Of a stretch of 64,000 nucleotides of DNA, positions 1 through 64,000 are shown in pieces. The notes below the pieces were generated by a model, which worked only from the letters and a program-made list of their open reading frames with translations, ran no database searches and had not been told where the DNA came from. The DNA is from a phage. The stretch lies in the sequence record PV357171.2; one strand, given 5' to 3'. Positions within the stretch are counted from its first letter, which is position 1, and each line of letters begins with the position of its first letter. A program made the position numbers and the translations under genes.

Positions 1-1
1 A

Positions 2-256
2 ACTGGTATTGAAAGCTCAGTATGTAAATCCTGGGGTGGTTGGGAAGGTGAGATCGAGTGGCTTTATTTCTACAATGTAGAACTTCTTCCAGAGATCAAA
101 GCTCAATGTATTGAGGCTGGTATGGCTCCTGATGCTACGGCTGATGTTGAAATCAGCATGAATAAGCTAGAGGGTCGAGTAGTCACTGTTACTGATGAAG
201 GTGAAGAGGTATTCGAACTTCCATTCACTTTGAAAGTCACTCCTTCATTTGATTAA
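2..256 (+). CDS. hypothetical protein, 3' end only (start upstream of window)
   Basis: Frame open from window start to TAA at 254-256, no internal stop. Confidence 0.45.
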   Translation, partial: TGIESSVCKSWGGWEGEIEWLYFYNVELLPEIKAQCIEAGMAPDATADVEISMNKLEGRVVTVTDEGEEVFELPFTLKVTPSFD

Positions 257-312
257 CTGATACAGCACTGAGCAAGTTCTTTAAAATTTGACTTGCTCAG
301 TACCTTAAAACT

Positions 313-321
313 TGGTATAAT
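313..321 (+). promoter_or_regulatory. extended -10 promoter element (TGGTATAAT)
   Basis: TGnTATAAT match read in the intergenic region after the first CDS. Confidence 0.3.
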
Positions 322-379
322 AGTTATCTAATTTGGAAACATATTTAAAAGTATTCAAATACTAGTTTAAACACTTTTA

Positions 380-468
380 AATGTACATCGTTGGCAGAAT
401 GGCTATTGTAGCGGTCTGTAAATCCGTGCCCTTCGGGATTGGTGGTTCGAATCTTACACGGCCCGCCA
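380..468 (+). other. degenerate tRNA-like element
   Basis: GGTTCGAATC T-loop-like motif and 3' GCCA, but T-stem and acceptor stem do not pair. Confidence 0.2.
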
Positions 469-570
469 AATTCTGTGTAGAGTTAAGTAAACCGGTAGCC
501 AACCAGCTATCATTGCTGACATCGAATTCAGCCACAGATACCATTTTCATTAATAACTGAGGAAATAGAT

Positions 571-756
571 ATGACAACTCGTGCAATTGCTCGACTAGAA
601 GCTGATCGTGATAATCTGATTAATAATATTAAGGTTCGTGGTAATATTATTAAGGCTCTGAAAGCTGAACTTCTTGAAGAACTTCAAGGTCAAGTAGAGC
701 GTCGTGAAGCTCTAAAAGAGGTTGAGGAAGCTATCGAAAAACTCAAAGCTGAGTAA
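571..756 (+). CDS. hypothetical small coiled-coil protein
   Basis: 61-aa ORF with GAGGA Shine-Dalgarno upstream of ATG. Confidence 0.5.
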   Translation: MTTRAIARLEADRDNLINNIKVRGNIIKALKAELLEELQGQVERREALKEVEEAIEKLKAE

Positions 757-759
757 ATT

Positions 760-1341
760 ATGCACGGAATATCCTTACCAATTCCAGGGTTTGAGGAGTA
801 CTTAGTAAGTTTGGATGGGTTAGTATTTAGTATCAAATCAAACAAAATACTAACCCCAATAACCAGTAATTACGGATACTTATCTATACGTCTCCATAAA
901 AATGGTCAACAGAGAAATACCGGTGTACATAGGATTTTAGCATGTGCATTTAAGAAATTACCAAGTCTAGACTCTGAACTAGAAGTTGACCATATTAACA
1001 CAGACATTACTTATTGGGGTCTTAATAACTTACAAGTGCTCACAAAAGAGCAGCATCTAGAAAAGACTTTAAAAGATAAAGGATTTAGTAAACTAAACCA
1101 TGATAATTGTTGTAAGGATTGTGGTAAAGCTATTTCTTTAAAAGCTGAAAAATGTCAGGAGTGCTCTTCACATAAACCAAAAGATATCTCTATAACTAAA
1201 GAAATAATCGAGGTTACAGTAAGAGAGCTAGGCTGGTCAGGTGCAGGGAGAAAGTTAAGTTATTCAGATAATGGGTTGCGTAAAAGATACACTTCTTTAG
1301 GAGGCAATCCTAAAGAACTTAAAAAGTTAAAGGTACTATAG
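760..1341 (+). CDS. HNH homing endonuclease
   Basis: 193 aa; ELEVDHIN HNH-type motif and C-terminal CxxC pairs; paralog of 3431..4015. Confidence 0.75.
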   Translation: MHGISLPIPGFEEYLVSLDGLVFSIKSNKILTPITSNYGYLSIRLHKNGQQRNTGVHRILACAFKKLPSLDSELEVDHINTDITYWGLNNLQVLTKEQHLEKTLKDKGFSKLNHDNCCKDCGKAISLKAEKCQECSSHKPKDISITKEIIEVTVRELGWSGAGRKLSYSDNGLRKRYTSLGGNPKELKKLKVL

Positions 1342-1406
1342 TCTAACGGTTAGGATACTCCCCTGTCACGGGAGAGGTAGGGTTTCGATTACCCTTAGTA
1401 CCGCCA
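1332..1406 (+). tRNA. tRNA-Asp (anticodon GTC)
   Basis: Acceptor GGTACTA/TAGTACC, anticodon loop CTGTCAC, T-loop TTTCGATT, 3' GCCA; overlaps the stop of the HNH CDS. Confidence 0.75.
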
Positions 1407-1412
1407 AATTAT

Positions 1413-1489
1413 ACATCCATAGCTCAATTGGTTAGAGCTACCGCCTCTTAAGCGGTAGGTTCTAGGTTCAAGTCCTAGTGGGTGTACCA
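1413..1489 (+). tRNA. tRNA-Lys (anticodon CTT)
   Basis: Acceptor ACATCCA/TGGGTGT with one G-U pair, anticodon stem ACCGC/GCGGT, loop CTCTTAA, T-loop TTCAAGT, 3' ACCA. Confidence 0.65.
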
Positions 1490-1571
1490 AACATCAGAGC
1501 AGCGTGATGTACTGCAAAGACCCAAAGTCCGGGGTGGACTTCTTGATTCAAAGGAGCAGGCACTAATTATC

Positions 1572-1693
1572 ATTCTAGCGTGGTGGAGAGGGGACACCAG
1601 CTTGCCGAGGGTAGAAGCTCGTTCGATTCGAGTGAAAGAATGGTTCTCGTAAATCCGCACAAGTGATAGCAGGTTCAAGTCCTGCCTAGATTG
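1572..1693 (+). other. tRNA-like element(s), non-canonical
   Basis: Two T-arm-like hairpins (GCTCG-TTCGATT-CGAGT and GCAGG-TTCAAGT-CCTGC) with no clean acceptor pairing or CCA. Confidence 0.2.
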
Positions 1694-1702
1694 ACTTATT
1701 AT

Positions 1703-1776
1703 GCGTTCGTAGTTAAAAGGTATAATTTTTGGTTGCCAACCAGAAGTTGAGGGTTCGATTCCCTCCGACCGCACCA
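1703..1776 (+). tRNA. tRNA-Gly (anticodon GCC)
   Basis: Acceptor GCGTTCG/CGACCGC (one mismatch), anticodon loop TTGCCAA, T-arm GAGGG-TTCGATT-CCCTC, 3' ACCA. Confidence 0.65.
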
Positions 1777-2029
1777 AATTTAGGTTTCTGCTTCCTAGAG
1801 AACGGACTCCTAGATAAACAAGGCGATGAGTTTCCGGCCGGTTCTAGTCGCTGAAAATCCTCCCGACCAGGTAGGTGTAAGTAAATGAAAGTTTACTTAT
1901 TGAGTAGGTTCCGATAGACCGGCGGGTCTATTCTGGCATTTAAGAGAGGTCTCGCAAACTTCTTTGTCAGCCGTGGGGTTGGTAGCCTCCAGGTGGCCTA
2001 CACAATAAGTAAATTTATTAAAAATTCAT

Positions 2030-2058
2030 TTGCTATTCTGCTTAATTCTCTGTATAAT
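2030..2058 (+). promoter_or_regulatory. sigma70-type promoter (TTGCTA-N17-TATAAT) with A/T-rich upstream tract
   Basis: -35/-10 hexamers with 17-bp spacer read directly; 32 nt upstream of tRNA-Pro. Confidence 0.6.
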
Positions 2059-2089
2059 ATATTTTATAAAGTGAGTTAACAAAAATTAA

Positions 2090-2165
2090 CAGTGCGTAGC
2101 GCAGTTGGTAGCGTGGGAGCCTTGGGTGCTTCGGGTCGCAGGTTCGAGTCCTGCCGCACTGACCA
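2090..2165 (+). tRNA. tRNA-Pro (anticodon TGG)
   Basis: Acceptor CAGTGCG/CGCACTG, anticodon stem GGAGC/GCTTC, loop CTTGGGT, T-arm GCAGG-TTCGAGT-CCTGC, 3' ACCA. Confidence 0.75.
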
Positions 2166-2171
2166 AACAAT

Positions 2172-2249
2172 TGCGGGTTAGATCTCTGGTAGAGATCGCT
2201 AGTCTCATAAGCTAGAAAGAGGTAGGTTCGATTCCTGCACCCGCTTCCA
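2172..2249 (+). tRNA. tRNA-Met (anticodon CAT); could be elongator, initiator or Ile2
   Basis: D-stem GATC/GATC, anticodon stem CTAGT/GCTAG, loop CTCATAA, T-loop TTCGATT, 3' TCCA; 1:72 positions T/T unpaired. Confidence 0.65.
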
Positions 2250-2269
2250 TTTTAATAGAGGATTTCGAA

Positions 2270-2434
2270 ATGAAAGTATTTCGATTAGTAGTAAGTGACA
2301 AACGGTTAGGTAAGAATACATCAAAATCCTTACTTGCTCATTATGGTAAAAATTGGGATGAAGTAATGGCAGAGTTTAATACTAATCACCCTTACTTGAA
2401 AGTTCACTCTATTAAGGAAGTTTATGCTTATTAA
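2270..2434 (+). CDS. hypothetical small protein (54 aa)
   Basis: ATG preceded by TAGAGGA Shine-Dalgarno; below the 60-aa cutoff of the ORF track. Confidence 0.3.
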   Translation: MKVFRLVVSDKRLGKNTSKSLLAHYGKNWDEVMAEFNTNHPYLKVHSIKEVYAY

Positions 2435-2897
2435 CAGGGTGCTTCAAGCTCTAGATCTTCCAGAGCTCTTTACTATTACCGACCCCTTAATACATCGGTA
2501 TATGGAAAAGTATAATGAAATCTCTGGTAAAAAAGGGAAACTAAAATCCTCAGAATTTAAGTTCTGTTATAGAATGGCAGCATTAAACCTCTTAAAGTAC
2601 AAGAGGGAGCATAAAATCCCTATAACAGAAGGATTTGTCTATGTAATAGGTAGTCCAGCATGGCCTGGACTATATAAGATAGGTATGACAGTAGATGTGA
2701 ATGAAAGACTGTCTAGTTATCAAACATATTCGCCTTATCGTGATTACAAGTTATACCATTTCAGATTCTCCTCGGACAAGAGAAGAACTGAAAAAGCATT
2801 ACATAACCTTCTGAAGGACTACAAAGTATCAGGAGAATGGTTTGAAGTACCTCTGTTAGACGCCTTCAAACTATTAGTAGAAAATTTGGATTGCTAA
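2424..2897 (+). CDS. T5orf172 / GIY-YIG-like domain protein
   Basis: 157 aa; GFVYVIGSPAWPGLYKIGMT...ERL matches the T5orf172 (MUG113) domain pattern. Confidence 0.65.
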   Translation: MLINRVLQALDLPELFTITDPLIHRYMEKYNEISGKKGKLKSSEFKFCYRMAALNLLKYKREHKIPITEGFVYVIGSPAWPGLYKIGMTVDVNERLSSYQTYSPYRDYKLYHFRFSSDKRRTEKALHNLLKDYKVSGEWFEVPLLDAFKLLVENLDC

Positions 2898-2965
2898 CTC
2901 AACTGGATAAGAGTACCGGACCTTTAATCCGTCAGTTCTGGGTTCGAATCCCAGGCAATCCACCA
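2888..2965 (+). tRNA. tRNA, anticodon probably TTT (Lys), isotype uncertain
   Basis: Acceptor GGATTGC/GCAATCC, T-arm CTGGG-TTCGAAT-CCCAG, 3' ACCA; anticodon stem has a top mismatch and C at position 33; 5' end overlaps the upstream CDS. Confidence 0.55.
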
Positions 2966-2983
2966 ATTTCAAGAAAAACTCAG

Positions 2984-3012
2984 TTGCTTGATGCTTAATT
3001 TCTTGTTATAAT
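2984..3012 (+). promoter_or_regulatory. sigma70-type promoter (TTGCTT-N17-TATAAT)
   Basis: Hexamers with 17-bp spacer; followed by palindrome TGATGAGGAGAAATCCTCATCA. Confidence 0.55.
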
Positions 3013-3250
3013 ATTTATATAAATTGATGAGGAGAAATCCTCATCATAGTTCACTAAGGTATTAGCTCGACCTAGGACTGGCTGCCAAAAAGCACGATCC
3101 CTACGATTTGGGAGAAGTTCTAGATTAGTCCACTAGATTCAGCGGCAACTGAATAGTGTATCGGTTTTGCGAGATGACGCGGTTCCTTCCGCTCGAAGCG
3201 AAGGTGCTGTAGTTACGCCGAGCTAATAGCCTTAGTAAACTAAGGAATTT

Positions 3251-3324
3251 GGGGATATAGTTTAATGGTAGAACATCTGCTTTGCACGCAGAAGACGAGG
3301 GTTCAACTCCCTCTTTCTCCACCA
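3251..3324 (+). tRNA. tRNA-Ala (anticodon TGC)
   Basis: Acceptor GGGGATA/TTTCTCC, anticodon stem TCTGC/GCAGA, loop TTTGCAC, T-arm GAGGG-TTCAACT-CCCTC, 3' ACCA. Confidence 0.7.
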
Positions 3325-3329
3325 AATTT

Positions 3330-3414
3330 GGGGCTATGCTGGAACTGGTAGACAATACGGCCTTAGATTCCGTAGCTTAAATGCGTGGGAGTTCGAGTCT
3401 CCCTAGCCCCACCA
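3330..3414 (+). tRNA. tRNA-Leu (anticodon TAG), long variable arm
   Basis: Acceptor GGGGCTA/TAGCCCC, anticodon loop CTTAGAT, 85 nt with extra arm, T-arm GGGAG-TTCGAGT-CTCCC, 3' ACCA. Confidence 0.7.
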
Positions 3415-3430
3415 ACTTATAGGGTAATGT

Positions 3431-4015
3431 ATGCAGTTTGTACCAATAAAAGATGCACCAGGGTATTTAGTAAATGAAACAGGGGATGTGTTATCTACAT
3501 TTACTAATAAAATCTTATCAAGATATATAGTTGATGGGTACCCTGCTGTAAAATTACAGATAAATGGTAAGCAAACTTCGGTACTTATACACCGAATTAT
3601 TTCTCATGTATTTGGGGACTTATATAATCTATTTGACCCTGAATTAGAAGTAGATCACAAGGATAGAGATAGGCTGAATCTATCTAAAGATAATCTTCAA
3701 GTTTTATCAAAAATAGAACATCAGAAGAAAACTAATAAAGATAATGGATGGTCTGATAGTAGAGTACCTTGCCCCTTATGTGGAAATCTAATGCTTCAGA
3801 GATCAGTAACATGTACAAATTGTAAGCCAAAACCTACAGGAAAGTTAATAAAACCAGAATTGTCCTTAGAAGACATAACTGAAAAGGTTTTATTAATGGG
3901 GTGGGTTAAGGCAGCTAAAGATCTAGAAGTATCAGAGTCCACTTTACGTAGACGATATACTAAACTAACCGGATTAAGCCCGAAAGTATTAACAGAACAA
4001 CGGAAAAGCAAATAG
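3431..4015 (+). CDS. HNH homing endonuclease
   Basis: 194 aa; ELEVDHKDRD HNH motif, C-terminal CPLCG...CTNC zinc-finger-like pairs; paralog of 760..1341. Confidence 0.75.
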   Translation: MQFVPIKDAPGYLVNETGDVLSTFTNKILSRYIVDGYPAVKLQINGKQTSVLIHRIISHVFGDLYNLFDPELEVDHKDRDRLNLSKDNLQVLSKIEHQKKTNKDNGWSDSRVPCPLCGNLMLQRSVTCTNCKPKPTGKLIKPELSLEDITEKVLLMGWVKAAKDLEVSESTLRRRYTKLTGLSPKVLTEQRKSK

Positions 4016-4095
4016 ACTGGTGACTAAACCCGATTGGAAATCGGTTGAGTGGTAGCAATACCGCCTTATGGGTTCAACTCCCATCTTTTCCGCCA
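4002..4095 (+). tRNA. tRNA-Ser (anticodon GGA), long variable arm
   Basis: Acceptor GGAAAAG/CTTTTCC, anticodon loop TTGGAAA, 94 nt, T-arm ATGGG-TTCAACT-CCCAT, 3' GCCA; overlaps the 3' end of the HNH CDS. Confidence 0.6.
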
Positions 4096-4107
4096 AACAA
4101 TTTATAT

Positions 4108-4202
4108 GGTAGGTCAATCCAATGGCTGGCGCTGGACTCCGACTTGAAATCGGTTGATCGTAGTGATACGGTGTAAGGGTTCGATCCCCTTACCTACCTC
4201 CA
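4108..4202 (+). tRNA. tRNA-Ser (anticodon TGA), long variable arm
   Basis: Acceptor GGTAGGT/ACCTACC, anticodon loop CTTGAAA, T-arm AAGGG-TTCGATC-CCCTT, 3' TCCA. Confidence 0.6.
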
Positions 4203-4253
4203 AATCTTGAAGTATGCCGGAATCGGTAGACGGGGCTGCCTAAAAGGTTTATA

Positions 4254-4340
4254 GGGAACATCCACTCCCTGCAACATACCTCATAAAGCGGCTGAGATAA
4301 ATGGTCTATCTCGTGAAGGTTCAAGTCCTTCTGCTTCTTG
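4254..4340 (+). other. tRNA-like element, no encoded CCA, poor acceptor pairing
   Basis: Clean T-arm GAAGG-TTCAAGT-CCTTC but the acceptor needs wobbles and a mismatch, and the 3' end is TGAT. Confidence 0.25.
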
Positions 4341-4568
4341 ATACATCTATGGCTCAAAGTGTAACGGTGCTATTTGATGCTCTTGGTAAGACTTCCCCGA
4401 CATGCGTTCGGGAGTAAGCTGCTAAGACTAGAGTAGAAGAGTTTCTGAGAGCCGCCACAATTGAAAATTCGTACTCGTCTTGAGCTGCGTGCAATAGGAG
4501 ATAACTTGATTAGTATTCTAGAACATGCTAATTGAGGATGGTTTCGCTAACCCTGCGAGTTTTCAATT

Positions 4569-4645
4569 GTGGCTATATCATAATTGGTTAATGATCCTGA
4601 TTGTGAATCAGGCCTATGTGGATTCGAATTCCACTAGCCACCCCA
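4569..4645 (+). tRNA. tRNA-His (anticodon GTG)
   Basis: Acceptor GTGGCTA/TAGCCAC, anticodon stem CCTGA/TCAGG, loop TTGTGAA, T-arm GTGGA-TTCGAAT-TCCAC, 3' CCCA. Confidence 0.75.
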
Positions 4646-4670
4646 AATTAACTTAAATAGGAAATAAAAT

Positions 4671-4871
4671 ATGGCTGATTTCTGCAAGCAATGCTCCCTT
4701 GATATGTGGGGCAGAGATACTGGTGACTTATCTGGTCTGATTACAGAAGCCGAAGTCAAAGAAGGTTATAGTGCAGTTGTGATTTGTGAAGGCTGCGGTG
4801 TTATCCGTGTAGACCACACCGGTAAGCGTTTGGAAGAACCAGTTCCAATTGCGCAAGTTCCTGTAGAATAA
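4671..4871 (+). CDS. hypothetical small protein with CxxC...CxxC pairs
   Basis: 66 aa; AGGAAA upstream of ATG; CKQC and CEGC pairs suggest a zinc ribbon. Confidence 0.5.
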   Translation: MADFCKQCSLDMWGRDTGDLSGLITEAEVKEGYSAVVICEGCGVIRVDHTGKRLEEPVPIAQVPVE

Positions 4872-4879
4872 AAAATTAT

Positions 4880-4955
4880 TGGAGTGTAGCTCAACTGGCA
4901 GAGCGACGGTTTCTGACACCGTAGGTTTCTAGTTCGATCCTAGACATTCCAGCCA
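4880..4955 (+). tRNA. tRNA-Gln (anticodon CTG)
   Basis: Acceptor TGGAGTG/CATTCCA (one G-U), anticodon stem ACGGT/ACCGT, loop TTCTGAC, T-arm TCTAG-TTCGATC-CTAGA, 3' GCCA. Confidence 0.65.
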
Positions 4956-4961
4956 AACAAT

Positions 4962-5039
4962 TGGGGATTAGCTTAGCTTGGCCTAAAGCTTCGGCCTTTG
5001 AAGTCGAGATCATTGGTTCAAATCCAATATCCCCTGCCA
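4962..5039 (+). tRNA. tRNA-Gln (anticodon TTG)
   Basis: Anticodon stem TCGGC/GTCGA, loop CTTTGAA, T-arm ATTGG-TTCAAAT-CCAAT, 3' GCCA; 1:72 unpaired. Confidence 0.6.
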
Positions 5040-5047
5040 AACAATAA

Positions 5048-5123
5048 GCGATTAAGCACACGGGTTGTGCCGCAGGCCTTCCAAGCCCCGCTGAGTAGGG
5101 TTCGATTCCCTCTAGCCGCTCCA
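5048..5123 (+). tRNA. tRNA, isotype uncertain (possibly Gly, anticodon TCC)
   Basis: Acceptor GCGATTA/TAGCCGC with one mismatch, T-loop TTCGATT, 3' TCCA; anticodon stem is weak. Confidence 0.5.
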
Positions 5124-5140
5124 ACTTTAAGGAAACATTT

Positions 5141-5362
5141 ATGCACGTTTTTGAGTTTCGTGATAAAAGTAACAATAAACGAGTTATTGTTATTGGAGAA
5201 ACATACCTAGCATACGAACAAACTGATGGCTCTGTTATCTTGAATGATGAGAAAGCAAATTTTAGCTTTTATCCAGAAGAACCTTATGAAGAGTTTCGTA
5301 CTAAGTTTCTTTTACCAGACTGGCTAGCAGTAGCCGAGCAACGAGAATCCGAAGATGGCTGA
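5141..5362 (+). CDS. hypothetical protein
   Basis: 73 aa; AAGGAAA Shine-Dalgarno before ATG. Confidence 0.5.
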   Translation: MHVFEFRDKSNNKRVIVIGETYLAYEQTDGSVILNDEKANFSFYPEEPYEEFRTKFLLPDWLAVAEQRESEDG

Positions 5363-5519
5363 TAACCTAAAATTAAGGGTTGACAAACAAAAGAAATACG
5401 TTGAGGTTGAATTAGGCGAAGAACGCTTAAAGCTAACTTTCGAGTTTCTTCAGCAGTTGGCTATGACAGTCATGACTGATAAGTCTCCTGTTATTGAAAA
5501 AGAAATCCCGTTGAAATAG
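5355..5519 (+). CDS. hypothetical small protein (54 aa)
   Basis: ATG overlapping the upstream stop; below ORF-track cutoff; no strong RBS. Confidence 0.3.
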   Translation: MADNLKLRVDKQKKYVEVELGEERLKLTFEFLQQLAMTVMTDKSPVIEKEIPLK

Positions 5520-5527
5520 GAAGCAAC

Positions 5528-5920
5528 ATGGAGTTTACTTGTTTAAATTGCGGAATCACAAAACCTAAAAGTAGGGGTTCCGCAGGTAAGTATTGTGGTG
5601 CTGCTTGTCAGCAGGAGTACCAGACAAAGCAAAAAGTATTAAAGTGGCTGGCAGGTGAAGAACCTGGTTATACTGGTAAAGCTGCACAATTAAAACCTTT
5701 TGTTAGGAAGTGGCTGTGGGATACTCGTGGTACTGCTTGTGAAGTATGTGGTTGGGATGGGAAACATCCAATTGACGGAGCAGTTTTAACTGAGGTAGAT
5801 CATATAGATGGAGATGCAACTAACTGTTCTCCAGAAAATCTAAAGATTCTCTGCCCTAACTGTCACTCTATGACACCTACGCATAGGGCCAGAAATAGAG
5901 TTTCAACAAGACAACGATAG
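5528..5920 (+). CDS. HNH endonuclease (classical HNH with zinc-binding cysteines)
   Basis: 130 aa; EVDHIDGDATNCSPENLKILCPNCH motif. Confidence 0.75.
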   Translation: MEFTCLNCGITKPKSRGSAGKYCGAACQQEYQTKQKVLKWLAGEEPGYTGKAAQLKPFVRKWLWDTRGTACEVCGWDGKHPIDGAVLTEVDHIDGDATNCSPENLKILCPNCHSMTPTHRARNRVSTRQR

Positions 5921-5994
5921 CTCTTAAAGCATTGCTGGCGATGCAACGGTCTTGTAAACCGTGGAACCGGGTTCGATTCCTGGTGGGAGCACCA
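5920..5994 (+). tRNA. tRNA-Thr (anticodon TGT)
   Basis: Acceptor GCTCTTA/TGGGAGC, D-stem GCAT/ATGC, anticodon stem ACGGT/ACCGT, loop CTTGTAA, T-loop TTCGATT, 3' ACCA. Confidence 0.7.
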
Positions 5995-6010
5995 AAATTA
6001 AAAAATTCAT

Positions 6011-6039
6011 TTGCCTTCTCTCTTATTTCTTGTTATAAT
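6011..6039 (+). promoter_or_regulatory. sigma70-type promoter (TTGCCT-N17-TATAAT) with conserved leader
   Basis: Same module as other early promoters: AAAAATTCATTTGC...TATAAT...ATAAATTAATGAGAGG...ATG. Confidence 0.6.
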
Positions 6040-6069
6040 ATTTATATAAATTAATGAGAGGGAAACCAA

Positions 6070-6363
6070 ATGAAACGTTATCTTTCTGTCGTGTTCCAAA
6101 CTGGTGGTCAACGCTACACTTATGAATTTCCTGAGTCCTGGAAAATTAAAGAAGGTGATCAAGTTGTTGTATTAACACCTCGTGAAGGCTTCAAAGTAGT
6201 AACGGTTAAACAAGTATTTCCAAAAGATCACGAACCATCTAAGGCTATTCAGTACAAGATGATTCATGGTCTGGTACGAAAAGTACCTAGAACAGAAGTC
6301 GAAGTAGATAAAACTGGGGAAGCTAAATACCAGTATACCTCTTACTTAGATGAAATGATGTAA
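6070..6363 (+). CDS. hypothetical protein
   Basis: 97 aa; GAGAGGGAAACC leader before ATG. Confidence 0.55.
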   Translation: MKRYLSVVFQTGGQRYTYEFPESWKIKEGDQVVVLTPREGFKVVTVKQVFPKDHEPSKAIQYKMIHGLVRKVPRTEVEVDKTGEAKYQYTSYLDEMM

Positions 6364-6364
6364 T

Positions 6365-6439
6365 GCTCTGATAGTTCAACAGGTTAGAACAGACGACCGA
6401 TAATCGTCAAATCTTGGTTCGATCCCAAGTCGGAGTACC
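6365..6439 (+). tRNA. tRNA-Ile (anticodon GAT)
   Basis: Acceptor GCTCTGA/TCGGAGT with wobbles, anticodon stem GACGA/TCGTC, loop CCGATAA, T-arm CTTGG-TTCGATC-CCAAG, 3' ACCA. Confidence 0.6.
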
Positions 6440-6446
6440 AAATTAT

Positions 6447-6522
6447 AGTTAGTTGGCAGAGTGGTTATGCACCTCCTTCATACGGAGCGACTACAGTGGT
6501 TCAAATCCACTACTAACTACCA
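6447..6522 (+). tRNA. tRNA with anticodon CAT (Met or lysidine-type Ile2)
   Basis: Acceptor AGTTAGT/ACTAACT, anticodon loop TTCATAC, T-arm AGTGG-TTCAAAT-CCACT, 3' ACCA. Confidence 0.65.
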
Positions 6523-6528
6523 AACAGA

Positions 6529-6563
6529 GGATCTGGTCATTGTACCAGATCTCTGTGTTTATT
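6529..6563 (+). terminator. rho-independent terminator
   Basis: Hairpin GGATCTGGT-cattgt-ACCAGATCT followed by a T-rich tract. Confidence 0.5.
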
Positions 6564-6705
6564 AAACTGAATGGGACTATCAATCCACAAGCCGGACTAC
6601 GAGCGATTATCGGGTATTCACTTAATAAACAGCCTGCCCCCCAGTTTTTATCTTGCTTCTGGGTTAACAAAAAGCTGAGCCAAATTCTAATATCAGGGAG
6701 ATCTA

Positions 6706-7074
6706 ATGAAAGCATATCAAAATCTTAAATCCGGCGTAATTAACCTTGTTCATGAAAATCAGATCATTCAGCTATACTCTAAAGACGGTGAACTTAAACA
6801 GAAAGTTCTAGTTGAAGATCTAGAAGGTATCACACCTCACTTTGACCCTGAAGCCTTTCGCATTGTAGATGTGGAAGTGGTTCCCCAAGTCGAGGGTGGT
6901 CAGCACCTAAATGTCAATGTGTTAAGCCGTGATCAGCTTTTAGATGCACAGAAACATCCTGAAAAATATCCTCAGTTGACCATCCGTGTCTCTGGCTATG
7001 CTGTTCGATTTAACGCATTGACGCGTGAACAACAGAACGACGTTATTAGTCGTACATTTACTCAGGCGATATAA
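6706..7074 (+). CDS. hypothetical protein
   Basis: 122 aa; AGGGAG before ATG. Confidence 0.55.
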
Positions 7075-7155
7075 TGGGGTTTGGATACGATTTCTCCCAG
7101 CTACGCAAGGTAGTCGAGCAAACTCCGTTTATCTCCCAAGTTTTAGGAGAAATGT

Positions 7156-7470
7156 GTGGATCGAGCATTAAGACGCCATCACCGGCAACGTGTGAAGAAC
7201 AACCGCAAGAAGTATTGGACAGTCTTTCCACATGAAGAAAGCCCTAAGCGATTAGGTATTATCACTACTACTCCTTGCATCTGTTCTTGCTGGATGTGTG
7301 GGAACCCTCGCAAATATTATAAGAATAGTAAAGCAGGTATGAAAACCTCGGAGATCAGGAAAATGGGAGCAATGATTATGGGCATCTCAAATGATGAATT
7401 TGATGGCTTTGTAGGATTCGGAGAAGGAACTAGCTCAGGCTGTTTCGAATATGAACTCCCCGATCTGTGA
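7156..7470 (+). CDS. hypothetical basic protein (GTG start)
   Basis: 104 aa; AGGAG 6 nt upstream of GTG; an alternative 51-aa ORF from ATG 7074 overlaps. Confidence 0.45.
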   Translation: MDRALRRHHRQRVKNNRKKYWTVFPHEESPKRLGIITTTPCICSCWMCGNPRKYYKNSKAGMKTSEIRKMGAMIMGISNDEFDGFVGFGEGTSSGCFEYELPDL

Positions 7471-7481
7471 TTAACAACAAA

Positions 7482-7515
7482 CCCCAGCTATGGAATAAGT
7501 AGTCTGGGGTTTTTC
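7482..7515 (+). terminator. rho-independent terminator
   Basis: CCCCAG...CTGGGG hairpin followed by TTTTTC. Confidence 0.5.
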
Positions 7516-7591
7516 TATATACAGGTAAATAATTTATGTATAATAAAATTCACCCACATTAGGTTAATTCAAAAGACTTAATGGAGGTAAT

Positions 7592-7939
7592 ATGAGCCGT
7601 ACTTATCGTAGACAAACTGGTGATCAGTGGTGGAAGTCTAAAGCTAATTACACCCAGGGGTATACTTTCCTCAAAGCAAGTGGCTACTGGATTCGTGTTA
7701 TTTATGCTAAATCCTGGGATGATGTAGAACAGGAAATGAAGGAAGCAACTGTTCGTAATGAGAAAAAGGATGGTTATAACTGGAATTCTATTAGTAAGAA
7801 TGTTAAGTGGCATTCTAATAAAATGGTTCGTCAAGGGAATCGTCAAGAACTCCACCGCGTGATGAAAGATCCAGAAAATTATGATTATAATCGCGATCAT
7901 GACATGCGTAAGCGTGGATTATGGTGGTGCTATGACTAA
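7592..7939 (+). CDS. hypothetical protein
   Basis: 115 aa; GGAGG Shine-Dalgarno. Confidence 0.55.
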   Translation: MSRTYRRQTGDQWWKSKANYTQGYTFLKASGYWIRVIYAKSWDDVEQEMKEATVRNEKKDGYNWNSISKNVKWHSNKMVRQGNRQELHRVMKDPENYDYNRDHDMRKRGLWWCYD

Positions 7940-7956
7940 ATTCTGAAATAATTCAT

Positions 7957-7985
7957 TTGCTAAACCTCTCTTTTCTTGCTATAAT
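7957..7985 (+). promoter_or_regulatory. sigma70-type promoter (TTGCTA-N17-TATAAT)
   Basis: Conserved early promoter-leader module upstream of ORF 8016. Confidence 0.6.
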
Positions 7986-8015
7986 ATATTTATAAATTGA
8001 TGAGAGAGGTTTGAA

Positions 8016-8297
8016 ATGAAAACTCGTCTAGACTGTGCTGTTCATGTTCTTGAACATGATGTTGTGGGAACCTGTATGTCTTACCACGAAGCAGGTCGTT
8101 TAATTAAAGAACGTGTGGCAGATGTGTGCGGATTGAAGATTACTGCTGAGGAAGCTGATGATCTTTTAGGTCAAGCACTAGAGAAAACCGAAATGTTTCT
8201 CTGCGATTCTTGTTCTTGGTGGTGTGAAGCTCACGAACGTTCTTTCAACGATTATGATGTATGTCGTGATTGTAGTGGGGAGGATGAAGATGAATAA
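8016..8297 (+). CDS. hypothetical Cys-rich protein
   Basis: 93 aa; GAGAGAGG leader; ends ...GEDEDE with stop inside GATGAATAA overlap. Confidence 0.55.
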   Translation: MKTRLDCAVHVLEHDVVGTCMSYHEAGRLIKERVADVCGLKITAEEADDLLGQALEKTEMFLCDSCSWWCEAHERSFNDYDVCRDCSGEDEDE

Positions 8298-8589
8298 GTT
8301 TATTATTGCACTGATGATCTCCGCAGTTAGTTTCGGTTCTCTGGCATCTACCAAAGTTTCTATGAAAAATGGTAATGTTAAAGTCCAACAGAACGGCATT
8401 ATTACTGAGTATGGTAAAGTTCGTGATGTTAAGGAACGTAACGGCAGAGTAGAAATATATACTAATAAAAACTTCTCTACTCCGGCTGTTACTGTTAGCA
8501 AACGTGGTGAGATAACTACTCAACGTACTAATAGCTCTAGTTCTTTTACTTGTCGTTATGATTGCGACTTTGAAGGTGAAGATGAATAA
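8290..8589 (+). CDS. putative secreted protein with N-terminal signal peptide
   Basis: Start chosen at ATG inside ATGAATAA overlap; MNKFIIALMISAVSFGSLAST signal-like N-terminus; track ORF begins at 8224. Confidence 0.45.
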   Translation: MNKFIIALMISAVSFGSLASTKVSMKNGNVKVQQNGIITEYGKVRDVKERNGRVEIYTNKNFSTPAVTVSKRGEITTQRTNSSSSFTCRYDCDFEGEDE

Positions 8590-8977
8590 TTTAGATCCTA
8601 GAATTAAATTTGCAATTACAGAAATCCAAGATCAAATTGATGAGGATTTCACTGTTTGGTCAAGGTCTGGTAATGGAGAATATTGCCAGCTTTATAGCAT
8701 GAAAATGGGTATCTCAATTGAGCTTAATATCAACTCTGAAGGTAGAGTAGAAGCCCAACCCATGTTCAGTGTTCCAGGCTTCTCTGGGTTTGTTGCGGGT
8801 ATGAAATTATGCCTACCAAATAACCATCTTCATCGAGTTATTTGTCAGCTAGAGACTATTAAGCATTTCTTGCCAGAAGATAATATTAATGACTACTATC
8901 ATGAAGTTGTAGCAGCTCATATGATGAAAGAATGCAAACGTCGGAGAGAAGAGCGTGAAAAAGCTAAACATCAATAG
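8582..8977 (+). CDS. hypothetical protein
   Basis: Start at the second ATGAATAA overlap; track ORF begins at 8558. Confidence 0.45.
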   Translation: MNNLDPRIKFAITEIQDQIDEDFTVWSRSGNGEYCQLYSMKMGISIELNINSEGRVEAQPMFSVPGFSGFVAGMKLCLPNNHLHRVICQLETIKHFLPEDNINDYYHEVVAAHMMKECKRRREEREKAKHQ

Positions 8978-9251
8978 CACAGTGCAGATTCCAGCAACTA
9001 AGGACATCTTAACATTCCTGCGTAGTGAGAATGCACAATTTTGGCATGATCATGTTACAAAGAATGGTAGCACTCCAGATGTAGTTGCCTTTGCTAAAAA
9101 ACGTATCGAGGAGTATAAAGATCCAGAGATTAAAGATGGCATGATTACTATGCAGTTGTGGGTAGCTATGCAAACTTTTGGCCCCACCATGTGTTTAGGA
9201 AATACTCCATTATTTACAAATATTTTAATTAATGAAAAGGATCTGAAATGA
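8955..9251 (+). CDS. hypothetical protein
   Basis: 98 aa ORF, GTG start overlapping the upstream gene. Confidence 0.4.
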   Translation: MKKLNINSTVQIPATKDILTFLRSENAQFWHDHVTKNGSTPDVVAFAKKRIEEYKDPEIKDGMITMQLWVAMQTFGPTMCLGNTPLFTNILINEKDLK

Positions 9252-9532
9252 TTGTTTCTCCATTTGCTCTTTGGTTCGTCATTGGATCTGTGGTTGCTAT
9301 TTACAGTCTAATAGATGATTTATTCATCTCCAAGAATAAAGATGTAATATTATACGTTATACATAAAACTCGACCGTTAGATCTGCCACCTCTTGATGAC
9401 AAAACATTACTCAGATGTGCTAGATCTGTGATATTTATTGTGGATATTCTTCTAGGCCCAACATCTGTGTTTTTCTTTTATAGAAAAACTCGTAATATGA
9501 AAAAATTTAAAGCTGAAATGCAGAATACTTAA
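9248..9532 (+). CDS. hypothetical membrane protein
   Basis: 94 aa; hydrophobic N-terminus; ATGA overlap with upstream stop. Confidence 0.5.
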   Translation: MIVSPFALWFVIGSVVAIYSLIDDLFISKNKDVILYVIHKTRPLDLPPLDDKTLLRCARSVIFIVDILLGPTSVFFFYRKTRNMKKFKAEMQNT

Positions 9533-9642
9533 AGAACTCGCGTAGGACCGAGTTGCGTCACCTGCAACTGTTACGGATAAGGGAGTCGTGCCCCTTAGTG
9601 CGGTAAGTGGTGAGGTGGCTGCTAGCCCTAACTGGAGATAAT

Positions 9643-9987
9643 ATGACTATATTACTAATTCTTGTTACAACTTGGTTTTTAATCGGTGCTGGATATGCAA
9701 TAGCTATTATTAGACATTTGGATGAACATTCTGCTGAATGGTTTGTTAAATATCTACGCATTGATGATCAAGAACAGAAGTTTAAAGATGAAAAGCAGAA
9801 AAAAGCAGTAAATAATATGACAGCCAAAGAATGCTTGTTCTACATGCGTATTGTAGGGTTCTTTGGACTATTAGTTGCTGGCCCAATTGGTTCTACCATT
9901 GCTCCATATAAAGAAACAGTTGCTGACATCAAGTTGTGGAGAAATGCAGGGGTACTACGCAAAGCTAGAGAAACTAATATTACATAA
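9643..9987 (+). CDS. hypothetical membrane protein
   Basis: Internal ATG after GGAG chosen as start; two hydrophobic segments. Confidence 0.45.
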   Translation: MTILLILVTTWFLIGAGYAIAIIRHLDEHSAEWFVKYLRIDDQEQKFKDEKQKKAVNNMTAKECLFYMRIVGFFGLLVAGPIGSTIAPYKETVADIKLWRNAGVLRKARETNIT

Positions 9988-10032
9988 GATTGACACTAAG
10001 TCAGCTTACTAGCAAAAGCAAATAATGACAAA

Positions 10033-10068
10033 GCCCAGCCTGCACTTTTGCGACTGGGCTATTTTTAT
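10033..10068 (+). terminator. rho-independent terminator
   Basis: GCCCAG...CTGGGC hairpin followed by TATTTTTA. Confidence 0.5.
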
Positions 10069-10081
10069 AATAAAATTTTAG

Positions 10082-10110
10082 TTGCTTAGATGCCCAAACT
10101 TTTGTATAAT
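10082..10110 (+). promoter_or_regulatory. sigma70-type promoter (TTGCTT-N17-TATAAT)
   Basis: Hexamers with 17-bp spacer upstream of ORF 10142. Confidence 0.6.
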
Positions 10111-10141
10111 ATGTTTATAGATTGAGGCAAGAGGATTAAAT

Positions 10142-10840
10142 ATGAGGATTATTTCTAAGTTCGCCGATGTGTATGATTTGCAGAACAGTTTGTTCGACCC
10201 AGATCGTGTGTGGGAACGTAAAACTGAGGAGTTGCTGGTTAAAGTAACCGATGATGCAGAAAAGAATATTGTGCATACTCGCCAGGTATTTCGTGATGGT
10301 TCGCTATCTTTCCGTGGTGATTTCGAATACTTCGTAAACCCCCTATTTGTTGCAGGTGAAGTTTACTGGTTACATGAGCTGTACTGCTGGCATCCAGCAT
10401 TTAGCTTCAAAACGTTCGACCTCGACACTATGTTCGATAAAATGGAAGAGATGGGATTGCATGCTCGCTCTTACTTAATGGATAAGAGTCGTGGAGATGT
10501 TCGTGAAACAATGCGTGATCTGCTCGCTGAAGCAAAACCTAAAGCAGAACGTATCTTATCCGAACTGCGTGTACCGATTGCATATGTGAAAGGTATTAAA
10601 AAGAACGATAACGATGATGTTCGTAACTTCGTAATTCAGACTAACATTCGTTTCCATCAGTCCGGTATTCCGTGGCAGGAAATTGAAAGTAACTTATACC
10701 GTTTACACCAAGTTCTCGAACAGTATATCTTCGGTGTACTAGGAACTGGTGAGCCTGATATGATTAAAGTATCAGATAAAGACAGGTTAGCAGCGCATGG
10801 ATTTGATACAAAAACTTCTTTCAGGAATATGGCACGGTAA
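10142..10840 (+). CDS. hypothetical protein
   Basis: 232 aa; AAGAGGA Shine-Dalgarno. Confidence 0.6.
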   Translation: MRIISKFADVYDLQNSLFDPDRVWERKTEELLVKVTDDAEKNIVHTRQVFRDGSLSFRGDFEYFVNPLFVAGEVYWLHELYCWHPAFSFKTFDLDTMFDKMEEMGLHARSYLMDKSRGDVRETMRDLLAEAKPKAERILSELRVPIAYVKGIKKNDNDDVRNFVIQTNIRFHQSGIPWQEIESNLYRLHQVLEQYIFGVLGTGEPDMIKVSDKDRLAAHGFDTKTSFRNMAR

Positions 10841-11246
10841 GTGGTATATCCTGGGAGCAGGTCTAGCGATAGGCATCGGGTTCGGTGCTTATCACTTAGT
10901 AGATAAAGTGGAGACTTTAGCAGGAGATCTTGCGGTAGCTACTAAAAAGATTTCTTCTCTAGAGACTTCCCTCAATAAGGTGAAAGCTGAAAGCGAACTT
11001 CGTGAGACTAGAATGAATCAGTATTTCACAATGAATAATATTTTGCAAGCAGATCTAGACAAAAAGATTAAGCAGTTAGACAAAGCTCTTAGTCGCCAAG
11101 ATATTATAGCTGCAAAGCCTGGATTGGTAACATTAATTGCTAAAAAGCAGAGTAAAGAGTTCGAGGAAAGATTAGCGTGTTTAACTGGAAACTTGGAATA
11201 CTGCTCGCAGCCGCAATCACAATCACAGGCTGTGCAGAAGAAATAA
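10797..11246 (+). CDS. hypothetical membrane / coiled-coil protein
   Basis: 149 aa; N-terminal hydrophobic segment then coiled-coil-like region; start uncertain. Confidence 0.4.
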   Translation: MDLIQKLLSGIWHGKWYILGAGLAIGIGFGAYHLVDKVETLAGDLAVATKKISSLETSLNKVKAESELRETRMNQYFTMNNILQADLDKKIKQLDKALSRQDIIAAKPGLVTLIAKKQSKEFEERLACLTGNLEYCSQPQSQSQAVQKK

Positions 11247-11530
11247 AACCAGAGCCATCTCATGAGTTAAAGCAAGCTCATGTAGACTGGCCTAAAGGAC
11301 TTCAGCCTTGTAGCTTTGATTTCAAATTCGAAAAGAAATTAGCTACAAATGGCGAAGATGGCGTAGTAGTTGTTGTACCATATAAAGATTGGAATGCAAA
11401 AGCAAAATGTGAGGAAGCAGTTTACTCTTACATTTCACGACTGACTGGTATGGTCTGCTTCTATCGTCAAGATTTACAAGAAAAACGTTGCTTAGTTTAC
11501 TATCCACCCATTACAAATAGGAAAGATTAA
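11177..11530 (+). CDS. putative lipoprotein
   Basis: GTG start; LAAAITITGC lipobox-like signal. Confidence 0.45.
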   Translation: MFNWKLGILLAAAITITGCAEEIKPEPSHELKQAHVDWPKGLQPCSFDFKFEKKLATNGEDGVVVVVPYKDWNAKAKCEEAVYSYISRLTGMVCFYRQDLQEKRCLVYYPPITNRKD

Positions 11531-12282
11531 TGTCAGTATTAGTCGGTTTACATGGTGAAGCTGGTTCGGGAAAAGATACCGTTGCAAAATTAATTATCGA
11601 TTGGTGTAATGACACGTATCCAACGTGTTTACCCCGTCGTTACAGTTTTGCTAAGCCCGTTTATGAACTTGCATCCGTAATCCTCGGTGTAACTCCAGAG
11701 TTTCTAGGAGAGCGCAGGGGAAAAGAGATTGATCAATGGTTTACGGTCACACAATCTCAATTGGAGCGAGCCAGAGATGTGTGGTTTAAGTACGGTATCG
11801 ATAAGTTTGAAGACTTCTCGTACGTTTGGCCTATTTTTGAGGAAAAATATCTTAATCCCCAACAACTTATCTCAGAGAGTAAAGAAGACGGACTTTATAG
11901 TTTATTTATTTCTCCGAGAAAAATGTTACAGCTCGTAGGAACAGAGCTAGGAAGGCAGCTGGTGCATGAACGCATTTGGCTCATAATTCTGGAGCAATCC
12001 ATCGCTAAAGACGACCCAGACGTCGCCGTAATAACAGATGTTAGATTCCCCAATGAAGGAGAGCTACTCAGAGAAACAAACCATTTAGATATGGATTCTT
12101 TGATAGTAAATGTAGTACCCGCTGAGCAGAAGTTCACTATTAAATCAGATCATCCATCTGAAAGTGGTATTCCTGCAAAATATATTACTCACGAATTAGT
12201 TAATAAATTCGATGGTATCAATAACCTTAAACTAGAAGTTTATAACTTCTGTGACTTAGAGCTAGAACCACTAGTTGGATAA
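11530..12282 (+). CDS. P-loop kinase, dNMP kinase-like
   Basis: 250 aa; GEAGSGKDT Walker A near the N-terminus. Confidence 0.55.
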   Translation: MSVLVGLHGEAGSGKDTVAKLIIDWCNDTYPTCLPRRYSFAKPVYELASVILGVTPEFLGERRGKEIDQWFTVTQSQLERARDVWFKYGIDKFEDFSYVWPIFEEKYLNPQQLISESKEDGLYSLFISPRKMLQLVGTELGRQLVHERIWLIILEQSIAKDDPDVAVITDVRFPNEGELLRETNHLDMDSLIVNVVPAEQKFTIKSDHPSESGIPAKYITHELVNKFDGINNLKLEVYNFCDLELEPLVG

Positions 12283-12294
12283 TCAAGGATCGCT

Positions 12295-12894
12295 ATGACT
12301 AATAAAAAAGAAGAAAAGACTAACCTGTTTCACTCCATTCGCCAATCTAACGAGTATACCTTTTTCTTTGATGAAGAGTTAGGCCCGCCGGATGAATACC
12401 GTGATTTATCAATGGTACTTATGCAGGCACATGAGGACGACGAAATTAATCTGATGATTAATGGCCCGGGTGGTTATGTTGATACTGCTGCACAGTTATC
12501 TAACTTAATTGCTAATTGCCGTGGAACAGTTATAGGACACCTGATTGGTCCTAGTGCTTCTGCTTACTGCACAATTTTCCTATCCTGTCATGGATGGGTA
12601 GTACATCCACATGCTACGCTAATGGGACACACGTTCTCTGGCGGATTCTGTGAGAAGGGTCAAGAAATCAAGAAAGCCTATGAATCTTACAACAAGTTCG
12701 TAGAAGATATGATGCTAGATGTCTACTATCCGTTCTTCTCAATAGACGAAATCGACGAGATGGTAAAAGACAACAAAAATATCTATCTAGATAGCAAAGA
12801 AATCCATAAGCGTATTGAAATCTTGGCAAAATATCGATCTGAGCAATATAATAAAGCCCAGTTACCTCAATCAGAGGAGCATAACGAAGAGTAA
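12295..12894 (+). CDS. ClpP-like serine peptidase (S14 family), putative
   Basis: 199 aa; GPSASAY resembles the ClpP active-site serine motif, with downstream His-rich segment. Confidence 0.45.
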   Translation: MTNKKEEKTNLFHSIRQSNEYTFFFDEELGPPDEYRDLSMVLMQAHEDDEINLMINGPGGYVDTAAQLSNLIANCRGTVIGHLIGPSASAYCTIFLSCHGWVVHPHATLMGHTFSGGFCEKGQEIKKAYESYNKFVEDMMLDVYYPFFSIDEIDEMVKDNKNIYLDSKEIHKRIEILAKYRSEQYNKAQLPQSEEHNEE

Positions 12895-12904
12895 GTAATT
12901 TTAA

Positions 12905-12935
12905 GCCAGGGTTTAACGACCCTGGCTTTTCTTTT
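12905..12935 (+). terminator. rho-independent terminator
   Basis: GCCAGGGT-ttaac-GACCCTGGC hairpin followed by TTTTCTTTT. Confidence 0.55.
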
Positions 12936-13050
12936 ATCTAAAATTCTTCTTGACAACGACAAAATTTTATGCTCCAGAAGTGATCTTTAAAAACACATTG
13001 TAATTTTCCTCCAAAATTAGTATAATGGTACTGGTTAGAGGAGGTTACAA

Positions 13051-13707
13051 TTGGAAAAGTTCTTACAATTATTAACGGTACTGCTCCAAGAAGCGAAAGA
13101 TCCAGCATCGCTTCTTAAACGTCTGCTAACTATCTTAGTTGCTGTCATTATTTTCTTATTTGTTAGTAATACTAGCGAGGTGATGTCATTCTTAAAGACT
13201 TTCTCCACGTCTGCGGTTCTACAGGATGTTCAAACTCAAAGGATAGATAACTTTCCTAATGTAGCTAGAGAAAAGAGCATGGTACTTTTTTCTCAAACGG
13301 GTGCGGATGCTGTTTTTGTCGTCAAGTATAAACCAGATGCTATTAATGATTATTCTAACATTATTGCATGGGAAAGCAATGCGCAATTAGATAGGGCTGA
13401 CTTGGCCGATAAAGCGGTAAATAAAACGTCTGAGCTATATAGACGTCACTTGGAGGGCTTTAACTACGCATCGGATTTAAGTGTAAAAGTAAATAAATAC
13501 ATGGGGTTAAATATACCTGCGTTTAAGAACGTTACTTTTAATTACATATACACTTGTCCGTATTTCAATCTAAACAATATCTATGCTGGATATATTGGTA
13601 TTGCTTGGAAAGATAACCCTGTAGATGCAGCCGATTCTGAGAAATTTAAGGAATATTTAACAAAGCTCTGTTCACCACAACAGAGATCTTTAGGTAGATC
13701 AATATGA
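13051..13707 (+). CDS. putative holin (TTG start)
   Basis: 218 aa with one N-terminal transmembrane helix, GAGGAGG before TTG, immediately upstream of and overlapping the endolysin gene. Confidence 0.45.
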   Translation: MEKFLQLLTVLLQEAKDPASLLKRLLTILVAVIIFLFVSNTSEVMSFLKTFSTSAVLQDVQTQRIDNFPNVAREKSMVLFSQTGADAVFVVKYKPDAINDYSNIIAWESNAQLDRADLADKAVNKTSELYRRHLEGFNYASDLSVKVNKYMGLNIPAFKNVTFNYIYTCPYFNLNNIYAGYIGIAWKDNPVDAADSEKFKEYLTKLCSPQQRSLGRSI

Positions 13708-14117
13708 GTTTTAAATTTGGTAAAAATAGCGAAAAACAATTAGCTACCGTTAAGCCAGAGCTACAAAAAGTAGCTCGTAGAGCTTTAGAATTATCTCCAT
13801 ATGATTTCACGATCGTACAAGGTATTCGTACAGTAGCACAAAGTGCCCAGAATATTGCTAATGGTACTTCATTTTTAAAAGATCCTAGTAAAAGTAAGCA
13901 TATTACTGGGGATGCCCTTGATTTTGCTCCATACATTAATGGCAAAATTGATTGGAATGACTTAGAAGCATTTTGGGCAGTTAAAAAGGCTTTTGAACAG
14001 GCCGGTAAAGAACTAGGCGTTAAACTTCGTTTTGGTGCTGATTGGAATGCTTCGGGAGATTATCACGATGAAATAAAACGTGGTACCTATGATGGCGGTC
14101 ATGTCGAACTAGTTTAA
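13704..14117 (+). CDS. endolysin, L-alanyl-D-glutamate peptidase-type
   Basis: 137 aa; size and position match the T5 endolysin as recalled; conserved H/D residues consistent with a zinc peptidase. Confidence 0.65.
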   Translation: MSFKFGKNSEKQLATVKPELQKVARRALELSPYDFTIVQGIRTVAQSAQNIANGTSFLKDPSKSKHITGDALDFAPYINGKIDWNDLEAFWAVKKAFEQAGKELGVKLRFGADWNASGDYHDEIKRGTYDGGHVELV

Positions 14118-14128
14118 TTAATAACTGA

Positions 14129-14151
14129 GGCGGGAATACTCCCGCCTTTTT
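14129..14151 (+). terminator. rho-independent terminator
   Basis: GGCGGGA-atac-TCCCGCC hairpin followed by TTTTT. Confidence 0.6.
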
Positions 14152-14194
14152 AGGCAAAGGGGGCTTTAATAATTTTTAAAGATAGGAGAAAGCC

Positions 14195-14611
14195 ATGTTT
14201 GCAGAACTATTCACTATGATGCTGCTAGGTATCTGGAAAATAAGTCTAGTAGTATTCGTTTTAATGATAGTCTTTACTATCCTTGCATTAACTACCCGAA
14301 ATAGCTTATTAATAAAGGTTATTCACGGACTAGAGTATATAATTATGGGTTCATTCGGCGTTTGTAAATGCAATTGCCATAGAGATACGAAATATTGTTG
14401 GTTATGGATGGAACTAGAGAATCCTATATCCATAGCTTTGGCTGTTTCATTCGGTATGATTCTTATGGCCCTTACTCTAGCATTAATACCTTTGATGTTA
14501 GCTGGGGGAGTTACAGCGTATTTCACCCTTTTCTCCCCGATACTTATGTACTCAATTTACCCAATAACTATGTATCTAGTTAGGAAAAGATTTATACATG
14601 CAGTAGATTAA
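14195..14611 (+). CDS. hypothetical multi-pass membrane protein
   Basis: 138 aa; several hydrophobic helices; AGGAGAAAG before ATG. Confidence 0.5.
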   Translation: MFAELFTMMLLGIWKISLVVFVLMIVFTILALTTRNSLLIKVIHGLEYIIMGSFGVCKCNCHRDTKYCWLWMELENPISIALAVSFGMILMALTLALIPLMLAGGVTAYFTLFSPILMYSIYPITMYLVRKRFIHAVD

Positions 14612-14624
14612 GATAAAAAAGTAG

Positions 14625-14653
14625 TTGACTTTTAGCCCTAGTTATTATATAAT
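14625..14653 (+). promoter_or_regulatory. sigma70-type promoter (TTGACT-N17-TATAAT)
   Basis: Hexamers with 17-bp spacer upstream of ORF 14687. Confidence 0.6.
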
Positions 14654-14686
14654 ATATACATAAATTAGTTAAGAGAGGTATATATT

Positions 14687-15118
14687 ATGTCTGATCGTTT
14701 CTATACTCAAATGGCGGAACATTTTCGTATACCACATTACGAGCTAAACATTGCACTCCGTGATCATGACTCTCCTGAGTACAAAAAGCTCGAAAAGAAA
14801 GCGGAAAAATCTATTGATACAAAGGTAGGTGCATCTATGTCTAAGGGCAAAAAGTTAACTCGTCTTGATCTTAATAAAATTTTAACTGAACTTTTGGGTA
14901 CTGATATTGAAGGTGCTAAATTACCGCTTCTTGTACTAGAGACTATGATTAAAAAGGTCAAAAATAAAGAGTATAAAAAGGTAGAAGTCCCAGAAGGCAG
15001 ATTGAAAGCTCCTTATCAGGAGGCATTAACCGAGTGTTTGGGTGTAAATCTTGATCTAAGCACCGCAACCGTAAAAACTATGAGAAACTTCTTAGAGGCC
15101 ATTAATAACTATGAGTAA
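14687..15118 (+). CDS. hypothetical protein
   Basis: 143 aa; AGAGAGG leader. Confidence 0.55.
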   Translation: MSDRFYTQMAEHFRIPHYELNIALRDHDSPEYKKLEKKAEKSIDTKVGASMSKGKKLTRLDLNKILTELLGTDIEGAKLPLLVLETMIKKVKNKEYKKVEVPEGRLKAPYQEALTECLGVNLDLSTATVKTMRNFLEAINNYE

Positions 15119-15401
15119 ATTAGTATATCTATTAAAAGGTTCCACCTGTAACCCGTGTAAACTTTTCGAGCCAGTATTTGATAAAGTAGTCAATGAATAT
15201 AATTTGGAAGTCCATAAAGAGACTGATAATACAGAATTAATGCAGAAATTTGGCGTACGCCAAGTTCCTGTAGTAGTTCTGGCGGATCGCTTACCTAATG
15301 GTCGAGTAGAAGCTAATCATATTTTGATTGGACGTCAGCTTCGTAAAGAAACTATGCACGAAGCTATTAAAAATTTCCTGGATGATAATCCAGAGGATTA
15401 A
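15111..15401 (+). CDS. thioredoxin/glutaredoxin-fold protein, putative
   Basis: 96 aa; CNPC dithiol motif near the N-terminus. Confidence 0.45.
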   Translation: MSKLVYLLKGSTCNPCKLFEPVFDKVVNEYNLEVHKETDNTELMQKFGVRQVPVVVLADRLPNGRVEANHILIGRQLRKETMHEAIKNFLDDNPED

Positions 15402-15409
15402 TAAACCAA

Positions 15410-15440
15410 GCCTGATCTTAGCGGATCAGGCTTTTATTTT
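15410..15440 (+). terminator. rho-independent terminator
   Basis: GCCTGATC-ttagcg-GATCAGGC hairpin followed by TTTTATTTT. Confidence 0.6.
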
Positions 15441-15442
15441 AC

Positions 15443-15471
15443 TTGCTTTCAGCTAAAAATTTTGGTATAAT
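15443..15471 (+). promoter_or_regulatory. sigma70-type promoter (TTGCTT-N17-TATAAT, extended -10 TGG)
   Basis: Hexamers plus TGn directly upstream of -10. Confidence 0.6.
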
Positions 15472-15498
15472 ACTTATATAAATTGATAGGAGGATTAA

Positions 15499-15744
15499 AT
15501 GTTAGCGGAACAAGCAAAACGTTTAGCTAGGATAAATAGAGCCGCGTCCCTCAAGAGCCGAAAGAAAACGTATAGATGGGTTAAGCGGAGGATAGTATCT
15601 TCTGTCGAGATTGGAGGTTCTTTTGTACAGCTTAATCGTGACGAAATTAGTTATGAAGCTATAAAAGCCCTCAATAAAGAGGGTTATACTCTCAAACTAT
15701 CAAATAATTATGGTACAACTATTTTAAATGTTATTTGGGAATAA
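15499..15744 (+). CDS. hypothetical protein
   Basis: 81 aa; TAGGAGG Shine-Dalgarno. Confidence 0.5.
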   Translation: MLAEQAKRLARINRAASLKSRKKTYRWVKRRIVSSVEIGGSFVQLNRDEISYEAIKALNKEGYTLKLSNNYGTTILNVIWE

Positions 15745-15746
15745 TT

Positions 15747-16610
15747 ATGAAAAAAGAATTTAATGTGCATAAAACACTAGTAGTACCTGATGATGTTAAC
15801 TTATTCTTTGTTGGTGATATTCATGGATGCAACGATTTACTAGAAGATGCACTACAATTAGCTGGCTATAACGGCAAGAAAGATTGCGTTGTATGCGTGG
15901 GAGATTTAATTGATCGAGGCACGCAGAACCTACAAGTTTTAGCCAAATTCCTGTATAATCCACGCTTTATCAGTGTACGTGGTAATCATGACCAATTTAT
16001 GATTGTGGGAGATTGGGCTAACTGGATGTATAACGGTGGTATGTGGGCCATGAATGAACTAGATGCAGATACCATTAAAAATATTGCTGAAGACATGGCT
16101 GAAAAAATGCCAGTATTTCTGACTGTATTGCATCGTGGTAAAAAGTATGGTGTTGTTCATGGTGGTGTACCTTTTACGTACAAAGAATGCGGTAACGAAG
16201 TAGAAACCCCAGTATGGGATAGCCTTATTGCACAAGTAGAAGCAGCTAAGGAAGACCCACATGACCATCCTGGATACCATGTTGAGCCATACTTATGGGA
16301 TCGAGATGTAATCCAAGAAATAGGTTTTCACTTAGCTAAAAATGGTGAAGAACACTCACATTTCCAGCGTTATGCAGGGTTTAAAGAGAAATACATGGTA
16401 GAAGTACCTCCGGTTAATGGAGTAGACTTTGTATTTCATGGGCATACCGGAGTACCTTACCCGATTTTATACCAGAACCGTGTTTACCTAGATACTGGCG
16501 GTGTTTTCAACGGGCAGTTGACGGTTGCGCAGGTTAACGATGAAACTGGCAAAATCACCACATTTACCACAGACAAAAATGATAGCTGCGGTGTACAGAG
16601 GATCCTTTAA
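15747..16610 (+). CDS. Ser/Thr protein phosphatase (calcineurin-like metallophosphoesterase)
   Basis: GDIHGC, GDLIDRG and RGNHD motifs; start set at ATG after the upstream stop (track start 15735). Confidence 0.8.
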   Translation: MKKEFNVHKTLVVPDDVNLFFVGDIHGCNDLLEDALQLAGYNGKKDCVVCVGDLIDRGTQNLQVLAKFLYNPRFISVRGNHDQFMIVGDWANWMYNGGMWAMNELDADTIKNIAEDMAEKMPVFLTVLHRGKKYGVVHGGVPFTYKECGNEVETPVWDSLIAQVEAAKEDPHDHPGYHVEPYLWDRDVIQEIGFHLAKNGEEHSHFQRYAGFKEKYMVEVPPVNGVDFVFHGHTGVPYPILYQNRVYLDTGGVFNGQLTVAQVNDETGKITTFTTDKNDSCGVQRIL

Positions 16611-16897
16611 TGAATGATAGAATGAAAGAAGTACAAGAAGAATTACGAGCAATGCGTATTGATGCCCTTCGTTGGAGGGCATTAGTTAATGCTTTCGTCA
16701 AAGGAGATACCGGAGTAATATATTCTGGAATAGCAGTCAATTTTTGTTTTAATTCTCCTGCTGAAATAGAGATAGAAACAAGGCTTACTACCTACCTTAA
16801 TGAGGTAGACCTTAAGGAAGGAGAGACTCCCGAGGAGTTTAAAACTAGAGTATTAACTACCTGGGTTGATAATTTAATACAAAAAAGGAGTAAGTGA
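16610..16897 (+). CDS. hypothetical protein
   Basis: 95 aa; TAATG overlap with upstream stop. Confidence 0.5.
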   Translation: MNDRMKEVQEELRAMRIDALRWRALVNAFVKGDTGVIYSGIAVNFCFNSPAEIEIETRLTTYLNEVDLKEGETPEEFKTRVLTTWVDNLIQKRSK

Positions 16898-17487
16898 TGA
16901 AGGTTAAATTCTGGTCAGACTTGCACTTAGACCACCCTGGAGCACTACGTTTCCGTCCGTGGTTTAAGAACATGAAAGAGCACGATGAGTATATTCTAGA
17001 TACTTTGTCCAAGCATATTGGTAAACGAACAAAACTTATTTTGCTAGGAGATATTGCAGTAGGTCGTGAAGGTCTGGCCAAATTAAAGTCGGTTATCCAC
17101 AATGTCCCTAATCAACTCATTATGGGTAATCATGATGCGGAGCGTCAAGGACTGAGTATTAGGGACTTAGCGGAAGTTTATGATGATATTCAGGCTCTAG
17201 GTAAACAGACTGGAGGTGGCAAAAAGTTTTGGCTATCTCACTGCCCTTTGCATCCCAATGAACTTCGTGGCAAACTAAATATTCATGGACACGTACATAC
17301 TACTTCTCTACGTGATCCACGTTATATCAATGTTTCATTTGAAATGAGTAAAACTCCAATTCCTCTAGAGGATATTGTGTCTGGTAAGTTTACTAGCTAT
17401 GATAAAGTAGTTAATTGTACTACCGGCGAGGTATTACAAATAGGGGAAGACGTAGCTGCTGTATTACGTGGGGATATAAATGTCTGA
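16897..17487 (+). CDS. metallophosphoesterase
   Basis: LGDIAVGREG, GNHD and GHVH motifs; AAGGAG before ATG. Confidence 0.6.
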   Translation: MKVKFWSDLHLDHPGALRFRPWFKNMKEHDEYILDTLSKHIGKRTKLILLGDIAVGREGLAKLKSVIHNVPNQLIMGNHDAERQGLSIRDLAEVYDDIQALGKQTGGGKKFWLSHCPLHPNELRGKLNIHGHVHTTSLRDPRYINVSFEMSKTPIPLEDIVSGKFTSYDKVVNCTTGEVLQIGEDVAAVLRGDINV

Positions 17488-17602
17488 GTATATAGCTGAG
17501 GCTATTATTAAACGAATCATACAAGCGATAGCAATACTTATAATCATTTGTATTGCTATTGGTACAGGATTAGGCATTTTAATTAAAAGTTTTATTTGCT
17601 AA
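17480..17602 (+). CDS. hypothetical small membrane peptide (40 aa)
   Basis: ATG overlapping the upstream stop; hydrophobic; below track cutoff and overlaps the next promoter. Confidence 0.25.
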   Translation: MSEYIAEAIIKRIIQAIAILIIICIAIGTGLGILIKSFIC

Positions 17603-17624
17603 AATGCTTAAGTTTCTGTATAAT
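17596..17624 (+). promoter_or_regulatory. sigma70-type promoter (TTGCTA-N17-TATAAT)
   Basis: Hexamers with 17-bp spacer upstream of ORF 17655. Confidence 0.6.
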
Positions 17625-17654
17625 TACTTTATAAATTGATGAGAAGGAATCAAA

Positions 17655-18086
17655 ATGAACAAAGTTGATAAAGCTCTAGTTTTCGCAGCAGCAGATAAGT
17701 TTGAACAAGTTAAGGCAACTTTCCGAACCTTGTTCCAGTCTTACGTTCAGGATAAGTCTAATCCTATCTCTGAACGTTTGATGGTCTGGGAATGTCATGC
17801 TTGCAATGCCCTATTAATTGCGGATTATCGTAGCGATATAGATAAAGATCTGTGCGAAATTCTTATCGCTGAGGAGGCAGAACGTTATCAGTTAATCTCT
17901 TTCCAAGATTTGGCGGAGCATATCATTCCTGATGATCTTTGGGATAAATACTACGGTGATCCTGAGGACGAAGGATTGACTCCAGAAGCCTGTATTGAGC
18001 TAATCTGCAAAGATCATCCTGAAATTGCAGAGAAATTTGAAAAAGTTTTTGCTTCTGAGTTCTCCGGCGTTGTTAACGATTGGTAA
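17655..18086 (+). CDS. hypothetical acidic protein
   Basis: 143 aa; GAAGGAA Shine-Dalgarno. Confidence 0.55.
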   Translation: MNKVDKALVFAAADKFEQVKATFRTLFQSYVQDKSNPISERLMVWECHACNALLIADYRSDIDKDLCEILIAEEAERYQLISFQDLAEHIIPDDLWDKYYGDPEDEGLTPEACIELICKDHPEIAEKFEKVFASEFSGVVNDW

Positions 18087-18103
18087 GTAATTAAAAAATT
18101 CAG

Positions 18104-18132
18104 TTGCTTTAAGCCTTAAAATTCTGTATAAT
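18104..18132 (+). promoter_or_regulatory. sigma70-type promoter (TTGCTT-N17-TATAAT)
   Basis: Hexamers with 17-bp spacer; conserved ATAAATTAATGAGAGAGG leader. Confidence 0.6.
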
Positions 18133-18164
18133 AAGTTCATAAATTAATGAGAGAGGAAATTCTA

Positions 18165-18443
18165 ATGGAAAACATGACTAAAGACTTCGACGCCTCTAAC
18201 CTTACCAAGACTGAAATGGCCAATGTATTAGCAATTCTCCTCGACATGCAAGGATTTGAGGGGCAACTGATGAAAATGTCTATTCCGGCGATGAAGAAGA
18301 TGTATGATTCTCTTAACAAGAACGCTATGGCCTTTAACTTAGCAAAACAAGAGGCACGCTTTGCTAAGGAGCATCAAGCAGTGGCAGAACGCCGAGCAGC
18401 TAGCTTTGAGCGTGAAGTCAAGCAATTAAAGAAAAAATGCTAA
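18165..18443 (+). CDS. hypothetical protein
   Basis: Start set at ATG after the GAGAGG leader (track start 18147 lies inside the leader). Confidence 0.5.
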   Translation: MENMTKDFDASNLTKTEMANVLAILLDMQGFEGQLMKMSIPAMKKMYDSLNKNAMAFNLAKQEARFAKEHQAVAERRAASFEREVKQLKKKC

Positions 18444-18967
18444 CACAAGAAAGATTAAAAGAGTTATTTGAATACCGCCCGGAAACGGGCGAGTTTATAA
18501 GGAAAGTCAGTAGAGGACGAGGTAAAGCAGGTAGTATTGCTGGTAGTCCTGATAGGGATGGTTATATATTTATTGGGATAAATAGAAAAAGATATGCAGC
18601 CCATAGGTTAGCCTTTTTGTACATGGAGGGGTATATTCCAAATCTAGTACACCACTTAAATAATATAAGAAAAGATAATAGATGGTGTAATTTAAAAGAT
18701 TGTACGTCCCAAGAAAATAATCGTAGCAAAATCGCTCAATCTAATTCGGGGTACTTAGGAGTTACCTGGAAAAAGATCGACAACAATGGAGAGTCCAGGC
18801 CAGAAGCGCCGAAAGCATTACAGTACACGGAGGCTATTTTAGGTATCTAGATTTAGAGTTGGCAGTTCAAAGAGCTAATGAACTACGTTTAGAACTACAT
18901 GGGCCTAATGCTGTTATAGAAACTTTTGATCATACAAAACCCTTACCTACTTTAGAGGACTTAAATA
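18437..18967 (+). pseudogene. HNH endonuclease with AP2-like domain, apparent -1 frameshift in an A5 run near 18771-18775
   Basis: N-terminal part in the frame of ORF 18437..18850; the expected continuation (…QQWRVQAR…LELHGPNAV) reads in another frame to TGA at about 18965; aligns to the intact paralog 34018..34557. Confidence 0.5.
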
Positions 18968-18968
18968 A

Positions 18969-19250
18969 ATGATTACAGAAATTCTCATTGGATTGCTAGT
19001 TCTTACTACACTAGTAGCGATTGGCGGAGTTATTGGGATTGTGAATGCACGAAAAAGCATGGAAAATATGCTTATTACTAATGATGGACTACACCACCGT
19101 TTGCTAGAGCAAGAGCAGGATATTGAATTAGCACAAAGACGCTCGGATATTCTTAAGGAAAAATTAAATAATATAGAAGCAATAGTTGGGAATAATAAAT
19201 TACCTGCTAAAGTAATGCGTACCCAGATAATCACGGAGATTAAAAAATGA
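18969..19250 (+). CDS. hypothetical membrane protein
   Basis: 93 aa; N-terminal transmembrane helix; AGAGGA Shine-Dalgarno. Confidence 0.5.
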   Translation: MITEILIGLLVLTTLVAIGGVIGIVNARKSMENMLITNDGLHHRLLEQEQDIELAQRRSDILKEKLNNIEAIVGNNKLPAKVMRTQIITEIKK

Positions 19251-19492
19251 TGATGTTTATTCTAGCACTTTACCTAATCGTGGTGGGAGTTCTAGTTACT
19301 AAGTATCACACATGGACACCAAAGAATATAGCTAAGGTAGCATTATTTGTTATTCCAGTACCACTTATTATCTTTTCTATGTTACTGGTGATGTTAATTG
19401 GTAGAGTAACAAAGACCGATGTTAAGCGCATTGCTGACGAATTGCAACAGTCCTGTGATATGATTGAGGATATTATTAAAGATGAAACTTAA
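19247..19492 (+). CDS. hypothetical membrane protein
   Basis: 81 aa; two hydrophobic helices; ATGA overlap. Confidence 0.5.
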   Translation: MMMFILALYLIVVGVLVTKYHTWTPKNIAKVALFVIPVPLIIFSMLLVMLIGRVTKTDVKRIADELQQSCDMIEDIIKDET

Positions 19493-19808
19493 TTTCAATG
19501 AGTTAAATACTTTGCATGAGCTGTTACAGTTTGTAAATAATAATATTAGTATTCCAGATGATACACTAGAAGTTCTCATGTTAATCGAGAAAAAGGTAGG
19601 GGTTGAAATTGAGGATTCTTGGAAACCACTTTCTACATTAACACCTCTTAATATGAAAGTGATTGTTAAAAATATTCATACTGGTGAAGAGTATGAAATG
19701 ACTCGTAAAGAATTAGCTAACAGCTATTCACCAGAGTCTGTAGTGATGCACCATAGTGATACCCCTACGGTTCTACAGACAGCTAATTACGTATGGCGTC
19801 TCCCATGA
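19482..19808 (+). CDS. hypothetical protein
   Basis: Internal ATG chosen (track TTG start at 19464). Confidence 0.4.
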   Translation: MKLNFNELNTLHELLQFVNNNISIPDDTLEVLMLIEKKVGVEIEDSWKPLSTLTPLNMKVIVKNIHTGEEYEMTRKELANSYSPESVVMHHSDTPTVLQTANYVWRLP

Positions 19809-19907
19809 TTGATTTAGTACCAATTACTGCGGGGCTAATAGCACTATTAGTGCTCACAGTTTTCATTATTGTGGAGCAGGCCAAAGTAATAAGGAGACTT
19901 AAAAACA

Positions 19908-20108
19908 ATGATAAAACGTCTTGTTTATCAGGCACCAAAGATTGTAACTGAGTATTTTGTATTACTGCCTCAGATTGTATTTCTAACAGCGTTATTTAAC
20001 ATACTTTTTCGACATCTAGGAATAACGGAAAATATATTCTATACTTCTGGGTTACTTCCTTTTATGTATGAAGGCATTATCATGGCAATTAACGGGGTTC
20101 GTAAATGA
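19908..20108 (+). CDS. hypothetical membrane protein
   Basis: 66 aa; AAGGAG Shine-Dalgarno. Confidence 0.45.
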   Translation: MIKRLVYQAPKIVTEYFVLLPQIVFLTALFNILFRHLGITENIFYTSGLLPFMYEGIIMAINGVRK

Positions 20109-20566
20109 CAGCACTACAACAACTACAGAATTACTGGTTTGATAACCAATTTAACGATCTTTTCATCCAGTTGTTTGTCGAAACGAACGGACGCTTCAAC
20201 TACCGATTCTTTAATAAGTTTCATGAAACAAAATTCTCACATACGGAAATTAACGCAGCGATCCAAGACCTAACTGGTTCTAAAGTAGTTCAATATCGCG
20301 AAGTAGACTTTACTCCAGATTGTTTTGGATTTGAATTGTTTAAGAAAGCATATAAATTTGGTAAGTTTGAAGATGCTCGTCAATGGGTTCACGATTTTTG
20401 GTATAACACCGATATTGTTCCTAGTCGCGTGCTGATTCTTAACTGGATTGCTAAGCAACATCCACCTAAAACGCAATCATCCTTCTTACCGACTGACACA
20501 GGAAACCTCTACCATGACAGAAAAGAAAAATCCATTATTGGAGCAGATGAAGGAGTGGGAGAGTAA
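20105..20566 (+). CDS. hypothetical protein
   Basis: 153 aa; ATGA overlap with upstream stop. Confidence 0.5.
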   Translation: MTALQQLQNYWFDNQFNDLFIQLFVETNGRFNYRFFNKFHETKFSHTEINAAIQDLTGSKVVQYREVDFTPDCFGFELFKKAYKFGKFEDARQWVHDFWYNTDIVPSRVLILNWIAKQHPPKTQSSFLPTDTGNLYHDRKEKSIIGADEGVGE

Positions 20567-20885
20567 TATTGAAACTGGTCTAATAGACGGTGAAGATATT
20601 GTCAACTCCATGCTAGAAGTAACAGTAGATAATATTAATCCTATTTTGGCCGGAGAAACCTCAGATCTTATAGGACTCTCTAGCACATTTGATTCTTTGG
20701 CTAAATTAGCTTTAGACGATGAAGAGATAACCAAAGAAGATCTCGCTACAGCTATGAATATGGCTATTAATGCTTACATCAGTAAACGTACTGATGAACT
20801 TGGTAAACAGATCAATAAGCGTGATGCTACGCTAGGTCTTATGGAAACGGCCACTATGTTAAGAAGTGGTAAACAACTTCATTAA
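20514..20885 (+). CDS. hypothetical protein
   Basis: Internal ATG chosen to limit overlap (track start 20448). Confidence 0.4.
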   Translation: MTEKKNPLLEQMKEWESNIETGLIDGEDIVNSMLEVTVDNINPILAGETSDLIGLSSTFDSLAKLALDDEEITKEDLATAMNMAINAYISKRTDELGKQINKRDATLGLMETATMLRSGKQLH

Positions 20886-20893
20886 TTTTAGGA

Positions 20894-20929
20894 GGCCAGG
20901 ACTTATTTGTTCTGGCCTTTTATGTTTTC
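20894..20929 (+). terminator. rho-independent terminator
   Basis: GGCCAGGA...CTGGCC hairpin followed by TTTTATGTTTT. Confidence 0.55.
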
Positions 20930-20941
20930 AAGGAACTTCAA

Positions 20942-21145
20942 ATGCAAGTATATGTCCTTACCAGAGATATAAATGAGTATAATCAGGATGGTGAGTATTT
21001 TGTAAAAGTATTCGCTGAAAAGCCAAGTAAACAACAGTTATTAGATGCTGGAGTACCGGAAGACCAAGCTAAGTGTTTACTACAAGATAAAGAGTTTACT
21101 GGAGATGCTTACGAATGCTTCTACCTTAACTGTGAGACTATTTAA
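20942..21145 (+). CDS. hypothetical protein
   Basis: 67 aa ORF after terminator. Confidence 0.45.
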   Translation: MQVYVLTRDINEYNQDGEYFVKVFAEKPSKQQLLDAGVPEDQAKCLLQDKEFTGDAYECFYLNCETI

Positions 21146-21146
21146 T

Positions 21147-21593
21147 ATGAGAGAGAAAGTAAATGAATTATTAATCGAGGAAGCTAACAACTTTCCAATA
21201 AATAGGTTCATTAAATCGGATGGTTCTATTAATAGAACTAAGATTAAGCAGCTACATCCCGACTTTCAACAAGAAGCGCTAAACCTTATATTTATCAAGA
21301 AAGCTGTTGCAGCTCATGGGGCTTTCTTCGGGTATGAGCGTGTAAATTATAAGACAATGCAACAGCAAGTCGAGATCTATTGTCCAGACCATGATGGCTA
21401 TTACTGGCAAACTGCTAGATCTCATTTAGAAGGGCATGGTTGTCGACTGTGTGCACACAAGGTTGTGCAGCGTGTCACGGATTATGGAACTTATACCGTA
21501 CCAGCATGTTACCATAAATTTGTAATTGACGATAATCACATAGTTTGGTATAATAAGTTTTCAAAGCTAAGAATGGAGATAAGTAGTGAGTAG
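21147..21593 (+). CDS. hypothetical protein with Cys/His-rich C-terminal half
   Basis: Start set at ATG directly after the upstream stop (track start 21045). Confidence 0.45.
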   Translation: MREKVNELLIEEANNFPINRFIKSDGSINRTKIKQLHPDFQQEALNLIFIKKAVAAHGAFFGYERVNYKTMQQQVEIYCPDHDGYYWQTARSHLEGHGCRLCAHKVVQRVTDYGTYTVPACYHKFVIDDNHIVWYNKFSKLRMEISSE

Positions 21594-21876
21594 CTATATT
21601 ATATGGTCAAATCCATTAGCAGCACTTAGTAACAAACTATTTAAAACAACGTGGGGGTATAATGAAATAGACTTAGGTAGTCGCCCAATACCAAACAAAC
21701 ACCCCTTAGTTCCAGAGCTGTATAGGGTAGTAATAAATGACACAGAGTATTTGGTTGATAAATTTGACAGAAAACGTTTACTAGAGGGTATCTACGATAA
21801 TTCTATATCGATAAATGAATTAGTAGAACATGCCCAAATATACGATAAGAGCTGGATGTTAATATGGAGATCATAG
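21586..21876 (+). CDS. hypothetical protein
   Basis: 96 aa; GTG start overlapping upstream stop. Confidence 0.4.
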   Translation: MSSYIIWSNPLAALSNKLFKTTWGYNEIDLGSRPIPNKHPLVPELYRVVINDTEYLVDKFDRKRLLEGIYDNSISINELVEHAQIYDKSWMLIWRS

Positions 21877-22097
21877 TAATTATTTTAGCAGTTATGTTAT
21901 TTATTGTAACATTAGTATCGTTTGCTATTATGCGCAGAGCTAAAGAACTAGCGGAAGATCTAACAAAATTACGCGGTGAGTTAGCTGCTCTTAAATTACA
22001 GCGTGAGGCTTTAAAGTTGTTTGTGGTTCAGGGTAGCGTAGAACATACAACGGAAGACTTCATCACGTATCTCAAACGTTACATGGGAATTAAATAA
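21864..22097 (+). CDS. hypothetical membrane protein
   Basis: 77 aa; N-terminal transmembrane helix then coiled-coil-like region. Confidence 0.45.
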   Translation: MEIIVIILAVMLFIVTLVSFAIMRRAKELAEDLTKLRGELAALKLQREALKLFVVQGSVEHTTEDFITYLKRYMGIK

Positions 22098-22282
22098 TGG
22101 AAACTCTTTTTCTTTTAATGCTAGTAGGTTCCTTGCTAGTTATATTAGCACTTCTACTGATCTGCAATATTCTTAATAATAAGAATCTAGAGCTAAAGTG
22201 TGAAAACCAAATCCTTAATCGTGAACTTAAACAATATAACATAGCAGCGCACAAGCTACTAGACAAATTGGAGAATAAGTAA
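22097..22282 (+). CDS. hypothetical membrane protein
   Basis: 61 aa; TAATG overlap; hydrophobic N-terminus. Confidence 0.4.
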   Translation: METLFLLMLVGSLLVILALLLICNILNNKNLELKCENQILNRELKQYNIAAHKLLDKLENK

Positions 22283-22887
22283 TGACTTTATATGCACAAC
22301 AACCTGTTCAAGTAGTACCAGACCATGAATTAAATACATGGGATTATGATTTTAAAGACTTAACTGCCACTGTACAGTTCAAATCTATGAAATTAACCTT
22401 TGCGCACACTGATATTAAAGCCTGTAAAGATCTTGAGCATAAATTAAAAGAAGCTCGTAAGATCTTTGGCAAGGCTCGGATTCCAGCTGATAACCTTATT
22501 AACGCATTAATAGATGCTGGTTATAAACTCGTAAAGACTGAGGTGAACCGCCCTAGTACTCCTGTGACTGTTGGAGGTTCCTGGACCAAAAGTGGTATCG
22601 CATTTAATCCTAAAATAACGTCGGATTTGCACAATGTTCCATGTGGTGGCGTTATAGAAAATAATTCCTCATATCGAGTTGGTGAAGATTACGGCCCTTC
22701 TGTACAGTTGCAACATACTCAAGAAGCTTTTGAATCTGATATGCGAAGCGTAGCACCTGTGGATACTGAAGGTTTTAGAAGTCCCAGCTATGTTACTCAC
22801 TTTAATAATCTTAGGCCTGGGAGTATAAATGATACTATCCTTGAGGCGTTGGGAGCTGCTCTTAACGAAGATAAGAGAGGTAGTTAA
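22282..22887 (+). CDS. hypothetical protein
   Basis: 201 aa; TAATG overlap. Confidence 0.55.
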   Translation: MTLYAQQPVQVVPDHELNTWDYDFKDLTATVQFKSMKLTFAHTDIKACKDLEHKLKEARKIFGKARIPADNLINALIDAGYKLVKTEVNRPSTPVTVGGSWTKSGIAFNPKITSDLHNVPCGGVIENNSSYRVGEDYGPSVQLQHTQEAFESDMRSVAPVDTEGFRSPSYVTHFNNLRPGSINDTILEALGAALNEDKRGS

Positions 22888-22964
22888 TCCTCTAATACAT
22901 GAGCCTCTACAGAGGCTCTAAAATAAAAAGAAGGTCGTCCAGACCTTAAAAACGGGAGATAATA

Positions 22965-23849
22965 ATGTATAACTTTAAAGATAAACTAAGACAAAATGCT
23001 GGTAAAACAAAACCTAAAGAGAACAATAATGTTCCTAATGCCAAAGTATTACCATTTCCAGAACTATCCCAAGAAGAAAAAGATAAGTTAGCATTTATGT
23101 TTGATGCACTTATAGGGCTAAATGGACGTTTATATTCCTCTCTCAATATTAATGAGAAACGTTTAGTAGAGATGTTTTGTAAACGTTACCAAGTTACTTC
23201 AAAGGGCAATTCTTATAAAGAAGGTGAGAAAGCATTTACAGTCTTAAAGATTAGCGCATATGCACATCGTTTCTTAGTTTATGGGTTGCAAATGGAATAC
23301 TTTACTATCCCATCATTTAGCTCTTTCCATATCTTTGAAGATGAACGAATGAATATTGATGATCTCTACGGGGATACATACAAATACTCAGGAAGTCCAT
23401 TCCACGATGCATTAAGGAGTTACCCATCTAACTATTTACCCATTAGAGCATCTCAAGGTAAAGCTAGCATCTTTGCTGTATACTCAGGATCTAAAGCATC
23501 GGATCTAGAAACTTATATATTTAAAGAGCGTAAATCTGTGCTTCCAGATGAAGCATTGTATAACAATCCATTGCTTCCAGAAAAAGAACCAGAAAAAATT
23601 GATGTAACCCCACCAATACCGTCTGACTCTCAGTATTTAATTTATGAGAAACAAGTTAAGTTATCCCTAGAAATTGGATTAGTTACACCGCTTGCTGCAG
23701 CATTCATAAATAGATATCTAGAAATTCCTGATGAGTTCCACACACGTTATAATACGAATATTCAGATAACGGATGAACTAATTGCGTTAGCAAAAGATAC
23801 ACCTACAGATACTGAGGCGTATCAAAAAGCATACCAAGAGTTACTATAA
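22965..23849 (+). CDS. hypothetical protein
   Basis: 294 aa; GGGAGA before ATG; last + strand gene before the repeat-rich block. Confidence 0.55.
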   Translation: MYNFKDKLRQNAGKTKPKENNNVPNAKVLPFPELSQEEKDKLAFMFDALIGLNGRLYSSLNINEKRLVEMFCKRYQVTSKGNSYKEGEKAFTVLKISAYAHRFLVYGLQMEYFTIPSFSSFHIFEDERMNIDDLYGDTYKYSGSPFHDALRSYPSNYLPIRASQGKASIFAVYSGSKASDLETYIFKERKSVLPDEALYNNPLLPEKEPEKIDVTPPIPSDSQYLIYEKQVKLSLEIGLVTPLAAAFINRYLEIPDEFHTRYNTNIQITDELIALAKDTPTDTEAYQKAYQELL

Positions 23850-23905
23850 TACTCTGCATGTCTCGGTGCACAATACCTGTACCGAGACTCAAATACAAAC
23901 TCTCG

Positions 23906-23934
23906 TTGACAGATAGCTAAATGTATGTTATCAT
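23906..23934 (+). promoter_or_regulatory. candidate sigma70 promoter (TTGACA-N17-TATCAT)
   Basis: Consensus -35 with 17-bp spacer; no ORF follows, it reads into the repeat region. Confidence 0.3.
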
Positions 23935-24243
23935 AACTCTATGAGTTAATAGAATTAACCATTTAGAGTTGCCACACAGAAGGTGTGGTGGTTCAGTAAT
24001 TTAAAATTACTAACTTGTAGCGGAGGATACGGAGCGACAGGACAAGTTAATAAGTAATTTAATATAAATTACTAGAAACATCACGAGACCTTCTGGCGGG
24101 GGGCAAAGCTCTATATGAGAACCCTGGGGGATCTTATATTTAAAATAAAAGTAAAACTTTTGACCACATAATTTACATTCAAGATGATACACCTGTTGCC
24201 GCTCATCTGCTAGGATGGCACAACACTTTCTTCTAGACTCCTA

Positions 24244-24572
24244 AGTTTCTAGGAAATTGATAAGCACAAATTCTAGAGATCACACAAAAATATTCATCGG
24301 ATTTGCACATATTCTAGGGCAGTTTTCACTGTTCCTAGAAACTCCAGCAATAGGCGGTTAATACAGGGCGGTTATAGGGAGGGCGGTTATTTCTAGGAGA
24401 CATTTTTTGAAAACACATTTCCAGAAATTACTGTCGGATTTGCACATTGTGTTTCTAGAAATTTATGGTCGGATTTGCACAAACGCCTAAGTTTTTAGGA
24501 ACTCTTACTCTCCTGAAAATAGCAGCATTATTTCGGGCCGAAGGCCCATGATTGCCTGAGTTTTTAGAGCCA
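24244..24572 (+). repeat. about six dispersed copies of GTTT(C/T)TAG(A/G)AA motif
   Basis: Copies read near 24244, 24321, 24380, 24450, 24487 and 24559. Confidence 0.5.
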
Positions 24573-25034
24573 CAAGAATTTTCACTTGTCAAGCTATTTT
24601 GCCCCATTTTGCTAATAAAATTTTACTTTTTCTGCACCTATCTCAAATTTCCCCAAATTATCTCAACTCTTCCCCAAAATCCCCGCAAATCAGGTGCTCC
24701 GCACCAATCCTGCGCCTACTTCCTTCTAGTCCCAAAATTTCTCTCACTCTCTCATCCTCTCCTCAAACCTATACAATCACACACCCTCTCATCGAAGTCA
24801 TAAAAATCTTGTCGGATTCGCACATCTCAACACATGTCGGATTTGCACATACTCTAGCTAATCCCACAGGATTCGAACGCAGTTCGTGATTGCTGGAGTT
24901 TTTGGGAAAATTCATTGTCGGATTTGCACACTATAAAAATTTTTCGGGTCGGATTTGCACACTACCAAAAATTGTCGGATTCGCACATACACGCCCACGC
25001 GTAATCCATGGGGGCAAATGTCGGTTTTGCACAA
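24297..25034 (+). repeat. nine direct copies of 15-bp motif GTCGGAT(T/C)TGCACA (iteron-like array)
   Basis: Copies at about 24297, 24433, 24468, 24811, 24836, 24917, 24948, 24974 and 25020, all same orientation. Confidence 0.7.
24595..24795 (+). repeat. about 200-bp polypyrimidine (C/T-rich, G-poor) tract on the + strand
   Basis: Strong strand asymmetry with repeated CCCCAAA(A)T units. Confidence 0.6.
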
Positions 25035-25059
25035 AAGCGCAGGGCAATTGCCCTGCTCG

Positions 25060-25255
25060 CCTGAATGCGAATAAAAATAAGAATCATTCTCATTTAAAAA
25101 GTGGAATGCGAATGAGAATCATTATCATTTAGAAAACGGAATGAGAACTATTCAAGAAGTGAAATGATTCTCATTTAAAAAGTGGAGTGATTATCGATTA
25201 GCTAGTGAAATGCGAATGATAATGATTCGCATTTAAAAACGGAAGTGAGAAACAC
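25060..25255 (+). repeat. four degenerate tandem units sharing (C/T)CATTTA(A/G)AAA(GT/C)GGA(A/G)TG and GAATGCGAATGA cores
   Basis: Units read at about 25089, 25124, 25168 and 25228. Confidence 0.5.
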
Positions 25256-25266
25256 TGCTATTTAAG

Positions 25267-25275
25267 TTATCCACA
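25267..25275 (+). promoter_or_regulatory. DnaA-box consensus 9-mer TTATCCACA
   Basis: Perfect match to the high-affinity DnaA box consensus. Confidence 0.5.
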
Positions 25276-25327
25276 GACTTATTAACAGCACGATTTGACT
25301 TGACAGAATCCTAGCCATTTTGAGGCG

Positions 25328-25336
25328 TTATCCACA
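25328..25336 (+). promoter_or_regulatory. DnaA-box consensus 9-mer TTATCCACA (inside left inverted repeat)
   Basis: Perfect 9-mer. Confidence 0.5.
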
Positions 25337-25491
25337 GACTTATCCCCAGGTTATTCTACTGTATAAATATACAGTATTCCTATGCAGTGAATAATTCTAA
25401 TATAGGCTTAAAACGTCCTGAGTGGTGGTACTAAAACAAAGGGGTATTTATCTGAAGGACTGAAAAACTGGGATCTGCTCCCCGCTTGTTA

Positions 25492-25686
25492 TCAGTCCGG
25501 TAATTGATGCGTGATCTTCTCCTCCTCCCCGTAGGAATCCACCAAATGCTGATAATACCCATCGTTATCATAAATCACTTTATCATAATCGCCACGCTCG
25601 ACCGCTTGCCGATTTTCCAGCGTATCAGGCACAAAGAAAGTATCAACGGTAACAGTAGTTTTAGTTACAACAATTTTATCACTCAT
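25492..25686 (-). CDS. hypothetical protein
   Basis: 64-aa ORF inside the inverted-repeat cassette. Confidence 0.35.
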   Translation of the reverse strand: MSDKIVVTKTTVTVDTFFVPDTLENRQAVERGDYDKVIYDNDGYYQHLVDSYGEEEKITHQLPD

Positions 25687-25812
25687 AACGCCATCGCCCC
25701 TAGAATGAGAATGATTATTATTACCATTACAAGCCCGTTACTAAATCGTAAACGCTGGGAATGTTTACCAGCGGTATTATTAGATTTATGGGATTGCGTT
25801 TTACGCCACCAG

Positions 25813-26013
25813 CTATTCACGGTAGACACGCCAGCCGTCTAGCTTCCATTCTTCCCCCTTGCGAATATTGAAAAACCAATCATTAAAATTGTAACCATCT
25901 TCTGACATGATCACGCCGTTTTCTTTCATGTACAAAAATTCATTGCTAGTAAAATATTGATTACTAACTTTAAAACCTTGTTTCATTTTTTCTAGTGCTT
26001 CATCTTTAGTCAT
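25813..26013 (-). CDS. hypothetical small protein (resembles a small phage-associated family with conserved Trp residues)
   Basis: 66 aa; EALEKMKQGFKV...DGW pattern; family assignment is by recollection only. Confidence 0.4.
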   Translation of the reverse strand: MTKDEALEKMKQGFKVSNQYFTSNEFLYMKENGVIMSEDGYNFNDWFFNIRKGEEWKLDGWRVYRE

Positions 26014-26354
26014 TGCGCCACCTTTCGAAACGCTGTTTCAATACTATCCGCAGTGGATTGAATATACGCGCCTTTCATTATCAGGCGCTCGGTACATACC
26101 TTGCGGAAAATATTAATAAAATCATCTTCGTTTTCTGCAATTAATGCTTCACCCATAACCTGAACGTCACAAGATGCAAAGGTCAAAAATTGAAACGCTA
26201 GTTCACGGGCAACGACCGCATTAATTTTATAGTGCGCCTTGCCCTCATAAATATTAATAACGCCCTTATATTCAGGGGAAAGCTGATTTAAATAGTTTGC
26301 TAATAATGCCGGACGGCAATTAGCAACAAAACGATTGCCCTCATAAATTACCAT
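26010..26354 (-). CDS. hypothetical protein
   Basis: Start set at an internal ATG next to the upstream stop (track extends to 26393). Confidence 0.4.
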   Translation of the reverse strand: MVIYEGNRFVANCRPALLANYLNQLSPEYKGVINIYEGKAHYKINAVVARELAFQFLTFASCDVQVMGEALIAENEDDFINIFRKVCTERLIMKGAYIQSTADSIETAFRKVAQ

Positions 26355-26355
26355 T

Positions 26356-26568
26356 TTATAACACTCCACGAAAGGCCGCGTAAAAGGTGGCAAAATGTTT
26401 AACCGTCTCAGCGATCACGTTGCCCCGTTTATCGAATTTCTTTTCTGTAACACGAAAGGCGTTTTTGTTGCGTGCTACATATTCGATTTTACAATCTGGA
26501 CGCTCGAACGTGTTAACGTCCACCAGCTTAAAGCCTTTCGAACGTGTAAGGGAAACGTTACGGATCAT
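26356..26568 (-). CDS. hypothetical basic protein
   Basis: 70-aa ORF in a back-to-back array. Confidence 0.4.
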   Translation of the reverse strand: MIRNVSLTRSKGFKLVDVNTFERPDCKIEYVARNKNAFRVTEKKFDKRGNVIAETVKHFATFYAAFRGVL

Positions 26569-26570
26569 TT

Positions 26571-26759
26571 TTATTCTCCTTTACTAGTCATGCAGCCCAG
26601 CAGATAAGAAAAAACGGCGATACCCGCGCCAATAATAACCATTGGTTTTGTATTTACTAAACCACAATAGGAATCCTGAATACCATAAGCGGTGGCGAAA
26701 AGAGTCAGAATAGCGCCCAAGATACCTGCTAGAATAGCTCGAAAAATAACCATTTTCAT
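26571..26759 (-). CDS. hypothetical membrane protein (two transmembrane helices)
   Basis: Internal start MKMVIFRAILAG... chosen (track extends to 26840). Confidence 0.4.
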   Translation of the reverse strand: MKMVIFRAILAGILGAILTLFATAYGIQDSYCGLVNTKPMVIIGAGIAVFSYLLGCMTSKGE

Positions 26760-26800
26760 TCTCCTAGAAATTAGAGGCGAAAGTAACGCCCAGTTATTGG

Positions 26801-27028
26801 TTACATTAAAACGATTTTGGCGGCTTGTTTTTTGGTGCAATGTTCCGCTTTCAATTCATCCAGCAAAAATCCAGCTGTTTGCTGATCAATCTTGTCATTA
26901 TTGTAAAGCTCCTGAATGGTAACATAAGTTTTAGCAATCCCAAATTCAGAAACCATAACGCTTACAATAGCGGGAACGGATACCCATTCCATACCATTAA
27001 AAATTGCAGAAGATGATGAATGTACCAT
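26801..27028 (-). CDS. hypothetical protein
   Basis: 75-aa ORF, first gene of the - strand array. Confidence 0.35.
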   Translation of the reverse strand: MVHSSSSAIFNGMEWVSVPAIVSVMVSEFGIAKTYVTIQELYNNDKIDQQTAGFLLDELKAEHCTKKQAAKIVLM

Positions 27029-27357
27029 TTTAACGCCTCCTAGAAATCAGGGAAAATTTTCAATCCACCGTTTTGGTGTAAAGGCATTATAACAAAAAAG
27101 GCCACCATAAAAGGCGACCTTTACAAAACTTTACATTAGGTTAATTATTACTCGCTTTCGGTGCTAACGGTAAAAGTAGAAATATCAATACCTTTCACCA
27201 TTTCCAGCATTGCCGCCACCTGGCCGCCGCGTTGGGTCTTTACTTTAATATTACCCCACAGCGTTTAGCTCGTTAGAAAGCGATTTAGGCCGCTTATTTT
27301 GGGCATCATTATAGTATGCTTCCCATTTACCCTGTATATTTATACAGTGGAATAACC

Positions 27358-27366
27358 TGTGGATAA
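27358..27366 (-). promoter_or_regulatory. DnaA-box consensus 9-mer (TGTGGATAA on + strand; inside right inverted repeat)
   Basis: Perfect reverse-complement 9-mer. Confidence 0.5.
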
Positions 27367-27430
27367 GTCTGTGTAAAAGTGCTGTAAAGCCTTCCTATTG
27401 TGTCAATCAAATTTACAAAATGTATAAACC

Positions 27431-27439
27431 TGTGGATAA
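27431..27439 (-). promoter_or_regulatory. DnaA-box consensus 9-mer (TGTGGATAA on + strand)
   Basis: Perfect reverse-complement 9-mer. Confidence 0.5.
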
Positions 27440-27581
27440 CTTAAATGATAGTGGTTCTCACTAACTAATTTATACAGTTATTATATAACAAAATATAGTT
27501 AGTTGGCTAATAGGATTTTAAAGTGATTATGAGTCTGCTAAGTAAACCTGAAAAACTCATTAGGTAGTCTGCTAATGATTT

Positions 27582-27590
27582 TGATATAAT
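27582..27590 (+). promoter_or_regulatory. extended -10 promoter element (TGATATAAT)
   Basis: TGnTATAAT followed by AAACTAATA...AAGGAAACA leader before the HNH gene. Confidence 0.4.
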
Positions 27591-27630
27591 ATAATAGAGA
27601 TTAAACTAATAACATAAGGAAACAATAACA

Positions 27631-28149
27631 ATGGGTCTATTTAAAGATATAGATTATTCGCTTGCTAATGATAACTTTTATTATGATGAAACATCCCCAT
27701 CATTTCTAAGATGGAAAGTACAGAAAGGTAATAGTAAGGTGGGGGATATTGCAGGGCATTATAGTAACACAGGTTACTATCGAGTAAAGTTAGCAGGCGA
27801 ACAATACGCAGTGCATAGAATAATATGGGTATTATTTAATGGTGAGATTGATAGCAATCTAACAATCGATCATAATGATCGTAACCGTGCTAATAATAAC
27901 ATTAATAATCTTCGCTTAGTAGATCATAAGCAGAATACGAATAACAAGAAAGATTATAAGCGTGCTAATAAGTTGCCTAAGCATATCTATTATAATGGTT
28001 CTAGAGTTGATAATAACGGAAGAAACTATTTGCGCGCTATAGTTAAAGATCCTACTAGTAACAAAAGTGTTAGTAAATCAGGTTATGATTTACAAGAGTT
28101 ATTATTATGGGTAGAAACTAAAAAAGCTGAATTTGGGATTGTCAATTAA
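27631..28149 (+). CDS. HNH homing endonuclease
   Basis: 172 aa; YYDETSPSFLRWKV N-terminal motif and DHNDRNRANNNINNLRLV HNH-like core. Confidence 0.7.
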   Translation: MGLFKDIDYSLANDNFYYDETSPSFLRWKVQKGNSKVGDIAGHYSNTGYYRVKLAGEQYAVHRIIWVLFNGEIDSNLTIDHNDRNRANNNINNLRLVDHKQNTNNKKDYKRANKLPKHIYYNGSRVDNNGRNYLRAIVKDPTSNKSVSKSGYDLQELLLWVETKKAEFGIVN

Positions 28150-28494
28150 TTTATTTTATAAATTAACGCAATGCCACTTGATTTTAAAAAGTCAATACCT
28201 TTTCCAACTATTTTTCAATTTTGCTTTTGTTAAATATTTGTTAAATCGAAAATGGGCCGCCTAAAACGCCCTAGAAAGCGGTAAAATTTTCAGGTATGCC
28301 ATTGCATTGCCTACCCTCGTTTATCGCTACCACGAGCTTTCTAGATTTTGTCAATATCCCCAAAGCAAATATAAATGAAAAAATTACTTGCCTATCTGCT
28401 TGGTTTTATGGTATTCACGCGCCCGTTCCTTTTAATTTAGGTGAGCGCCGCACGCCGTCCGGTGAAACTGTATTAGCCATATTGCTAATAATTT

Positions 28495-28503
28495 TGGTAT
28501 AAT
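28495..28503 (+). promoter_or_regulatory. extended -10 promoter element (TGGTATAAT)
   Basis: Near-duplicate of the 27582 promoter-leader. Confidence 0.4.
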
Positions 28504-28537
28504 ATAATAACCAAATGAAACTAATAGGAGAATATTA

Positions 28538-28879
28538 ATGATTGAGCTAACAAAAGATATTGATTTAGAAACTGTGCTAGATAATCTTTACTATGATGAA
28601 ACTAGTCCCAGTTGCCTACGGTGGAAAGTATCCCGCCCCGGTTGCGCCCTTCATGGGGTAGCAGGTACTAAAAGAAAGGATGGTTACTGGTCTGTACAGC
28701 TCAATAAAGAGCGTTACCTAGCGCATCGTATCGTGTGGTTATTATTTAATTATAAAATAGATAGCAAACTAGTAATTGATCATATTGATCGTAACCCTAG
28801 TAATAATTTTATTGATAACTTACGGTTAGTAACTCAAGCCGAAAACAACCAAAATAAGGGAGGCTATAGAAAGGCGTAA
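28538..28879 (+). CDS. HNH homing endonuclease paralog, C-terminally shorter (possibly degenerate)
   Basis: 113 aa; same N-terminal and HNH motifs as 27631..28149 but ends about 60 aa earlier. Confidence 0.5.
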   Translation: MIELTKDIDLETVLDNLYYDETSPSCLRWKVSRPGCALHGVAGTKRKDGYWSVQLNKERYLAHRIVWLLFNYKIDSKLVIDHIDRNPSNNFIDNLRLVTQAENNQNKGGYRKA

Positions 28880-28966
28880 AACTTACGTTTCTTTACAAAA
28901 ATAAGGTTGCGCCCTTTTCGGGAATCTCCTATTATTTATCACGTAGGGCGGCAATGACGAACTACA

Positions 28967-28995
28967 CGGCGGGAAGTTTACCGCCGCGCTCTTTA
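28967..28995 (+). terminator. candidate terminator hairpin
   Basis: CGGCGGG-aagttta-CCGCCG followed by a moderately T/A-rich tract. Confidence 0.35.
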
Positions 28996-29308
28996 AAAAT
29001 TGGGTACATCTTAAAGCCTATCGGCGGTAAACTTATTCATTATAAGGAATCGACGATATGAAACAAACTTTATTGATCACTGGCAAGCCTAGCAAGGCAC
29101 TAGATAGCAAAACAAAAAATTTGTTGACAGTAGCGCAAAATTCTGTAAAATGGCGATTCAAGCAATATTTGCAAGGTCGCCAGCAAGGTTTAGAAATGAT
29201 CTGGCGAAACATTATGATTGACCTGAAGGAAAATCATAAAAAATCTCAAAAAATTGTTTGACAGCCTAGCCGATAGGTTTTAAGATGTACCCAGTTCGAA
29301 AAGAGCGA
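28987..29308. other. small ORF flanked by about 39-bp imperfect inverted repeats (28987-29025 and 29270-29308)
   Basis: Left CGCTCTTTAAAAATTGGGTACATCTTAAAGCCTATCGGC versus reverse complement of right CGCTCTTTTCGAACTGGGTACATCTTAAAACCTATCGGC. Confidence 0.5.
29058..29261 (+). CDS. hypothetical basic protein
   Basis: 67-aa ORF between the inverted repeats; internal TTGACA-N16-TAAAAT promoter-like site. Confidence 0.4.
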   Translation: MKQTLLITGKPSKALDSKTKNLLTVAQNSVKWRFKQYLQGRQQGLEMIWRNIMIDLKENHKKSQKIV

Positions 29309-29490
29309 TAACTTGATAAAATTTGACGGTCGGCACTTACCATAATGTGCCCCGCCCCCTAACGGGATATAGCGGCCTACGTGGAGTTCTTTAAATTGAT
29401 TATATTGGCGAGCGGATTGTTACTTATTACCTGCTGTTACTTTCTAGCAGGTAATGCGGAACAATCCCCAAATAACTAGGAGTTTATATT

Positions 29491-29742
29491 ATGAAAAACG
29501 TTATTACCGCGCCTAAAATTGGTCAATCCGTTTTCATCCCTTTCGTTACTAAAACGGATGAATTAACCGGAAAAGCCGAGCGCATCAAAGGCGCAGCGCT
29601 TATGCCATTTGATACAATCGACGCGGTATACGCTGAAACGGAACGAAGTAACAACGGAAAAACTATTTACAGCGTTCGGGTTAAATCCGGCGACGTTGTA
29701 AAGGTTGTTCAACGCAACGAAAAATGGGAAGCTGTATTGTAA
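29491..29742 (+). CDS. hypothetical protein
   Basis: 83 aa; TAGGAG Shine-Dalgarno. Confidence 0.5.
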   Translation: MKNVITAPKIGQSVFIPFVTKTDELTGKAERIKGAALMPFDTIDAVYAETERSNNGKTIYSVRVKSGDVVKVVQRNEKWEAVL

Positions 29743-29840
29743 TTTAGTGTTAACTTTATATCCCCCAGTAGTTCGGGGGATATAACGATTAACATTATGT
29801 TAATCTAATCCCTTAAATTAAACTAATAGGAGTTTTTACC

Positions 29841-30248
29841 ATGACTAACGCAAAAACCGCAAAATTCGCATGGAATGAAGAAAACACTCAGAAAGCTGTT
29901 ACCATGTACCAGCAGTTAATCAACGAAAACGGTTTAGATTTTGCAAATAGCGACGGCCTGAAAGAGATTGCAAAAGCAGTAGGCGCGGCTTCTCCTGTGT
30001 CTGTTCGCTCAAAATTGACCAGTGCAAAAGCCTATCAAAAAAGCGATAAGCCGCGTAAAGTTGGCGGCGGTAGTTCAATCCGTAAAGCGCATTATGTGCG
30101 AGTAATTGCAAAACACGCTATCGATTCCGGCATTATCAAAGACGCCGATGATCTGGCAAGCCTTGAAAGTGCTAAACTGGAAACGCTGGACGCAGTAGCG
30201 CAACTGTTAGGCGTTGCCGATGAAGTAAAACAGGCCGCAGGTGAATAA
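29841..30248 (+). CDS. hypothetical pre-early-type protein (possibly A2-like)
   Basis: 135 aa; TAGGAG Shine-Dalgarno; sits upstream of the A1-like gene; A2 identity is a guess from size and position. Confidence 0.45.
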   Translation: MTNAKTAKFAWNEENTQKAVTMYQQLINENGLDFANSDGLKEIAKAVGAASPVSVRSKLTSAKAYQKSDKPRKVGGGSSIRKAHYVRVIAKHAIDSGIIKDADDLASLESAKLETLDAVAQLLGVADEVKQAAGE

Positions 30249-30303
30249 TTATATACCTTGCCCCCTTTAGTGAGGGGGCAATAATATAACTGTTTAGCGA
30301 TAG

Positions 30304-30534
30304 TTGTTATCTTCCCTTAAATCAGGAGTTTTAAAAATGATTTTCTTTCCTACTGAGTCATTAATTTTAGGCTTGTTTATTATGGCGGCCTCGTTATTGT
30401 TCGCTTATTTTCAAAATGATTTAGATTCATATTATTTTAAACGTAAATCTAAATTAGCAAAACGTTTAGGTCTGCTTTGTTTTATCGCTGCCGTTGCTTG
30501 TGGTGTTAGTTCTAGCCTAGTGCCTTTAAATTAA
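30304..30534 (+). CDS. hypothetical membrane protein
   Basis: 76 aa with two hydrophobic helices. Confidence 0.45.
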   Translation: MLSSLKSGVLKMIFFPTESLILGLFIMAASLLFAYFQNDLDSYYFKRKSKLAKRLGLLCFIAAVACGVSSSLVPLN

Positions 30535-30624
30535 TGTTGCAAATTATAACGCCTATTGTTCGAGGCGTTATATTTGGCAATATTGCCGTTATTAACCTAA
30601 TCCCTTTAATGGAGCTTTATTACT

Positions 30625-32295
30625 ATGATTATTTCCGCAGAAAAACAAACCGTTATCCTGAAAATGGCCGCTGACTTTAATTTCTATGGTAAACGTCTGC
30701 GCGCTACTAAACTGGAGGTCTGCGACGATATATCAAAAGCAGTCTACGATACAACGAAACATTCCACCGCCATTTGTGATTGGCTGGAAGCAAACAAACC
30801 AGCGAAACCAAAAGCGGCAAAAGTAGCAAAAGCCATTAAAAACGATGAGCGCCCCGAAGCGGCGGGGATTGTTTCTAGCACGGTTGAACAGTGGGAAGTA
30901 AAACAGGGTAAACGCTTTATTATTACGTCGATTCAGAATAATACTTTCCCGCATAAAAACTTTTTAGCCTCGCTTGAACAATTTGCTAAATATATCGGCG
31001 CTGATTTGCTTGTTTCTAAGTATATTTATAATAAAAACGGTTTTCAAAATGGCGAGGGCGCGGATGGAATAAAGTATGATTCCGCGTTCGATAAATATAT
31101 TTGCAGCAAAAACGTGTTTTTACATAACCGCCGTTTTGCTTTCATGGCTGAAATTAATGTTTTGCCAACCGCAGATTATCCGCTTTCTGGATTCGCAGAA
31201 ACTGCTACCGCGCTCAATATTGAAGGGCTGGCAATTGGTCACGCTAAAATTACCGCCGAAAGCGTGCCAGCTTTAAAAGGTGAAGTAGTGCGCCGTATGT
31301 ATTCAACCGGAACGGCAACGCTCAAAAACTACATTCAGCAGAAAGCAGGACAAAAGGCCGAGGCGCTGCATAACTTCGGTGCGCTTATTGTTGAGTTCGA
31401 TGATGATGGGGAATTTTTTGTTCGCCAGCTTGAAACAATGGACGAAAGCGGGGTGTTTTATGATCTGAATGTTTGCGCTACTCCTGCCGGATGCTATGAA
31501 ACATCGGGGCATGTTTTAGGCTTGCAGTATGGCGATATTCACGCCGAAAAATTAGATGAGGAGTGCGCCGCCGCATCTTGGGGGCATGGTGATACCTATG
31601 GGCTAGTAGATATTCTTAAACCAAAATATCAGTTTGTGCATGACGTGCATGATTTTACATCGCGCAATCATCATAACCGCGCATCCGGTGTATTCCTAGC
31701 GAAACAGTATGCCGCCGGACGTGATAAAGTTCTGGATGATCTTATCGATACCGGTCGCGTGCTGGAATCAATGGAACGTGATTTTAGTCAAACAATCATT
31801 GTTGAATCGAATCACGATTTGGCGCTATCCCGTTGGCTTGATGATCGTAATGCTAACATTAAGGACGATCCCGCCAACGCCGAACTATATCACCGCCTGA
31901 ATGCTGCGATTTACGGAGCTATTGCAGAAAAAGACGACACCTTCAACGTGCTAGATTATGCGCTGCGCAAGGTTGCAGGTTGTGAATTTAACGCCATTTT
32001 CCTAACGACTGACCAATCTTTCAAGATTGCAGGTATTGAATGCGGCGTACACGGTCACAATGGCATTAACGGGAGCCGTGGCAATCCGAAACAATTTAAG
32101 AAATTGGGCAAATTAAACACCGGACACACTCATACCGCCAGCATTTACGGCGGCGTTTATACCGCTGGCGTGGCTGGTAGTCTGGATATGGGTTACAACG
32201 TTGGCGCGTCAAGCTGGACACAAACGCATTTAATTACCTATGCAAACGGTCAACGCACTTTGATTGACTTTAAAAACGGTAAATTCTTTGCGTAA
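30625..32295 (+). CDS. A1: A1-like pre-early protein, calcineurin-like metallophosphoesterase fold
   Basis: 556 aa; GDIH, NHD, GHNG and GHTH metallophosphoesterase motifs in order; length matches T5 A1 as recalled. Confidence 0.65.
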   Translation: MIISAEKQTVILKMAADFNFYGKRLRATKLEVCDDISKAVYDTTKHSTAICDWLEANKPAKPKAAKVAKAIKNDERPEAAGIVSSTVEQWEVKQGKRFIITSIQNNTFPHKNFLASLEQFAKYIGADLLVSKYIYNKNGFQNGEGADGIKYDSAFDKYICSKNVFLHNRRFAFMAEINVLPTADYPLSGFAETATALNIEGLAIGHAKITAESVPALKGEVVRRMYSTGTATLKNYIQQKAGQKAEALHNFGALIVEFDDDGEFFVRQLETMDESGVFYDLNVCATPAGCYETSGHVLGLQYGDIHAEKLDEECAAASWGHGDTYGLVDILKPKYQFVHDVHDFTSRNHHNRASGVFLAKQYAAGRDKVLDDLIDTGRVLESMERDFSQTIIVESNHDLALSRWLDDRNANIKDDPANAELYHRLNAAIYGAIAEKDDTFNVLDYALRKVAGCEFNAIFLTTDQSFKIAGIECGVHGHNGINGSRGNPKQFKKLGKLNTGHTHTASIYGGVYTAGVAGSLDMGYNVGASSWTQTHLITYANGQRTLIDFKNGKFFA

Positions 32296-32351
32296 TTAAA
32301 TTATTCCCCTAGCGGCTTGAAATATAGCCGCTATTATAGGAGCTAAATTAA

Positions 32352-32609
32352 ATGAAAGTTACATTACCCAAAACATTGGACGAAAAAGTATTTATTTCAC
32401 CGGATGAAATGGAATCTGATAAAGTTTACAGCTTCGGGCCTATCCTAGCCGCCAAAACTAATACGGATGGTATTATTTCCGTCGATTCCCGTGATAACGA
32501 TATTGTTCCTTTTGATGATGATGGCGCTTTTTATGAGTGGCTAAGCGATAATAATTTACCCGTAAACGGTGAATTAACGCCATACCAGATGCAGATTATT
32601 ATCAAATAA
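32352..32609 (+). CDS. hypothetical acidic protein
   Basis: 85 aa; TAGGAG Shine-Dalgarno. Confidence 0.5.
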   Translation: MKVTLPKTLDEKVFISPDEMESDKVYSFGPILAAKTNTDGIISVDSRDNDIVPFDDDGAFYEWLSDNNLPVNGELTPYQMQIIIK

Positions 32610-32647
32610 ATTAAATCCATTATTAAACTAATTGGAGTTTTATAAAT

Positions 32648-33040
32648 ATGAAAAAGCAAAATATTCCCTTCGATCGCGCTCAGTCCTCAATTGTTCTGGT
32701 TTATTCCAACGGCGAACGTTACCACGTCGAGGCTGGACACGTTATTGATGACCTATTAGATTTCAATGACGCTTTGCAGGTTACTACCTTTGCATATACG
32801 CAGGGCAAACTAACCAGCCATATTAAAGCAAAAGGCGTTTATGTTGACACGGTGAAACAAGAAACGATTATCATCGACGCCGTAAAATCCGGCCTAGCCT
32901 TTGCAGTTGTCGCGCCTTGCCTCGCTTGCCTTGATGATCAATTGATTAGTGCAAAGGTCTACACATGTGCGGGGATTCGTTCTAGCGTATCCGGTGAGGA
33001 TGTTAGTTTTATCGCTGATGCGTTGGCTTATGGTCTTTAA
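32648..33040 (+). CDS. hypothetical protein
   Basis: 130 aa; GGAG Shine-Dalgarno. Confidence 0.5.
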   Translation: MKKQNIPFDRAQSSIVLVYSNGERYHVEAGHVIDDLLDFNDALQVTTFAYTQGKLTSHIKAKGVYVDTVKQETIIIDAVKSGLAFAVVAPCLACLDDQLISAKVYTCAGIRSSVSGEDVSFIADALAYGL

Positions 33041-33120
33041 TAGTTGATTTATTATTGCCCGCTTATAAATAGCGGGTAATGCTGAATTAATCTAATCCCT
33101 TAAATGGAGAACGTAACAAA

Positions 33121-33855
33121 ATGAATCAAGTTAAAACGAATATTACCCGTAATTTCCCGCATATTTCCCGCGTCATGATTTGGGATCTTGATGGCACTAT
33201 CGTTAATTCATTCCATCGTGTCGCGCCTTGCTTTGATAGCGACGGGAATTTAAATTTAAATAAGTATAAAAATGAGGCTTGCAAACATGATTTAATAATG
33301 CAAGATACTTTATTGCCTTTGGTGGAATATATGCGCCAATGCATGAATGACGCAAATACTTTAAACATTATTTGCACCGCTCGACTGATGAGCAAATCAG
33401 ACTATTATTATTTGCGTAAACAAGGATTGCGCGGGCGTGGTGATAGTAATATCCGTGTATTTTCCCGCGATACACTGCATAAATATTTTGAGGCTGATAA
33501 GGTTAGCGAAATATACCACAGCAAAGACGCAGTTTATAAATCGTATTATTTTGAGCTATTCAAACAACTATATCCGAACGCTGATTTTACAATGATTGAT
33601 GATCATAAAGGTGTATTATCAGCGGCAGCGTCATACGGATTTAAAACGCTGGACGCGCAAGCCGTTAATGATATTCTATCAATCGGCGTGGCATTGATAG
33701 GCGGAACCTTTATTGATGAATCTCTCGATGATGATAATGATTATCAGTTCCTAGCGGACCGATTGAAATTATGTTGGGAAAGTATGACCGAGGAAGAACG
33801 CGCAGAATATAGTTGCAGCCCGCAACAATATATTGAGAAATTAAAAGTTGCGTAA
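33121..33855 (+). CDS. dmp: HAD-superfamily phosphatase, 5'-deoxyribonucleotidase (dmp-like)
   Basis: 244 aa; DLDGT HAD motif I near the N-terminus; location in the pre-early block. Confidence 0.6.
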   Translation: MNQVKTNITRNFPHISRVMIWDLDGTIVNSFHRVAPCFDSDGNLNLNKYKNEACKHDLIMQDTLLPLVEYMRQCMNDANTLNIICTARLMSKSDYYYLRKQGLRGRGDSNIRVFSRDTLHKYFEADKVSEIYHSKDAVYKSYYFELFKQLYPNADFTMIDDHKGVLSAAASYGFKTLDAQAVNDILSIGVALIGGTFIDESLDDDNDYQFLADRLKLCWESMTEEERAEYSCSPQQYIEKLKVA

Positions 33856-34017
33856 TAATTAAAGTTGAAATAGTCACGGTGTGTAATGATAACATGCCGT
33901 GACTATTAGCTTGCTAAGTACCGGGCGGTAATGAGACTCATTCTCATCTGGGGGGCCACTGCACCCACCCACGCGTACGTAATCCAAAGAATTTGGCAAA
34001 AGTCATTTTAGTGCTAA

Positions 34018-34557
34018 TTAACTGTTTAATTGGGCAACGTCTGGTATACTTCCTTTGAACATCTCCTGTATTGCAAAGTCACCATGAAATGTCCTTCTTA
34101 GTAAATTTGCATAATTTACGGCATCTTCTAATCCGCTATAGGGAAAGTACTTAGTAGTACCCCTTATCAGCCCCTGTTTATCATGTAATCTTACCATCCA
34201 CTTCTGAAGTTCTTTATGCCATGTAACATTTAGATAGCCTGATGATGCTCTTGAGATTCTGCCATTATGATTATTCTCTGTAATTGAAGCCTCTCTTAAA
34301 TTTGACCATCTATTATTTAGTTTATTCCTATCTATGTGGTCTACACATTCCTCTGGCCATCTATTCTCCATAATAACAAAAGCTACTTGATGTGCATAAG
34401 CTTTAAACCCTCGATACTTAAGCTGCCTATATCCCCTATTTAAAGTACCTGCTTCTTTACCCTTACGATTGCCTCTTTTCCAGGTAAAAACTCCGGTTTC
34501 GGGATCATAAGCAAATACTTCTTGTATTTCCTGTATGTTTAAATTATTCTTCATCAC
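34018..34557 (-). CDS. HNH endonuclease with AP2-like DNA-binding domain
   Basis: 179 aa; CVDHIDRNKLNNRWSNL HNH core; intact paralog of the frameshifted 18437 gene. Confidence 0.7.
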   Translation of the reverse strand: MMKNNLNIQEIQEVFAYDPETGVFTWKRGNRKGKEAGTLNRGYRQLKYRGFKAYAHQVAFVIMENRWPEECVDHIDRNKLNNRWSNLREASITENNHNGRISRASSGYLNVTWHKELQKWMVRLHDKQGLIRGTTKYFPYSGLEDAVNYANLLRRTFHGDFAIQEMFKGSIPDVAQLNS

Positions 34558-34789
34558 TCACCTTTGCCCGAAATCTCTTCCGCGACGCCCGAGATCCATC
34601 CGACCACTCCCGCTCAAACTCCGCACGTTTCTCGTCAAACTTCCGCTCCCTTTCCGCAATCTTCCGCTCCCTTTCCGCAATCTCCCGCGATACTTCCGCA
34701 GTATACTTACGATGCTTGTTAATAGCCGCAGTCATTCCGAAAACTCCCGCAAGTACCCCGATAATAAAAGCAATTATAATACTAAACAT
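34544..34789 (-). CDS. hypothetical membrane protein with charged repeat tail
   Basis: 81 aa; N-terminal transmembrane helix; REIAERERKIAERERK repeat. Confidence 0.45.
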   Translation of the reverse strand: MFSIIIAFIIGVLAGVFGMTAAINKHRKYTAEVSREIAERERKIAERERKFDEKRAEFEREWSDGSRASRKRFRAKVSDEE

Positions 34790-34976
34790 CTAATTCCCTC
34801 TCAATTTGCAGAATACGGGTACTATCACAACGTTGGAGTTCTACTAATTTTTCTAGAGCAAATTGTTGTTGTTTTACCTGAGCTTCTAGAGTTTTTAGGC
34901 GAACATACGCGTTATAAGAAACAATGAAAGTTGCCCAGACTAGTATTACTATTAGTGTAGCTACTACTTCCATCAT
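34782..34976 (-). CDS. small membrane / coiled-coil protein
   Basis: 64 aa; N-terminal transmembrane helix; ATGA-coupled to neighbours. Confidence 0.4.
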   Translation of the reverse strand: MMEVVATLIVILVWATFIVSYNAYVRLKTLEAQVKQQQFALEKLVELQRCDSTRILQIERELDV

Positions 34977-35080
34977 TTACGTTTCTCCGTTAGTAAAGTT
35001 TCAATTCTAGCTAAGTGATTATCTAAAATACATTGCCCAATAATCATAATTCCCAGTAATGAAATAATTACCCATTCCAT
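34975..35080 (-). CDS. small membrane protein (35 aa), paralog of 35080..35235
   Basis: Begins MEWVII and ends RIETLLTEKRK; GAGGAG Shine-Dalgarno; below track cutoff. Confidence 0.3.
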
Positions 35081-35235
35081 TATTTACGCTCCTCTAATAA
35101 AGTTTCAATTCTAGATAACCTATTACTCAACTGCATTAATTTAACCTCTACTTGGGTTACAGAGGTATCTATTACACGTAAGCCTACAAAGAGAAGTATC
35201 AGTAGGATGAATATGCCAATAATTACCCATTCCAT
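35080..35235 (-). CDS. small membrane protein (51 aa)
   Basis: Begins MEWVII and ends RIETLLEERK; GGTGGA Shine-Dalgarno; track ORF extends to 35265. Confidence 0.35.
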   Translation of the reverse strand: MEWVIIGIFILLILLFVGLRVIDTSVTQVEVKLMQLSNRLSRIETLLEERK

Positions 35236-35363
35236 TAAATCCACCCCGCCATAGCTGCTAACCAAAAACCTACGAAGATTAGGAATAATACAAAACCAAA
35301 TCCGTAAATATTAATCCACGCTTCGTACACTTCTCCGCGTCTGTTCTTTCTTTTGTTTGACAT
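35235..35363 (-). CDS. small membrane protein (42 aa)
   Basis: Internal ATG after AGGAG chosen (track extends to 35426). Confidence 0.3.
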   Translation of the reverse strand: MSNKRKNRRGEVYEAWINIYGFGFVLFLIFVGFWLAAMAGWI

Positions 35364-35539
35364 ATCTTTCCTGCTCCTATAAATATAGTATTTGGAATAT
35401 TTTATAATTTGCGCATAGCCAACCATGCTCGTGATTTCCTAGAAGGGCTTTTCACTTTCTTGCATAGTGTTTTCTGCTAGTACACCATCCAAGAAATAAA
35501 AAATTTAGTTTACTTGGATGTCTTTTTGCTTTATACTAA

Positions 35540-35806
35540 TTACAAGTAATTAGATTGCTCTAGTTTAAATTTACAATCACCATATTTAAGGTCAAACTGA
35601 CTGAGATCCCACCATCCAAACTTAGTACGGAGCTGTACTACTGGAAAGCGATCTCCCTTAATACGAACTTTTTGAACCTTGAGACCGTAATGTTCTTCTC
35701 CCTCACCACCAAAAGATTTTACAAATCCAGTACAAAATGGTTTGGGAGCAGGTGCACAACCAGATAACATAACTGCGGCAACTAGTGTAATCACAAACTT
35801 TTTCAT
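35540..35806 (-). CDS. llp: lipoprotein, Llp-like (candidate receptor-blocking superinfection-exclusion protein)
   Basis: 88 aa; signal peptide with LSGC lipobox; divergently placed next to the receptor-binding protein gene as in T5. Confidence 0.6.
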   Translation of the reverse strand: MKKFVITLVAAVMLSGCAPAPKPFCTGFVKSFGGEGEEHYGLKVQKVRIKGDRFPVVQLRTKFGWWDLSQFDLKYGDCKFKLEQSNYL

Positions 35807-35891
35807 ATTTATCTCTCCATTTCTAATTTATGAATATATTATAGCAAAATAGAGAGATGAAAGCAAATACATTTTTATAATAGGAGATTAT

Positions 35892-37649
35892 ATGGGTTTT
35901 TTCGCTGGAAAATATAGCGATGGTAAGACCGTACTATCTTTAAATACTGAATCTGGTGGTGACATTAATCGTCACTATAGTCCAAATACCAATAGTATTT
36001 TTCATAGTGATATGCCATTTGTCCTAGTTGATGGTACTTATGAGTCTGGGTTAGGTGATGCCGGTAATGGGTTTTTTGTATGTCAGATGCCCTCTGACAT
36101 AATAAATATTAAATCCAATGACCCCGGTAGAGTTATATTAACTGCTATTGAGATTAATGGTACTCACAGAGCTTTTCTTAATGGTACTCAGAGTAAGGTG
36201 GGTCAAACTATAGTTGCCACTCAAGCAGATCCTTTTAGATCTTTTGCTAGTGTTTCCCAGACTAGTGGATTTGCATTTGGTAATAGCCTGGCATCTGGTA
36301 CATATAACTATAATCCATCTATAGGGCATGAAGAATCTATTTCTAGGAATGGTACAGGGGGTACTACCTTACATAGTACGTATCATGGTATAGTTAGGCC
36401 GGGTGCAGGAGCTCCAGTAGGTATTACTGTTGCAGAAGCTTTTGCACAGTTAGGATTCCCTACTAATAGTAGTACAGTACCTATAGATGGTAATAACCAA
36501 TATTACTGGGACCCAGGATGGATGTCTCCTTTAGGATCAGCACACAGAGGGCACGATTGGTTTTATGTTTGTAACTCTAACATACGTGGGTATGGTGGGG
36601 TAAGACAAGGTCTTCCTGGTAATGTAAATACTATGTATCATGATGGAGGTAACAGATTTGTTTGTAGGGGGTCTACAACTAATTTAGCTAACCAATCTGG
36701 TAACGCTACAATATTACAGGATTGGTATAACATAACCCCTACTAAAGTTATTTGGTATGTTCTGAATTTAAGATACTCAAATGGTGGTATGAGTATCTCT
36801 GGTAATCCTTTTACTGGTTCAGATATTCTTATATCTCCTTCTAATTTCATAATTAAAGGGGTTAGTCTTCCCAATACTGGATACAAGTTTATTAACCAGA
36901 ACGCTTTTGGTAACTTAGGTTATAGACCAGATATGGAGTATATAGGAAATAACGCAGCGTATACCGGGGTTTTTGGGGATACCACGGCAAGGTGTGAACT
37001 TGTAGGATCTAGTAATGGGGGTTTGTGGTCTCCTGTAGATTATGGAGGGGCTAAATCTCAAATTAGTATTTATAAATTCGGAGCTGGTAAGCAATGGTAT
37101 GTAAACTCTAGGGATAATACTATCGGTAATGAACACGGGGTTGTTTGGGGACCATCAGCAGTTCCATTACGACTTTTTGGTGGAAATGTAGGTAGCTCTT
37201 ACATGGGGGATGATATTACTCCCAGCTACCCGGGAACAGGGGATAGATACGTTGGTTTATCAACTATTGGGCTAGGTATACCGGGTGGCAATGCTACAGT
37301 AATTCTTACCACTGAAGTTATATCAGGTAACCTTAACTGTGCAGGTGTTCCTGCTAATACATGGAATAACGGTGTGTTTCAAGTGCAAGGAAGAAGAGCA
37401 TATAGCTATAGTAATGGAGATGCAATATTCCACCAGATTTTAACATTACCAGTAGGGTATTTAGTACCTTTTCATACTACATCTGCTTTTAGATACACAC
37501 CTAACAATGCCCTAAGTAGAAATAGTTTTATATACACTGCTAAAAATCTGGGGAATGGAAATGTAGAGTTAGGGGTAGTTATGCACGTAAGTTTAGGTAG
37601 TGCAGTTTTCCTACCGAGATTAAGAGTAACAGTTCAACGCCTTACCTAA
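35892..37649 (+). CDS. receptor-binding tail protein (pb5-like)
   Basis: 585 aa; N-terminus MGFFAGKY...SGGD...IFHSDM and C-terminal ...QRLT resemble T5 pb5 as recalled; paired with llp. Confidence 0.6.
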
Positions 37650-37659
37650 AGGAGGAAAT

Positions 37660-38142
37660 ATGGCAAATGATGTATTAGTACCAGATCTTATGTCCCCTGA
37701 AGGGATGGATGTAATTGAAGCATATTTACAGTGTGGGAGTGATGTGCCTTCTGCCGCACGTAGTCTTGGAATGTCCGAAATTGCTTTTAGAGATATTATG
37801 AATCGTAGTGAAGTTAAGAACTACTTAAATGATATTTTTATGGAGAGTGGTTTCCGTAACAGAGATCGTTTATTTGGTGTTCTGGATGAAGTTATCAAGC
37901 GTAAACTAGAGGAACTAGAAGAAACTGGCATGGGTTCTGACCAAGATATTATGGATATTCTCTGGAAAGCACATAAAATGAAAATGGAAGAAATGAAAAT
38001 GATGGTAGAACTGGAGAAAGTTAAGGCAGCAGCCCGTACTCCAGCTAACCAGACCAACATCCAGAATAATATTATTGCTGGAGCTGGGGATCAAAACTAC
38101 ATGGACTTAATTACTTCCCTAGCTACTGGAGGTAAGAAGTAA
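37660..38142 (+). CDS. putative terminase small subunit
   Basis: 160 aa immediately upstream of and overlapping the large terminase gene; call is by position only. Confidence 0.4.
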
Positions 38143-39458
38143 TGGAAGTATCAAGACCTTACGTTAATACAGTAGATGTTATTGATTTCGGAATAGATAA
38201 ACGTTTCTTTCGTCTACCTGTTTCGGGAATACTAGCACAAGAAGGTATTACACCTAATGGTCCTCAAATAGCGATTATTAATGCTCTAGAGGATCCTAGA
38301 CATCGTTTTGTAACGGCGTGTGTATCACGCCGTGTAGGTAAATCCTTCATCGCATATACTCTTGGGTTCCTAAAATTGCTGGAACCTAATGTGAAGGTGT
38401 TAGTAGTTGCTCCTAACTATTCACTGGCCAACATCGGATGGTCTCAGATTCGTGGTCTTATTAAAAAATATGGCCTACAAACTGAACGTGAGAACGCTAA
38501 AGATAAGGAAATTGAGTTAGCTAATGGTTCTCTGTTTAAACTAGCTTCCGCTGCTCAGGCTGACTCCGCAGTTGGACGTTCATATGATTTTATCATCTTT
38601 GACGAGGCGGCAATTTCCGATGTGGGTGGTGATGCCTTCAGGGTTCAGCTGCGTCCTACCCTAGATAAACCTAATTCTAAGGCTCTATTTATTTCCACCC
38701 CTCGTGGAGGTAACTGGTTTAAAGAGTTTTACGCCTACGGATTTGATGATACGTTGCCTAACTGGGTATCTATTCATGGTACATATCGTGATAACCCTCG
38801 TGCTGACCTGAATGATATAGAAGAAGCACGTCGTACGGTTAGTAAAAACTACTTCCGCCAGGAATATGAAGCTGACTTCTCTGTATTTGAAGGTCAGATT
38901 TTTGATACTTTCAATGCTATTGACCATGTTAAAGACCTTAAGGGTATGCGTCATTTCTTTAAAGATGATGAAGCATTCGAAACGTTGCTTGGTATCGACG
39001 TTGGTTATCGTGATCCTACAGCAGTTCTTACTATTAAGTATCATTACGATACGGATACTTACTATGTATTAGAAGAGTACCAGCAGGCGGAGAAAACTAC
39101 AGCTCAGCATGCTGCTTACATTCAGCACTGTATAGATCGTTATAAAGTTGATCGTATTTTTGTTGACTCCGCGGCAGCTCAGTTCCGTCAAGACTTAGCT
39201 TATGAGCATGAAATTGCATCAGCTCCAGCTAAAAAATCTGTCCTAGATGGCCTAGCATGCCTGCAAGCACTGTTCCAACAGGGTAAGATTATTGTAGATG
39301 CCTCATGCTCCTCCTTAATTCATGCACTGCAGAACTATAAGTGGGATTTCCAAGAAGGTGAAGAAAAATTATCCCGTGAAAAACCACGTCATGATGCTAA
39401 CTCTCACCTTTGTGATGCGCTGCGCTACGGAATTTACTCTATTTCCCGTGGTAAATAA
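38142..39458 (+). CDS. terminase large subunit
   Basis: 438 aa; Walker A SRRVGKS and Walker B DFIIFDEAA, C-terminal nuclease-like region. Confidence 0.8.
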   Translation: MEVSRPYVNTVDVIDFGIDKRFFRLPVSGILAQEGITPNGPQIAIINALEDPRHRFVTACVSRRVGKSFIAYTLGFLKLLEPNVKVLVVAPNYSLANIGWSQIRGLIKKYGLQTERENAKDKEIELANGSLFKLASAAQADSAVGRSYDFIIFDEAAISDVGGDAFRVQLRPTLDKPNSKALFISTPRGGNWFKEFYAYGFDDTLPNWVSIHGTYRDNPRADLNDIEEARRTVSKNYFRQEYEADFSVFEGQIFDTFNAIDHVKDLKGMRHFFKDDEAFETLLGIDVGYRDPTAVLTIKYHYDTDTYYVLEEYQQAEKTTAQHAAYIQHCIDRYKVDRIFVDSAAAQFRQDLAYEHEIASAPAKKSVLDGLACLQALFQQGKIIVDASCSSLIHALQNYKWDFQEGEEKLSREKPRHDANSHLCDALRYGIYSISRGK

Positions 39459-39467
39459 ATAAGTATA

Positions 39468-39501
39468 GGATGGGATACTACTCAGTTGGTATCCCATTCC
39501 T
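39468..39501 (+). terminator. candidate terminator hairpin
   Basis: GGATGGGATAC...GTATCCCATTCC inverted repeat followed by A/T-rich sequence. Confidence 0.35.
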
Positions 39502-39629
39502 GCATTTTAAAATCCCCTTTACAAATTCGATATGATTATGTATACTATATTCATTGATCGGGAGAACTTCTCCCATAATAGAACGTAAACAAGAAAAATT
39601 AATGCTCTACATGAGGTGTAGGAGATTCT

Positions 39630-40268
39630 ATGGGTCGACAAAAGCTAACAATAAAAGATATAAATACTAGATTAGCTGATCGTGGAATCCAAATTGTCGG
39701 TGAATATGTAAACCAGCGTACAAAAACAGTATTTAGATGCCAGAGAGCACACGTTTGGGAAGCAACACCACATTCTGTACTTCATATGAGGAGAGGTTGT
39801 CCACACTGCTCCAATAATACAATATCGTTAGATGAAGTTAGTAACAGAATATCTAATATAGGGTATACTCTGTTAAGCAGCTATACTAATGCTAAAACAA
39901 AACTACATCTACGTTGCAATAATGGGCATGACTGTTTCATTACCCTAGATGGATTGACTCAAGGTAAAAGATGTCCTTATTGTTCTCTTAAATGGGAAAA
40001 TGGCGGATTCCTCTATATCATGTCCTCCTGCAGAGGTACTAAAGTAGGCATAAGCTTATACCCTGAGAAGCGGCTGAACGAGGTTAAAAGAGAATCTGGA
40101 TTTTCTGACATATACTTGTTCACCGTGTATTATCTGCCGGATAGAGAGACTGCTTTAGATTTAGAGAAGGAAGTTCACAGAAAATATTATAATAAAAACT
40201 GTGGGTTTTCTAATTTTACAGGAAGTACGGAATTTTTTAATGTTGCTCCTGAAGATGCTTTCAAATAG
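39630..40268 (+). CDS. putative homing endonuclease with zinc-ribbon N-terminus and T5orf172/GIY-YIG-like C-terminus
   Basis: 212 aa; CPHCS and CPYCS pairs, then GGFLYIMSS...GTKVGIS...EKRL resembling the T5orf172 pattern. Confidence 0.45.
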   Translation: MGRQKLTIKDINTRLADRGIQIVGEYVNQRTKTVFRCQRAHVWEATPHSVLHMRRGCPHCSNNTISLDEVSNRISNIGYTLLSSYTNAKTKLHLRCNNGHDCFITLDGLTQGKRCPYCSLKWENGGFLYIMSSCRGTKVGISLYPEKRLNEVKRESGFSDIYLFTVYYLPDRETALDLEKEVHRKYYNKNCGFSNFTGSTEFFNVAPEDAFK

Positions 40269-40494
40269 GGAAGCATTCTACAAGAAATATGAGCATGAGT
40301 TAGTTAGGGACGTGGTAACATTGTGCCAGCACCATCACCAATTATTACATAAGGTTTACACAAAAGAACCTCCTTTATTTTCTGCTAATAAGCAAAAAGT
40401 GTGGGTTCAAAAGCAGAAAGACAAATTACAGAATCCTCAAGAAAAGACACAAGTCAAGACTGAAACAAAATCAGGATTCGCAAGGTTCTTATAA
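40201..40494 (+). CDS. hypothetical protein (uncertain; overlaps neighbours)
   Basis: 97-aa track ORF overlapping the 3' end of 39630..40268 and abutting the portal start. Confidence 0.25.
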   Translation: MGFLILQEVRNFLMLLLKMLSNREAFYKKYEHELVRDVVTLCQHHHQLLHKVYTKEPPLFSANKQKVWVQKQKDKLQNPQEKTQVKTETKSGFARFL

Positions 40495-41594
40495 TGGGTT
40501 TTAAAAGCTGGATTACTGAAAAGCTAAATCCGGGTCAACGTATTATAAGAGACATGGAACCAGTTAGTCATCGCACTAACCGTAAGCCTTTTACCACTGG
40601 ACAAGCCTACAGTAAAATTGAGATTCTCAATAGAACTGCTAATATGGTTATAGATAGTGCGGCGGAGTGTTCTTATACTACTCTCTTAAATGTACGACCT
40701 AATCCATTCATGGATATAAGCACATTCCGTAGACTTGTAGTCACTGACCTACTTTTTGAAGGTTGTGCATACATCTATTGGGATGGCACATCGCTTTACC
40801 ATGTCCCTGCTGCACTGATGCAAGTAGAGGCAGATGCCAATAAGTTTATCAAAAAATTTATATTTAATAACCAGATAGACTATCGCGTAGATGAGATTAT
40901 CTTTATAAAAGATAACAGTTACGTGTGTGGCACAAATTCTCAAATTTCTGGACAATCTCGCGTTGCTACTGTTATTGACTCTCTTGAGAAGCGTTCTAAG
41001 ATGCTTAACTTTAAAGAGAAATTCCTCGATAACGGAACTGTGATTGGTCTTATTCTTGAGACGGATGAAATCCTGAACAAGAAATTGCGTGAGCGTAAAC
41101 AAGAAGAATTACAACTAGATTATAATCCTAGTACTGGTCAGTCCTCTGTCCTGATAGACTTTAAGGAAGACATCGAAGGATTTAATAAATCCATCTGTCT
41201 AGCCTTTGGTGTTCCGCAAGTGCTACTTGATGGCGGTAATAATGCGAACATTCGACCAAACATCGAATTGTTCTACTATATGACTATCATTCCTATGCTG
41301 AACAAGCTGACTAGTTCTCTTACTTTCTTTTTTGGTTATAAGATTACTCCTAATACTAAGGAAGTAGCTGCATTAACACCAGATAAAGAAGCTGAGGCTA
41401 AACATTTAACCTCATTGGTTAATAATGGTATTATGACTGGTAACGAGGCTCGTTTAGAGCTGAACCTTGAACCTTTAGATGATGAGCAGATGAATAAGAT
41501 TCGTATTCCTGCTAACGTTGCTGGTTCTGCAACAGGTGTATCTGGTCAAGAAGGTGGTAGACCTCAAGGTTCCACCGAGGGAGATAAAGAATGA
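40494..41594 (+). CDS. portal protein
   Basis: 366 aa between terminase and protease/capsid genes; true start may lie upstream. Confidence 0.6.
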   Translation: MGFKSWITEKLNPGQRIIRDMEPVSHRTNRKPFTTGQAYSKIEILNRTANMVIDSAAECSYTTLLNVRPNPFMDISTFRRLVVTDLLFEGCAYIYWDGTSLYHVPAALMQVEADANKFIKKFIFNNQIDYRVDEIIFIKDNSYVCGTNSQISGQSRVATVIDSLEKRSKMLNFKEKFLDNGTVIGLILETDEILNKKLRERKQEELQLDYNPSTGQSSVLIDFKEDIEGFNKSICLAFGVPQVLLDGGNNANIRPNIELFYYMTIIPMLNKLTSSLTFFFGYKITPNTKEVAALTPDKEAEAKHLTSLVNNGIMTGNEARLELNLEPLDDEQMNKIRIPANVAGSATGVSGQEGGRPQGSTEGDKE

Positions 41595-42085
41595 TTGATT
41601 ATAATGGTCTAAAGACCATTTTTGGTGAAAAACTGCCAGAATCTCATATCTTCTTTGCTACGGTTGCTGCGCATAAATATGTTCCTAGCTATGCTTTTCT
41701 GCGTAGAGAACTAGGGCTTTCATCTGCGCATACTAACCGTAAAGTATGGAAGAAATTTGTAGAGGCTTATGGTGAAGCAGTTCCTCCGGCCCCACCGGCC
41801 CCACCATTAACTCTTTCTAAAGATTTAACTGCTAGCATGTCAGTTGAAGAGGGAGCAGCATTAACACTTTCTGTTACTGCAACTGGTGGTACTGGTCCAT
41901 ATACTTATGCATGGACTAAAGATGGTTCTCCTATTCCGGATGCTTCAGGAGCTACCTATACTAAACCTACAGCAGCAGCTGAGGATGCCGGCTCTTATAA
42001 AGTAACTGTAACAGATAGTAAGCAAGTAAGTAAGGATTCTACTGCATGTGCTGTGACAGTTAATCCTACTGTTCCTGGAGGCTAA
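41591..42085 (+). CDS. head decoration protein with Ig-like domain (pb10-like)
   Basis: 164 aa; Pro-rich linker then Ig-like C-terminal domain; position as for T5 pb10. Confidence 0.5.
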   Translation: MIDYNGLKTIFGEKLPESHIFFATVAAHKYVPSYAFLRRELGLSSAHTNRKVWKKFVEAYGEAVPPAPPAPPLTLSKDLTASMSVEEGAALTLSVTATGGTGPYTYAWTKDGSPIPDASGATYTKPTAAAEDAGSYKVTVTDSKQVSKDSTACAVTVNPTVPGG

Positions 42086-42088
42086 TAA

Positions 42089-42721
42089 ATGACACAAGCT
42101 GCTATTGACTATAACAAGTTAAAATCAGCACCCGTTCATTTAGATGCTTATATTAAATCTATTGATAGCGAATCCAAAGAGGGCGTTGTAAAAATCCGTG
42201 GATTCGCTAATACAATTAGTAAAGATCGCGCTGGTGATGTAATTCCTGCTTCTGCGTGGAAAACATCTAATGCACTTGCTAACTATATGAAAAACCCGAT
42301 TATTCTTTTCGGACACGATCATCGTCGTCCAATCGGCAAGTGTATTGATCTTAACCCTACTGAAATGGGTCTCGAAATCGAATGCGAGATCTATGAAAGT
42401 TCTGACCCGGCTATCTTTTCTCTAATTAAAAACGGTGTACTGAAAACTTTTAGTATCGGATTCCGCTGCCTAGATGCAGAGTGGGATGAAGCTACTGATA
42501 TATTTATTATTAAAGATTTAGAACTATACGAAGTTTCGGTAGTTTCTGTACCTTGTAATCAGGACTCAACGTTCAATCTCGCTAAGAGTATGAATGGTCA
42601 TGATTATACTGAATGGCGTAAATCTTTTACTGCAATAAGTTCTAAAGCTGTCCCAGCTCAAGAACGTAATCTTTCTGAACTAGAAAAACTTGCGATAGCT
42701 TTAGGCTACGTTAAAGAATAA
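42089..42721 (+). CDS. prohead maturation protease (HK97 family)
   Basis: 210 aa directly upstream of the capsid gene; conserved His/Ser-containing segments. Confidence 0.65.
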   Translation: MTQAAIDYNKLKSAPVHLDAYIKSIDSESKEGVVKIRGFANTISKDRAGDVIPASAWKTSNALANYMKNPIILFGHDHRRPIGKCIDLNPTEMGLEIECEIYESSDPAIFSLIKNGVLKTFSIGFRCLDAEWDEATDIFIIKDLELYEVSVVSVPCNQDSTFNLAKSMNGHDYTEWRKSFTAISSKAVPAQERNLSELEKLAIALGYVKE

Positions 42722-42738
42722 CGGAGAATTATTTAAAA

Positions 42739-43296
42739 ATGACTATTGATATTAATAAGCTGAAAGAAGAACTTGGTCTGGGTGATCTGGCTAAATCTCT
42801 GGAAGGTCTGACCGCTGCTCAGAAAGCTCAGGAAGCTGAACGTATGCGTAAAGAGCAGGAAGAAAAAGAACTGGCTCGTATGAATGACTTGGTTTCTAAA
42901 GCAGTTGGCGAAGATCGTCAGAAACTGGAACAAGCTCTGGAACTGGTTAAGTCCCTGGATGAAAAATCTAAGAAGAGCGCAGAACTGTTTGCACAGACTG
43001 TAGAAAAGCAGCAGGAAACTATTGTTGGTCTCCAGGACGAAATCAAATCTCTGCTGGCAGCTCGTGAAGGGCGTTCCTTCGTCGGTGATAGTGTGGCTAA
43101 AGCACTGTACGGTACTCAAGAAAACTTTGAAGACGAAGTGGAGAAACTGGTTCTTCTGTCCTACGTGATGGAAAAAGGTGTATTTGATACCGAACATGGT
43201 CAGAGACACTTGAAAGCTGTAAACCAGTCTTCTTCTGTAGAAGTTTCTAGTGAAAGCTATGAAACTATTTTCTCCCAGCGTATCATCCGTGACTGA
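42739..43296 (+). CDS. major capsid protein precursor, N-terminal part (scaffolding delta domain and start of N-arm)
   Basis: 185 aa coiled-coil-rich segment ending ...FSQRIIRD then stop; the frame continues in 43250..43972. Confidence 0.6.
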   Translation: MTIDINKLKEELGLGDLAKSLEGLTAAQKAQEAERMRKEQEEKELARMNDLVSKAVGEDRQKLEQALELVKSLDEKSKKSAELFAQTVEKQQETIVGLQDEIKSLLAAREGRSFVGDSVAKALYGTQENFEDEVEKLVLLSYVMEKGVFDTEHGQRHLKAVNQSSSVEVSSESYETIFSQRIIRD

Positions 43297-43972
43297 GGTT
43301 AAAGGTGCTCTGACTGAAATCCACTTCAGTACTTACAAACTGGCTGCTAAGTCCTTCATTACTGATGAAACTGAAGAAGATGCAATCTTCTCCCTGCTGC
43401 CGCTGCTGCGTAAACGTCTGATTGAAGCACACGCTGTTTCTATCGAAGAAGCGTTTATGACTGGTGATGGTACTGGTAAACCTAAAGGTCTATTGACTCT
43501 TGCTAGCGAAGATGGTGCTAAAGTTACTACTGAAGCTAAAGCTGATGGTTCTGTTCTGGTAACTGCTAAGACTATCTCTAAACTGCGTCGTAAACTGGGC
43601 CGTCATGGTTTGAAACTGTCCAAACTGGTACTGATTGTATCTATGGATGCTTACTACGATCTGCTGGAAGATGAAGAATGGCAGGATGTTGCTCAAGTTG
43701 GTAATGATGCTGTTAAACTGCAGGGTCAGGTTGGTCGTATTTATGGTCTGCCGGTTGTAGTTTCTGAATACTTCCCAGCTAAAGCGGTTGATAAAGAGTT
43801 CGCAGTTATTGTTTATAAAGATAACTTCGTAATGCCACGTCAGCGTGCTGTTACTGTTGAACGTGAGCGTCAAGCTGGTAAACAGCGTGATGCATACTAC
43901 GTTACTCAGCGTGTTAACCTGCAACGTTACTTTAGTAATGGCGTTGTATCTGGTGCTTACGCTGCATCTTAA
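43250..43972 (+). CDS. major capsid protein, HK97-fold C-terminal part (other frame)
   Basis: 240 aa; ...EEDAIFSLL...IEEAFMTGDG... pattern typical of HK97-fold capsid proteins. Confidence 0.65.
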   Translation: MKAMKLFSPSVSSVTEVKGALTEIHFSTYKLAAKSFITDETEEDAIFSLLPLLRKRLIEAHAVSIEEAFMTGDGTGKPKGLLTLASEDGAKVTTEAKADGSVLVTAKTISKLRRKLGRHGLKLSKLVLIVSMDAYYDLLEDEEWQDVAQVGNDAVKLQGQVGRIYGLPVVVSEYFPAKAVDKEFAVIVYKDNFVMPRQRAVTVERERQAGKQRDAYYVTQRVNLQRYFSNGVVSGAYAAS

Positions 43973-43993
43973 TACAGGCTTTTCAGCCGATAA

Positions 43994-44017
43994 GGAGAGC
44001 TTCGGCTCTCCTTTTTT
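43994..44017 (+). terminator. rho-independent terminator
   Basis: GGAGAGC-ttcg-GCTCTCC hairpin followed by TTTTTT. Confidence 0.6.
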
Positions 44018-44031
44018 ATTGGGAAAAATAA
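44017..44031 (+). promoter_or_regulatory. conserved late-gene leader motif TATTGGGAAAAATAAA
   Basis: Same motif recurs at 49025-49042 and a variant at 52737-52751, each between a terminator hairpin and a start codon. Confidence 0.4.
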
Positions 44032-44544
44032 ATGCAAATAATCACAGCTGAAGACTATAGATTATATGGCGGGTTAAAACGACCTGAACTAGAATCTGGA
44101 GTAGAGATGATGATTACTGCTGCCAATGCGCTGATTACTAGCCTTTTAGGTATGGATGATGCTGATGCGGTAGACCAGTTAATCAATACAAAACCTACTC
44201 GTAAAAAATACTTTTTAAGTTCTCCCTCGGCTACTTCAGTAACCAAAATGACTATTAACGACAAGGAGATAGATCCTGAACAGTATAAGTTGTATTCTGA
44301 TGGGGTTATACTTCTTAAATTTAACCCTCCAGAAGGTTATATGGACGTAGAATATACACAAGGTGGATTTAATCCAATTCCTGAAGATCTCAAACTTGCA
44401 GCATGTATGTTAGTAGATCATTGGCACAAACAGGATTATCGCCAAGCTAAAACAATTGGCGGAGAAACAGTTACTTTTAATAATACTAAGTCTGGTATTC
44501 CAGAGCATATTCGTACTATTATTGAAGTTTACAGGAGAGTATAA
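44032..44544 (+). CDS. head completion / head-tail connector protein, putative
   Basis: 170 aa; first gene after capsid; call by position. Confidence 0.4.
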   Translation: MQIITAEDYRLYGGLKRPELESGVEMMITAANALITSLLGMDDADAVDQLINTKPTRKKYFLSSPSATSVTKMTINDKEIDPEQYKLYSDGVILLKFNPPEGYMDVEYTQGGFNPIPEDLKLAACMLVDHWHKQDYRQAKTIGGETVTFNNTKSGIPEHIRTIIEVYRRV

Positions 44545-45311
44545 TGTCTCTTTCTGATTTAGCTACACAAATTATTAAGGAGCAGCTAGATAATGTTGGG
44601 CGTTCCGAGAACAATAAGAATACTGTTGTATATTCTGTTGAAACAGGACTGAAAGATCCTACTAGAGATGGTACTGTTGCTCAGGTATCTTTTAAATTCT
44701 CAAAACCTGTATCCCAAGACCTCCTTAATGTTAGGACCGCTTCTATTCTAAAAGCAGTTTCTTCTAGCTTAGATCTAACAGGAGACTTAGGTGCTTTAGA
44801 AAGTCTTATTCAAGCAACCGCCGGTAAAAAATCCTCTGTAGGTAAAAAACGTTCTACTGGTAGAGTTCAAGTAAACTTTGGGGATCCTAGAGATGTAGAA
44901 GATGGATATTCTGGTGCAGTAACAGGTGCTTCTGGTCGTTTTGTATCTAATAGCAATATGAAGGTTATTCTGGAGTTGGTTGCTAAAGAATACTTAATAA
45001 AGGATATGAAAAAAGCAGGAGCTCCACTTAAATTTAGAACAGGTCGTTTTGCAAATTCTCTGAAAATTAAGGATGTTATGCTTAGAGATGCAGAGACTAG
45101 TAAAGGTGCTCCTGAACTAAACGTGACATATAAGTATATGGTACGTCCATATTCTGTATTTAATCCAGCAGTATCTACATATCGAAGATTATCTCTACGA
45201 CCTTACCCAGGCGCTAGAAACCCCCAAAAACTTATTGGTGAGGCTATAGCAAAAGCTGCAAGAGACCTGATTCACTCTAGATATAAAATCAAGGTTAATC
45301 AAGGAACCTAA
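44544..45311 (+). CDS. tail completion / neck protein, putative
   Basis: 255 aa; TAATG coupling; call by position. Confidence 0.4.
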   Translation: MSLSDLATQIIKEQLDNVGRSENNKNTVVYSVETGLKDPTRDGTVAQVSFKFSKPVSQDLLNVRTASILKAVSSSLDLTGDLGALESLIQATAGKKSSVGKKRSTGRVQVNFGDPRDVEDGYSGAVTGASGRFVSNSNMKVILELVAKEYLIKDMKKAGAPLKFRTGRFANSLKIKDVMLRDAETSKGAPELNVTYKYMVRPYSVFNPAVSTYRRLSLRPYPGARNPQKLIGEAIAKAARDLIHSRYKIKVNQGT

Positions 45312-45314
45312 TAA

Positions 45315-45800
45315 ATGGATCATAGAACAAGTATTGCACAAGCTCTGGTTGACCGTATATCTAAACAGTTGGACGGTTCTCAACCCGACGAATATTTTAA
45401 TAACCTATATGGAAACGTTTCTCGTCAAACTTATAAATTTGAGGAAATACGAGAGTTTCCTTATGTGGCAGTTCATATCGGAACTGAAACTGGGCAGTAT
45501 CTTCCTTCGGGCCAACAGTGGATGTTTTTAGAACTTCCAATCCTGGTGTACGATAAAGAGAAAACAGACATTCAAGAGCAACTTGAAAAACTCGTAGCGG
45601 ATATAAAAACCGTTATTGACACAGGTGGAAATTTAGAATATACTGTTAGTAAACCTAATGGATCGACCTTCCCATGTGAGGCAACTGATATGATCATTAC
45701 ATCAGTTAGTACAGATGAGGGTCTACTGGCCCCATATGGTTTAGCAGAAATAAATGTAACAGTGAGGTATCAGCCTCCACGTAGGTCACTTCGCAGATAA
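45315..45800 (+). CDS. tail terminator protein, putative
   Basis: 161 aa directly upstream of the tail tube gene. Confidence 0.45.
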   Translation: MDHRTSIAQALVDRISKQLDGSQPDEYFNNLYGNVSRQTYKFEEIREFPYVAVHIGTETGQYLPSGQQWMFLELPILVYDKEKTDIQEQLEKLVADIKTVIDTGGNLEYTVSKPNGSTFPCEATDMIITSVSTDEGLLAPYGLAEINVTVRYQPPRRSLRR

Positions 45801-45826
45801 GTTACAGATTAGGAGAAAATAATTAA

Positions 45827-47224
45827 ATGTCTTTACAACTATTACGTAATACTCGAATCTTCGTGTCTACGGTTAAGACTGGTCATAATAAGACCAACAC
45901 GCAAGAGATTCTAGTTCAGGATGATATTTCTTGGGGTCAGGACAGTAACTCAACAGATATTACTGTTAATGAAGCTGGTCCGCGTCCAACTCGTGGTTCT
46001 AAACGTTTTAACGACTCTTTAAACGCGGCTGAGTGGAGTTTCTCTACTTATATCCTGCCATATAAAGATAAAACTACTAACAAACAGATTGTCCCTGACT
46101 ATATGTTATGGCATGCTCTTTCTAGTGGTAAAGCTCTTAACCTAGAAGGTGCTACAGGAGCACATAATAACGAAACCAATTTTATGGTTAACTTTAAAGA
46201 TAACGCGTACCACGAACTGGCAATGCTGCATATCTACATCCTGACTGACAAAGCATGGAGTTACATCGACTCTTGCCAGATCAACCAGGCAGAAGTTAAC
46301 GTTGATATTGAGGATATTGGTCGTGTAACTTGGTCAGGTAATGGTAACCAGCTTATTCCTTTGGATGAGCAACCATTTGACCCTGATACTGTAGGTATTG
46401 ATGATGAAACTTATATGACTATTCAGAGTTCTTATATCAAGAACAAGTTGACTATCCTGAAAATTAAGGATATGGATTCTGATAAGGCATATGATATCCC
46501 TATTACTGGGGGTACTTTCACCATTAATAACAATATTACGTACCTAACCCCGAATATTATGTCTCGTGTTAATATTCCAATTGGTTCTTTTACTGGTGCT
46601 TTTGAATTAACGGGTTCATTAACTGCTTATCTGAATGATAAATCTCTTGGTTCTATGGAGCTGTACAAAGATCTTATCAAGACTCTGAAGGTAGTTAACC
46701 GCTTCGAAATTGCTCTAGTACTTGGTGGTGAATACGATGAAGAACGTCCTGCTGCTATTCTGGTAGCTAAACAAGCACACGTTAATATTCCTACTATTGA
46801 AACTGATGATGTACTTGGTACTTCAGTAGAGTTTAAAGCTATTCCATCTGATCTGGATGCTGGTGATGAAGGTTACTTAGGCTTCTCTAGTAAATATACC
46901 AAAACAACTATTAATAACTTGATTGTTAATGGTGATGGTGCTACTAATGCTGTAACCGCAATTACTGTTAAATCTGCTGGTGATGCTACTACAGTAAACA
47001 ACTCGGCTACTCTTCAAATGAGTGTTGAAGTTACTCCTCCTTCCGCAAAGAATAAGGAAGTTACTTGGGCTATCACCGCCGGTGATGCAGCCACAATTGA
47101 TCCAGAATCTGGCCTATTAACTGCGGACACCACTAAAACTGGTGAAGTAACTGTAGAAGCTACTGCTAAAGATGGTTCTGGAGTTAAAGGTACTAAACAG
47201 ATTACTGTAGCAGCAGGTGGCTAA
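45827..47224 (+). CDS. major tail tube protein (pb6-like) with C-terminal Ig-like domain
   Basis: 465 aa; Thr/Gly-rich Ig-like C-terminus; size matches T5 pb6 as recalled. Confidence 0.65.
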   Translation: MSLQLLRNTRIFVSTVKTGHNKTNTQEILVQDDISWGQDSNSTDITVNEAGPRPTRGSKRFNDSLNAAEWSFSTYILPYKDKTTNKQIVPDYMLWHALSSGKALNLEGATGAHNNETNFMVNFKDNAYHELAMLHIYILTDKAWSYIDSCQINQAEVNVDIEDIGRVTWSGNGNQLIPLDEQPFDPDTVGIDDETYMTIQSSYIKNKLTILKIKDMDSDKAYDIPITGGTFTINNNITYLTPNIMSRVNIPIGSFTGAFELTGSLTAYLNDKSLGSMELYKDLIKTLKVVNRFEIALVLGGEYDEERPAAILVAKQAHVNIPTIETDDVLGTSVEFKAIPSDLDAGDEGYLGFSSKYTKTTINNLIVNGDGATNAVTAITVKSAGDATTVNNSATLQMSVEVTPPSAKNKEVTWAITAGDAATIDPESGLLTADTTKTGEVTVEATAKDGSGVKGTKQITVAAGG

Positions 47225-47228
47225 TTAA

Positions 47229-48128
47229 ATGTACTACTCTCTAATGAGAGAGTCAAAAGTTATAGTTGAGTATGATGGTAGGGCATTTCATTTTGATGCC
47301 CTATCAAACTATGATATACAGACTTCCTACGAGGAATTCAAGACTCTTCGTAGGACTGTTCATCGTAGAACTAACTATGCAGACTCTATTATAAATGCTC
47401 AAACCCCCTCTTCTATCTCTCTAGCAGTAAATTTCAGTAATACTCTTACTGAGGCTAACTTCTTTGAATGGTTAGGTTTTGATAGAAAAGGTAATACTTT
47501 CTTACTCCCGCTATATAGTAGTAATATTGAACCTATTATGTTCAATATCTATATAGTAAATAAAGATAATAACTGTGTATATTTTGAAAACTGTTATGTA
47601 TCTACAGTAGATTTTTCTTTAGATAAGAACATACCAATTCTTAATGTTGGTATTGAGTCTGGGAAATTCTCAGAAGTATCTACGTATAGAGAAGCAGCTT
47701 CTATTATACAGGGTGAAGTAATGTCTTACAGCCCAGTAATAGCTTCTACTAATGGCAGCATCTTACCCGGTCTTATTTCTGCCTCTTTATCTTTCCAGCA
47801 GCAGTGCTCCTGGAGAGAGGATAAGAGTGTTTTTGATATAAATAAAATTTATAATAATAAAAGAGCCTATGTAACTGAAATGAATGCTTCGGCAACCATT
47901 TCTCTGTACTACTTAAAACGTTTTGCAGGAGATATGGTTTATAATATAGAACCGGAGACAGATGTACCTTTAATGATAAGAAATAATAATATTTCTATAG
48001 ATTTTCCTTCAGCACGTATTACAAAACGCCTAGAGTTCTCAGATGTGTATAGAGTTGAGTGGGATATTATACCTATTGCTTCTTCAGACCCAGTGAGAAT
48101 AGATTTCTTTGGAGAAATTAAAAAATGA
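47229..48128 (+). CDS. tail protein (p140-like baseplate tube protein), putative
   Basis: 299 aa between tail tube and chaperone genes. Confidence 0.4.
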   Translation: MYYSLMRESKVIVEYDGRAFHFDALSNYDIQTSYEEFKTLRRTVHRRTNYADSIINAQTPSSISLAVNFSNTLTEANFFEWLGFDRKGNTFLLPLYSSNIEPIMFNIYIVNKDNNCVYFENCYVSTVDFSLDKNIPILNVGIESGKFSEVSTYREAASIIQGEVMSYSPVIASTNGSILPGLISASLSFQQQCSWREDKSVFDINKIYNNKRAYVTEMNASATISLYYLKRFAGDMVYNIEPETDVPLMIRNNNISIDFPSARITKRLEFSDVYRVEWDIIPIASSDPVRIDFFGEIKK

Positions 48129-48529
48129 TTAATTTAAAAGATATTACTCTTGATACTCGTACTATTACTCTTTCCTACCCAGGTATGCCGAACTTTAAAC
48201 TAGAACTTAACTATATGTCTCGTGCTACCTCTAAACGTGTTATTTCTTCTGCTAAACGCGATGAATGGGTTAATGGTACTTTGGTTCAGGTACAGGATGA
48301 TGATAAGTTCATTGAAGCCTTTGTTGACGCAGCTATTAAAGGTTGGACTGGTTTGACTGTAGGTGACGTTGAAAAACTGATGCTGATTGAAACAGACGCT
48401 GATCCTGCTACTGAAGTTCCATTTAGTCGTGATAATGCTGTAATGCTTATGCAGAACTCTGCTGCGTTTGATTCTTGGATCAACCAGACAGTGTTCCATT
48501 TAGACACTTTTCGTAGCTCAAAAGCGTAA
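48125..48529 (+). CDS. tail assembly chaperone, putative
   Basis: 134 aa immediately upstream of the tape measure region. Confidence 0.4.
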   Translation: MINLKDITLDTRTITLSYPGMPNFKLELNYMSRATSKRVISSAKRDEWVNGTLVQVQDDDKFIEAFVDAAIKGWTGLTVGDVEKLMLIETDADPATEVPFSRDNAVMLMQNSAAFDSWINQTVFHLDTFRSSKA

Positions 48530-48590
48530 AGAATTACTAGATGCTGTTGCTGACTTTGCTGATAAATGTATTAAAAGCTCAGCATCTAAA

Positions 48591-48959
48591 ATGACTAAAC
48601 AACAATATTTAATACTTTGTGAATCAATGGGTATAGAACCTGATCCTAAGGCTATGCCTGTTGAACTTGAAGACTTTCCACCTATTGTAGCTATTAGTAT
48701 GAATATTTATAATAGTCTAGTTGACTGTTTCATACCTGGCGACTTTCCTATATTTATAGGTAAAGACAAGGCTGCTTTAGGTGTTTTATTCGATATTTAT
48801 GGGATTACTGATCCCATAGAAAAAGAATTTGTTCTACACATTATCAATATATTTGATTCTAAAGCTGTAGACGCTGCACGTAAACGTGCTGAGAAGCATA
48901 AGCCGCAAAACGGTAGAATACCTAACGTTAAGCCACATGCTAAATCTCGAGCACGGTAA
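48591..48959 (+). CDS. tail assembly chaperone, putative
   Basis: 122 aa, basic C-terminus. Confidence 0.4.
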   Translation: MTKQQYLILCESMGIEPDPKAMPVELEDFPPIVAISMNIYNSLVDCFIPGDFPIFIGKDKAALGVLFDIYGITDPIEKEFVLHIINIFDSKAVDAARKRAEKHKPQNGRIPNVKPHAKSRAR

Positions 48960-48994
48960 AAGTTTCCTCCAATGGGCGTTCCACGATGAGGCTT

Positions 48995-49028
48995 GGCTCT
49001 GGGTGATTTGCCCAGAGCCTTTTTTATT
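48995..49028 (+). terminator. terminator-like hairpin
   Basis: GGCTCTGGG-tgatttg-CCCAGAGCC followed by TTTTTTATT. Confidence 0.55.
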
Positions 49029-49042
49029 GGGAAAAATAAAAT

Positions 49043-52000
49043 ATGACTGATAAGCTAATACGAGAATTACTAATAGACGTTAAACAGAAGGGGGCAACCC
49101 GTACTGCAAAGTCTATTGAAAACGTATCTGATGCATTAGAGAACGCTGCTGCTGCTTCTGAACTAACAAATGAACAGTTAGGTAAAATGCCCAAAACTCT
49201 ATACTCCATTGAGAGGGCAGCAGATAGAGCAGCGAAAAGTCTTACTAAAATGCAAGCTAGCAGAGGTATGCTTAGTATTACTAAATCTATTAATGATATA
49301 GGAGCTAAGTTAGATGATCTCGCTATTACAATGATTGAAGTAGCAGATAAATTAGAAATCGGATTTGATGGAGTTTCTAGATCTGTTAAAACAATGGGCA
49401 ATGATGTTGCAGCTGCAACAGAGAAAGTTCAAGATAGGCTGTATGATACTAATAGAGCCTTAGGTGGTACAGCTAGAGGTTTTAATGATACTACTGGTGC
49501 CGCTGGTAGAGCTTCTAGAGCTATCGGTAATACCTCTGGCTCAGCACGCGGTGCAACTCGTGATTTCGCGGCAATGGCTAAGATAGGGGGTGGTTTACCT
49601 ATCCTGTATGCTGCAATTGCATCTAATATATTTGTTCTTCAGTCCGCTTTTGAGGGCCTAAAAGTAGGTGATCAATTAAACAGACTGGAACATTTTGGCA
49701 CTATCGTTGGGACTATAACGGGTACACCAGTACAGACGTTAGCTCTGGCACTACAAAACGCTACTAACGGTGCTGTATCCTTTGAAGAAGCTATGAGACA
49801 AGCGTCTTCTGCTTCAGCTTATGGATTTGATAGTAAACAATTAGAACAGTTCGGACTAGTAGCCCGTCGTGCTGCTGCTGTTCTTGGTGTTGACATGACC
49901 GACGCACTTAACCGTGTAATTAAAGGCGTATCTAAGCAAGAAATAGAACTTCTAGACGAACTTGGTGTTACTATTCGCCTTAACGATGCGTATGCAAATT
50001 ATGTTAAACAGCTAAATGCTACCAGTACAGGCATTAAATATACTGTAGATAGCCTGACTACCTACCAGAGACAACAAGCATATGCAAATGAAGTTATAGC
50101 AGAATCTACTAGACGTTTCGGATACCTAGATGATGCTCTTAAGTCAACTTCTTGGGAGCTATTTGCTGCTAATGCTAACTCTGCCCTAAGAAGCCTACAA
50201 CAAAGCGCAGCAACATACTTAACCCCTGTTGTAGACACCATCAATGCTTTCTTATATCAAACTAAATCTTCTCAGATGAGGATTTCCGCAATGGCACGCA
50301 GTGCCTCTGCTAAAACCACTCCTACTGAAAATGTTACGGCTCTCATAGAAAACGCTGTAGGTGCACAAGAAGATCTAGATACTTACCTTAAAGAAAGTGA
50401 TGCTCGTGTTAAGAAAGCTCAAGAGATTAAACAGCAGTTAGATGATCTCAAGGCAAAACAAGCTGTTACTGCTCCAGTAGCTAACGCACTTACTGCTGTG
50501 GGCATTGGAGGCGATGAAAGTAATAAATTAGTAGTACAACTTACTAATGAACTGGCTCGTCAAAACCAAGAAATAGCAGAACGCGCTAAAACCGAAAAAG
50601 TTCTCAAACAAGCAGTGGAAGATACTGGGCAAGCCTTACTGCGTAATAGTAATCTAGCTAAGCAATTAGGAGCCAATATGCAGTATGCTGCCACTGCTAT
50701 TCCTGGAGAGACCGGGGTATTTAAGATTGATCCTAATAATCTTAAAGCGGCTGCAGAGGTACAGAAGAACTATGACCAGCTAAAGAAAAGCTCTAGTGAT
50801 ACTGCAAATAATATAAAAATGGCAGCTACTAACATTACCACTGCCAAAAAAGCATCAGGTGACTTAGTTAGCATTATAAAAGCAGTAGGAGATACTGCTA
50901 AGGTAACAGGGCAAAATACAGATACTCTAGTTAAAAATCTGAATCTAGGCTTTGAAAATCTAGATCAAATGAAGGCTGCGCAGAAAGGTCTATCAGAATA
51001 TGTAACTGCTATGGATAAGAATGAGCAGAATGCACTGGAAGTAGCTAAACGTAAAGACGAGGTTTATAACCAGACTAAAGACAAAGCTAAAGCGGAGGCA
51101 GCAGCTAGAGAGGTGCTACTACGTCAGCAACAGGAACAGCTCACAGCAGCAAAAGCACTACTGGCTGTTAATCCAAACGATCCAGAGGCTCTAAAGCAGG
51201 TAGCTAAGATAGAAACAGAGATTCTTAATACTAAAGCTCAGGGATTTGAGAACGCTAAGAAAACTAAAGATCTGACAGATAAAATTCTTGGTGTAGATCG
51301 TGAGATAGCTCTCCTGAATGACCGCACTATGACGAGTACTCAGTATCGTCTAGCACAATTAAGGCTAGAGCTACAATTAGAGCAGGAAAAAACGGAATTA
51401 TATTCTAAACAAGCGGATGGCCAAGCTAAAGCAGAACAGTCTAGACGTGCCCAAGCACAAATAAGTAGAGAACTGTGGGAAGCAGAGAAACAAGCTACTG
51501 CCTCGCATGTGTCAGCTCTCATGGATGCCTTAGAAGTTAACCAAACTCAGAGAAATGTCACTGGTCAATCCCAGATTCTTACTGAAAGGTTATCCATTCT
51601 GCAACAACAGCTGGAGTTGTCTAAAGGTAATACTGAAGAAGAAATTAAATATCGTAATGAGATTTATAAAACTTCAGCAGCCTTAGAACAGCTTAAAAAG
51701 CAAAGAGAGAGTCAGATGCAGCAACAGGTAGGATCTTCATTAGGTGCTGTGTACACTCCTACAACTGGTCTATCTGGGGCAGATAAAGATTTTGCTGATA
51801 TGCAGAATAAGATGGCTTCTTATGACCAGGCTATTTCTAAGCTGTCTGAGTTAAATTCCGAAGCAACAGCTGTAGGTCAAAGCCTTGGTAATTTAACTAA
51901 TGCTATGATTCATTTCTCACGGGGATCTCTAGATACTACGTCTATGATTGCGGCAGGTATGCAAGCTGTATCTTCCGTAATTCAGTATAGTACTAGCCAG

Positions 52001-52702
52001 CAGGTAAGTGCTATTGATGCAGCTATTGCAGCAGAGCAAAAACGTGATGGTAAATCCGAGGAGTCTAAAGCTAAACTCAAGAAACTGGAAGCGGAAAAGG
52101 TTAAGATCCAGCAGGATGCAGCTAAGAAGCAAATCATTATTCAGACGGCAGTAGCAGTAATGCAAGCGGCAACAGCTGTACCATACCCGTTCTCTATTCC
52201 TTTGATGGTGGCGGCAGGTTTGGCAGGTGCGTTGTCTCTTGCTCAAGCATCTTCTGCATCGAGTATGTCAAGTATTGCTGATTCTGGAGCGGATACAACA
52301 AGTTATTTAACCTTAGGAGAGCGTCAAAAGAATATAGATGTGTCCATGTCTGCTAATGCAGGTGAACTATCTTATATCCGAGGCGATAAAGGAATAGGCG
52401 GTGCTAACTCTTTCGTTCCTCGTGCTGAGGGTGGTAATATGTACCCAGGGGTTAGTTACCAAATGGGTGAACATGGTACAGAAGTAGTTACCCCTATGGT
52501 TCCTATGAAAGCTACACCTAATGATGAGCTAAAAACCTCATCTAACTCAACTTCAGGAAGACCTATCATCTTGAATATTAGTGCTATGGATGCTGCAAGT
52601 TTCAGAGAGTTTGCTTCTAGTAATAGTAGTGCTCTAAGAGACGCAGTAGAATTAGCTCTGAATGAGAACGGTGCTAGTCTGAAAACATTAGGAAATTCTT
52701 AA
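49043..52702 (+). CDS. tail tape measure protein (pb2-like)
   Basis: 1219 aa, long coiled-coil Ala/Gln-rich protein; length equals T5 pb2 as recalled. Confidence 0.85.
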   Translation: MTDKLIRELLIDVKQKGATRTAKSIENVSDALENAAAASELTNEQLGKMPKTLYSIERAADRAAKSLTKMQASRGMLSITKSINDIGAKLDDLAITMIEVADKLEIGFDGVSRSVKTMGNDVAAATEKVQDRLYDTNRALGGTARGFNDTTGAAGRASRAIGNTSGSARGATRDFAAMAKIGGGLPILYAAIASNIFVLQSAFEGLKVGDQLNRLEHFGTIVGTITGTPVQTLALALQNATNGAVSFEEAMRQASSASAYGFDSKQLEQFGLVARRAAAVLGVDMTDALNRVIKGVSKQEIELLDELGVTIRLNDAYANYVKQLNATSTGIKYTVDSLTTYQRQQAYANEVIAESTRRFGYLDDALKSTSWELFAANANSALRSLQQSAATYLTPVVDTINAFLYQTKSSQMRISAMARSASAKTTPTENVTALIENAVGAQEDLDTYLKESDARVKKAQEIKQQLDDLKAKQAVTAPVANALTAVGIGGDESNKLVVQLTNELARQNQEIAERAKTEKVLKQAVEDTGQALLRNSNLAKQLGANMQYAATAIPGETGVFKIDPNNLKAAAEVQKNYDQLKKSSSDTANNIKMAATNITTAKKASGDLVSIIKAVGDTAKVTGQNTDTLVKNLNLGFENLDQMKAAQKGLSEYVTAMDKNEQNALEVAKRKDEVYNQTKDKAKAEAAAREVLLRQQQEQLTAAKALLAVNPNDPEALKQVAKIETEILNTKAQGFENAKKTKDLTDKILGVDREIALLNDRTMTSTQYRLAQLRLELQLEQEKTELYSKQADGQAKAEQSRRAQAQISRELWEAEKQATASHVSALMDALEVNQTQRNVTGQSQILTERLSILQQQLELSKGNTEEEIKYRNEIYKTSAALEQLKKQRESQMQQQVGSSLGAVYTPTTGLSGADKDFADMQNKMASYDQAISKLSELNSEATAVGQSLGNLTNAMIHFSRGSLDTTSMIAAGMQAVSSVIQYSTSQQVSAIDAAIAAEQKRDGKSEESKAKLKKLEAEKVKIQQDAAKKQIIIQTAVAVMQAATAVPYPFSIPLMVAAGLAGALSLAQASSASSMSSIADSGADTTSYLTLGERQKNIDVSMSANAGELSYIRGDKGIGGANSFVPRAEGGNMYPGVSYQMGEHGTEVVTPMVPMKATPNDELKTSSNSTSGRPIILNISAMDAASFREFASSNSSALRDAVELALNENGASLKTLGNS

Positions 52703-52707
52703 AACTG

Positions 52708-52735
52708 GAGGAGGACTTTGAGTCCTCCTTTTCTT
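52708..52735 (+). terminator. terminator-like hairpin
   Basis: GGAGGACT-ttg-AGTCCTCC followed by TTTTCTTTAT. Confidence 0.5.
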
Positions 52736-52755
52736 TATGGAAAAATAAAAATTTC

Positions 52756-52784
52756 TTGATAAAATTTTCTAATACTATTATAAT
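52756..52784 (+). promoter_or_regulatory. sigma70-type promoter (TTGATA-N17-TATAAT)
   Basis: Hexamers with 17-bp spacer; followed by ATTAAAGAGGAGAAATTAACTATG leader. Confidence 0.5.
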
Positions 52785-52811
52785 ATTGTTATTAAAGAGG
52801 AGAAATTAACT

Positions 52812-53426
52812 ATGAGATTACCAGACCCATACACGAATCCAGAACTTTCAGGCTTAGGATTCGAAAGTGTTAACCTGATTGATAATGACCCAGTAATTCG
52901 TGATGAGTTACCAAATGGTAAAGTTAACGAAGTTAAGGTATCTGCTCAATACTGGGGTATAAATATTTCTTATCCAGAATTATTTCCAGATGAATATAGT
53001 GTTCTAGATGCTTTTATTCTAGAATACAAAAGGACTGGTGGTTATATAGATGTTATATTACCCCAATACGAAGCTTTTAGAGTTAGAGGTAATACTAGTC
53101 TAGTAAATATACCTGCTGGACAGAAGGGTTCTAATATAACTATGGATACAAAAGGGCTTCTTACAGGTACTCCAAAACCGGGGGATCTATTTAAGCTGTC
53201 TAGCCACCCAAAAGTATATAAAATAACATCATTTAACAAATCAGGTAATACATGGTCTATAAACTTATACCCTGATTTATTTATAACTACTACTGGAGCG
53301 GAGAAGCCAGTATTCAATGGAATACTATTTAGAACAAAACTCATGAATGGTGATGCTTTTGGATCTACACTAAATAATAACGGAACATACTCCAACATCT
53401 CATTAAATTTACGGGAAAGTCTATGA
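52812..53426 (+). CDS. distal tail protein (pb9-like)
   Basis: 204 aa directly after the tape measure gene; strong AAAGAGGAG Shine-Dalgarno. Confidence 0.6.
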   Translation: MRLPDPYTNPELSGLGFESVNLIDNDPVIRDELPNGKVNEVKVSAQYWGINISYPELFPDEYSVLDAFILEYKRTGGYIDVILPQYEAFRVRGNTSLVNIPAGQKGSNITMDTKGLLTGTPKPGDLFKLSSHPKVYKITSFNKSGNTWSINLYPDLFITTTGAEKPVFNGILFRTKLMNGDAFGSTLNNNGTYSNISLNLRESL

Positions 53427-56272
53427 AAAAAATATTAGATAGTGCTAGAAACTACTTAAAAAATAATAGCAGAATAAAAACTGCTAGTCTAATTTCTCTA
53501 GAATTACCCGGCTCTACTGGTACTAGTACTGCTTTTATTTACTTAACTGACTATTTTAGAGATGTACTATATAATGGTATTTTGTACCAGGCCGGTAAAG
53601 TTAAGTCTATTAGCACACATAAACAAAATAGAGATTTATCTATTGGCAGCCTATCTTTTACTATTACAGGTACAGCGCAGGATGAAGTACTGAAATTAGT
53701 GCAGAATGGTGTGTCTTTTTTAGATAGATTAGTATCAATTCACCAAGCAATTATTACAGAAGATGGTTCTATTTTACCTGTAGACCCAGACACAAATGGG
53801 CCTTTATTATACTTTAGAGGTAGAATTACTGGTGGAGGTATTAAGGATAATATTAGCACTTCGGGAGTTGGAACCTCCACAATTACTTGGAATTGTTCTA
53901 ACCAATTCTATGATTTTGATAGGGTTAATGGTAGATTTACTGATGATGCTTCTCATAGAGGGCTTGAAGTTGTAGCAGGGCAATTAGTTCCATCTAACGG
54001 GGCTAAAAGACTTGAGTATCAAGAAGATTATGGGTTCTTTCATGCCAATAAAAGTATCTCTATTCTAGCAAAATATCAGGTACAGGAAGAAAGATACAAG
54101 CTAAAGTCTAAGAAAAAGCTATTTGGCCTATCTAGAAGTTATAGTCTTAAAAAGTATTATGAGACTGTTACTAAAGAAGTAGATATAGATTTTAACCTTG
54201 CTGCTAAGTATCTACCAGTAGTTTATGGTGTACAGAAAATACCGGGAATACCTATTTTTGCGGATACGGAATTACACAATCCTAATATAGTTTACGTAGT
54301 ATATGCTTTTGCTGAAGGAGAGATAGACGGTTTTCTTGACTTTTCCTTTGGGGATAACCCTATGATTTGTATGGACTCTAATGATAGCTCTGCTAGAACC
54401 TGTTTCGGTGTTAAAAAAGTAGCCGGAGACACCATGCAAAGAATAGCATCAGGAACACCTTCTAGTAGTCCTTCCGTGCATGGGCAGGAGTATAAGTATA
54501 ATGATGGGAATGGTGACATAAGAATTTGGACGTATCATGGAAAACCTGACCAAACGGCTTCTGAAGTACTAGTAGATATAGCTAAAGAACGTGGGTTCTA
54601 CCTTCAGAATATGAATGGCAATGGACCGGAGTACTGGGATGCTAGGTATAAACTACTAGATACTGCATACGCAGTGGTGCGCTTCACTATTAATGAAAAT
54701 AGGACTGAGATTCCTGAAGTTAGTGCTGAAATTCAAGGTAAAAAAGTAAAAGTCTATCATTCTGATGGTAGAGTAACTGCTAATAGTACTAGTTTAAATG
54801 GTATTTGGCAAACACTTGATTACTTAACCTCTGATAGATATGGCGCTAATATTACCATTGATCAGTTCCCCCTTCAGCAATTAATACAGGAAGCAGATAT
54901 TTTAGATATTATAGATGAATCCTATCAGGTATCTTGGCAGCCATATTGGAGATACGTTGGGTGGACTGATCCACTAGCAGAAAATAGACAAATAGTACAA
55001 ATGAATACTATTCTGGATACATCTGAATCAGTATTTAAAAATGTGCAAGGTTTGTTAGAGTCCTATGGTGGGGCTATTAACAATTTATCTGGCCAGTATA
55101 GGGTTACTGTAGAAAAATACTCTAATACTCCATTAGAGATTAATTTTCTAGACACTTACGGTGATTTGGAGCTATCTGATACTACCGGTAGAAATAAATT
55201 CAACTCAGTTCAAGCATCTATTGTGGATCCCGCCCTTAGCTGGAAAACTAATTCCATTACCTTCTATAATTCCAAGTATAAGGAACAGGACAAAAACCTG
55301 GATAAAAAACTACAATTATCTTTTGCAAATATAACTAACTACTATACTGCTAGAAGTTTTGCAGACAGAGAACTTAAGAAATCTAGGTATTCTAGAACCC
55401 TCTCATTCTCTTTACCATATCAATTCATTGGTATTGAGCCTAACGATGCTATTGCATTTACATACGACCGTTACGGATGGGATAAGAAGTACTTTTTAGT
55501 AGATGAAGTAGAAAACTCTAGAGAAGGAAAGATAAATGTTACTCTACAGGAATATGGTGAAGATGTATTTATCAACTCTGATCAAGTAGATAATAGTGGT
55601 AATGATATACCAGATATTAGTAACAACGTTCTTCCTCCTAGGGATTTTAAATATACTCCTACACCCGGTGGTTTAGTTGGTTCTATAGGAAAAAATGGTG
55701 AGTTATCTTGGCTTCCAAGCTTAACTAATAACGTAGTTTATTATTCTATCGTACATTCCGGTCATGCTGAGCCTTATACTGTGCAGCAACTAGAAACAAA
55801 TCCCAATGAACGCATGATCCAAGAGATAATTGGAGAGCCTGCAGGCTTAGCGATATTTGAAATAAGAGCTGTGGATATAAACGGTAGAAGAAGTTCTCCA
55901 GTAACATTATCTATAGAACTTAACTCTGCTAAAAACCTAAGTGTAGTATCTAATTTTAGGGTAACTAATACGGCTTCCGGGGATGTAACTGAATTTGTAG
56001 GCCCAGATGTAAAACTAGCTTGGGATAGGATACCGGAAGAAGATATAATAGAAAGTATATTCTATACTCTGGAAATCTATGATTCCCAGAATAGAATGCT
56101 AAGAAGTGTACGTATTGAAAATCAGTATACTTATGACTATTTATTAATGTATAATAAGGCAGATTTTGCTCTTCATAACAGTGATGCTCTAGGAATCAAT
56201 AGAAAACTATATTTTCGTATTAGAGCAGAAGGAGATGATGGGGAACAGTCTGTGGAGTGGGCATCCATTTAA
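53423..56272 (+). CDS. baseplate hub / tail tip protein (pb3-like)
   Basis: 949 aa; size and position match T5 pb3 as recalled. Confidence 0.65.
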   Translation: MKKILDSARNYLKNNSRIKTASLISLELPGSTGTSTAFIYLTDYFRDVLYNGILYQAGKVKSISTHKQNRDLSIGSLSFTITGTAQDEVLKLVQNGVSFLDRLVSIHQAIITEDGSILPVDPDTNGPLLYFRGRITGGGIKDNISTSGVGTSTITWNCSNQFYDFDRVNGRFTDDASHRGLEVVAGQLVPSNGAKRLEYQEDYGFFHANKSISILAKYQVQEERYKLKSKKKLFGLSRSYSLKKYYETVTKEVDIDFNLAAKYLPVVYGVQKIPGIPIFADTELHNPNIVYVVYAFAEGEIDGFLDFSFGDNPMICMDSNDSSARTCFGVKKVAGDTMQRIASGTPSSSPSVHGQEYKYNDGNGDIRIWTYHGKPDQTASEVLVDIAKERGFYLQNMNGNGPEYWDARYKLLDTAYAVVRFTINENRTEIPEVSAEIQGKKVKVYHSDGRVTANSTSLNGIWQTLDYLTSDRYGANITIDQFPLQQLIQEADILDIIDESYQVSWQPYWRYVGWTDPLAENRQIVQMNTILDTSESVFKNVQGLLESYGGAINNLSGQYRVTVEKYSNTPLEINFLDTYGDLELSDTTGRNKFNSVQASIVDPALSWKTNSITFYNSKYKEQDKNLDKKLQLSFANITNYYTARSFADRELKKSRYSRTLSFSLPYQFIGIEPNDAIAFTYDRYGWDKKYFLVDEVENSREGKINVTLQEYGEDVFINSDQVDNSGNDIPDISNNVLPPRDFKYTPTPGGLVGSIGKNGELSWLPSLTNNVVYYSIVHSGHAEPYTVQQLETNPNERMIQEIIGEPAGLAIFEIRAVDINGRRSSPVTLSIELNSAKNLSVVSNFRVTNTASGDVTEFVGPDVKLAWDRIPEEDIIESIFYTLEIYDSQNRMLRSVRIENQYTYDYLLMYNKADFALHNSDALGINRKLYFRIRAEGDDGEQSVEWASI

Positions 56273-58329
56273 TGATTTCGAATAATGCACCAGCCAAAAT
56301 GGTCTTAAATAGTATAATGACTGGATATACAATGGCATATGTCCAGCACTCTATATATACTGACTATGACGTTATTGGTAGATCTTTTTGGTTAAAAACA
56401 GGGGAAAGTATAGATAGACGTGATTATACTGGTATAGATACTTTCTTCGTAATGATTAATAACCTGACCCCTTCAACCTCTTACGAGATTCAAGGGGCTT
56501 TTTATGATTCTATTATAGACTCTGAGCTATTAGAGGCTAAGATCGGTATAAATTTATCTAATAAAACTACCTTTAGTACTAAGAGAAAACCTACTATTAC
56601 TGCTGCTCGATCAGAAGCAGATCCAGTAGATGTGGGTGTTGGTGCTCCAATAGTAGTTATAGAAACTACGGGAGAAGCTAGTTATTGTACTATTGAGCTA
56701 AAGAGTACTCAACCTTCAAATAGCCCGTGGGTAAAGCATTATATAGGTCCACTATCCCCCACTATTAGATTTGGTGGTGTTCCTGTTGGGGATTACAAAG
56801 TACGCATATCAGGGCAAGTTACTATGCCTGATGGTGTAACGGTAGACTCCTCTGGGTACTTTGAATTTTCCAAAGTTCTTACTGTAGAATATAACTTTGT
56901 ACCTCCTACTGCTCCTAATAACATTACCTTCAAAGCTGCAAGAATAGCGGATGGTAAAGAGAGATATGACCTTCGTGTACAGTGGGAGTGGAATAGGGGA
57001 TCTGGAGCCAATGTTCGAGAATTTGTCGTTTCTTATATAGATTCCACAGAATTTGCAAGAACTGGATGGACTAAAGCTCAAAAAATTAACGTAGGTGCTG
57101 CACAAGCGGCAACTATTATATCGTTCCCGTGGAAAATTGAGCATAAATTTAAAGTCTCCTCTATAGCGTGGGGGCCAGATGCTCAAGATGTAACAGATTC
57201 TGTAGTACAGACTTTTATACTAAATGAGGATACCCCTCTTGATAATAGTTTTGTTAATGAAACTGGTATAGAAGTAAACTATGCGTATATTAAAGGTAAG
57301 ATTAAAGATGGCTCCACGTGGAAGCAAACATTTTTAATCGATGCTACTACTGGTGCTATTAATATAGGTCTTCTAGATGCTGAAGGAAAAGCACCAATAT
57401 CTTTTGATCCGATTAAAAAGATAGTTAACGTTGATGGTAGTGTTATAACTAAAACTATCAATGCTGCTAACTTTGTAATGACCAATCTAACTGGCCAAGA
57501 TAACCCTGCAATCTATACTCAAGGTAAAACTTGGGGGGATACAAAATCTGGTATCTGGATGGGAATGGATAACACTTCTGCTAAGCCAAAGCTAGATATA
57601 GGTAATGCTACTCAGTGGATACGCTATGATGGCGATGTGCTACGTATTTCTAGTGGAGTTGTTATTGGAACTCCTAATGGTGATGTAGATATTGGTACTG
57701 GGATGCAGGGTAAGCAAACAGTATTTGTTTATAAGTTAGCAACATCTCTACCCGCTAAACCACTAGAACAAGATTATCCGCCTCCTGGTTGGTCAAAAAC
57801 TCCACCTAATCGTACAGATATGACACAAAATATCTATGCGACTACTGGTACACTTGATCCAGTTACTAACAAACTTCTTGAAGGTACTAGCTGGTCTGAT
57901 GTAGTTCAATGGAGCGGTACTGAAGGTACTATTGGTGCAGATGGTCAAAGGGGTCCTGGCATGTATTCCTTAGGTATTCCAGGTCTTGGTGGTTGGGATG
58001 ATGGGCAAGCTAATACCTTCTTCCAGAATAACTTTGGTAGTCCACCCGTTAGATATGATGTATTGACTGAGTTTAATAGTAATGCTCCGCAATCTGCATT
58101 TACTCGTCAATGGAATGGTTCCGGTTGGGTTAATCCAGCAATGGTACTGCATGGCGATATGATAGTTAACGGTACGGTAACCGCCAGTAAGATTGTAGCA
58201 AATAATGCCTTCTTATCTCAGATCGGTGTTAACGTTATTTATGATAGAAACGCTGCATTATCTGATAATCCGGAAGCCTATTACAGAATGAAGATAGACC
58301 TGCAAAACGGGTACATCCATATAAGGTAA
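56272..58329 (+). CDS. tail tip / central fiber protein (pb4-like)
   Basis: Start set at ATG overlapping the pb3 stop (track start 56257). Confidence 0.55.
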   Translation: MISNNAPAKMVLNSIMTGYTMAYVQHSIYTDYDVIGRSFWLKTGESIDRRDYTGIDTFFVMINNLTPSTSYEIQGAFYDSIIDSELLEAKIGINLSNKTTFSTKRKPTITAARSEADPVDVGVGAPIVVIETTGEASYCTIELKSTQPSNSPWVKHYIGPLSPTIRFGGVPVGDYKVRISGQVTMPDGVTVDSSGYFEFSKVLTVEYNFVPPTAPNNITFKAARIADGKERYDLRVQWEWNRGSGANVREFVVSYIDSTEFARTGWTKAQKINVGAAQAATIISFPWKIEHKFKVSSIAWGPDAQDVTDSVVQTFILNEDTPLDNSFVNETGIEVNYAYIKGKIKDGSTWKQTFLIDATTGAINIGLLDAEGKAPISFDPIKKIVNVDGSVITKTINAANFVMTNLTGQDNPAIYTQGKTWGDTKSGIWMGMDNTSAKPKLDIGNATQWIRYDGDVLRISSGVVIGTPNGDVDIGTGMQGKQTVFVYKLATSLPAKPLEQDYPPPGWSKTPPNRTDMTQNIYATTGTLDPVTNKLLEGTSWSDVVQWSGTEGTIGADGQRGPGMYSLGIPGLGGWDDGQANTFFQNNFGSPPVRYDVLTEFNSNAPQSAFTRQWNGSGWVNPAMVLHGDMIVNGTVTASKIVANNAFLSQIGVNVIYDRNAALSDNPEAYYRMKIDLQNGYIHIR

Positions 58330-58332
58330 ATA

Positions 58333-58755
58333 ATGAGTACTGAAAATAGAGTTATAGACTTAGTAATAGATGAGAAAGTACCATATGGTTTAATGATGCA
58401 GTTCTTAGATGTTGATGATAGTACTTATCCACCTACAAGTACCCCTGTTAACTTAACTGGGTATTCTCTAAGGGGTACTATAAAAAATAGCCTAGATGAG
58501 AATGCGGAGATATTGGCATCCTTTACTACTAATATTATTGATGCTGCTCAAGGGGCTGTAGCTATAAGTTTACCAGTAGAATCTGTGGAGAATATAGGAG
58601 CTAAAGCATCTAAAGATAGAGATAAATATAATCCTCGTCAGCGATTCGCAGGATACTATGATATAATTATGACTAGAGATGTTATAGGATCTGCAATTAG
58701 CTCCTTTCGTATAATGGAGGGTAAAGTATTTATCAGTGATGGGGTAACTAAATAA
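58333..58755 (+). CDS. collar protein (p132-like)
   Basis: 140 aa immediately upstream of the fiber gene. Confidence 0.5.
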
Positions 58756-61103
58756 TGGCAGTAACTACTAAGATTATTGTACAACAGATACTAAATATTG
58801 ATGATACTAAAGCTACTGCTAGTAAATTTCCTAGATATACAGTAACTCTTGGTAACTCTATTAGCTCTATTACTGCAAGTGAGTTAGTATCATCTATTGA
58901 GGCCGCAGCTAAGTCTGCTGCAGCTGCAAAAGACTCTGAAATAGCTGCTAAGACTTCAGAGCTTAATGCTAAGAACTCTGAACAGGAAGCTGCTATTTCT
59001 GCTGGAGCTTCTGAAGCCTCTGCCACTCAGTCCGCTACATCTGCTACTCAATCTGCAGAATCAGCGGATAGATCTGCAGAATCAGCCGCAGCAGCTAAAG
59101 TATCAGAGACTAATGCGAAAGCTAGTGAAACTAAAGCTAAAACATCCGAGACTAATGCAAAAGCCTCAGAAACTAATGCAAAGTCTAGTGAAACCAAAGC
59201 TAAAACCTCGGAAACTAATGCTAAAACTAGTGAAACCAACGCTGCTGCTTCCGCTGCTGCTGCAAAAATTAGTGAGACTAATGCTAAGACTAGTGAGACT
59301 AATGCTGCTGAGTCTGCTGCGTCTGCTGCCGATTCTAAAGGTTTTAGGGATGAAGCAGAAACATTTGCTGCACAAGCGGCTGCCTCTGCTGCGGCTGCTA
59401 AAGTATCCGAGACTAAGGCAAAAACATCAGAAACTAATGCAAAGTCTAGCGAAACTAAAGCTAAGGCTAGTGAAACAAATGCTGCTAGTTCTGCAACTTC
59501 AGCTAGTCAATCAGTAACCACTATTCAAGGTCTAAAATCTGACGTTGAGGAATTAAAATCTGATACTCAAACCATAAAGAATAGTGCTGTAACTGAGACA
59601 ACAGCTTTAAAAAATCAAGCGGCTACTTCTGCAACTAATGCTGCTGCATCTGCTACTGAAGCGGGAAAACAAGCTACTAATGCTGCTAATAGTGCTAATA
59701 GTGCTAAAACTGAGGCTGACCGTTCAAAAACTGAAGCTGATCGTGCTAAAGCTGAGGCAGATAGATCTGAAGCCGCTATTAATGATACTCCTGAGCTGCA
59801 GCCGTTACCTGATGTATGGATACCTTTTAATGACTCCTTAGATATGATTACCGGCTTCTCACCTAGCTATAAAAAGATTATAATTGGTGACGATGAAATT
59901 ACAATGCCTGGTGACAAGATTGTTAAGTTTAAACGTGCATCAACTGCGACATATATTAATAAATCCGGCGTTTTCACTGTTGCGGGAATTGATGAACCAC
60001 GTTTTGAACGTGATGGTCTGCTTATTGAGGGGCAAAGAACAAACTATATTCTTAACTCCCTTACTGTTTCTAAATGGGGTGCATCTTCGTGGTTGACAAT
60101 CTCATCAAGCGGAGTTGATAGCTTTGGTTTTACATATGGCCGATTTGATGTTCAGTCTAGTAATGTTGGAAGCACAACATCCGGTAATATTGCTGTGGCT
60201 CCTTCACCAAGAGCTTTTGACGTTACTGGTGATGAGAAGTATTGCACTATATCTTGCCGATGCAAATGTGAATCAGACATAGATATTCGATGCAGACTCC
60301 GATTTGAGAACTACGACGGGACTGCCACATCCTTCATTGGCGATGCGTACATGAATATGCAGACTTTAGATATAACAACTACAGGTGGAGCAGCAGGTAG
60401 AATTACAGCTAAAGCGGTCAAGGATAATGCTACAGGATGGATATTTTTTGAAGCGACAATAAAAGCACTAGATACCGAAAATATGATTGGTGGCCAAGTT
60501 CAGATAGCACCATCTCAAAGAGTTGGATCTTTTGCAGATGGCGATCATATTATTGTTGCAACGCCGCAATTTGAAGGTGGGGCGACTGCATCGTCATTCA
60601 TCATATCTGATACAGTTGCAGCGACAAGGGCTAGCGATATGGTGACAGTGCCAATTAAAAACAATCTTTATAGCTTACCTTTTACGGTTCTTTGTGAGGT
60701 ACATAAGAATTGGTACAAAACACCGAATGCAGCACCGCGAGTTTTTGATACTGCAGGTCATCAAACTGGAGCAGCAATCATTCTTGGATTTGGTTCTTCA
60801 ACAAATTACGATGGGTTTCCATATTGCGATATTGGTGGGTCTAACCGACGTGTTAACGAAAACGCATCGCTTGAAAAAATGGTTATGGGGATGCGTGTGA
60901 AAGAAGATCAGATGACATGTGCGATAAGTAATGGGCGTATATCTAGTGAGACAAAGACAACTTGGACTTATATTCAAAGCTCTGCAACCATTCGTATAGG
61001 TGGTCAGACAACAACAGGGCAGCGTCATTTATTCGGGCATGTCAGAAATTTTCGAGTATGGCATAAAGCATTGACTGACCGTGAATTGAAGGAGTCGGTA
61101 TGA
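58755..61103 (+). CDS. L-shaped tail fiber protein (LtfA-like) with Ala/Ser/Thr-rich repeat stalk
   Basis: 782 aa; N-terminus [14 protein letters not shown]...SISSITAS; tandem SETNAK-type repeats. Confidence 0.6.
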   Translation: MAVTTKIIVQQILNIDDTKATASKFPRYTVTLGNSISSITASELVSSIEAAAKSAAAAKDSEIAAKTSELNAKNSEQEAAISAGASEASATQSATSATQSAESADRSAESAAAAKVSETNAKASETKAKTSETNAKASETNAKSSETKAKTSETNAKTSETNAAASAAAAKISETNAKTSETNAAESAASAADSKGFRDEAETFAAQAAASAAAAKVSETKAKTSETNAKSSETKAKASETNAASSATSASQSVTTIQGLKSDVEELKSDTQTIKNSAVTETTALKNQAATSATNAAASATEAGKQATNAANSANSAKTEADRSKTEADRAKAEADRSEAAINDTPELQPLPDVWIPFNDSLDMITGFSPSYKKIIIGDDEITMPGDKIVKFKRASTATYINKSGVFTVAGIDEPRFERDGLLIEGQRTNYILNSLTVSKWGASSWLTISSSGVDSFGFTYGRFDVQSSNVGSTTSGNIAVAPSPRAFDVTGDEKYCTISCRCKCESDIDIRCRLRFENYDGTATSFIGDAYMNMQTLDITTTGGAAGRITAKAVKDNATGWIFFEATIKALDTENMIGGQVQIAPSQRVGSFADGDHIIVATPQFEGGATASSFIISDTVAATRASDMVTVPIKNNLYSLPFTVLCEVHKNWYKTPNAAPRVFDTAGHQTGAAIILGFGSSTNYDGFPYCDIGGSNRRVNENASLEKMVMGMRVKEDQMTCAISNGRISSETKTTWTYIQSSATIRIGGQTTTGQRHLFGHVRNFRVWHKALTDRELKESV
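59097..59505 (+). repeat. tandem about 18-nt repeats inside the fiber gene (encode ~6-aa SETNAK/SETKAK units)
   Basis: Repeated AGTGAAACTAA(A/T)GC(T/A)AAA-type units read in the sequence. Confidence 0.5.
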
Positions 61104-61375
61104 AAGACTTAACTATGAAATTTAAGGACAAGAAAGCATTTGAGGATTTTCTTGTGGTTATTGATTGGGAAGGTAATGAAACTTTGCAAAATCAAATAAT
61201 ACTTGATGTTATCGGATATACTTATACACAAACTGGTGGCTCAGAGGAAGAGCCCATATATACCCAGAATGGGGGATATTATGTGAACGTAAGGGTTATT
61301 GATGATTCAATTGACTTCACTCAATACAGTGATCATAGTGTTATTCTTGAACAGTCTCTTAGAGAGTGGGCATAA
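61100..61375 (+). CDS. hypothetical protein
   Basis: 91 aa; ATGA overlap with the fiber gene stop. Confidence 0.45.
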   Translation: MKDLTMKFKDKKAFEDFLVVIDWEGNETLQNQIILDVIGYTYTQTGGSEEEPIYTQNGGYYVNVRVIDDSIDFTQYSDHSVILEQSLREWA

Positions 61376-61384
61376 GGTTTTATA

Positions 61385-63128
61385 ATGGTAACTAAAACAG
61401 TAATTCCTACGGATATTACAAAACTTAAAAATGAGTCACTTAATAAAAATAATAACCTGAGTGACTTAGCAGACCGTGCAGCAGCCTGGCTAAATGTGCG
61501 TCCTATTGGGTCCACCCCTCTTGCGGGGGATCCTGTTGGGGGACTATGATGCCGCAACTAAACGTTGGGTAGAGAATAAGATTAACACTGGTACAGTTGG
61601 ACCCACTATGAATGGTGTTATGAACTACGGTGTTGGTGATTTCCACCTTCGAGATAGCCGTGCATACATTCAACCATACGAGGTGGTTTCTGATGGGCAG
61701 CTCCTTAATAGGGCTGACTGGCCGGAGCTTTGGTCTTACGCTCAAATGGTGGGGGCAATTAGTGATGCAAAATGGTTAGCAGATCCACATGAGAGAGGCA
61801 AATACTCAGTTGGTGATGGTCGAACAACCTTCCGTGTTCCTGATCGAAATGGTGTTCAATCTGGCTCCTTTAAAGGTCTTTTTGGACGTGGTGATAGTGG
61901 GGTAACTTCTAACCTCGGTAGAACGAATGAGTCTTCTGCTCCTAACTTAACTGCCTACTTCAGAACCGTAACTGATACGTCAATTATTGAAAATGATGCT
62001 GCAAGTGGTGCTGGATACCCATCCGAGGCATACCAAAAATATGCTCGGCTAAGCGCTATTAAAGAAGAGGCTGCACTAGAAATATACCCACGTAGATGGA
62101 ACTTTGATGCTTCTCGCCAATCTAGTGTATATGGGCGTTATGGTAATACAGATGAGATTACACCTAATAACTTCACCGGTGTATGGGTAATCCGGGCGTC
62201 TGGTGGTTTCGTTGCAGCAAATACATCTTGGAGTGTTATTAACGGCGATGCGACCAGACCAACAGACAGCACAAGAGTTGAATCAGGGAAAGTAAGCGTA
62301 GAATATAAGATTGGAACGGCTATTGAGGCGCAGGGTAAAGTCTATACTGCTGCAACAATGGGCGGGACATATTCTACCCAGCTCTCTGTTAAAAATGCCA
62401 CTACGGGTAAAGAGAAAGATATCAGCGTCACAGAAGATGGTGATCTGTGGTCTGACCGCTTTAAGGGTAGATTTGGCACCCGTATGGCTTGGAGTCAGAC
62501 CGGCTGGGTCTATGGCACATTTTCCCAAGCCAACCAAGCCATCGGTAACGACTACAGTTTCTACAGTATTCTTAGCGGCTCCCAAAGTTCAAGCTCGGGC
62601 TATAAAACTCATACCCATATTGGTCAAATCCATAATGACAATGGTTCATTTGCTGATAGCTGCTGGCATGTTGCAGGTGATGATGATAATAAATATGGTG
62701 TACGTTTAAAAATTCAGCCTAATAATAATAGTATTTATTTCTATTCTTGGTGGCCTAATGGTGCAGCAACCTATACTTTGCAATTAAATGCTATATCTGA
62801 TTCTCGCTTAAAGCATGATATTAAGGCTATAGATGCAACTAAATCCATCGAAATATTAAAAGGATTGGAATTCCAATCCTTTGTATATAATAACGATGAA
62901 AAATCTCGTATCCGACGTGGGGTTATTGCTCAGCAAGTAGAGACTATAGAACCACTTTATGTAAAAACTAGAAGATTTTATAATAATGATGGGGTAGAGC
63001 AAGAACAGAAGGAATTAGATACGACTCCAATGCTTCTTGACACTATGCATGTCGTGCAAGAACTTATAAAACGGATTGAATCTTTGGAAGAAGAACTCAA
63101 GCAATTAAGAGCAAACCTAGTGCAATAA
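61385..63128 (+). CDS. tail fiber protein (LtfB-like) with C-terminal intramolecular-chaperone (peptidase S74-like) domain; apparent frameshift in a G-run near 61520-61545
   Basis: Fiber-like N-terminal 54 codons from ATG 61385 end at TGA 61547-61549; body 61494..63128 is in another frame; C-terminus has SDSRLKHDI...coiled-coil typical of self-cleaving chaperone domains. Confidence 0.5.
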
Positions 63129-63136
63129 TGTAAGAA

Positions 63137-63177
63137 AACCCCAGTGGATTTTGTCCACTGGGGTTTATTATTTATTT
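63137..63177. terminator. bidirectional rho-independent terminator between convergent genes
   Basis: AACCCCAGTGGA-ttttg-TCCACTGGGGTTT hairpin flanked by T-rich tracts on both strands. Confidence 0.6.
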
Positions 63178-63187
63178 GATATGTAGA

Positions 63188-63634
63188 TTATTTATTTCCC
63201 GAACTTCCAAACCCGCCTTCACCACGATCAGTTTCCCCTAGTTCATCAACAATTTCAAAATTATGTGTTGAGTAGTGTGGTACTACTACCAACTGACAAA
63301 GTCTTTCAAAATTCTCCAGAGTTTGCATTTCAGAACCGTAATTATAGAGGTTCATCTTAATAGTACCACGATAGTCTGAGTCGATCACCCCTGCGGTGTT
63401 TGCGATCATCAGATGACGCTTACCTAAAGAGCTGCGAGGAACTACCAAACCGAACCAACCTCGCGGAATTTCTACCGCGACACCGGTGTCAATCATTAAG
63501 GATTTGCCTGGTGCAATAGCACGTAAATCTGCAGCAGGGTTAGTACCAAAGAATGCTCGCAGATCCATACCTGCGGCATCTTCGGAACCAATCTTAGGCA
63601 TACAATCTGGATGAGTTAATTTAATTTTAATCAT
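63188..63634 (-). CDS. dut: dUTP diphosphatase (dUTPase)
   Basis: 148 aa; AGMDLRA, GVIDSDYRG and RGEGGFGSSG dUTPase motifs. Confidence 0.9.
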   Translation of the reverse strand: MIKIKLTHPDCMPKIGSEDAAGMDLRAFFGTNPAADLRAIAPGKSLMIDTGVAVEIPRGWFGLVVPRSSLGKRHLMIANTAGVIDSDYRGTIKMNLYNYGSEMQTLENFERLCQLVVVPHYSTHNFEIVDELGETDRGEGGFGSSGNK

Positions 63635-64000
63635 TGTTCTGCAATCTCCAAAATATCTTTTGTAAACTTATCTAATACATCTTGACCTACAGCAGCAATA
63701 GCGTCCACACAGTAGGTAGGTAAATCAACTAAAATTAGGTTTCGATAAAGCAATTCTTCCGAAGCATTTAAATTCTGTATATATTTCTGTTTTCCAGGTA
63801 GTGGAAGCTGATCAATAATATCCAGAACGTTACCAAATTCACGAATAATATTATATCCGCGTTTTGCCCCAATACCTTCAACACCTCGGATATTATCCCC
63901 TAAATCACCCATAATTGCTTTCAGAGAGATAAACTGCTCTACATCGTCAACATTATGATGCTCGTACATATCACGAAGATGATATTCACGATGTGTTGTG
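63631..64000 (-). CDS. 5'-3' flap exonuclease (D15-like), C-terminal part; start beyond window end
   Basis: H3TH motif GDLGDNIRGVEGIGAKRG; reading frame continues past position 64000. Confidence 0.8.
   Translation of the reverse strand, partial: TTHREYHLRDMYEHHNVDDVEQFISLKAIMGDLGDNIRGVEGIGAKRGYNIIREFGNVLDIIDQLPLPGKQKYIQNLNASEELLYRNLILVDLPTYCVDAIAAVGQDVLDKFTKDILEIAEQ

Follow-up and report, generated by a model that had tools for sequence, protein, structure and literature searches.

Direct repeat D of T5-like phages: a conserved array of putative protein-binding sites on both sides of the right genome end

Introduction

[quoted passage not shown] T5 halts after 8% of its DNA has been transferred and then restarts, a question dating from the 1960s, and a 2026 paper still describes the mechanism of second-step transfer as poorly understood. 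The signals that generate the exact 10-kb terminal repeats of these phages appear unstudied.

A first-pass annotation of the stretch of phage DNA analysed here (64,000 nucleotides of record PV357171.2, hereafter the window) had picked out the repeats and proposed them as a candidate injection-stop or origin-like control region. The copies are annotated as 'direct repeat D' in T5 and the feature is therefore already known. The present analysis adds two things: how widely the motif occurs in the family, and the fixed position it keeps relative to the right genome end. The element itself is not new.

Results

Searching the window with GTCGGATYTGCACA at up to two mismatches returned 11 matches where 0.35 were expected by chance. 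The highest value in a shuffle control was 2, and none of the 100 shuffles reached 11. Nine of the matches, all on the + strand, form an array spanning 24296-25033, so the nine same-orientation copies first reported are real; the motif as then written has 14 letters rather than 15, and its coordinates were off by one base. Compared with GTCGGATTTGCACA, five of the nine copies are exact and four are one base off. Their start-to-start intervals are irregular (137, 35, 343, 25, 81, 31, 26 and 46 nt). A tenth copy, also exact, lies at 22620..22633 on the + strand, within a T5.019-like ORF (22282-22887) and 1.9 kb outside the terminal repeat, and all ten copies in the window are on one strand. The eleventh match, at 33389 on the - strand, is weak, with two mismatches.

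The window comes from a T5-like phage that is about 95% identical to T5 (over 1.4 kb at the array) and is written in the reverse orientation. The same sites are annotated as copies 1-10 of 'direct repeat D' in GenBank AY587007, where the array occupies T5 positions 9672-10409. In GenBank AY543070 a feature named 'injection stop signal (iss)' overlaps the array and takes in copies 1-6; the left terminal repeat end is marked as well, and the major single-strand nick is marked beside copy 1. Davison's 2020 preprint (10.1101/866236) places nine DRD repeats in Repeat Region 3, at the injection-stop (iss) locus. Judged by sequence, the array is the T5 'direct repeat D' (DRD) of Repeat Region 3, the large non-coding block where the terminal repeat meets the unique genome. 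It is one-for-one orthologous to DRD as described in T5 (Heusterspreute et al. 1987; Wang et al. 2005; Davison 2020), with the same order and spacing. The two differ by point changes only: the TTC variant is found in copies 2 and 6 here and in copies 3 and 6 in T5, and copy 1 here reads GTCGGTTTTGCACA. A literature search on the motif string gave no match. The earlier suggestion of an injection-stop candidate was sound as to place, with copies 1-6 inside the AY543070 iss, and not new, having long been annotated as DRD.

In T5 numbering, copies 9 (24296..24309, ATCGGATTTGCACA), 8 (24433..24446, exact) and 7 (24468..24481, exact) lie outside the terminal repeat. Copy 6 (24811..24824, GTCGGATTCGCACA) lies inside it and is followed by copies 5 (24836..24849), 4 (24917..24930) and 3 (24948..24961), all exact, by copy 2 (24974..24987, again GTCGGATTCGCACA) and by copy 1 (25020..25033, GTCGGTTTTGCACA), whose 3' half, TTTTGCACA, agrees with the relaxed DnaA-box consensus at every position. 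All nine are on the + strand. The array sits at the terminal-repeat junction, beside the 7.9% nick, palindromes and DnaA boxes.

The DRD block is non-coding, as had been claimed from the letters of the window: both T5 GenBank records (AY587007 and AY543070) are free of annotated CDS there, and none of the five ORFs (47-96 aa) that overlap the block in the window has a PHROG match. The block lies where two operons converge, with the last early gene (22965-23849) on the + strand and the pre-early genes, from about 25430, on the - strand. None of A1, A2 and the two early proteins adjoining the array matches a Pfam family, and no Rep-like family was found among the neighbouring genes. A2 falls in a PHROG annotated as 'DNA binding protein' and A1 in one annotated as 'DNA transfer protein'.

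Window position 24566|24567 (GTTTTTA|GAGCCACA) marks the inner boundary of the terminal repeat, the mature right genome end. The end of copy 7 is 86 nt before it and copy 6 begins 244 nt after it. The placing of the array at the edge of the pre-early block therefore needs correcting: it straddles the inner terminal-repeat boundary, with three copies outside and six inside. The two DRD clusters flank a repeat-free zone of roughly 250-750 bp, across the phages compared, that contains the boundary. In position only, this is the pac- or cos-type arrangement of repeated elements next to a cut site.

The annotated inner boundary lies inside the DRD array in nine of ten phages. In T5, EscoHU1, Sepoy and KpGranit it is at the identical aligned base, TTTTTA|GAGCCACAGGAATTTT..TTGTCAA; four more contigs end exactly at that base and one is a single base off, so that at least eight records are identical. 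In chee24 and chee130_1 the annotated boundary is deeper inside the repeat by about 207 nt, though it too lies between DRD7 and DRD6; in Kenya-K20 it is placed between DRD2 and DRD1, with the nick site about 45 nt away. Such deviations may be artefacts of method, possibly nick-derived read ends, or real variation.

The boundary lies within the best-conserved block of the region, about 100 nt long (24523..24622), which also holds a hairpin, GGGCCgaaGGCCC, and TTGTCAAGCTATTTTGCCCC. The gap between DRD7 and DRD6 is filled by a C-rich, G-poor tract on the + strand (24600..24800; GC skew -0.64 to -0.75) with copies of the CCCCAAAAT-type 'direct repeat A'. A similar C-rich tract occurs at the same place in KpGranit, My1, Wyman and VF16.

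Alignment with T5 shows that the window passes from the early genes through the terminal repeat and past the T5 left end, beyond which its sequence has no match to T5 1-50,000 and is presumably the late region. As the window continues past the T5 left end into non-matching sequence, the source record holds a single collapsed terminal repeat and resembles a concatemer junction. The terminal repeat occupies 24567 to about 33964, the far end being predicted from a left-terminus motif. This motif, a GGGCGGTAA-TGAGACTnnTTCTCAT element, is found 41-43 nt from the left genome end of T5, Sepoy, My1 and VF16, with a looser match in KpGranit; the window copy at 33923-33947 predicts a left terminus at about 33964. 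The element is a candidate end-cut signal. No DRD was found at the left genome terminus. With a different motif there, DRD is not required for cutting as such.

DRD is the most repeated cis element of the region and among its most conserved. Its number, order, strand and spacing are kept in T5, Kenya-K20, chee24, EscoHU1, chee130_1, Sepoy, ende and oldekolle; in more distant phages the motif and strand are kept and the spacing is not. The motif search across relatives proposed by the first-pass annotation thus found the array conserved in number, order and sequence among close relatives, and in motif and strand among distant ones. The T5-type phages (Markadamsvirinae) have three copies outside the repeat and six inside. 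Both the Klebsiella phage KpGranit (Sugarlandvirus) and the Pectobacterium phage My1 (Mccorquodalevirinae) have four outside and six inside, the Vibrio phage Wyman (Thalassavirus) has two and seven, and the Vibrio phage VF16 has at least one and at least five. A 12-nt core, TCGGATTTGCAC, the strand and the clustered layout are common to phages of E. coli, Salmonella, Klebsiella, Pectobacterium and Vibrio. The architecture of the region has been inherited from a common ancestor, and the shared arrangement is therefore not independent evidence from each lineage.

Across 102 sites from 12 phages the core is near-invariant and positions more than 1-2 bases outside it carry little information, a contrast somewhat inflated because the sites were chosen by their similarity to the core. 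When eight related phages are aligned, the share of invariant columns is 74% within DRD and 53% elsewhere in the span. The A2 protein of the window phage shares only 42% of its amino acids with A2 of Wyman, yet the core is identical in the two. A2 homologues were found in every lineage that carries DRD.

A scan of viral contigs found 41 stretches, 40 of them on contigs of about 96-123 kb, the range of T5-like genomes; the exception is a tandem duplication in a coding region. The possibility that DRD copies a host regulatory site was also examined and rejected. A scan of 185,579 bacterial and archaeal genomes for two core motifs no more than 33 nt apart, a search blind to single sites, gave eight matches, none of them on an enterobacterial or Vibrio chromosome. 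The matches include tandem duplications of whole units in unrelated taxa, a T5-like contig (confirmed by tblastn) from a metagenome bin and a pair on a short contig from an Alphaproteobacteria bin. A further pair, two adjacent exact core motifs, lies at 4034-4063 of a 38-kb unclassified bacterial contig (L018) with no protein similarity to the window ORFs; by eye the pair is in a non-coding gap beside a gene that looks like an SRP-receptor type. This pair is probably due to chance and could be the site of an unrelated regulator.

Several other elements are packed around the array. Three copies of GGCGGTTA lie on the + strand at 24353..24389, between DRD9 and DRD8; this motif also occurs 41-43 nt inside the left terminus of five lineages, and GGCGGTTA is present at the matching place in My1. 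The tetranucleotide CTAG, otherwise rare, recurs about eight times at 24225-24460 in TTCTAG(A/G)-type motifs interleaved with DRD7-9, and many CTAGs occur in the corresponding stretch of Wyman and VF16. On the other side, four bases after DRD1, is the homologue of the major T5 single-strand nick (7.9%, GCGC) with palindrome J (25037..25056). No DRD with up to two mismatches was found near the homologue of T5 nick 2, at about 11.7 kb in the window.

The T5 'direct repeat C' palindromes, of TGAGAATCATTCTCA type, follow at 25060..25240. They resemble the TGAGACTCATTCTCAT part of the left-terminus element, a similarity that is short and has weak E-values. The palindromes TGAGAATCATTCTCA and GATAATGATTCGCAT in this stretch also resemble the E. 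coli Fur box, TGATAATCATTATCA, a curious likeness given that the T5 receptor FhuA is Fur-regulated. In Wyman the place of the C palindromes is taken by about 16 tandem 8-nt units, TCTATCCA or TCTAGGCT (L012 321-448), between the DRD cluster and the DnaA boxes.

Beyond the palindromes, at 25267..25376 on the + strand, are two DnaA boxes and a LexA-type box. The DnaA boxes, TTATCCACA at 25267 and 25328, are those that had been noted as adjacent to the array. The LexA-type box, TACTGTATAAATATACAGTA (25357-25376; 'palindrome D' in T5), fits the consensus of the LexA (SOS) box. A copy with three mismatches occurs in the partner inverted repeat (27330-27349), each of the two being beside DnaA boxes, and My1, Wyman and VF16 have similar LexA-type boxes next to DnaA boxes. 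Davison (10.1101/866236) favours the IRD'-spacer-IRC' element, which corresponds to window 25267..25376, as the iss; LexA is absent from that preprint.

Upstream of the array, just after the last early gene, is a near-consensus sigma-70 promoter (23906..23934, + strand; TTGACA-17-TATCAT with the TG of an extended -10, TTGACA-17-TGTTATCAT) that points at the array. It is at the same place in all ten phages compared, including Pectobacterium and Vibrio phages. The promoter and a segment of about 200 nt that follows it occupy 23906-24150. This segment folds far better than its shuffles (z = -6.5) and forms three hairpins: a small one at the 5' end, a long one, and one at the 3' end with a G run. 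The z-score of the same segment is below -5.8 in T5, Kenya-K20, chee24 and Sepoy and weaker in EscoHU1, KpGranit, Wyman and VF16. Neither T5 record annotates this segment. No Rfam family reached its gathering score at 23700-25700, the sole match (E<=1) being BSR0653 with 16 bits against a gathering score of 627. The segment may be an undescribed non-coding RNA.

Discussion

The best reading of DRD is as an array of putative sites for one sequence-specific DNA-binding protein. An asymmetric motif on one strand, the turnover of copies with the motif kept and a non-coding block between converging operons all favour such sites, and the same features point away from DNA secondary structure, an operator or an origin. 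Each DRD would be an asymmetric recognition site of about 13-14 bp, centred on the core TCGGATTTGCAC. We know of no fit between DRD and the sites of CRP, Fis, IHF, PurR, FadR, XerCD/dif, Chi or sigma-54. The likeness of its reverse complement to the T-loop of tRNA (TGCRAATCC against TTCRAATCC) was set aside as a probable coincidence.

The motif consists of two parts, TCGGA and a DnaA-box-like TTTGCACA, and the second part raises the question of whether DnaA itself is the ligand. The repeats would then be low-affinity boxes that extend a complex nucleated at TTATCCACA, an extension of Davison's model in which membrane-bound DnaA stops injection. The 3' half ATTTGCACA fits eight of the nine positions of TTWTNCACA, DRD1 (TTTTGCACA) fits all nine, consensus boxes lie in the same orientation 230-300 nt away, and the specificity of DnaA is conserved across the host range, in keeping with the invariance of the motif. 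The remaining copies fit at only 7-8 of the nine positions, however, and the conserved TCGGA half is not accounted for: the 5' half, (G/A)TCGGA, lies outside the DnaA box and is equally conserved in the groups of enteric phages, if less so in the Vibrio phages. A second mismatch appears at the last base, which is C in the Vibrio phages and often T in My1. TTWTNCACA is not enriched in the window (11 found, 7.6 expected), and the spacing of DRD is irregular, unlike the low-affinity DnaA arrays of oriC, which are spaced by 2 bp. We consider binding by DnaA quite improbable.

Replication-origin iterons or a partition site, the origin-like role first suggested, would also bring many same-oriented repeats together near DnaA boxes. 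The spacing of 25-343 nt is irregular and out of helical phase, however, no initiator or partition gene is adjacent, and between the clusters the DNA is rich in C and not in A and T. The origins of T5 have been placed close to the middle of the genome, and replication functions are off the first-transferred DNA (10.1101/866236). The origin-like role thus falls, lacking regular iteron spacing and an adjacent initiator gene, and it is the least credible of the readings we considered. Same-oriented repeats near consensus DnaA boxes are what DRD shares with the low-affinity DnaA arrays of oriC and with plasmid iterons; unlike them, it has no regular spacing, unwinding element or initiator gene, and half of its motif is unrelated to the DnaA box. 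A CRISPR array, with repeats of 24-48 nt, a fixed period and unique spacers of similar length, was rejected as it had been at first: the motif is 14 nt, the gaps are irregular (11-329 nt) and the sequence between copies is conserved in relatives. It is also very hard to credit that the array acts as RNA, with read-through from 23906 giving a transcript whose nine GUCGGAUUUGCACA motifs would be a decoy for an RNA-binding factor. A near-consensus promoter is aimed at the array in all ten phages, and every copy is on the strand that would be transcribed, but the promoter is followed by a separate structured segment of about 200 nt that closes with a hairpin and a U-rich run, no Rfam family reaches its gathering score in the region, and direct repeats cannot fold into the hairpin loops in which protein-sponge RNAs typically present their motifs.

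Two roles for a DNA-binding protein at DRD deserve more weight. One, which we regard as somewhat doubtful, concerns DNA transfer. The repeats would bind the pre-early protein A2, together with A1, or else a factor of the host envelope or cytoplasm, and would hold the genome at the stop or re-engage it for second-step transfer, in the manner of a directional uptake or loading signal. DRD1-6 lie within the annotated iss. Four bases separate DRD1 from the major nick, and its start is about 50 bp past the estimate of the shear point, at 7.9%. Second-step transfer depends on A1 and A2, which belong to PHROGs annotated as 'DNA transfer protein' and 'DNA binding protein', A2 homologues accompany DRD in every lineage, and a single orientation suits a directional process. 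The stop depends on the cell, since ejection is complete in vitro; a block internal to the capsid or tail was rejected as its sole cause for the same reason. However, transfer does not explain why copies should persist both inside and outside the repeat boundary, or why that boundary should stay inside the array as copies turn over, and a specific A2 site has never been reported.

The other role, in genome-end formation or packaging, is pac-like; we hold it tentatively, and favour it slightly over a pause or restart of DNA transfer. Packaging is preferred because a precise, conserved cut retains a cluster on each side, as at the pac sites of P1 and SPP1. The two clusters share one orientation, and the repeat-free zone between them contains the right-end cut site. 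The protein bound there, in the simplest case the small terminase or else an accessory factor, would wrap or loop the junction DNA and so present the cut site. The six inner copies would be on the DNA that enters the capsid first; this step assumes that the left end, which is injected first, is packaged last, a packaging direction that we infer. The same complex, just distal to the stop of first-step transfer, could, speculatively, influence the pause or restart of transfer. Against packaging, published work treats the repeats as part of the injection stop region, and only about 50 bp separate DRD1 from the estimated 7.9% shear point. A search of the open-access literature on T5 terminase and packaging signals found nothing useful.

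A more elaborate form of the packaging reading seems unlikely, though it would tie the two problems together. The DRD clusters would be the array on which a packaging complex sets the exact right end of T5-like genomes, coupled to two-step transfer and acting with GGGCGGT(T/A)A and the TGAGAnnCATTCTCA palindromes. These two elements adjoin each other at the left terminus and are scattered around the inner boundary. If this reading were true, phages with long exact terminal repeats would have in DRD their first described recognition signal. A core kept from E. coli to Vibrio phages, together with the bracketing of the cut site, turns an old descriptive feature into a testable one.

A role of DRD in packaging can be set against three well-known systems. 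The pac site of P1 has repeated hexamers on both sides of the cleavage region, and that of SPP1 has the order pacL-pacC-pacR; these sites span about 160-270 bp and serve headful packaging. DRD resembles them in having short repeated elements clustered on both sides of a repeat-free stretch with the cut, but it spans about 740 bp in a phage with exact terminal repeats of 9-10 kb, and binding by terminase is putative. In lambda, cosB has three asymmetric R sites of about 16 bp that are bound by gpNu1 and lie on one side of the cut, plus an IHF site. DRD is similar in having several asymmetric sites near a cut, on DNA that would be packaged first, and differs in having six plus three sites, on both sides of the cut. 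In T7 the SRL and SRR arrays, made of 7-bp near-tandem units, lie at both terminal-repeat boundaries. As in T7, short direct-repeat arrays stand beside an exact terminal-repeat boundary in a phage that injects its left end first, whereas the DRD units are 14 bp long, dispersed and confined to the inner boundary.

What the first reader, a model, noticed from the sequence alone, without database searches (positions are those of the whole stretch)
24595..24795. About 200-bp polypyrimidine tract with extreme strand asymmetry
The + strand between the iteron-like copies is almost entirely C/T with repeated CCCCAAA(A)T units. Such tracts can form triplex/H-DNA or act as protein-binding or replication-pausing sites, and this one is embedded in the putative injection-stop/origin-like region.
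Basis: seen in the sequence. Interest (0 to 1): 0.35.

Follow-up and report, generated by a model that had tools for sequence, protein, structure and literature searches.

The report
C-rich tract beside T5 genome end
The tract is a real, strongly one-sided (C-rich, almost G-free) non-coding stretch of a T5-like phage. It begins about 35 bp inside the point where the phage genome's right end is cut, it is conserved across the whole T5 family, and no function has yet been assigned to it.

Summary
The strand asymmetry is real. Window 24602-24793 (C73 T60 A49 G10) is the most C-rich/G-poor segment of the 64 kb. It is not a polypyrimidine tract: it is 69% pyrimidine, its longest pure C/T run is 10 nt, and triplex/H-DNA is not supported.

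The window is a T5-like phage, 95% identical to T5 here. The tract is the inner edge of the long terminal repeat, within T5 "Repeat Region 3" (it includes direct repeat A). The right physical genome end maps to 24566|24567 in T5, Sepoy, phiR2-01 and other records, and within 2 nt in Slocum and My1.

The layout runs: T-run, cut, TTGTCAA box, C-rich/G-poor tract, TGTCGGATTYGCACA array, nick. It recurs in Tequintavirus, Epseptimavirus, Sugarlandvirus, Slocum and My1. Where the tract no longer aligns, its composition and 10-bp phasing persist.

Best reading (0.4): part of a cosB/pac-like end-formation and packaging-start region. Main rival (0.3): a Rho-loading (rut) insulator for early transcripts entering the repeat. 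The two are not exclusive.

The region is already known and no function has been tested. Interest is moderate.

The parts
24602..24793 (+). C-rich/G-poor tract. This is the maximal-scoring segment: C73 T60 A49 G10. The C-rich strand is the window + strand, which is the T5 minus (nicked) strand. It corresponds to about AY587007 9911-10103.
24566..24567 (.). Inner boundary of the long terminal repeat, which is also the right physical end of the mature genome (...GAGTTTTTA|GAGCCACA...).
   Evidence: T5 in two records. Sepoy by PhageTerm. phiR2-01 by doubled read coverage. NBSal005 and NBSal002 records start here. Contig ends L048, L033, L044 and L021 fall here, and L038 within 2 nt. Slocum and My1 agree within 2 nt.
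24520..24640 (.). Most conserved block of the region, straddling the cut. Column identity across the window and 26 unique relatives (27 rows) is 0.88-0.99 in 20-nt bins. Its central part, 24561-24638, is the only stretch still alignable to Sugarlandvirus.
24535..24547 (+). G+C hairpin GGGCC-GAA-GGCCC, 20-32 nt outside the cut, followed by a T-run that ends at the cut. Sugarland and Slocum have a hairpin of different sequence at the same place. My1 has none that is obvious.
24586..24592 (+). TTGTCAA box about 20 nt inside the terminus. It is present in the T5 type, Slocum and My1, and as GTGTCAA in Sugarland and IME260.
24639..24677 (+). Two copies of TATCTCAAnTTCCCCAAA, which are 'direct repeat A' copies 2 and 3 of Wang et al. 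as annotated in AY587007. The CCCCAAAWT units lie at 24651 and 24672, followed by CCCCGCAAAT at 24681.
24567..24700 (.). Helically phased A/T tracts with a 10-bp period. This is the 99.8th percentile of the window, with shuffle p = 0.0005.
24730..24793 (+). 64-nt G-free CT/CA-rich block containing three copies of a TCTCTCAyyCTCTCmTC-like unit. It is the longest G-free run in the window.
24288..24484 (+). Three copies of the TGTCGGATTTGCACA repeat ('direct repeat D'), outside the terminal repeat.
24803..25036 (+). Six copies of the same repeat inside the terminal repeat, all in the same orientation. The T5 7.9% / 99.7% nick position corresponds to 25036|25037 (CACAAAA|GCGCAGGG).
23906..23934 (+). 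Strong sigma-70-like promoter match (TTGACA-17-TATCAT with an upstream TG, 11 of 12) pointing toward the tract. It is conserved only in relatives that carry the T5.018 homologue.

Best explanation
The tract is the inner edge of the roughly 10-kb terminal repeat of a T5-like phage. In replicating concatemers it lies directly beside the site where the right genome end is cut (24566|24567). In the virion it occupies nucleotides 36-227 from the right physical end.

I read it as part of the cis-acting end-formation and packaging-start region, a functional analogue of lambda cosB or of a pac site. It would be a helically phased, probably curved, oriented spacer on the side of the cut that enters the capsid first. 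Its role would be to position terminase, or another end-processing protein bound to the flanking TGTCGGATTYGCACA repeats and the TTGTCAA box, on the conserved cut site.

Shown: the position relative to mapped termini, the family-wide conservation of the layout, the 10-bp phasing, and the conserved strand asymmetry.

Inferred: that terminase makes this cut; that the right end is packaged first (deduced only from the left end being injected first); and that the repeats are protein-binding sites.
For: 1. Independent terminus determinations place the genome end at 24566|24567. These are T5 in two sequencing projects, Sepoy by PhageTerm, phiR2-01 by read coverage, and NBSal005/NBSal002 and other full-length records. 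Slocum (PhageTerm) and My1 agree within 2 nt.

2. The best-conserved 100 bp of the whole non-coding region straddles this point and includes about 45 bp outside the repeat, as expected for a site recognised in the concatemer.

3. The same order of elements recurs in five lineages, including a second subfamily: T-run, cut, TTGTCAA box, C-rich/G-poor tract starting 4-39 nt from the end, D-repeat array, nick.

4. A 10-11 bp periodicity is significant in all 11 sequences tested. It appears in A/T tracts in nine of them and in C-runs in the two Sugarlandvirus sequences. In the window it is at the 99.8th percentile. This is a double-stranded DNA property typical of bent or wrapped DNA.

5. The D repeats occur only around this cut, apart from one further copy at 22621 about 2 kb away. 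All are in one orientation and they lie on both sides of the cut.

6. The left terminus has no comparable tract, which fits a signal used only at one end.

7. No coding, RNA-family or replication-origin signal competes with this reading.
Against: A packaging signal read as duplex DNA does not by itself explain the defining property of the tract, which is G-avoidance on one strand extending through non-repetitive sequence (64 and 50 nt with no G at all).

Outside the first ~70 nt, sequence conservation is lower than in the flanks (58-67% against 71-80% in Epseptimavirus). Only composition survives in Sugarlandvirus, Slocum and My1. That pattern looks more like a compositional (single-strand) constraint than a set of sequence-specific binding sites.

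No IHF consensus is present.

No terminase-binding, packaging-direction or cut-site experiment for T5 turned up in the literature searched.

Three records place the repeat boundary elsewhere. The pork29 and saus132 records put it at about 24774; the paper describing these phages gave no method in the passages retrieved. The Kenya-K20 record puts it at about 24992; its method was not looked up.
Confidence: 0.4

Rival explanations
1. The tract is a Rho-utilisation (rut) site, making a Rho-dependent terminator or insulator. Early transcripts running on the window + strand from the T5.019/T5.018 genes, or from the promoter-like site at 23906, into the terminal repeat would expose about 190 nt of untranslated, unstructured, C-rich/G-poor RNA. 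Rho would load there and terminate within the next few hundred nt. This would keep early transcription out of the pre-early genes. It could coexist with the packaging role.
For: The tract has the strongest C>G bias of either strand in 64 kb. Every 78-nt window with (C+1)/(G+1) of 8 or more lies inside it, and the maximum is 17.

The + strand RNA is among the least structured in the window: -11 kcal/mol per 150 nt against a mean of -31 +/- 6.9.

The composition, but not the sequence, is retained in lineages that no longer align.

In every lineage checked, the flanking early genes point toward the tract, so the C-rich strand is the sense strand. This holds for T5.018/019, for Slocum_028 (whose stop codon abuts the boundary) and for My1_023-025.

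No intrinsic terminator is predicted on the + strand between 23700 and 25600, whereas the - strand has one at 25056-25039.

The 10-nt spacing of C-runs in Sugarlandvirus would also suit six Rho primary sites. That last point rests on my own knowledge of Rho.
Against: It does not explain why the tract begins within 4-39 nt of the genome end in every lineage, although shared ancestry could account for that.

It does not explain the 10-bp phasing of A/T tracts, which is a duplex-DNA feature.

The tract, at 190-270 nt, is longer and more extreme than known rut sites need to be.

About 700 nt of untranslated RNA precede it.

The promoter at 23906 is not conserved across the family.

No transcript data were available here.
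Confidence: 0.3
2. The tract serves DNA entry rather than DNA exit. One version: it is part of the injection-pause or second-step-transfer system, since it would sit inside the tail tube during the pause. Another version: it is the target of the A1/A2 proteins, following Davison's proposed cleavage site 'right of iss'.
For: It belongs to the conserved non-coding 'Repeat Region 3' that carries the injection-stop candidates, and AY543070 draws its iss feature over it.

It lies 300-500 bp beyond the estimated shear point. By my own inference from a roughly 250-nm tail (the 250 nm is given for BF23; about 0.34 nm per bp is my figure), that is within a tail-length of DNA.

Davison's model needs a conserved site to the right of iss that is present in both repeats.
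Against: The published candidates for iss lie on the other side of the shear point: the IRD'-spacer-IRC' DnaA-box region and the DRE repeats.

No experiment links the tract to the pause.

The strand asymmetry is again unexplained.

The close tie to the cut site is not predicted by this reading.
Confidence: 0.1
3. A non-B DNA structure is itself the functional element. The candidates are H-DNA/triplex, or a G-quadruplex on the G-rich 3'-ending strand together with an i-motif on the C-rich strand.
For: There are four C4 runs on one strand (24602, 24651, 24672, 24681), and G4Hunter reaches -1.44 at 24650-24693.

Sugarlandvirus relatives carry a canonical motif: five C4-5 runs with loops of 7 nt or fewer.

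The G-rich strand runs 5'->3' toward the genome end, as in telomeres.
Against: In the window and in all Tequintavirus, Epseptimavirus and Slocum sequences there is no set of four C/G runs with loops of 12 nt or fewer.

A G4Hunter score of -1.44 is matched or exceeded at several other places in the window.

For H-DNA, the longest pyrimidine run is 10 nt and the only mirror repeat has 6-nt arms and is not conserved.
Confidence: 0.05
4. The tract has no specific function. It would be compositional drift or mutational strand bias in a spacer, with only the neighbouring cut site and repeats under selection.
For: Within Tequintavirus and Epseptimavirus, substitutions to G are only mildly under-represented: 11-18% of changes against 20.7% expected, with p = 0.02-0.35.

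The middle of the tract (24717-24740) tolerates indels.
Against: The C/G ratio of 3.3-7.4 is kept in five lineages, including ones in which the tract sequence no longer aligns.

C is enriched about two-fold over the genome, which deamination-type bias would not produce.

Conserved islands exist inside the tract: CCCCAAAAT-CCCCGCAAAT and CTCCTCAAACC...CACACCCTCTCATCGAAGTCA.

The left terminus shows no such bias.
Confidence: 0.07

Closest known systems
Phage T5 'Repeat Region 3' / inner end of the left terminal repeat (AY587007 9194-10409; direct repeat A copies 2-3, direct repeat D copies 1-9; Wang et al. annotation, Davison 2020 bioRxiv 10.1101/866236)
   Same: [quoted passage not shown]
   Different: Nothing structural differs. 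The held T5 text on this region (Davison 2020) does not use the words 'purine' or 'pyrimidine' and does not discuss the tract's position 35 bp from the cut, and the other papers opened said nothing about it. No function was assigned to it in any of them.
Lambda cosB and pac sites of SPP1 / P1 (terminase-loading regions next to the cut; from established knowledge, not tested here)
   Same: A non-coding region on the first-packaged side of a site-specific cut, with repeated short motifs flanking the cut and a bent or phased segment between them.
   Different: No terminase binding has been shown. There is no IHF consensus. The T5 ends carry a 10-kb repeat rather than cohesive or headful ends. The extreme one-strand G-avoidance is not, to my knowledge, a described feature of cosB or pac sites.
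Rho-dependent terminator rut sites (e.g. lambda tR1; C>G 'bubble')
   Same: C-rich, G-poor and unstructured, in the sense orientation for incoming transcription, and downstream of the last gene of an operon.
   Different: It is two to three times longer and more G-depleted than needed. It is tied to a genome terminus. Transcription and Rho dependence are untested.
Phage T7 short-repeat array beside the terminal repeat (CCTAAAG units, nt 161-400)
   Same: An array of short C-rich units with A-runs, directly abutting the inner boundary of the terminal repeat, with strand asymmetry (T7 161-400: C67, G26).
   Different: In T7 the array lies outside the 160-bp repeat and the C-rich strand has the opposite polarity relative to the boundary. 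The units are unrelated in sequence. The function of the T7 array is also not established.
Ciliate-type telomere repeats (C4A4 / G4T4)
   Same: CCCCAAA(A)T-type units occur within about 230 nt of a linear DNA end, with the G-rich strand running 5'->3' toward the end.
   Different: Only two to four degenerate units are present, none at the very end. There is no tandem array and no canonical quadruplex motif in this phage. Phage ends are made by cutting concatemers. I treat this as a resemblance only.

Membership tests
T5-type terminal-repeat inner-edge module (Repeat Region 3) | Sequence homology to the T5 region that contains direct repeat A copies 2-3 | tested here: met
   95.1% identity to AY543070 10785-9385. 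The DRA copies map to about window 24641-24679.
T5-type terminal-repeat inner-edge module (Repeat Region 3) | Lies immediately inside the repeat/unique boundary, which is the right genome terminus | tested here: met
   The boundary is at 24566|24567 and the tract starts 36 nt inside it.
T5-type terminal-repeat inner-edge module (Repeat Region 3) | Flanked by same-orientation TGTCGGATTYGCACA (DRD) copies, with the 7.9% nick site distal | tested here: met
   Three copies on the left and six on the right. The nick motif CACAAAA|GCGCAGGG is at 25036|25037.
H-DNA / intramolecular triplex tract | Uninterrupted homopurine-homopyrimidine run of about 15 bp or more | tested here: not met
   The longest C/T run in 24567-24835 is 10 nt, and the tract is 69% pyrimidine.
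H-DNA / intramolecular triplex tract | Mirror-repeat symmetry of the pyrimidine run | tested here: not met
   Only TCTCTC-A-CTCTCT (6-nt arms) at 24740-24752, and it is not conserved in Epseptimavirus.
H-DNA / intramolecular triplex tract | Single-strand nuclease or chemical reactivity under supercoiling | not testable with these tools
   Needs S1, KMnO4 or DEPC probing.
Rho-dependent terminator (rut site) | At least 60-80 nt of C-rich, G-poor RNA | tested here: met
   192 nt at C 38% and G 5%. It holds the highest C/G ratio in 78-nt windows of either strand.
Rho-dependent terminator (rut site) | Little RNA secondary structure | tested here: met
   MFE of -11 to -12 kcal/mol per 150 nt against a window mean of -31 +/- 6.9.
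Rho-dependent terminator (rut site) | Transcribed in the C-rich sense and untranslated | tested here: inconclusive
   The upstream genes and a promoter-like site point the right way, and frame-breaking indels argue against coding. No transcript data were available.
Rho-dependent terminator (rut site) | Termination depends on Rho | not testable with these tools
   Needs bicyclomycin or rho-mutant Term-seq, or in vitro termination assays.
Terminase recognition region (cosB / pac-like) | Adjacent to the site-specific cut that creates a mature end | tested here: met
   It lies 36-227 nt from the mapped terminus.
Terminase recognition region (cosB / pac-like) | Repeated candidate binding motifs around the cut, with bent or phased DNA between them | tested here: met
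   The DRD arrays lie on both sides. The 10-bp AA/TT periodicity is at the 99.8th percentile and is conserved across lineages. Only the sequence pattern is shown, not binding.
Terminase recognition region (cosB / pac-like) | Bound by the small or large terminase subunit and required for packaging | not testable with these tools
   Needs EMSA or footprinting, plasmid-transduction assays or mutant phage.
G-quadruplex / i-motif element | Four or more runs of at least 3 G (or C) with short loops | tested here: not met
   There are no such motifs with loops of 7 or 12 nt or fewer in the window or in Tequintavirus, Epseptimavirus or Slocum. They are present only in Sugarland and IME260.
Replication origin (iterons plus DNA-unwinding element) | A/T-rich unwinding element next to the iterons | tested here: not met
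   The tract is 43.5% G+C, above the window mean of 38.8%. T5 origins have been mapped near the genome centre according to Davison 2020.

The most novel reading that the evidence does not exclude
The tract and its neighbours would form a family-wide 'end module' that is read as a single strand. Host RNA polymerase transcribing across the concatemer junction would pause at the hairpin and T-run that end exactly at the cut, and would then be removed by Rho loading on the C-rich RNA. This transcription event, or the exposed G-rich 3' strand, would mark the junction for terminase cutting and packaging start. That would be a host-polymerase/Rho counterpart of the T7 concatemer-junction pause site that T7 needs for genome maturation.
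Probability: 0.1. Interest if true: 0.7.

Novelty: already known. Interest (0 to 1): 0.35.

Why it matters
How T5 makes its exact 10-kb terminal repeats, and what its large conserved non-coding region does, have been open questions since the 1980s. Published discussion has centred on injection arrest.

This analysis shows three things. First, the most conserved core of that region straddles the genome-end cut site. Second, an extreme one-strand C-rich/G-poor tract always follows the cut, across two subfamilies, Sugarlandvirus and Slocum. Third, the tract lies on the far side of the first-step shear point.

Together these shift the likely role of this part of the region toward genome-end formation and/or transcriptional insulation. 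They also give concrete and inexpensive tests: tract inversion or replacement in T5, reanalysis of existing strand-specific RNA-seq, and terminase footprinting.

A practical by-product concerns annotation. The PhageTerm 'repeat end' annotated for Sugarland coincides with the T5-type nick site rather than the true terminus. Several other T5-like records place the boundary away from the conserved cut site.

Tried and rejected
- **Triplex/H-DNA.** Rejected on run length and mirror symmetry.
- **Canonical G4/i-motif.** Absent in this phage; present only in Sugarlandvirus.
- **Coding sequence.** ORFs of 83 and 96 aa cross the tract, and some records annotate 'hypothetical proteins' here. However, 1-nt indels occur among close relatives, and there is no Pfam or PHROG match.
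- **Known RNA family.** Nothing credible in Rfam; the only hit is off-target, at E = 0.066 and 16 bits against a gathering threshold of 627.
- **IHF consensus WATCAANNNNTTR.** No site within the tract, and the window total is at chance level.
- **Symmetric 'telomere-like' bias at both ends.** Left termini of T5, My1, Slocum, Sepoy and phiR2-01 show only C15-33 against G16-21 in the first 100 nt.
- **Mutational-bias explanation.** Weakened by the two-fold C enrichment and by retention of the bias in lineages that no longer align.
- **IMG/VR scan with the 14-mer TTTTTAGAGCCACA.** Returned mostly chance hits and only one new relative.
- **Mapping the left terminus of this phage by alignment to T5.** Failed because about 690 bp differ there.
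- **Literature.** Searches for a T5 pac site or terminase site, and for the T7 short-repeat literature, found nothing usable. Davison 2015 is not held.

Full report
**1. The observation**

The sequence at 24595-24795 is A .254, C .363, G .060, T .323, with 12 G in 201 nt. Only the window starting one base earlier has fewer (11), so this stretch holds the lowest G content of any 200-nt window in the 64 kb. The two longest G-free runs of the window lie here: 24730-24793 (64 nt) and 24635-24684 (50 nt). GC skew reaches -0.70.

A maximal-segment scan places the best C-rich/G-poor segment of either strand at 24602-24793 (C73 T60 A49 G10). The binomial probability of so few G at the window's G frequency is about 5e-9. 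So the strand asymmetry is real and is the most extreme in the window.

The tract is not a polypyrimidine tract. Pyrimidines make up 69% and A makes up 25%. The longest pure C/T run is 10 nt, and by a pyrimidine-versus-purine score the top segment of the window lies elsewhere.

The 'CCCCAAA(A)T units' are two exact copies (24651, 24672) and two degenerate ones. The motif is not over-represented in the window as a whole.

The tract does lie in the 318-bp gap between two clusters of the TGTCGGATTYGCACA repeat.

**2. What the locus is**

Window 24000-25400 is 95% identical to phage T5 (AY543070 10785-9385, opposite orientation). It matches 449 T5-like phage records. Further along, the window continues from the A1/dmp end of the repeat into the receptor-binding and terminase genes. 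It therefore comes from an assembly with a single collapsed copy of the terminal repeat.

In both annotated T5 records, the left terminal repeat ends at the position that corresponds to window 24566|24567 (...GAGTTTTTA|GAGCCACA...). The right end of the T5 genome has the same sequence up to that point.

The same boundary is reported independently in several other records:
- Salmonella phage Sepoy, by PhageTerm.
- Yersinia phage phiR2-01, by doubled read coverage.
- Records NBSal005 and NBSal002, which start exactly there.
- Four further full-length contigs that end exactly there, and one within 2 nt.

The tract is therefore nucleotides 36-227 from the right physical end of the virion DNA. It is equally the innermost part of the left repeat.

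It includes 'direct repeat A' copies 2 and 3 of the AY587007 annotation. It belongs to what Davison calls Repeat Region 3 (AY587007 9194-10409). That region is described as highly conserved and of unknown function, and is discussed mainly as the home of the injection stop signal. That paper never uses the words purine or pyrimidine. The 2023-2026 papers I opened still describe the region only as 'rich in repeats and palindromes'.

The estimated first-step shear point (AY587007 9618, about window 25087) lies 300-500 bp from the tract, on the side that enters first. The tract is therefore second-step DNA. The T5 nick at 7.9% / 99.7% corresponds to 25036|25037. The nicked strand is the C-rich strand.

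**3. Conservation**

I aligned the window with 26 unique relatives. The best-conserved block is 24520-24620, with column identity 0.93-0.99. It straddles the cut and includes about 45 bp that lie outside the repeat.

Within the tract, identity to the window falls to 58-67% in Epseptimavirus and phiR2-01, lower than in the left flank (71-80%). Even so, G stays at 9-16 of about 192 nt and GC skew stays at -0.64 to -0.80 in every sequence. One-nucleotide indels among close relatives rule out coding. The crossing ORFs match no Pfam or PHROG family.

More distant relatives are the most informative. In Klebsiella phages Sugarland and IME260 only the core 24561-24638 still aligns. In Serratia phage Slocum (repeat end called by PhageTerm) and in Pectobacterium phage My1 (a different subfamily; the right repeat ends at the end of the record) the terminus falls within 2 nt of the same position.

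In all of these the order of elements is the same:
- a T-run ending at the cut;
- (GA)GCCAC or a C-run;
- a TTGTCAA box about 20 nt inside the end (GTGTCAA in Sugarland and IME260);
- a C-rich/G-poor tract (nt 25-173, 39-151 and 4-272 from the end, with C/G of 3.3-7.4);
- the D-repeat array, followed by the nick.

Within alignable sequences, the bias against substitutions to G is only mild (p = 0.02-0.35). The case for a compositional constraint therefore rests mainly on these deep comparisons.

**4. Anatomy bearing on mechanism**

(a) Duplex-level features. A/T tracts in 24567-24700 are phased at 10 bp. This is at the 99.8th percentile of the window, with shuffle p = 0.0005. A 10-11 bp periodicity is significant in all 11 sequences tested: in A/T tracts for nine of them, and in C-runs for the two Sugarlandvirus sequences, where C4-5 runs recur every 10 nt. 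The D repeats lie on both sides of this cut, all in one orientation. The only copy elsewhere in the window is at 22621. The left terminus has no comparable tract.

(b) Single-strand-level features. G-avoidance extends through non-repetitive sequence. The C-rich RNA would be almost unstructured, at -11 kcal/mol per 150 nt against a mean of -31 +/- 6.9. Every 78-nt window with (C+1)/(G+1) of 8 or more in the 64 kb lies inside the tract. In T5, Slocum and My1 the adjacent early genes are transcribed toward the tract, so the C-rich strand is the sense strand. No + strand intrinsic terminator is predicted in 23700-25600. A strong promoter-like site at 23906-23934 points the same way, although it is conserved only in part of the family.

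**5. Explanations**

I rank first (0.4) a role in genome-end formation and packaging start. In this reading the tract is the phased, oriented spacer on the first-packaged side of the cut, analogous to cosB or a pac region. The flanking D repeats and the TTGTCAA box would be the candidate protein-binding sites. The position, the conservation and the phasing are shown. Three points are inferred: terminase involvement, packaging polarity (deduced from left-end-first injection), and protein binding.

The main weakness of this reading is that it does not explain the one-strand G-avoidance. A Rho-utilisation site (0.3) explains exactly that property, along with the retention of composition without sequence. 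It does not predict the tie to the cut or the A-tract phasing. The two readings are compatible.

A coupled version is the most novel reading not excluded (0.1). In it, transcription pauses at the hairpin and T-run that end at the cut, and Rho then releases the polymerase, marking the junction for cutting, in the manner of the T7 concatemer-junction pause.

The remaining readings are less likely:
- a role in the injection pause or second-step transfer (0.1);
- a non-B DNA structure as the functional element (0.05);
- no function (0.07).

**6. Comparison with known systems**

The element is a direct homologue of the annotated inner edge of the T5 repeat, so it is already known as a sequence. Its function is unassigned.

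- It fails the defining tests for H-DNA (run length, mirror symmetry).
- It fails the test for a canonical G4/i-motif in this phage.
- It fails the test for an origin unwinding element.
- It meets the sequence-level criteria of a rut site, but transcription and Rho dependence are untested.
- It meets the positional and architectural criteria of a terminase-loading region, but binding and requirement are untested.

A partial parallel exists in T7. There, nt 161-400, directly beside the 160-bp terminal repeat, carry CCTAAAG units and are C67/G26. That array lies outside the repeat and has the opposite strand polarity.

**7. Verdict**

The asymmetry is real, but it is not polypyrimidine.

The region is already known, and interest is moderate. 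What is new is descriptive: the position 35 bp from the conserved cut, the family-wide retention of composition and phasing, and the sense orientation for incoming transcription. These observations make the function directly testable.

Noticed in passing
window 23906-23934 (+): A near-consensus sigma-70 promoter match (TTGACA-17-TATCAT with TG, 11 of 12) lies just after the T5.018-homologue stop codon and fires toward the repeat boundary. No ORF of any size follows it. It is conserved only in relatives that keep this gene.
   Followed up: partly
window 24535-24566; L161, L163: A G+C hairpin followed by a T-run that ends exactly at the genome-end cut. Sugarland (CACGGTG-TGT-CACCGTG) and Slocum (CGGC-GGA-GCCG) have a hairpin of different sequence at the same place. 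My1 has none that is obvious. On the + strand it looks like a weak terminator or pause signal.
   Followed up: partly
L161 (Sugarland MG459987.2) locus 900: The 'repeat region predicted by PhageTerm' ends at CACATAA|GCGCAGG. That is the T5-type nick motif, about 350 bp inside the conserved cut site. The annotated repeat end is probably a nick-derived read-start peak and not the terminus.
   Followed up: partly
L006 (pork29) locus 908, L007 (saus132) locus 910; L005 (Kenya-K20) locus 2493: These records place the repeat end at the far edge of the tract (about window 24774-24776) or at about 24992, even though they retain the conserved GTTTTTA|GAGCCACA core. For pork29 and saus132 no method was stated in the passages retrieved from the paper describing these phages. 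For Kenya-K20 the method was not looked up.
   Followed up: partly
L041 / L162 (IME260 KX845404.2): The right end of the record carries 20 nt (GCTTAGAGGGTTGGGGGGTG) that are not present at the left-repeat boundary. Identity between the two repeat copies stops exactly at GAGCCACA, so these 20 nt may be an artefact.
   Followed up: no
window 33875-34568: About 690 bp here replace about 190 bp of T5 around the left terminus. The stretch is pyrimidine-rich on the + strand and includes one of the least-structured RNA windows. A similar position in relatives is annotated as an HNH homing endonuclease. The Sepoy-like left-end motif GAGTCTCATTACCGCCC occurs, reverse-complemented, near 33920-33940.
   Followed up: partly
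L049, L168, L169, L170 (left termini of T5, My1, Slocum, Sepoy): A shared box GTCTnnTnAC(C)GCC(C)CC lies 25-45 nt inside the left terminus in four lineages. It is a candidate signal for the left-end cut.
   Followed up: no
window 22621-22632: A tenth exact TCGGATTTGCAC (D-repeat) copy lies about 1.7 kb outside the main array, within the neighbouring early-gene region. T5 annotates a 'direct repeat D copy 10' in the same relative place.
   Followed up: no
window 25266-25282 and 25327-25343: An exact 17-nt direct repeat GTTATCCACAGACTTAT carrying the DnaA-box consensus TTATCCACA, 61 bp apart. These correspond to the published DnaA-box pairs of the injection-stop candidate region.
   Followed up: no
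window 25039-25056 (-): The only intrinsic-terminator-like site in the region (GCAGGGCAATTGCCCTGC followed by a T-run) is on the - strand and begins 2 nt from the nick position. It equals T5 'palindrome J'.
   Followed up: no

What the first reader, a model, noticed from the sequence alone, without database searches (positions are those of the whole stretch)
25267..27439. 2-kb gene cassette bounded by 42-bp inverted repeats that each carry perfect DnaA-box 9-mers
Inverted repeats at about 25332-25373 and 27332-27373 are about 40/42 identical and each contains a perfect TTATCCACA. A second perfect box lies about 60 bp outside each arm, giving four consensus DnaA boxes in mirror symmetry. The enclosed segment holds six back-to-back - strand small ORFs, opposite in polarity to all surrounding genes, and no transposase or integrase. 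Possible roles are host DnaA titration or recruitment at the boundary of the first-injected DNA, a replication or injection-stop structure, or a mobile or invertible cassette. If compared with T5, its injection-stop region is described, as I recall, as rich in repeats, palindromes and DnaA boxes.
Basis: partly seen in the sequence, partly recalled or inferred. Interest (0 to 1): 0.65.

Follow-up and report, generated by a model that had tools for sequence, protein, structure and literature searches.

The report
Known T5 injection-stop inverted repeat
This is the already-described pair of 131-bp inverted repeats with DnaA-binding motifs that brackets a block of first-injected genes in all T5-like phages; what appears to be new is that each repeat also ends in a near-perfect binding site for the host SOS repressor LexA, conserved across the whole phage family.

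Summary
Four of the window's five perfect TTATCCACA boxes lie in two inverted arms (25244-25376 and 27330-27462) around six minus-strand ORFs. It is not new. The window is a T5-like phage, and the arms are the IRC/IRD and IRD'/IRC' repeats annotated in T5 record AY587007. Davison's 2020 preprint analyses them: paired DnaA boxes, conserved in 25 phages, proposed as part of the injection-stop signal. Later papers say that function is still untested.

In 30 T5-like phages both arms are always present. Arms are no more alike within a phage (73%) than between phages, so motif-level selection keeps them similar, not gene conversion. Box positions vary only where the DnaA consensus is degenerate. I found no transposase or recombinase, and 27 close relatives share one orientation, so mobility and active inversion are unsupported.

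Apparently new: the inner end of each arm is a LexA-type SOS box (TACTGTATAAATATACAGTA, one mismatch to consensus). The same 18-mer precedes DinI, UmuD-like and anti-repressor-like genes in unrelated viral contigs. A DnaA-box plus CTGT-N8-ACAG module recurs in distant Demerecviridae from Klebsiella, Pectobacterium, Proteus and Vibrio. I found no literature mention.

Most likely role: a host-protein docking module on first-step-transfer DNA. Binding is inferred.

The parts
25244..25376 (.). Left arm, on the injection-stop side. It is the homologue of T5 IRD'-spacer-IRC'.
   Evidence: Inverted repeats I1 and I2. Aligns to AY543070 about 9541-9409, where AY587007 annotates IR C' and IR D'. It is 91-98% identical to the same arm in 27 T5-like phages.
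25267..25287 (+). Outer DnaA-box pair of the left arm: TTATCCACA gac TTATTAACA.
   Evidence: The first box is TTATCCACA in 24 of 30 phages.
25300..25305 (+). TTGACA hexamer in the spacer. It is nearly invariant in both arms and its function is unexplained.
   Evidence: Present in 28 of 30 phages in each arm.
25328..25348 (+). Inner DnaA-box pair of the left arm: TTATCCACA gac TTATCCCCA.
25357..25376 (.). LexA (SOS) box-like palindrome TACTGTATAAATATACAGTA. It corresponds to T5 'palindrome D'.
   Evidence: One mismatch to TACTGTATATATATACAGTA. It is the only hit with 3 or fewer mismatches in the window, against 0.01 expected. 25 of 30 phages have a version with 1 mismatch. AY587007 annotates palindrome D at the homologous place.
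27330..27462 (.). Right arm, on the promoter-distal side. It is the homologue of T5 IRC-spacer-IRD.
   Evidence: Inverted repeats I1 and I2. It is 95% identical to the T5 arm (L009/L011). AY587007 annotates IR C and IR D there.
27330..27349 (-). LexA box-like palindrome of the right arm. It reads CACTGTATAAATATACAGGG on the minus strand.
   Evidence: The CTGT-N8-ACAG core is kept in 25 of 30 phages.
27358..27378 (-). Inner DnaA-box pair of the right arm: TTTTACACA gac TTATCCACA on the minus strand.
27419..27439 (-). Outer DnaA-box pair of the right arm: TTATCCACA ggt TTATACATT. The second box is degenerate.
26801..27028 (-). First gene of the enclosed pre-early operon. 75 aa, T5.012-like, function unknown.
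   Evidence: phrog_5145, E 6e-48.
26571..26753 (-). 60-aa membrane protein, T5.013-like. T5.013 is annotated with two transmembrane domains and is toxic when expressed alone.
   Evidence: phrog_5607. Transmembrane note in the T5 record. Toxicity of gene 013 in bioRxiv 10.64898/2026.04.02.716235.
26356..26568 (-). 70-aa homologue of the T5 CDS that RefSeq labels 'endonuclease nicking abasic sites generated by Ung'.
   Evidence: phrog_4227, E 6e-50. NC_005859 puts that label on T5.014.
26010..26354 (-). 114-aa T5.015-like protein. The likely start is the ATG at residue 14 of the 127-aa ORF.
   Evidence: phrog_4379 matches residues 14-127.
25813..26013 (-). 66-aa ORF occupying the place of T5.016. 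It has no DNA similarity to T5 here.
   Evidence: Gap in the T5 alignment at 25689-26009; phrog_3474; weak Tad2-like hit below the Pfam cut-off.
25492..25686 (-). Last gene of the operon. 64 aa, T5.017-like.
   Evidence: phrog_6973, E 6e-40.
27086..27122 (-). Terminator-like hairpin (27097-27122) followed by an extended -10 element TGTTATAAT (27086-27094). This is the likely promoter of the six-gene operon.
   Evidence: Hairpin; sequence. It is homologous to the place where AY587007 annotates a terminator and the putative pre-early promoter T5P5.
27148..27214 (-). Remnant 3' end of gene 011 and the deletion junction. The window lacks T5 (AY543070) 6346-7448, which holds gene 011 and its promoter.
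   Evidence: blastn of the window against T5 and the T5 annotation.
24288..25233 (.). Injection-stop repeat field outside the left arm, given for context. It holds seven copies of GTCGGATTTGCACA and the AATGAGAATCATT-type palindromes.
   Evidence: Families D1, D3 and D4. AY543070 annotates iss, and AY587007 annotates direct repeats C and D and palindromes E-J, at the homologous place.

Best explanation
The feature is the IRC-spacer-IRD / IRD'-spacer-IRC' inverted repeat of the T5-family terminal repeat, which is the first-step-transfer (FST) DNA. It brackets the second, oppositely transcribed pre-early operon. The left arm lies about 150-290 bp inside the point where DNA entry pauses.

Each arm is best read as a composite docking site for host DNA-binding proteins. 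It has two head-to-tail pairs of DnaA boxes and, at the inner end, one consensus-grade LexA operator. My proposal is that pre-existing host DnaA, and probably LexA, load onto these arms as soon as they enter the cell. They would build a nucleoprotein complex on the FST DNA that takes part in the pause or restart of DNA transfer, or in control of the pre-early region. The left, stop-proximal arm would be the primary unit and the right arm an old, partly dispensable second copy.

Shown here: identity with the T5 repeats, location, conservation, and motif-level selection.
Inferred: that DnaA and LexA bind, and what the complex does.

The single confidence value combines near-certainty about what the feature is (about 0.97) with roughly even odds on the proposed mechanism.
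For: Identity. megablast places the region at T5 5660-9983, inside the left terminal repeat and FST DNA, and overlapping the annotated iss. AY587007 annotates IR C/C' (39 nt) and IR D/D' (41 nt) at the homologous places. Davison's preprint describes the 131-bp arms with paired DnaA boxes in 25 phages.

Selection on motifs rather than copying. Identity of left against left arms between phages is 0.91, and right against right is 0.83. Left against right within a phage is 0.731, the same as left against right between phages (0.728).

DnaA-like degeneracy. Across 8 box positions in 30 phages, box positions 1, 2, 4, 7, 8 and 9 are nearly invariant. Position 3 is A or T, position 5 is any base, position 6 is C or A, and the nucleotides between boxes vary freely.

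LexA box. It has one mismatch to the 20-nt consensus and is the only such hit in 64 kb, against 0.01 expected. Two of the three CTGT-N8-ACAG sites in the window are in the arms. The identical 18-mer sits directly upstream of DinI (PF06183, E 1e-22; phrog_189), UmuD-like (phrog_3469) and anti-repressor-like genes in non-T5 viral contigs.

Family-wide module. In the Klebsiella-type phage and in Pectobacterium My1, Proteus M4H10_20 and Vibrio D254 and Dax (A2 protein 40-65% identical in the Klebsiella, Proteus and Vibrio phages), I found 9 CTGT-N8-ACAG sites against about 1 expected. Eight of them lie next to DnaA boxes on the flanks of the same gene block. The central 8 nt differ while CTGT and ACAG are kept.

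A host factor is plausible. According to Davison, the stop occurs without protein synthesis, yet full ejection happens into FhuA proteoliposomes.
Against: No binding experiment exists. PMC10644984 (2023) and PMC13250531 (2026) both state that the role is unproven.

About half of the boxes deviate from the strict TTWTNCACA consensus.

The LexA-like boxes do not overlap a convincing sigma-70 promoter. The classic way LexA acts therefore does not apply, and its role here would be unusual.

Other invariant blocks (AGTGAGAA, ATTTAAG, the spacer TTGACA) are explained by neither protein.

The right arm is less conserved, is truncated in Klebsiella-type phages, and is reported to be absent from 'Type 4' phages. 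The pairing of the two arms is therefore not essential.

The membrane-DnaA stop model comes from an unreviewed preprint.
Confidence: 0.55

Rival explanations
1. The arms are bound by phage-encoded proteins, for example the DNA-binding protein A2 with A1, or another pre-early product. The resemblance to host DnaA and LexA sites would then be coincidence or mimicry. The palindrome could be the target that A1/A2 cut or use to release the paused DNA.
For: Conservation extends beyond what DnaA or LexA need: the whole 20-mer, GGTTATCCTA, AGTGAGAA and TTGACA are nearly invariant. A1 and A2 are required for second-step transfer, and A2 binds DNA. Davison proposes palindromes, palD among them, as A1/A2 cleavage sites.
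Against: The stop itself happens without phage protein synthesis. The motifs keep the exact host consensus cores in phages whose A2 is only 40% identical. They vary precisely at the positions where the host consensus is degenerate. The same 18-mer serves SOS genes in unrelated phages.
Confidence: 0.2
2. The arms are transcription-control elements of the enclosed operon. DnaA and LexA bound at the right arm would modulate the divergent pre-early promoters. The same proteins bound at the left arm would act as a roadblock that stops RNA polymerase from running into the DNA still threaded through the envelope. LexA cleavage after A1-driven host DNA breakdown would time a switch.
For: The right arm lies between the two divergent promoters annotated in T5, and the left arm lies just downstream of the last gene and its terminator. 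Several enclosed genes (011, 013, 015) are toxic, so tight control is plausible. That DnaA-box complexes can block transcription is established knowledge recalled from memory; I did not check it here.
Against: No promoter overlaps the boxes. In T5 the box is about 200 bp upstream of the gene-011 promoter. The arm geometry is unchanged in lineages where the interior genes run the other way (Klebsiella type, My1), which argues against a role tied to operon direction.
Confidence: 0.15
3. The segment is a mobile or invertible cassette, and the inverted repeats are its recombination ends.
For: Gene content between the arms varies: the gap ranges from 1580 to 4050 bp, and gene 011 is absent here. 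In Klebsiella-type phages the interior genes, including the gene-011 homologue, are on the opposite strand and next to the other arm, as a single ancient inversion would produce.
Against: I found no transposase, integrase or invertase in or beside the segment. The segment has the same position in every relative and the same orientation in 27 of 27 close relatives. The arms are only 73% alike, the longest shared exact run is 17 nt, and there is no concerted evolution.
Confidence: 0.03
4. The box clusters form a DnaA-dependent replication origin or a site that titrates DnaA.
For: The clustered, oriented DnaA boxes are reminiscent of oriC. Davison notes the same resemblance.
Against: According to Davison, T5 origins map near mid-genome and the replication genes arrive only with the second-step DNA. 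Eight sites per repeat cannot titrate cellular DnaA; this is my inference. I did not look for a DNA-unwinding element.
Confidence: 0.03

Closest known systems
Phage T5 Repeat Regions 2 and 3: IRC-spacer-IRD and IRD'-spacer-IRC'. Annotated in GenBank AY587007 and analysed in Davison 2020, bioRxiv 10.1101/866236.
   Same: Same locus, same 131-bp arm layout, same paired DnaA boxes 3 nt apart, same neighbouring injection-stop repeats. The arms are 93-95% identical to those of T5.
   Different: The distance between the arms is 1955 bp here against about 3180 bp in T5, because gene 011 and its promoter are missing. The T5.016 position holds a different gene. All four pairs carry a consensus-class box in this window, whereas T5 has lost one box.
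DnaA-box arrays of the chromosomal origin oriC.
   Same: Clusters of same-orientation 9-mers of TTATCCACA type, mixing consensus and weaker boxes, with the two clusters facing each other.
   Different: The box period is 12 bp, and the two clusters are 2-4 kb apart rather than within about 250 bp. No unwinding element was identified. According to the literature, no replication starts here.
SOS (LexA) operators of prophage dinI, umuD-like and anti-repressor (Tum-like) genes.
   Same: The identical 18-mer TACTGTATAWWTATACAG.
   Different: In those phages the box sits 20-40 nt upstream of the regulated gene's start codon. In T5-like phages it overlaps no recognisable promoter, occurs as an inverted pair kilobases apart, and is fused to DnaA boxes.
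Invertible segments and composite transposons bounded by inverted repeats (the Hin/Gin type, or IS-flanked cassettes).
   Same: Inverted repeats flank a gene block whose content and, in deep lineages, orientation differ.
   Different: I found no recombinase, the location in the genome is fixed, and the arms are diverged. Orientation is constant among close relatives.

Membership tests
T5-family FST inverted repeat (IRC-spacer-IRD / IRD'-spacer-IRC') | Lies in the terminal-repeat / first-step-transfer DNA, between the A2-side pre-early genes and the injection-stop repeats. | tested here: met
   The region maps to T5 5660-9983, inside the left terminal repeat and overlapping iss. A2 lies 2.4 kb to the right.
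T5-family FST inverted repeat (IRC-spacer-IRD / IRD'-spacer-IRC') | Two arms of about 131 nt, each made of a 39-nt and a 41-nt repeat separated by a spacer of about 52 nt. | tested here: met
   The arms are 25244-25374 and 27332-27462, 131 nt each. The T5 annotation has the same layout, as does Davison's description.
T5-family FST inverted repeat (IRC-spacer-IRD / IRD'-spacer-IRC') | DnaA or DnaA-like boxes in pairs 3 bp apart, two pairs per arm. | tested here: met
T5-family FST inverted repeat (IRC-spacer-IRD / IRD'-spacer-IRC') | Sequence homology to the T5 arms. | tested here: met
   93% (left arm) and 95% (right arm) identity to T5 loci L009/L011.
Functional injection stop signal (cis-acting stop of DNA transfer) | DNA entry pauses at or next to the element, and the pause is lost when the element is altered. 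| not testable with these tools
   Only position supports this. The left arm lies about 150-290 bp inside the T5 shear point when mapped onto the window.
DnaA-binding site cluster | 9-mers matching TTWTNCACA, with variation confined to the degenerate positions. | tested here: met
   position-wise counts; enrichment of perfect boxes.
DnaA-binding site cluster | DnaA protein binds. | not testable with these tools
   The literature states that no experimental study exists.
LexA (SOS) operator of Gammaproteobacteria | CTGT-N8-ACAG palindrome with an AT-rich centre, close to TACTG(TA)5CAGTA. | tested here: met
   The cores are kept and the centres vary in distant relatives.
LexA (SOS) operator of Gammaproteobacteria | Overlaps or abuts the promoter of a regulated gene. 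| tested here: not met
   Only weak 9-of-12 promoter-like matches are found, no more than in shuffled sequence. In T5 the box is about 200 bp from the gene-011 promoter.
LexA (SOS) operator of Gammaproteobacteria | LexA binds, and the response depends on RecA-mediated cleavage. | not testable with these tools
   Indirect support only: the identical 18-mer precedes DinI, UmuD-like and anti-repressor-like genes elsewhere.
Transposon or insertion cassette | Encodes or neighbours a transposase or integrase, and has a variable genomic location. | tested here: not met
   No such domain was found. The location is fixed in 30 of 30 relatives.
Site-specific invertible segment | An invertase gene, and both orientations found among close relatives. 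| tested here: not met
   No recombinase was found. 27 of 27 close relatives have the same orientation. Only a deep lineage differs.
DnaA-dependent replication origin | DnaA boxes next to an AT-rich unwinding element, with initiation mapped there. | not tested
   I did not search for an unwinding element. The literature places T5 origins mid-genome.

The most novel reading that the evidence does not exclude
Every Demerecviridae phage carries, at the inner border of its injection-stop region and usually again a few kb upstream, a fused module of DnaA boxes plus a consensus LexA operator. Host LexA, and therefore the SOS state of the cell, together with DnaA, would physically take part in pausing or releasing two-step DNA transfer or in timing pre-early events. 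For example, LexA could vacate the site once A1-driven host DNA breakdown activates RecA. That would be a use of the SOS repressor by a strictly virulent phage as a structural or sensing factor rather than as a promoter repressor.
Probability: 0.3. Interest if true: 0.7.

Novelty: already known. Interest (0 to 1): 0.35.

Why it matters
How T5 stops DNA entry after 8% of its genome and later restarts it has been open since the 1960s. These arms are the best-conserved candidate cis element for that process.

The analysis here sharpens what should be tested in three ways:
- The arms are kept similar by selection on individual motifs, not by gene conversion.
- The stop-proximal arm is the better-conserved unit.
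- A LexA-type operator is fused to the DnaA boxes across the whole family.

This turns a vague 'repeats and palindromes' region into two named host proteins. Their mutants (dnaA, lexA(Def), lexA(Ind-)) and purified forms are standard reagents.

Tried and rejected
- I spent the single genome-contig scan on the A2 alignment by mistake. It returned only two short metagenome-assembled-genome (MAG) fragments and was of no use.
- Vibrio phage pVp-1, bases 1-16000: the record is permuted and the stretch holds replication genes, so I did not use it.
- Rfam on 23800-28200 gave no RNA family at E up to 0.1.
- The promoter scan found nothing above the shuffle background. The idea that the LexA-like boxes are ordinary SOS promoter operators was therefore dropped.
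- The perfect Fur-type box at 33732-33746 looked exciting, but it lies inside the dmp-like ORF, where it encodes DDDNDYQ. It is probably a coding coincidence.
- The invariant spacer TTGACA was examined by eye as a possible -35 element. No -10 element lies at a usable distance in either arm, so it remains unexplained.
- Davison's 2015 review (DOI 10.1080/21597081.2015.1086500) is not held. I did not attempt the subscription-journal papers by Heusterspreute (1987) and Wang (2005). I therefore cannot exclude that one of these already noted the LexA resemblance. Six full-text searches of the held library (and within Davison 2020) found no such mention.
Full report
**Observation**

The window holds five perfect TTATCCACA 9-mers against 0.69 expected by chance. 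Four of them lie at 25267 and 25328 (+) and at 27358 and 27431 (-). The repeat finder reports two nested inverted repeats: 25300-25374 with 27332-27406 (75 nt, 77%) and 25244-25282 with 27424-27462 (39 nt, 85%).

A direct alignment of the two arms shows that the boxes come in head-to-tail pairs 3 nt apart.
- The left arm carries TTATCCACA-gac-TTATTAACA and TTATCCACA-gac-TTATCCCCA.
- The right arm carries TTATCCACA-ggt-TTATACATT and TTTTACACA-gac-TTATCCACA.
- The two inner perfect boxes therefore occupy different members of their pairs. The mirror symmetry is one of modules, not of the perfect 9-mers.

Six minus-strand ORFs lie between the arms, and all neighbouring ORFs are on the plus strand. 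PHROGs and Pfam find no transposase or integrase. An HNH endonuclease gene lies just outside the right arm.

**What it is**

megablast against phage records gives 450 T5-like hits. The region maps to T5 5660-9983, inside the left terminal repeat, which is the first-step-transfer (FST) DNA, and it overlaps the annotated injection stop signal. T5 record AY587007 annotates 'inverted repeat C/C'' (39 nt) and 'inverted repeat D/D'' (41 nt) at exactly the homologous places. It also annotates 'palindrome D' at the inner end of D'.

Davison's preprint (bioRxiv 10.1101/866236) describes the 131-bp IRC-spacer-IRD and IRD'-spacer-IRC' arms in detail. It reports eight DnaA or DnaA-like boxes in pairs 3 bp apart, conservation in 25 T5-like phages, and a variable distance between the arms (1851-4258 bp). 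It proposes that membrane-bound DnaA binds them to stop injection. Papers from 2023 and 2026 state that this role is still untested.

The enclosed ORFs are the homologues of T5.012 to T5.017, with two differences:
- Compared with T5, the window lacks AY543070 6346-7448, which holds gene 011 and its promoter.
- The window has a different gene in the place of T5.016.

The finding is therefore a rediscovery of a known, annotated feature, and its leading interpretation is the published hypothesis.

**New comparative evidence**

Using the A2 protein as an anchor, I fetched 40 loci from viral contigs, which gave 30 distinct phages. All 30 have both arms in the same relative orientation. Mean identities are as follows:

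| Comparison | Mean identity |
|---|---|
| Left arm vs left arm, between phages | 0.91 |
| Right arm vs right arm, between phages | 0.83 |
| Left vs right arm, same phage | 0.731 |
| Left vs right arm, different phages | 0.728 |

So there is no concerted evolution. The duplication is old, and purifying selection on particular blocks keeps the arms alike.

Within the eight box positions, box positions 1, 2, 4, 7, 8 and 9 are nearly invariant. Position 3 is A or T, position 5 is any base, position 6 is C or A, and the nucleotides between boxes vary freely. This is the degeneracy of the DnaA consensus TTWTNCACA, with extra tolerance at position 6, and it supports DnaA-type recognition as the constraint.

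In 27 close relatives the interior genes are always on the same strand and in the same order. In the Klebsiella-type lineage (L040, L042) the interior genes, including the gene-011 homologue, are on the other strand and next to the other arm. This fits one ancient inversion or a refill of the interior. It does not fit an active switch.

**The LexA-type box**

The best-conserved block of both arms is the inner end.
- The left arm has TACTGTATA(AA/TT)ATATACAGTA, and 25 of 30 phages are one mismatch from the LexA consensus TACTGTATATATATACAGTA.
- The right arm has TACTGTATAAATATACAGGG.

In the window, 25357-25376 is the only site within three mismatches of that consensus, against 0.01 expected. 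Two of the three CTGT-N8-ACAG sites in 64 kb are in the arms.

The exact 18-mer occurs in at least 120 stretches of viral contigs. Most of the 80 listed stretches come from contigs shorter than about 65 kb, which are not T5-like. There it sits 20-40 nt upstream of three kinds of gene:
- DinI (PF06183, E 1e-22; phrog_189);
- UmuD-like proteins (phrog_3469);
- an anti-repressor-like family (phrog_450, with a weak hit to phrog_1760).

These are classic SOS-controlled functions, so this sequence is a working LexA operator elsewhere.

I also examined distant Demerecviridae whose A2 is only 40-65% identical. In the five loci together there are 9 CTGT-N8-ACAG sites against about 1 expected. Eight of them adjoin DnaA boxes on the flanks of the same gene block:

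| Phage | CTGT-N8-ACAG sites found |
|---|---|
| Klebsiella type (L040) | 2 |
| Pectobacterium My1 | 1, plus a CTGT-N8-CCAG variant at the stop side |
| Proteus M4H10_20 | 2 |
| Vibrio D254 | 2 |
| Vibrio Dax | 2 |

The central eight bases differ between lineages (ATAAATAT, ATATTTAT, ATAAACAT, ATATCCAT, ATATAATT, GTATTTAT), while CTGT and ACAG are kept. On the stop side the nearest DnaA-like box ends 8-11 nt before CTGT in every lineage.

I found no mention of LexA or SOS in Davison's text or in five library searches. Davison's 2015 review is not held, and I did not attempt the older subscription-journal papers.

**How it most likely works**

Shown: the arms are conserved cis elements of the FST DNA whose constrained positions coincide with two host consensus sites.

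Inferred: pre-existing DnaA and LexA bind as the arms enter the cell. The left arm's outer edge maps about 156 bp, and its LexA-like box about 270-290 bp, inside the T5 shear point when transferred to the window. It would therefore have just emerged into the cytoplasm when transfer pauses.

According to Davison, the pause needs no phage protein synthesis, yet it does not occur with FhuA proteoliposomes. Both observations fit a host factor.

Several points count against the simple picture:
- No binding data exist.
- The LexA-like boxes overlap no convincing promoter.
- Other invariant blocks (AGTGAGAA, ATTTAAG, the spacer TTGACA) remain unexplained.
- The right arm is less conserved, and Davison reports it absent in some phages.

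The rivals are binding by phage proteins such as A2/A1, a role as transcription roadblock or operator for the partly toxic enclosed operon, a mobile or invertible cassette, and a replication origin. The last two are essentially excluded.

**Verdict**

The feature is already known. The fused LexA-type operator, conserved across the family, is the one element that seems undescribed. It makes the old injection-stop question more directly testable.

Noticed in passing
window 25078-25231 and 25706-25720; also L011 4422/4463, L040 4062, L168 12224/12317: Fur-box-like 7-1-7 palindromes (TGAKAATNATTMTCA) cluster in the non-coding injection-stop DNA. For example, TGAGAATCATTATCA at 25113 is one mismatch from the Fur motif TGATAATNATTATCA. 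The window has 6 hits against 0.14 expected. Similar ones lie in the same region of T5, a Klebsiella-type phage and My1. The phage consensus differs from Fur symmetrically at one position, so the binding protein is uncertain.
   Followed up: partly
window 33732-33746: A perfect Fur-type box, TGATAATGATTATCA, conserved in T5 and in the Klebsiella-type phage. It lies inside the dmp-like ORF 33121-33855, where it encodes DDDNDYQ, so it is probably a coding coincidence.
   Followed up: yes
window 24288-25036: Seven copies of GTCGGATTTGCACA, the 'direct repeat D' of T5. They span the mapped position of the major nick and the end of the terminal repeat. No binding factor is known.
   Followed up: no
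window 25813-26013 (-): A 66-aa ORF replaces T5.016. It has a weak hit to the Thoeris anti-defence Tad2-like domain PF11195 (E 0.004, 18 bits, below the 25-bit cut-off). Its homologue is present in only 3 of the other loci (L003, L008, L038).
   Followed up: partly
window 27631-28149 and 28538-28879 (+): Two HNH homing-endonuclease ORFs in tandem just outside the right arm. The second is shorter. A 122-nt direct repeat (27805-27926 and 28715-28836, 74%) and repeated upstream sequences suggest a duplicated or decaying homing-endonuclease insertion.
   Followed up: no
window 25366-25367 and the aligned column in L003-L042: The two central bases of the LexA-like palindrome switch between AA and TT, which is the reverse complement of the centre. 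This occurs in 9 of 30 left arms and 4 of 30 right arms. The pattern fits a protein that reads the site symmetrically, or template switching at a hairpin.
   Followed up: partly
window 27205-27214 (junction); T5 AY543070 6346-7448: This phage lacks gene 011, which is toxic in E. coli according to recent papers, together with its experimentally characterised promoter. The six remaining genes are probably driven by an extended -10 promoter (TGTTATAAT, 27086-27094, minus strand) directly after a terminator hairpin.
   Followed up: partly
window 26356-26568 (-); NC_005859 T5.014: RefSeq and PHROGs attach the label 'endonuclease nicking abasic sites generated by Ung' to the 70-aa T5.014 homologue, whereas the papers call that gene 015. 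This is a numbering mismatch between records and literature.
   Followed up: partly
L040 4260-8168, L042, L168 7872-11805: In the Klebsiella-type phages all interior genes between the arms are transcribed in the opposite direction to the T5 group; in Pectobacterium My1 most are, with three genes running the other way. The arm geometry, with the LexA-like boxes innermost, is unchanged in both.
   Followed up: partly
window 17093-17101 (+): A fifth perfect TTATCCACA box, far from the arms in the early-gene region. I did not examine it.
   Followed up: no
window 1332-6522: A cluster of 15 tRNA genes, all on the plus strand. This is typical of the T5 tRNA region.
   Followed up: no
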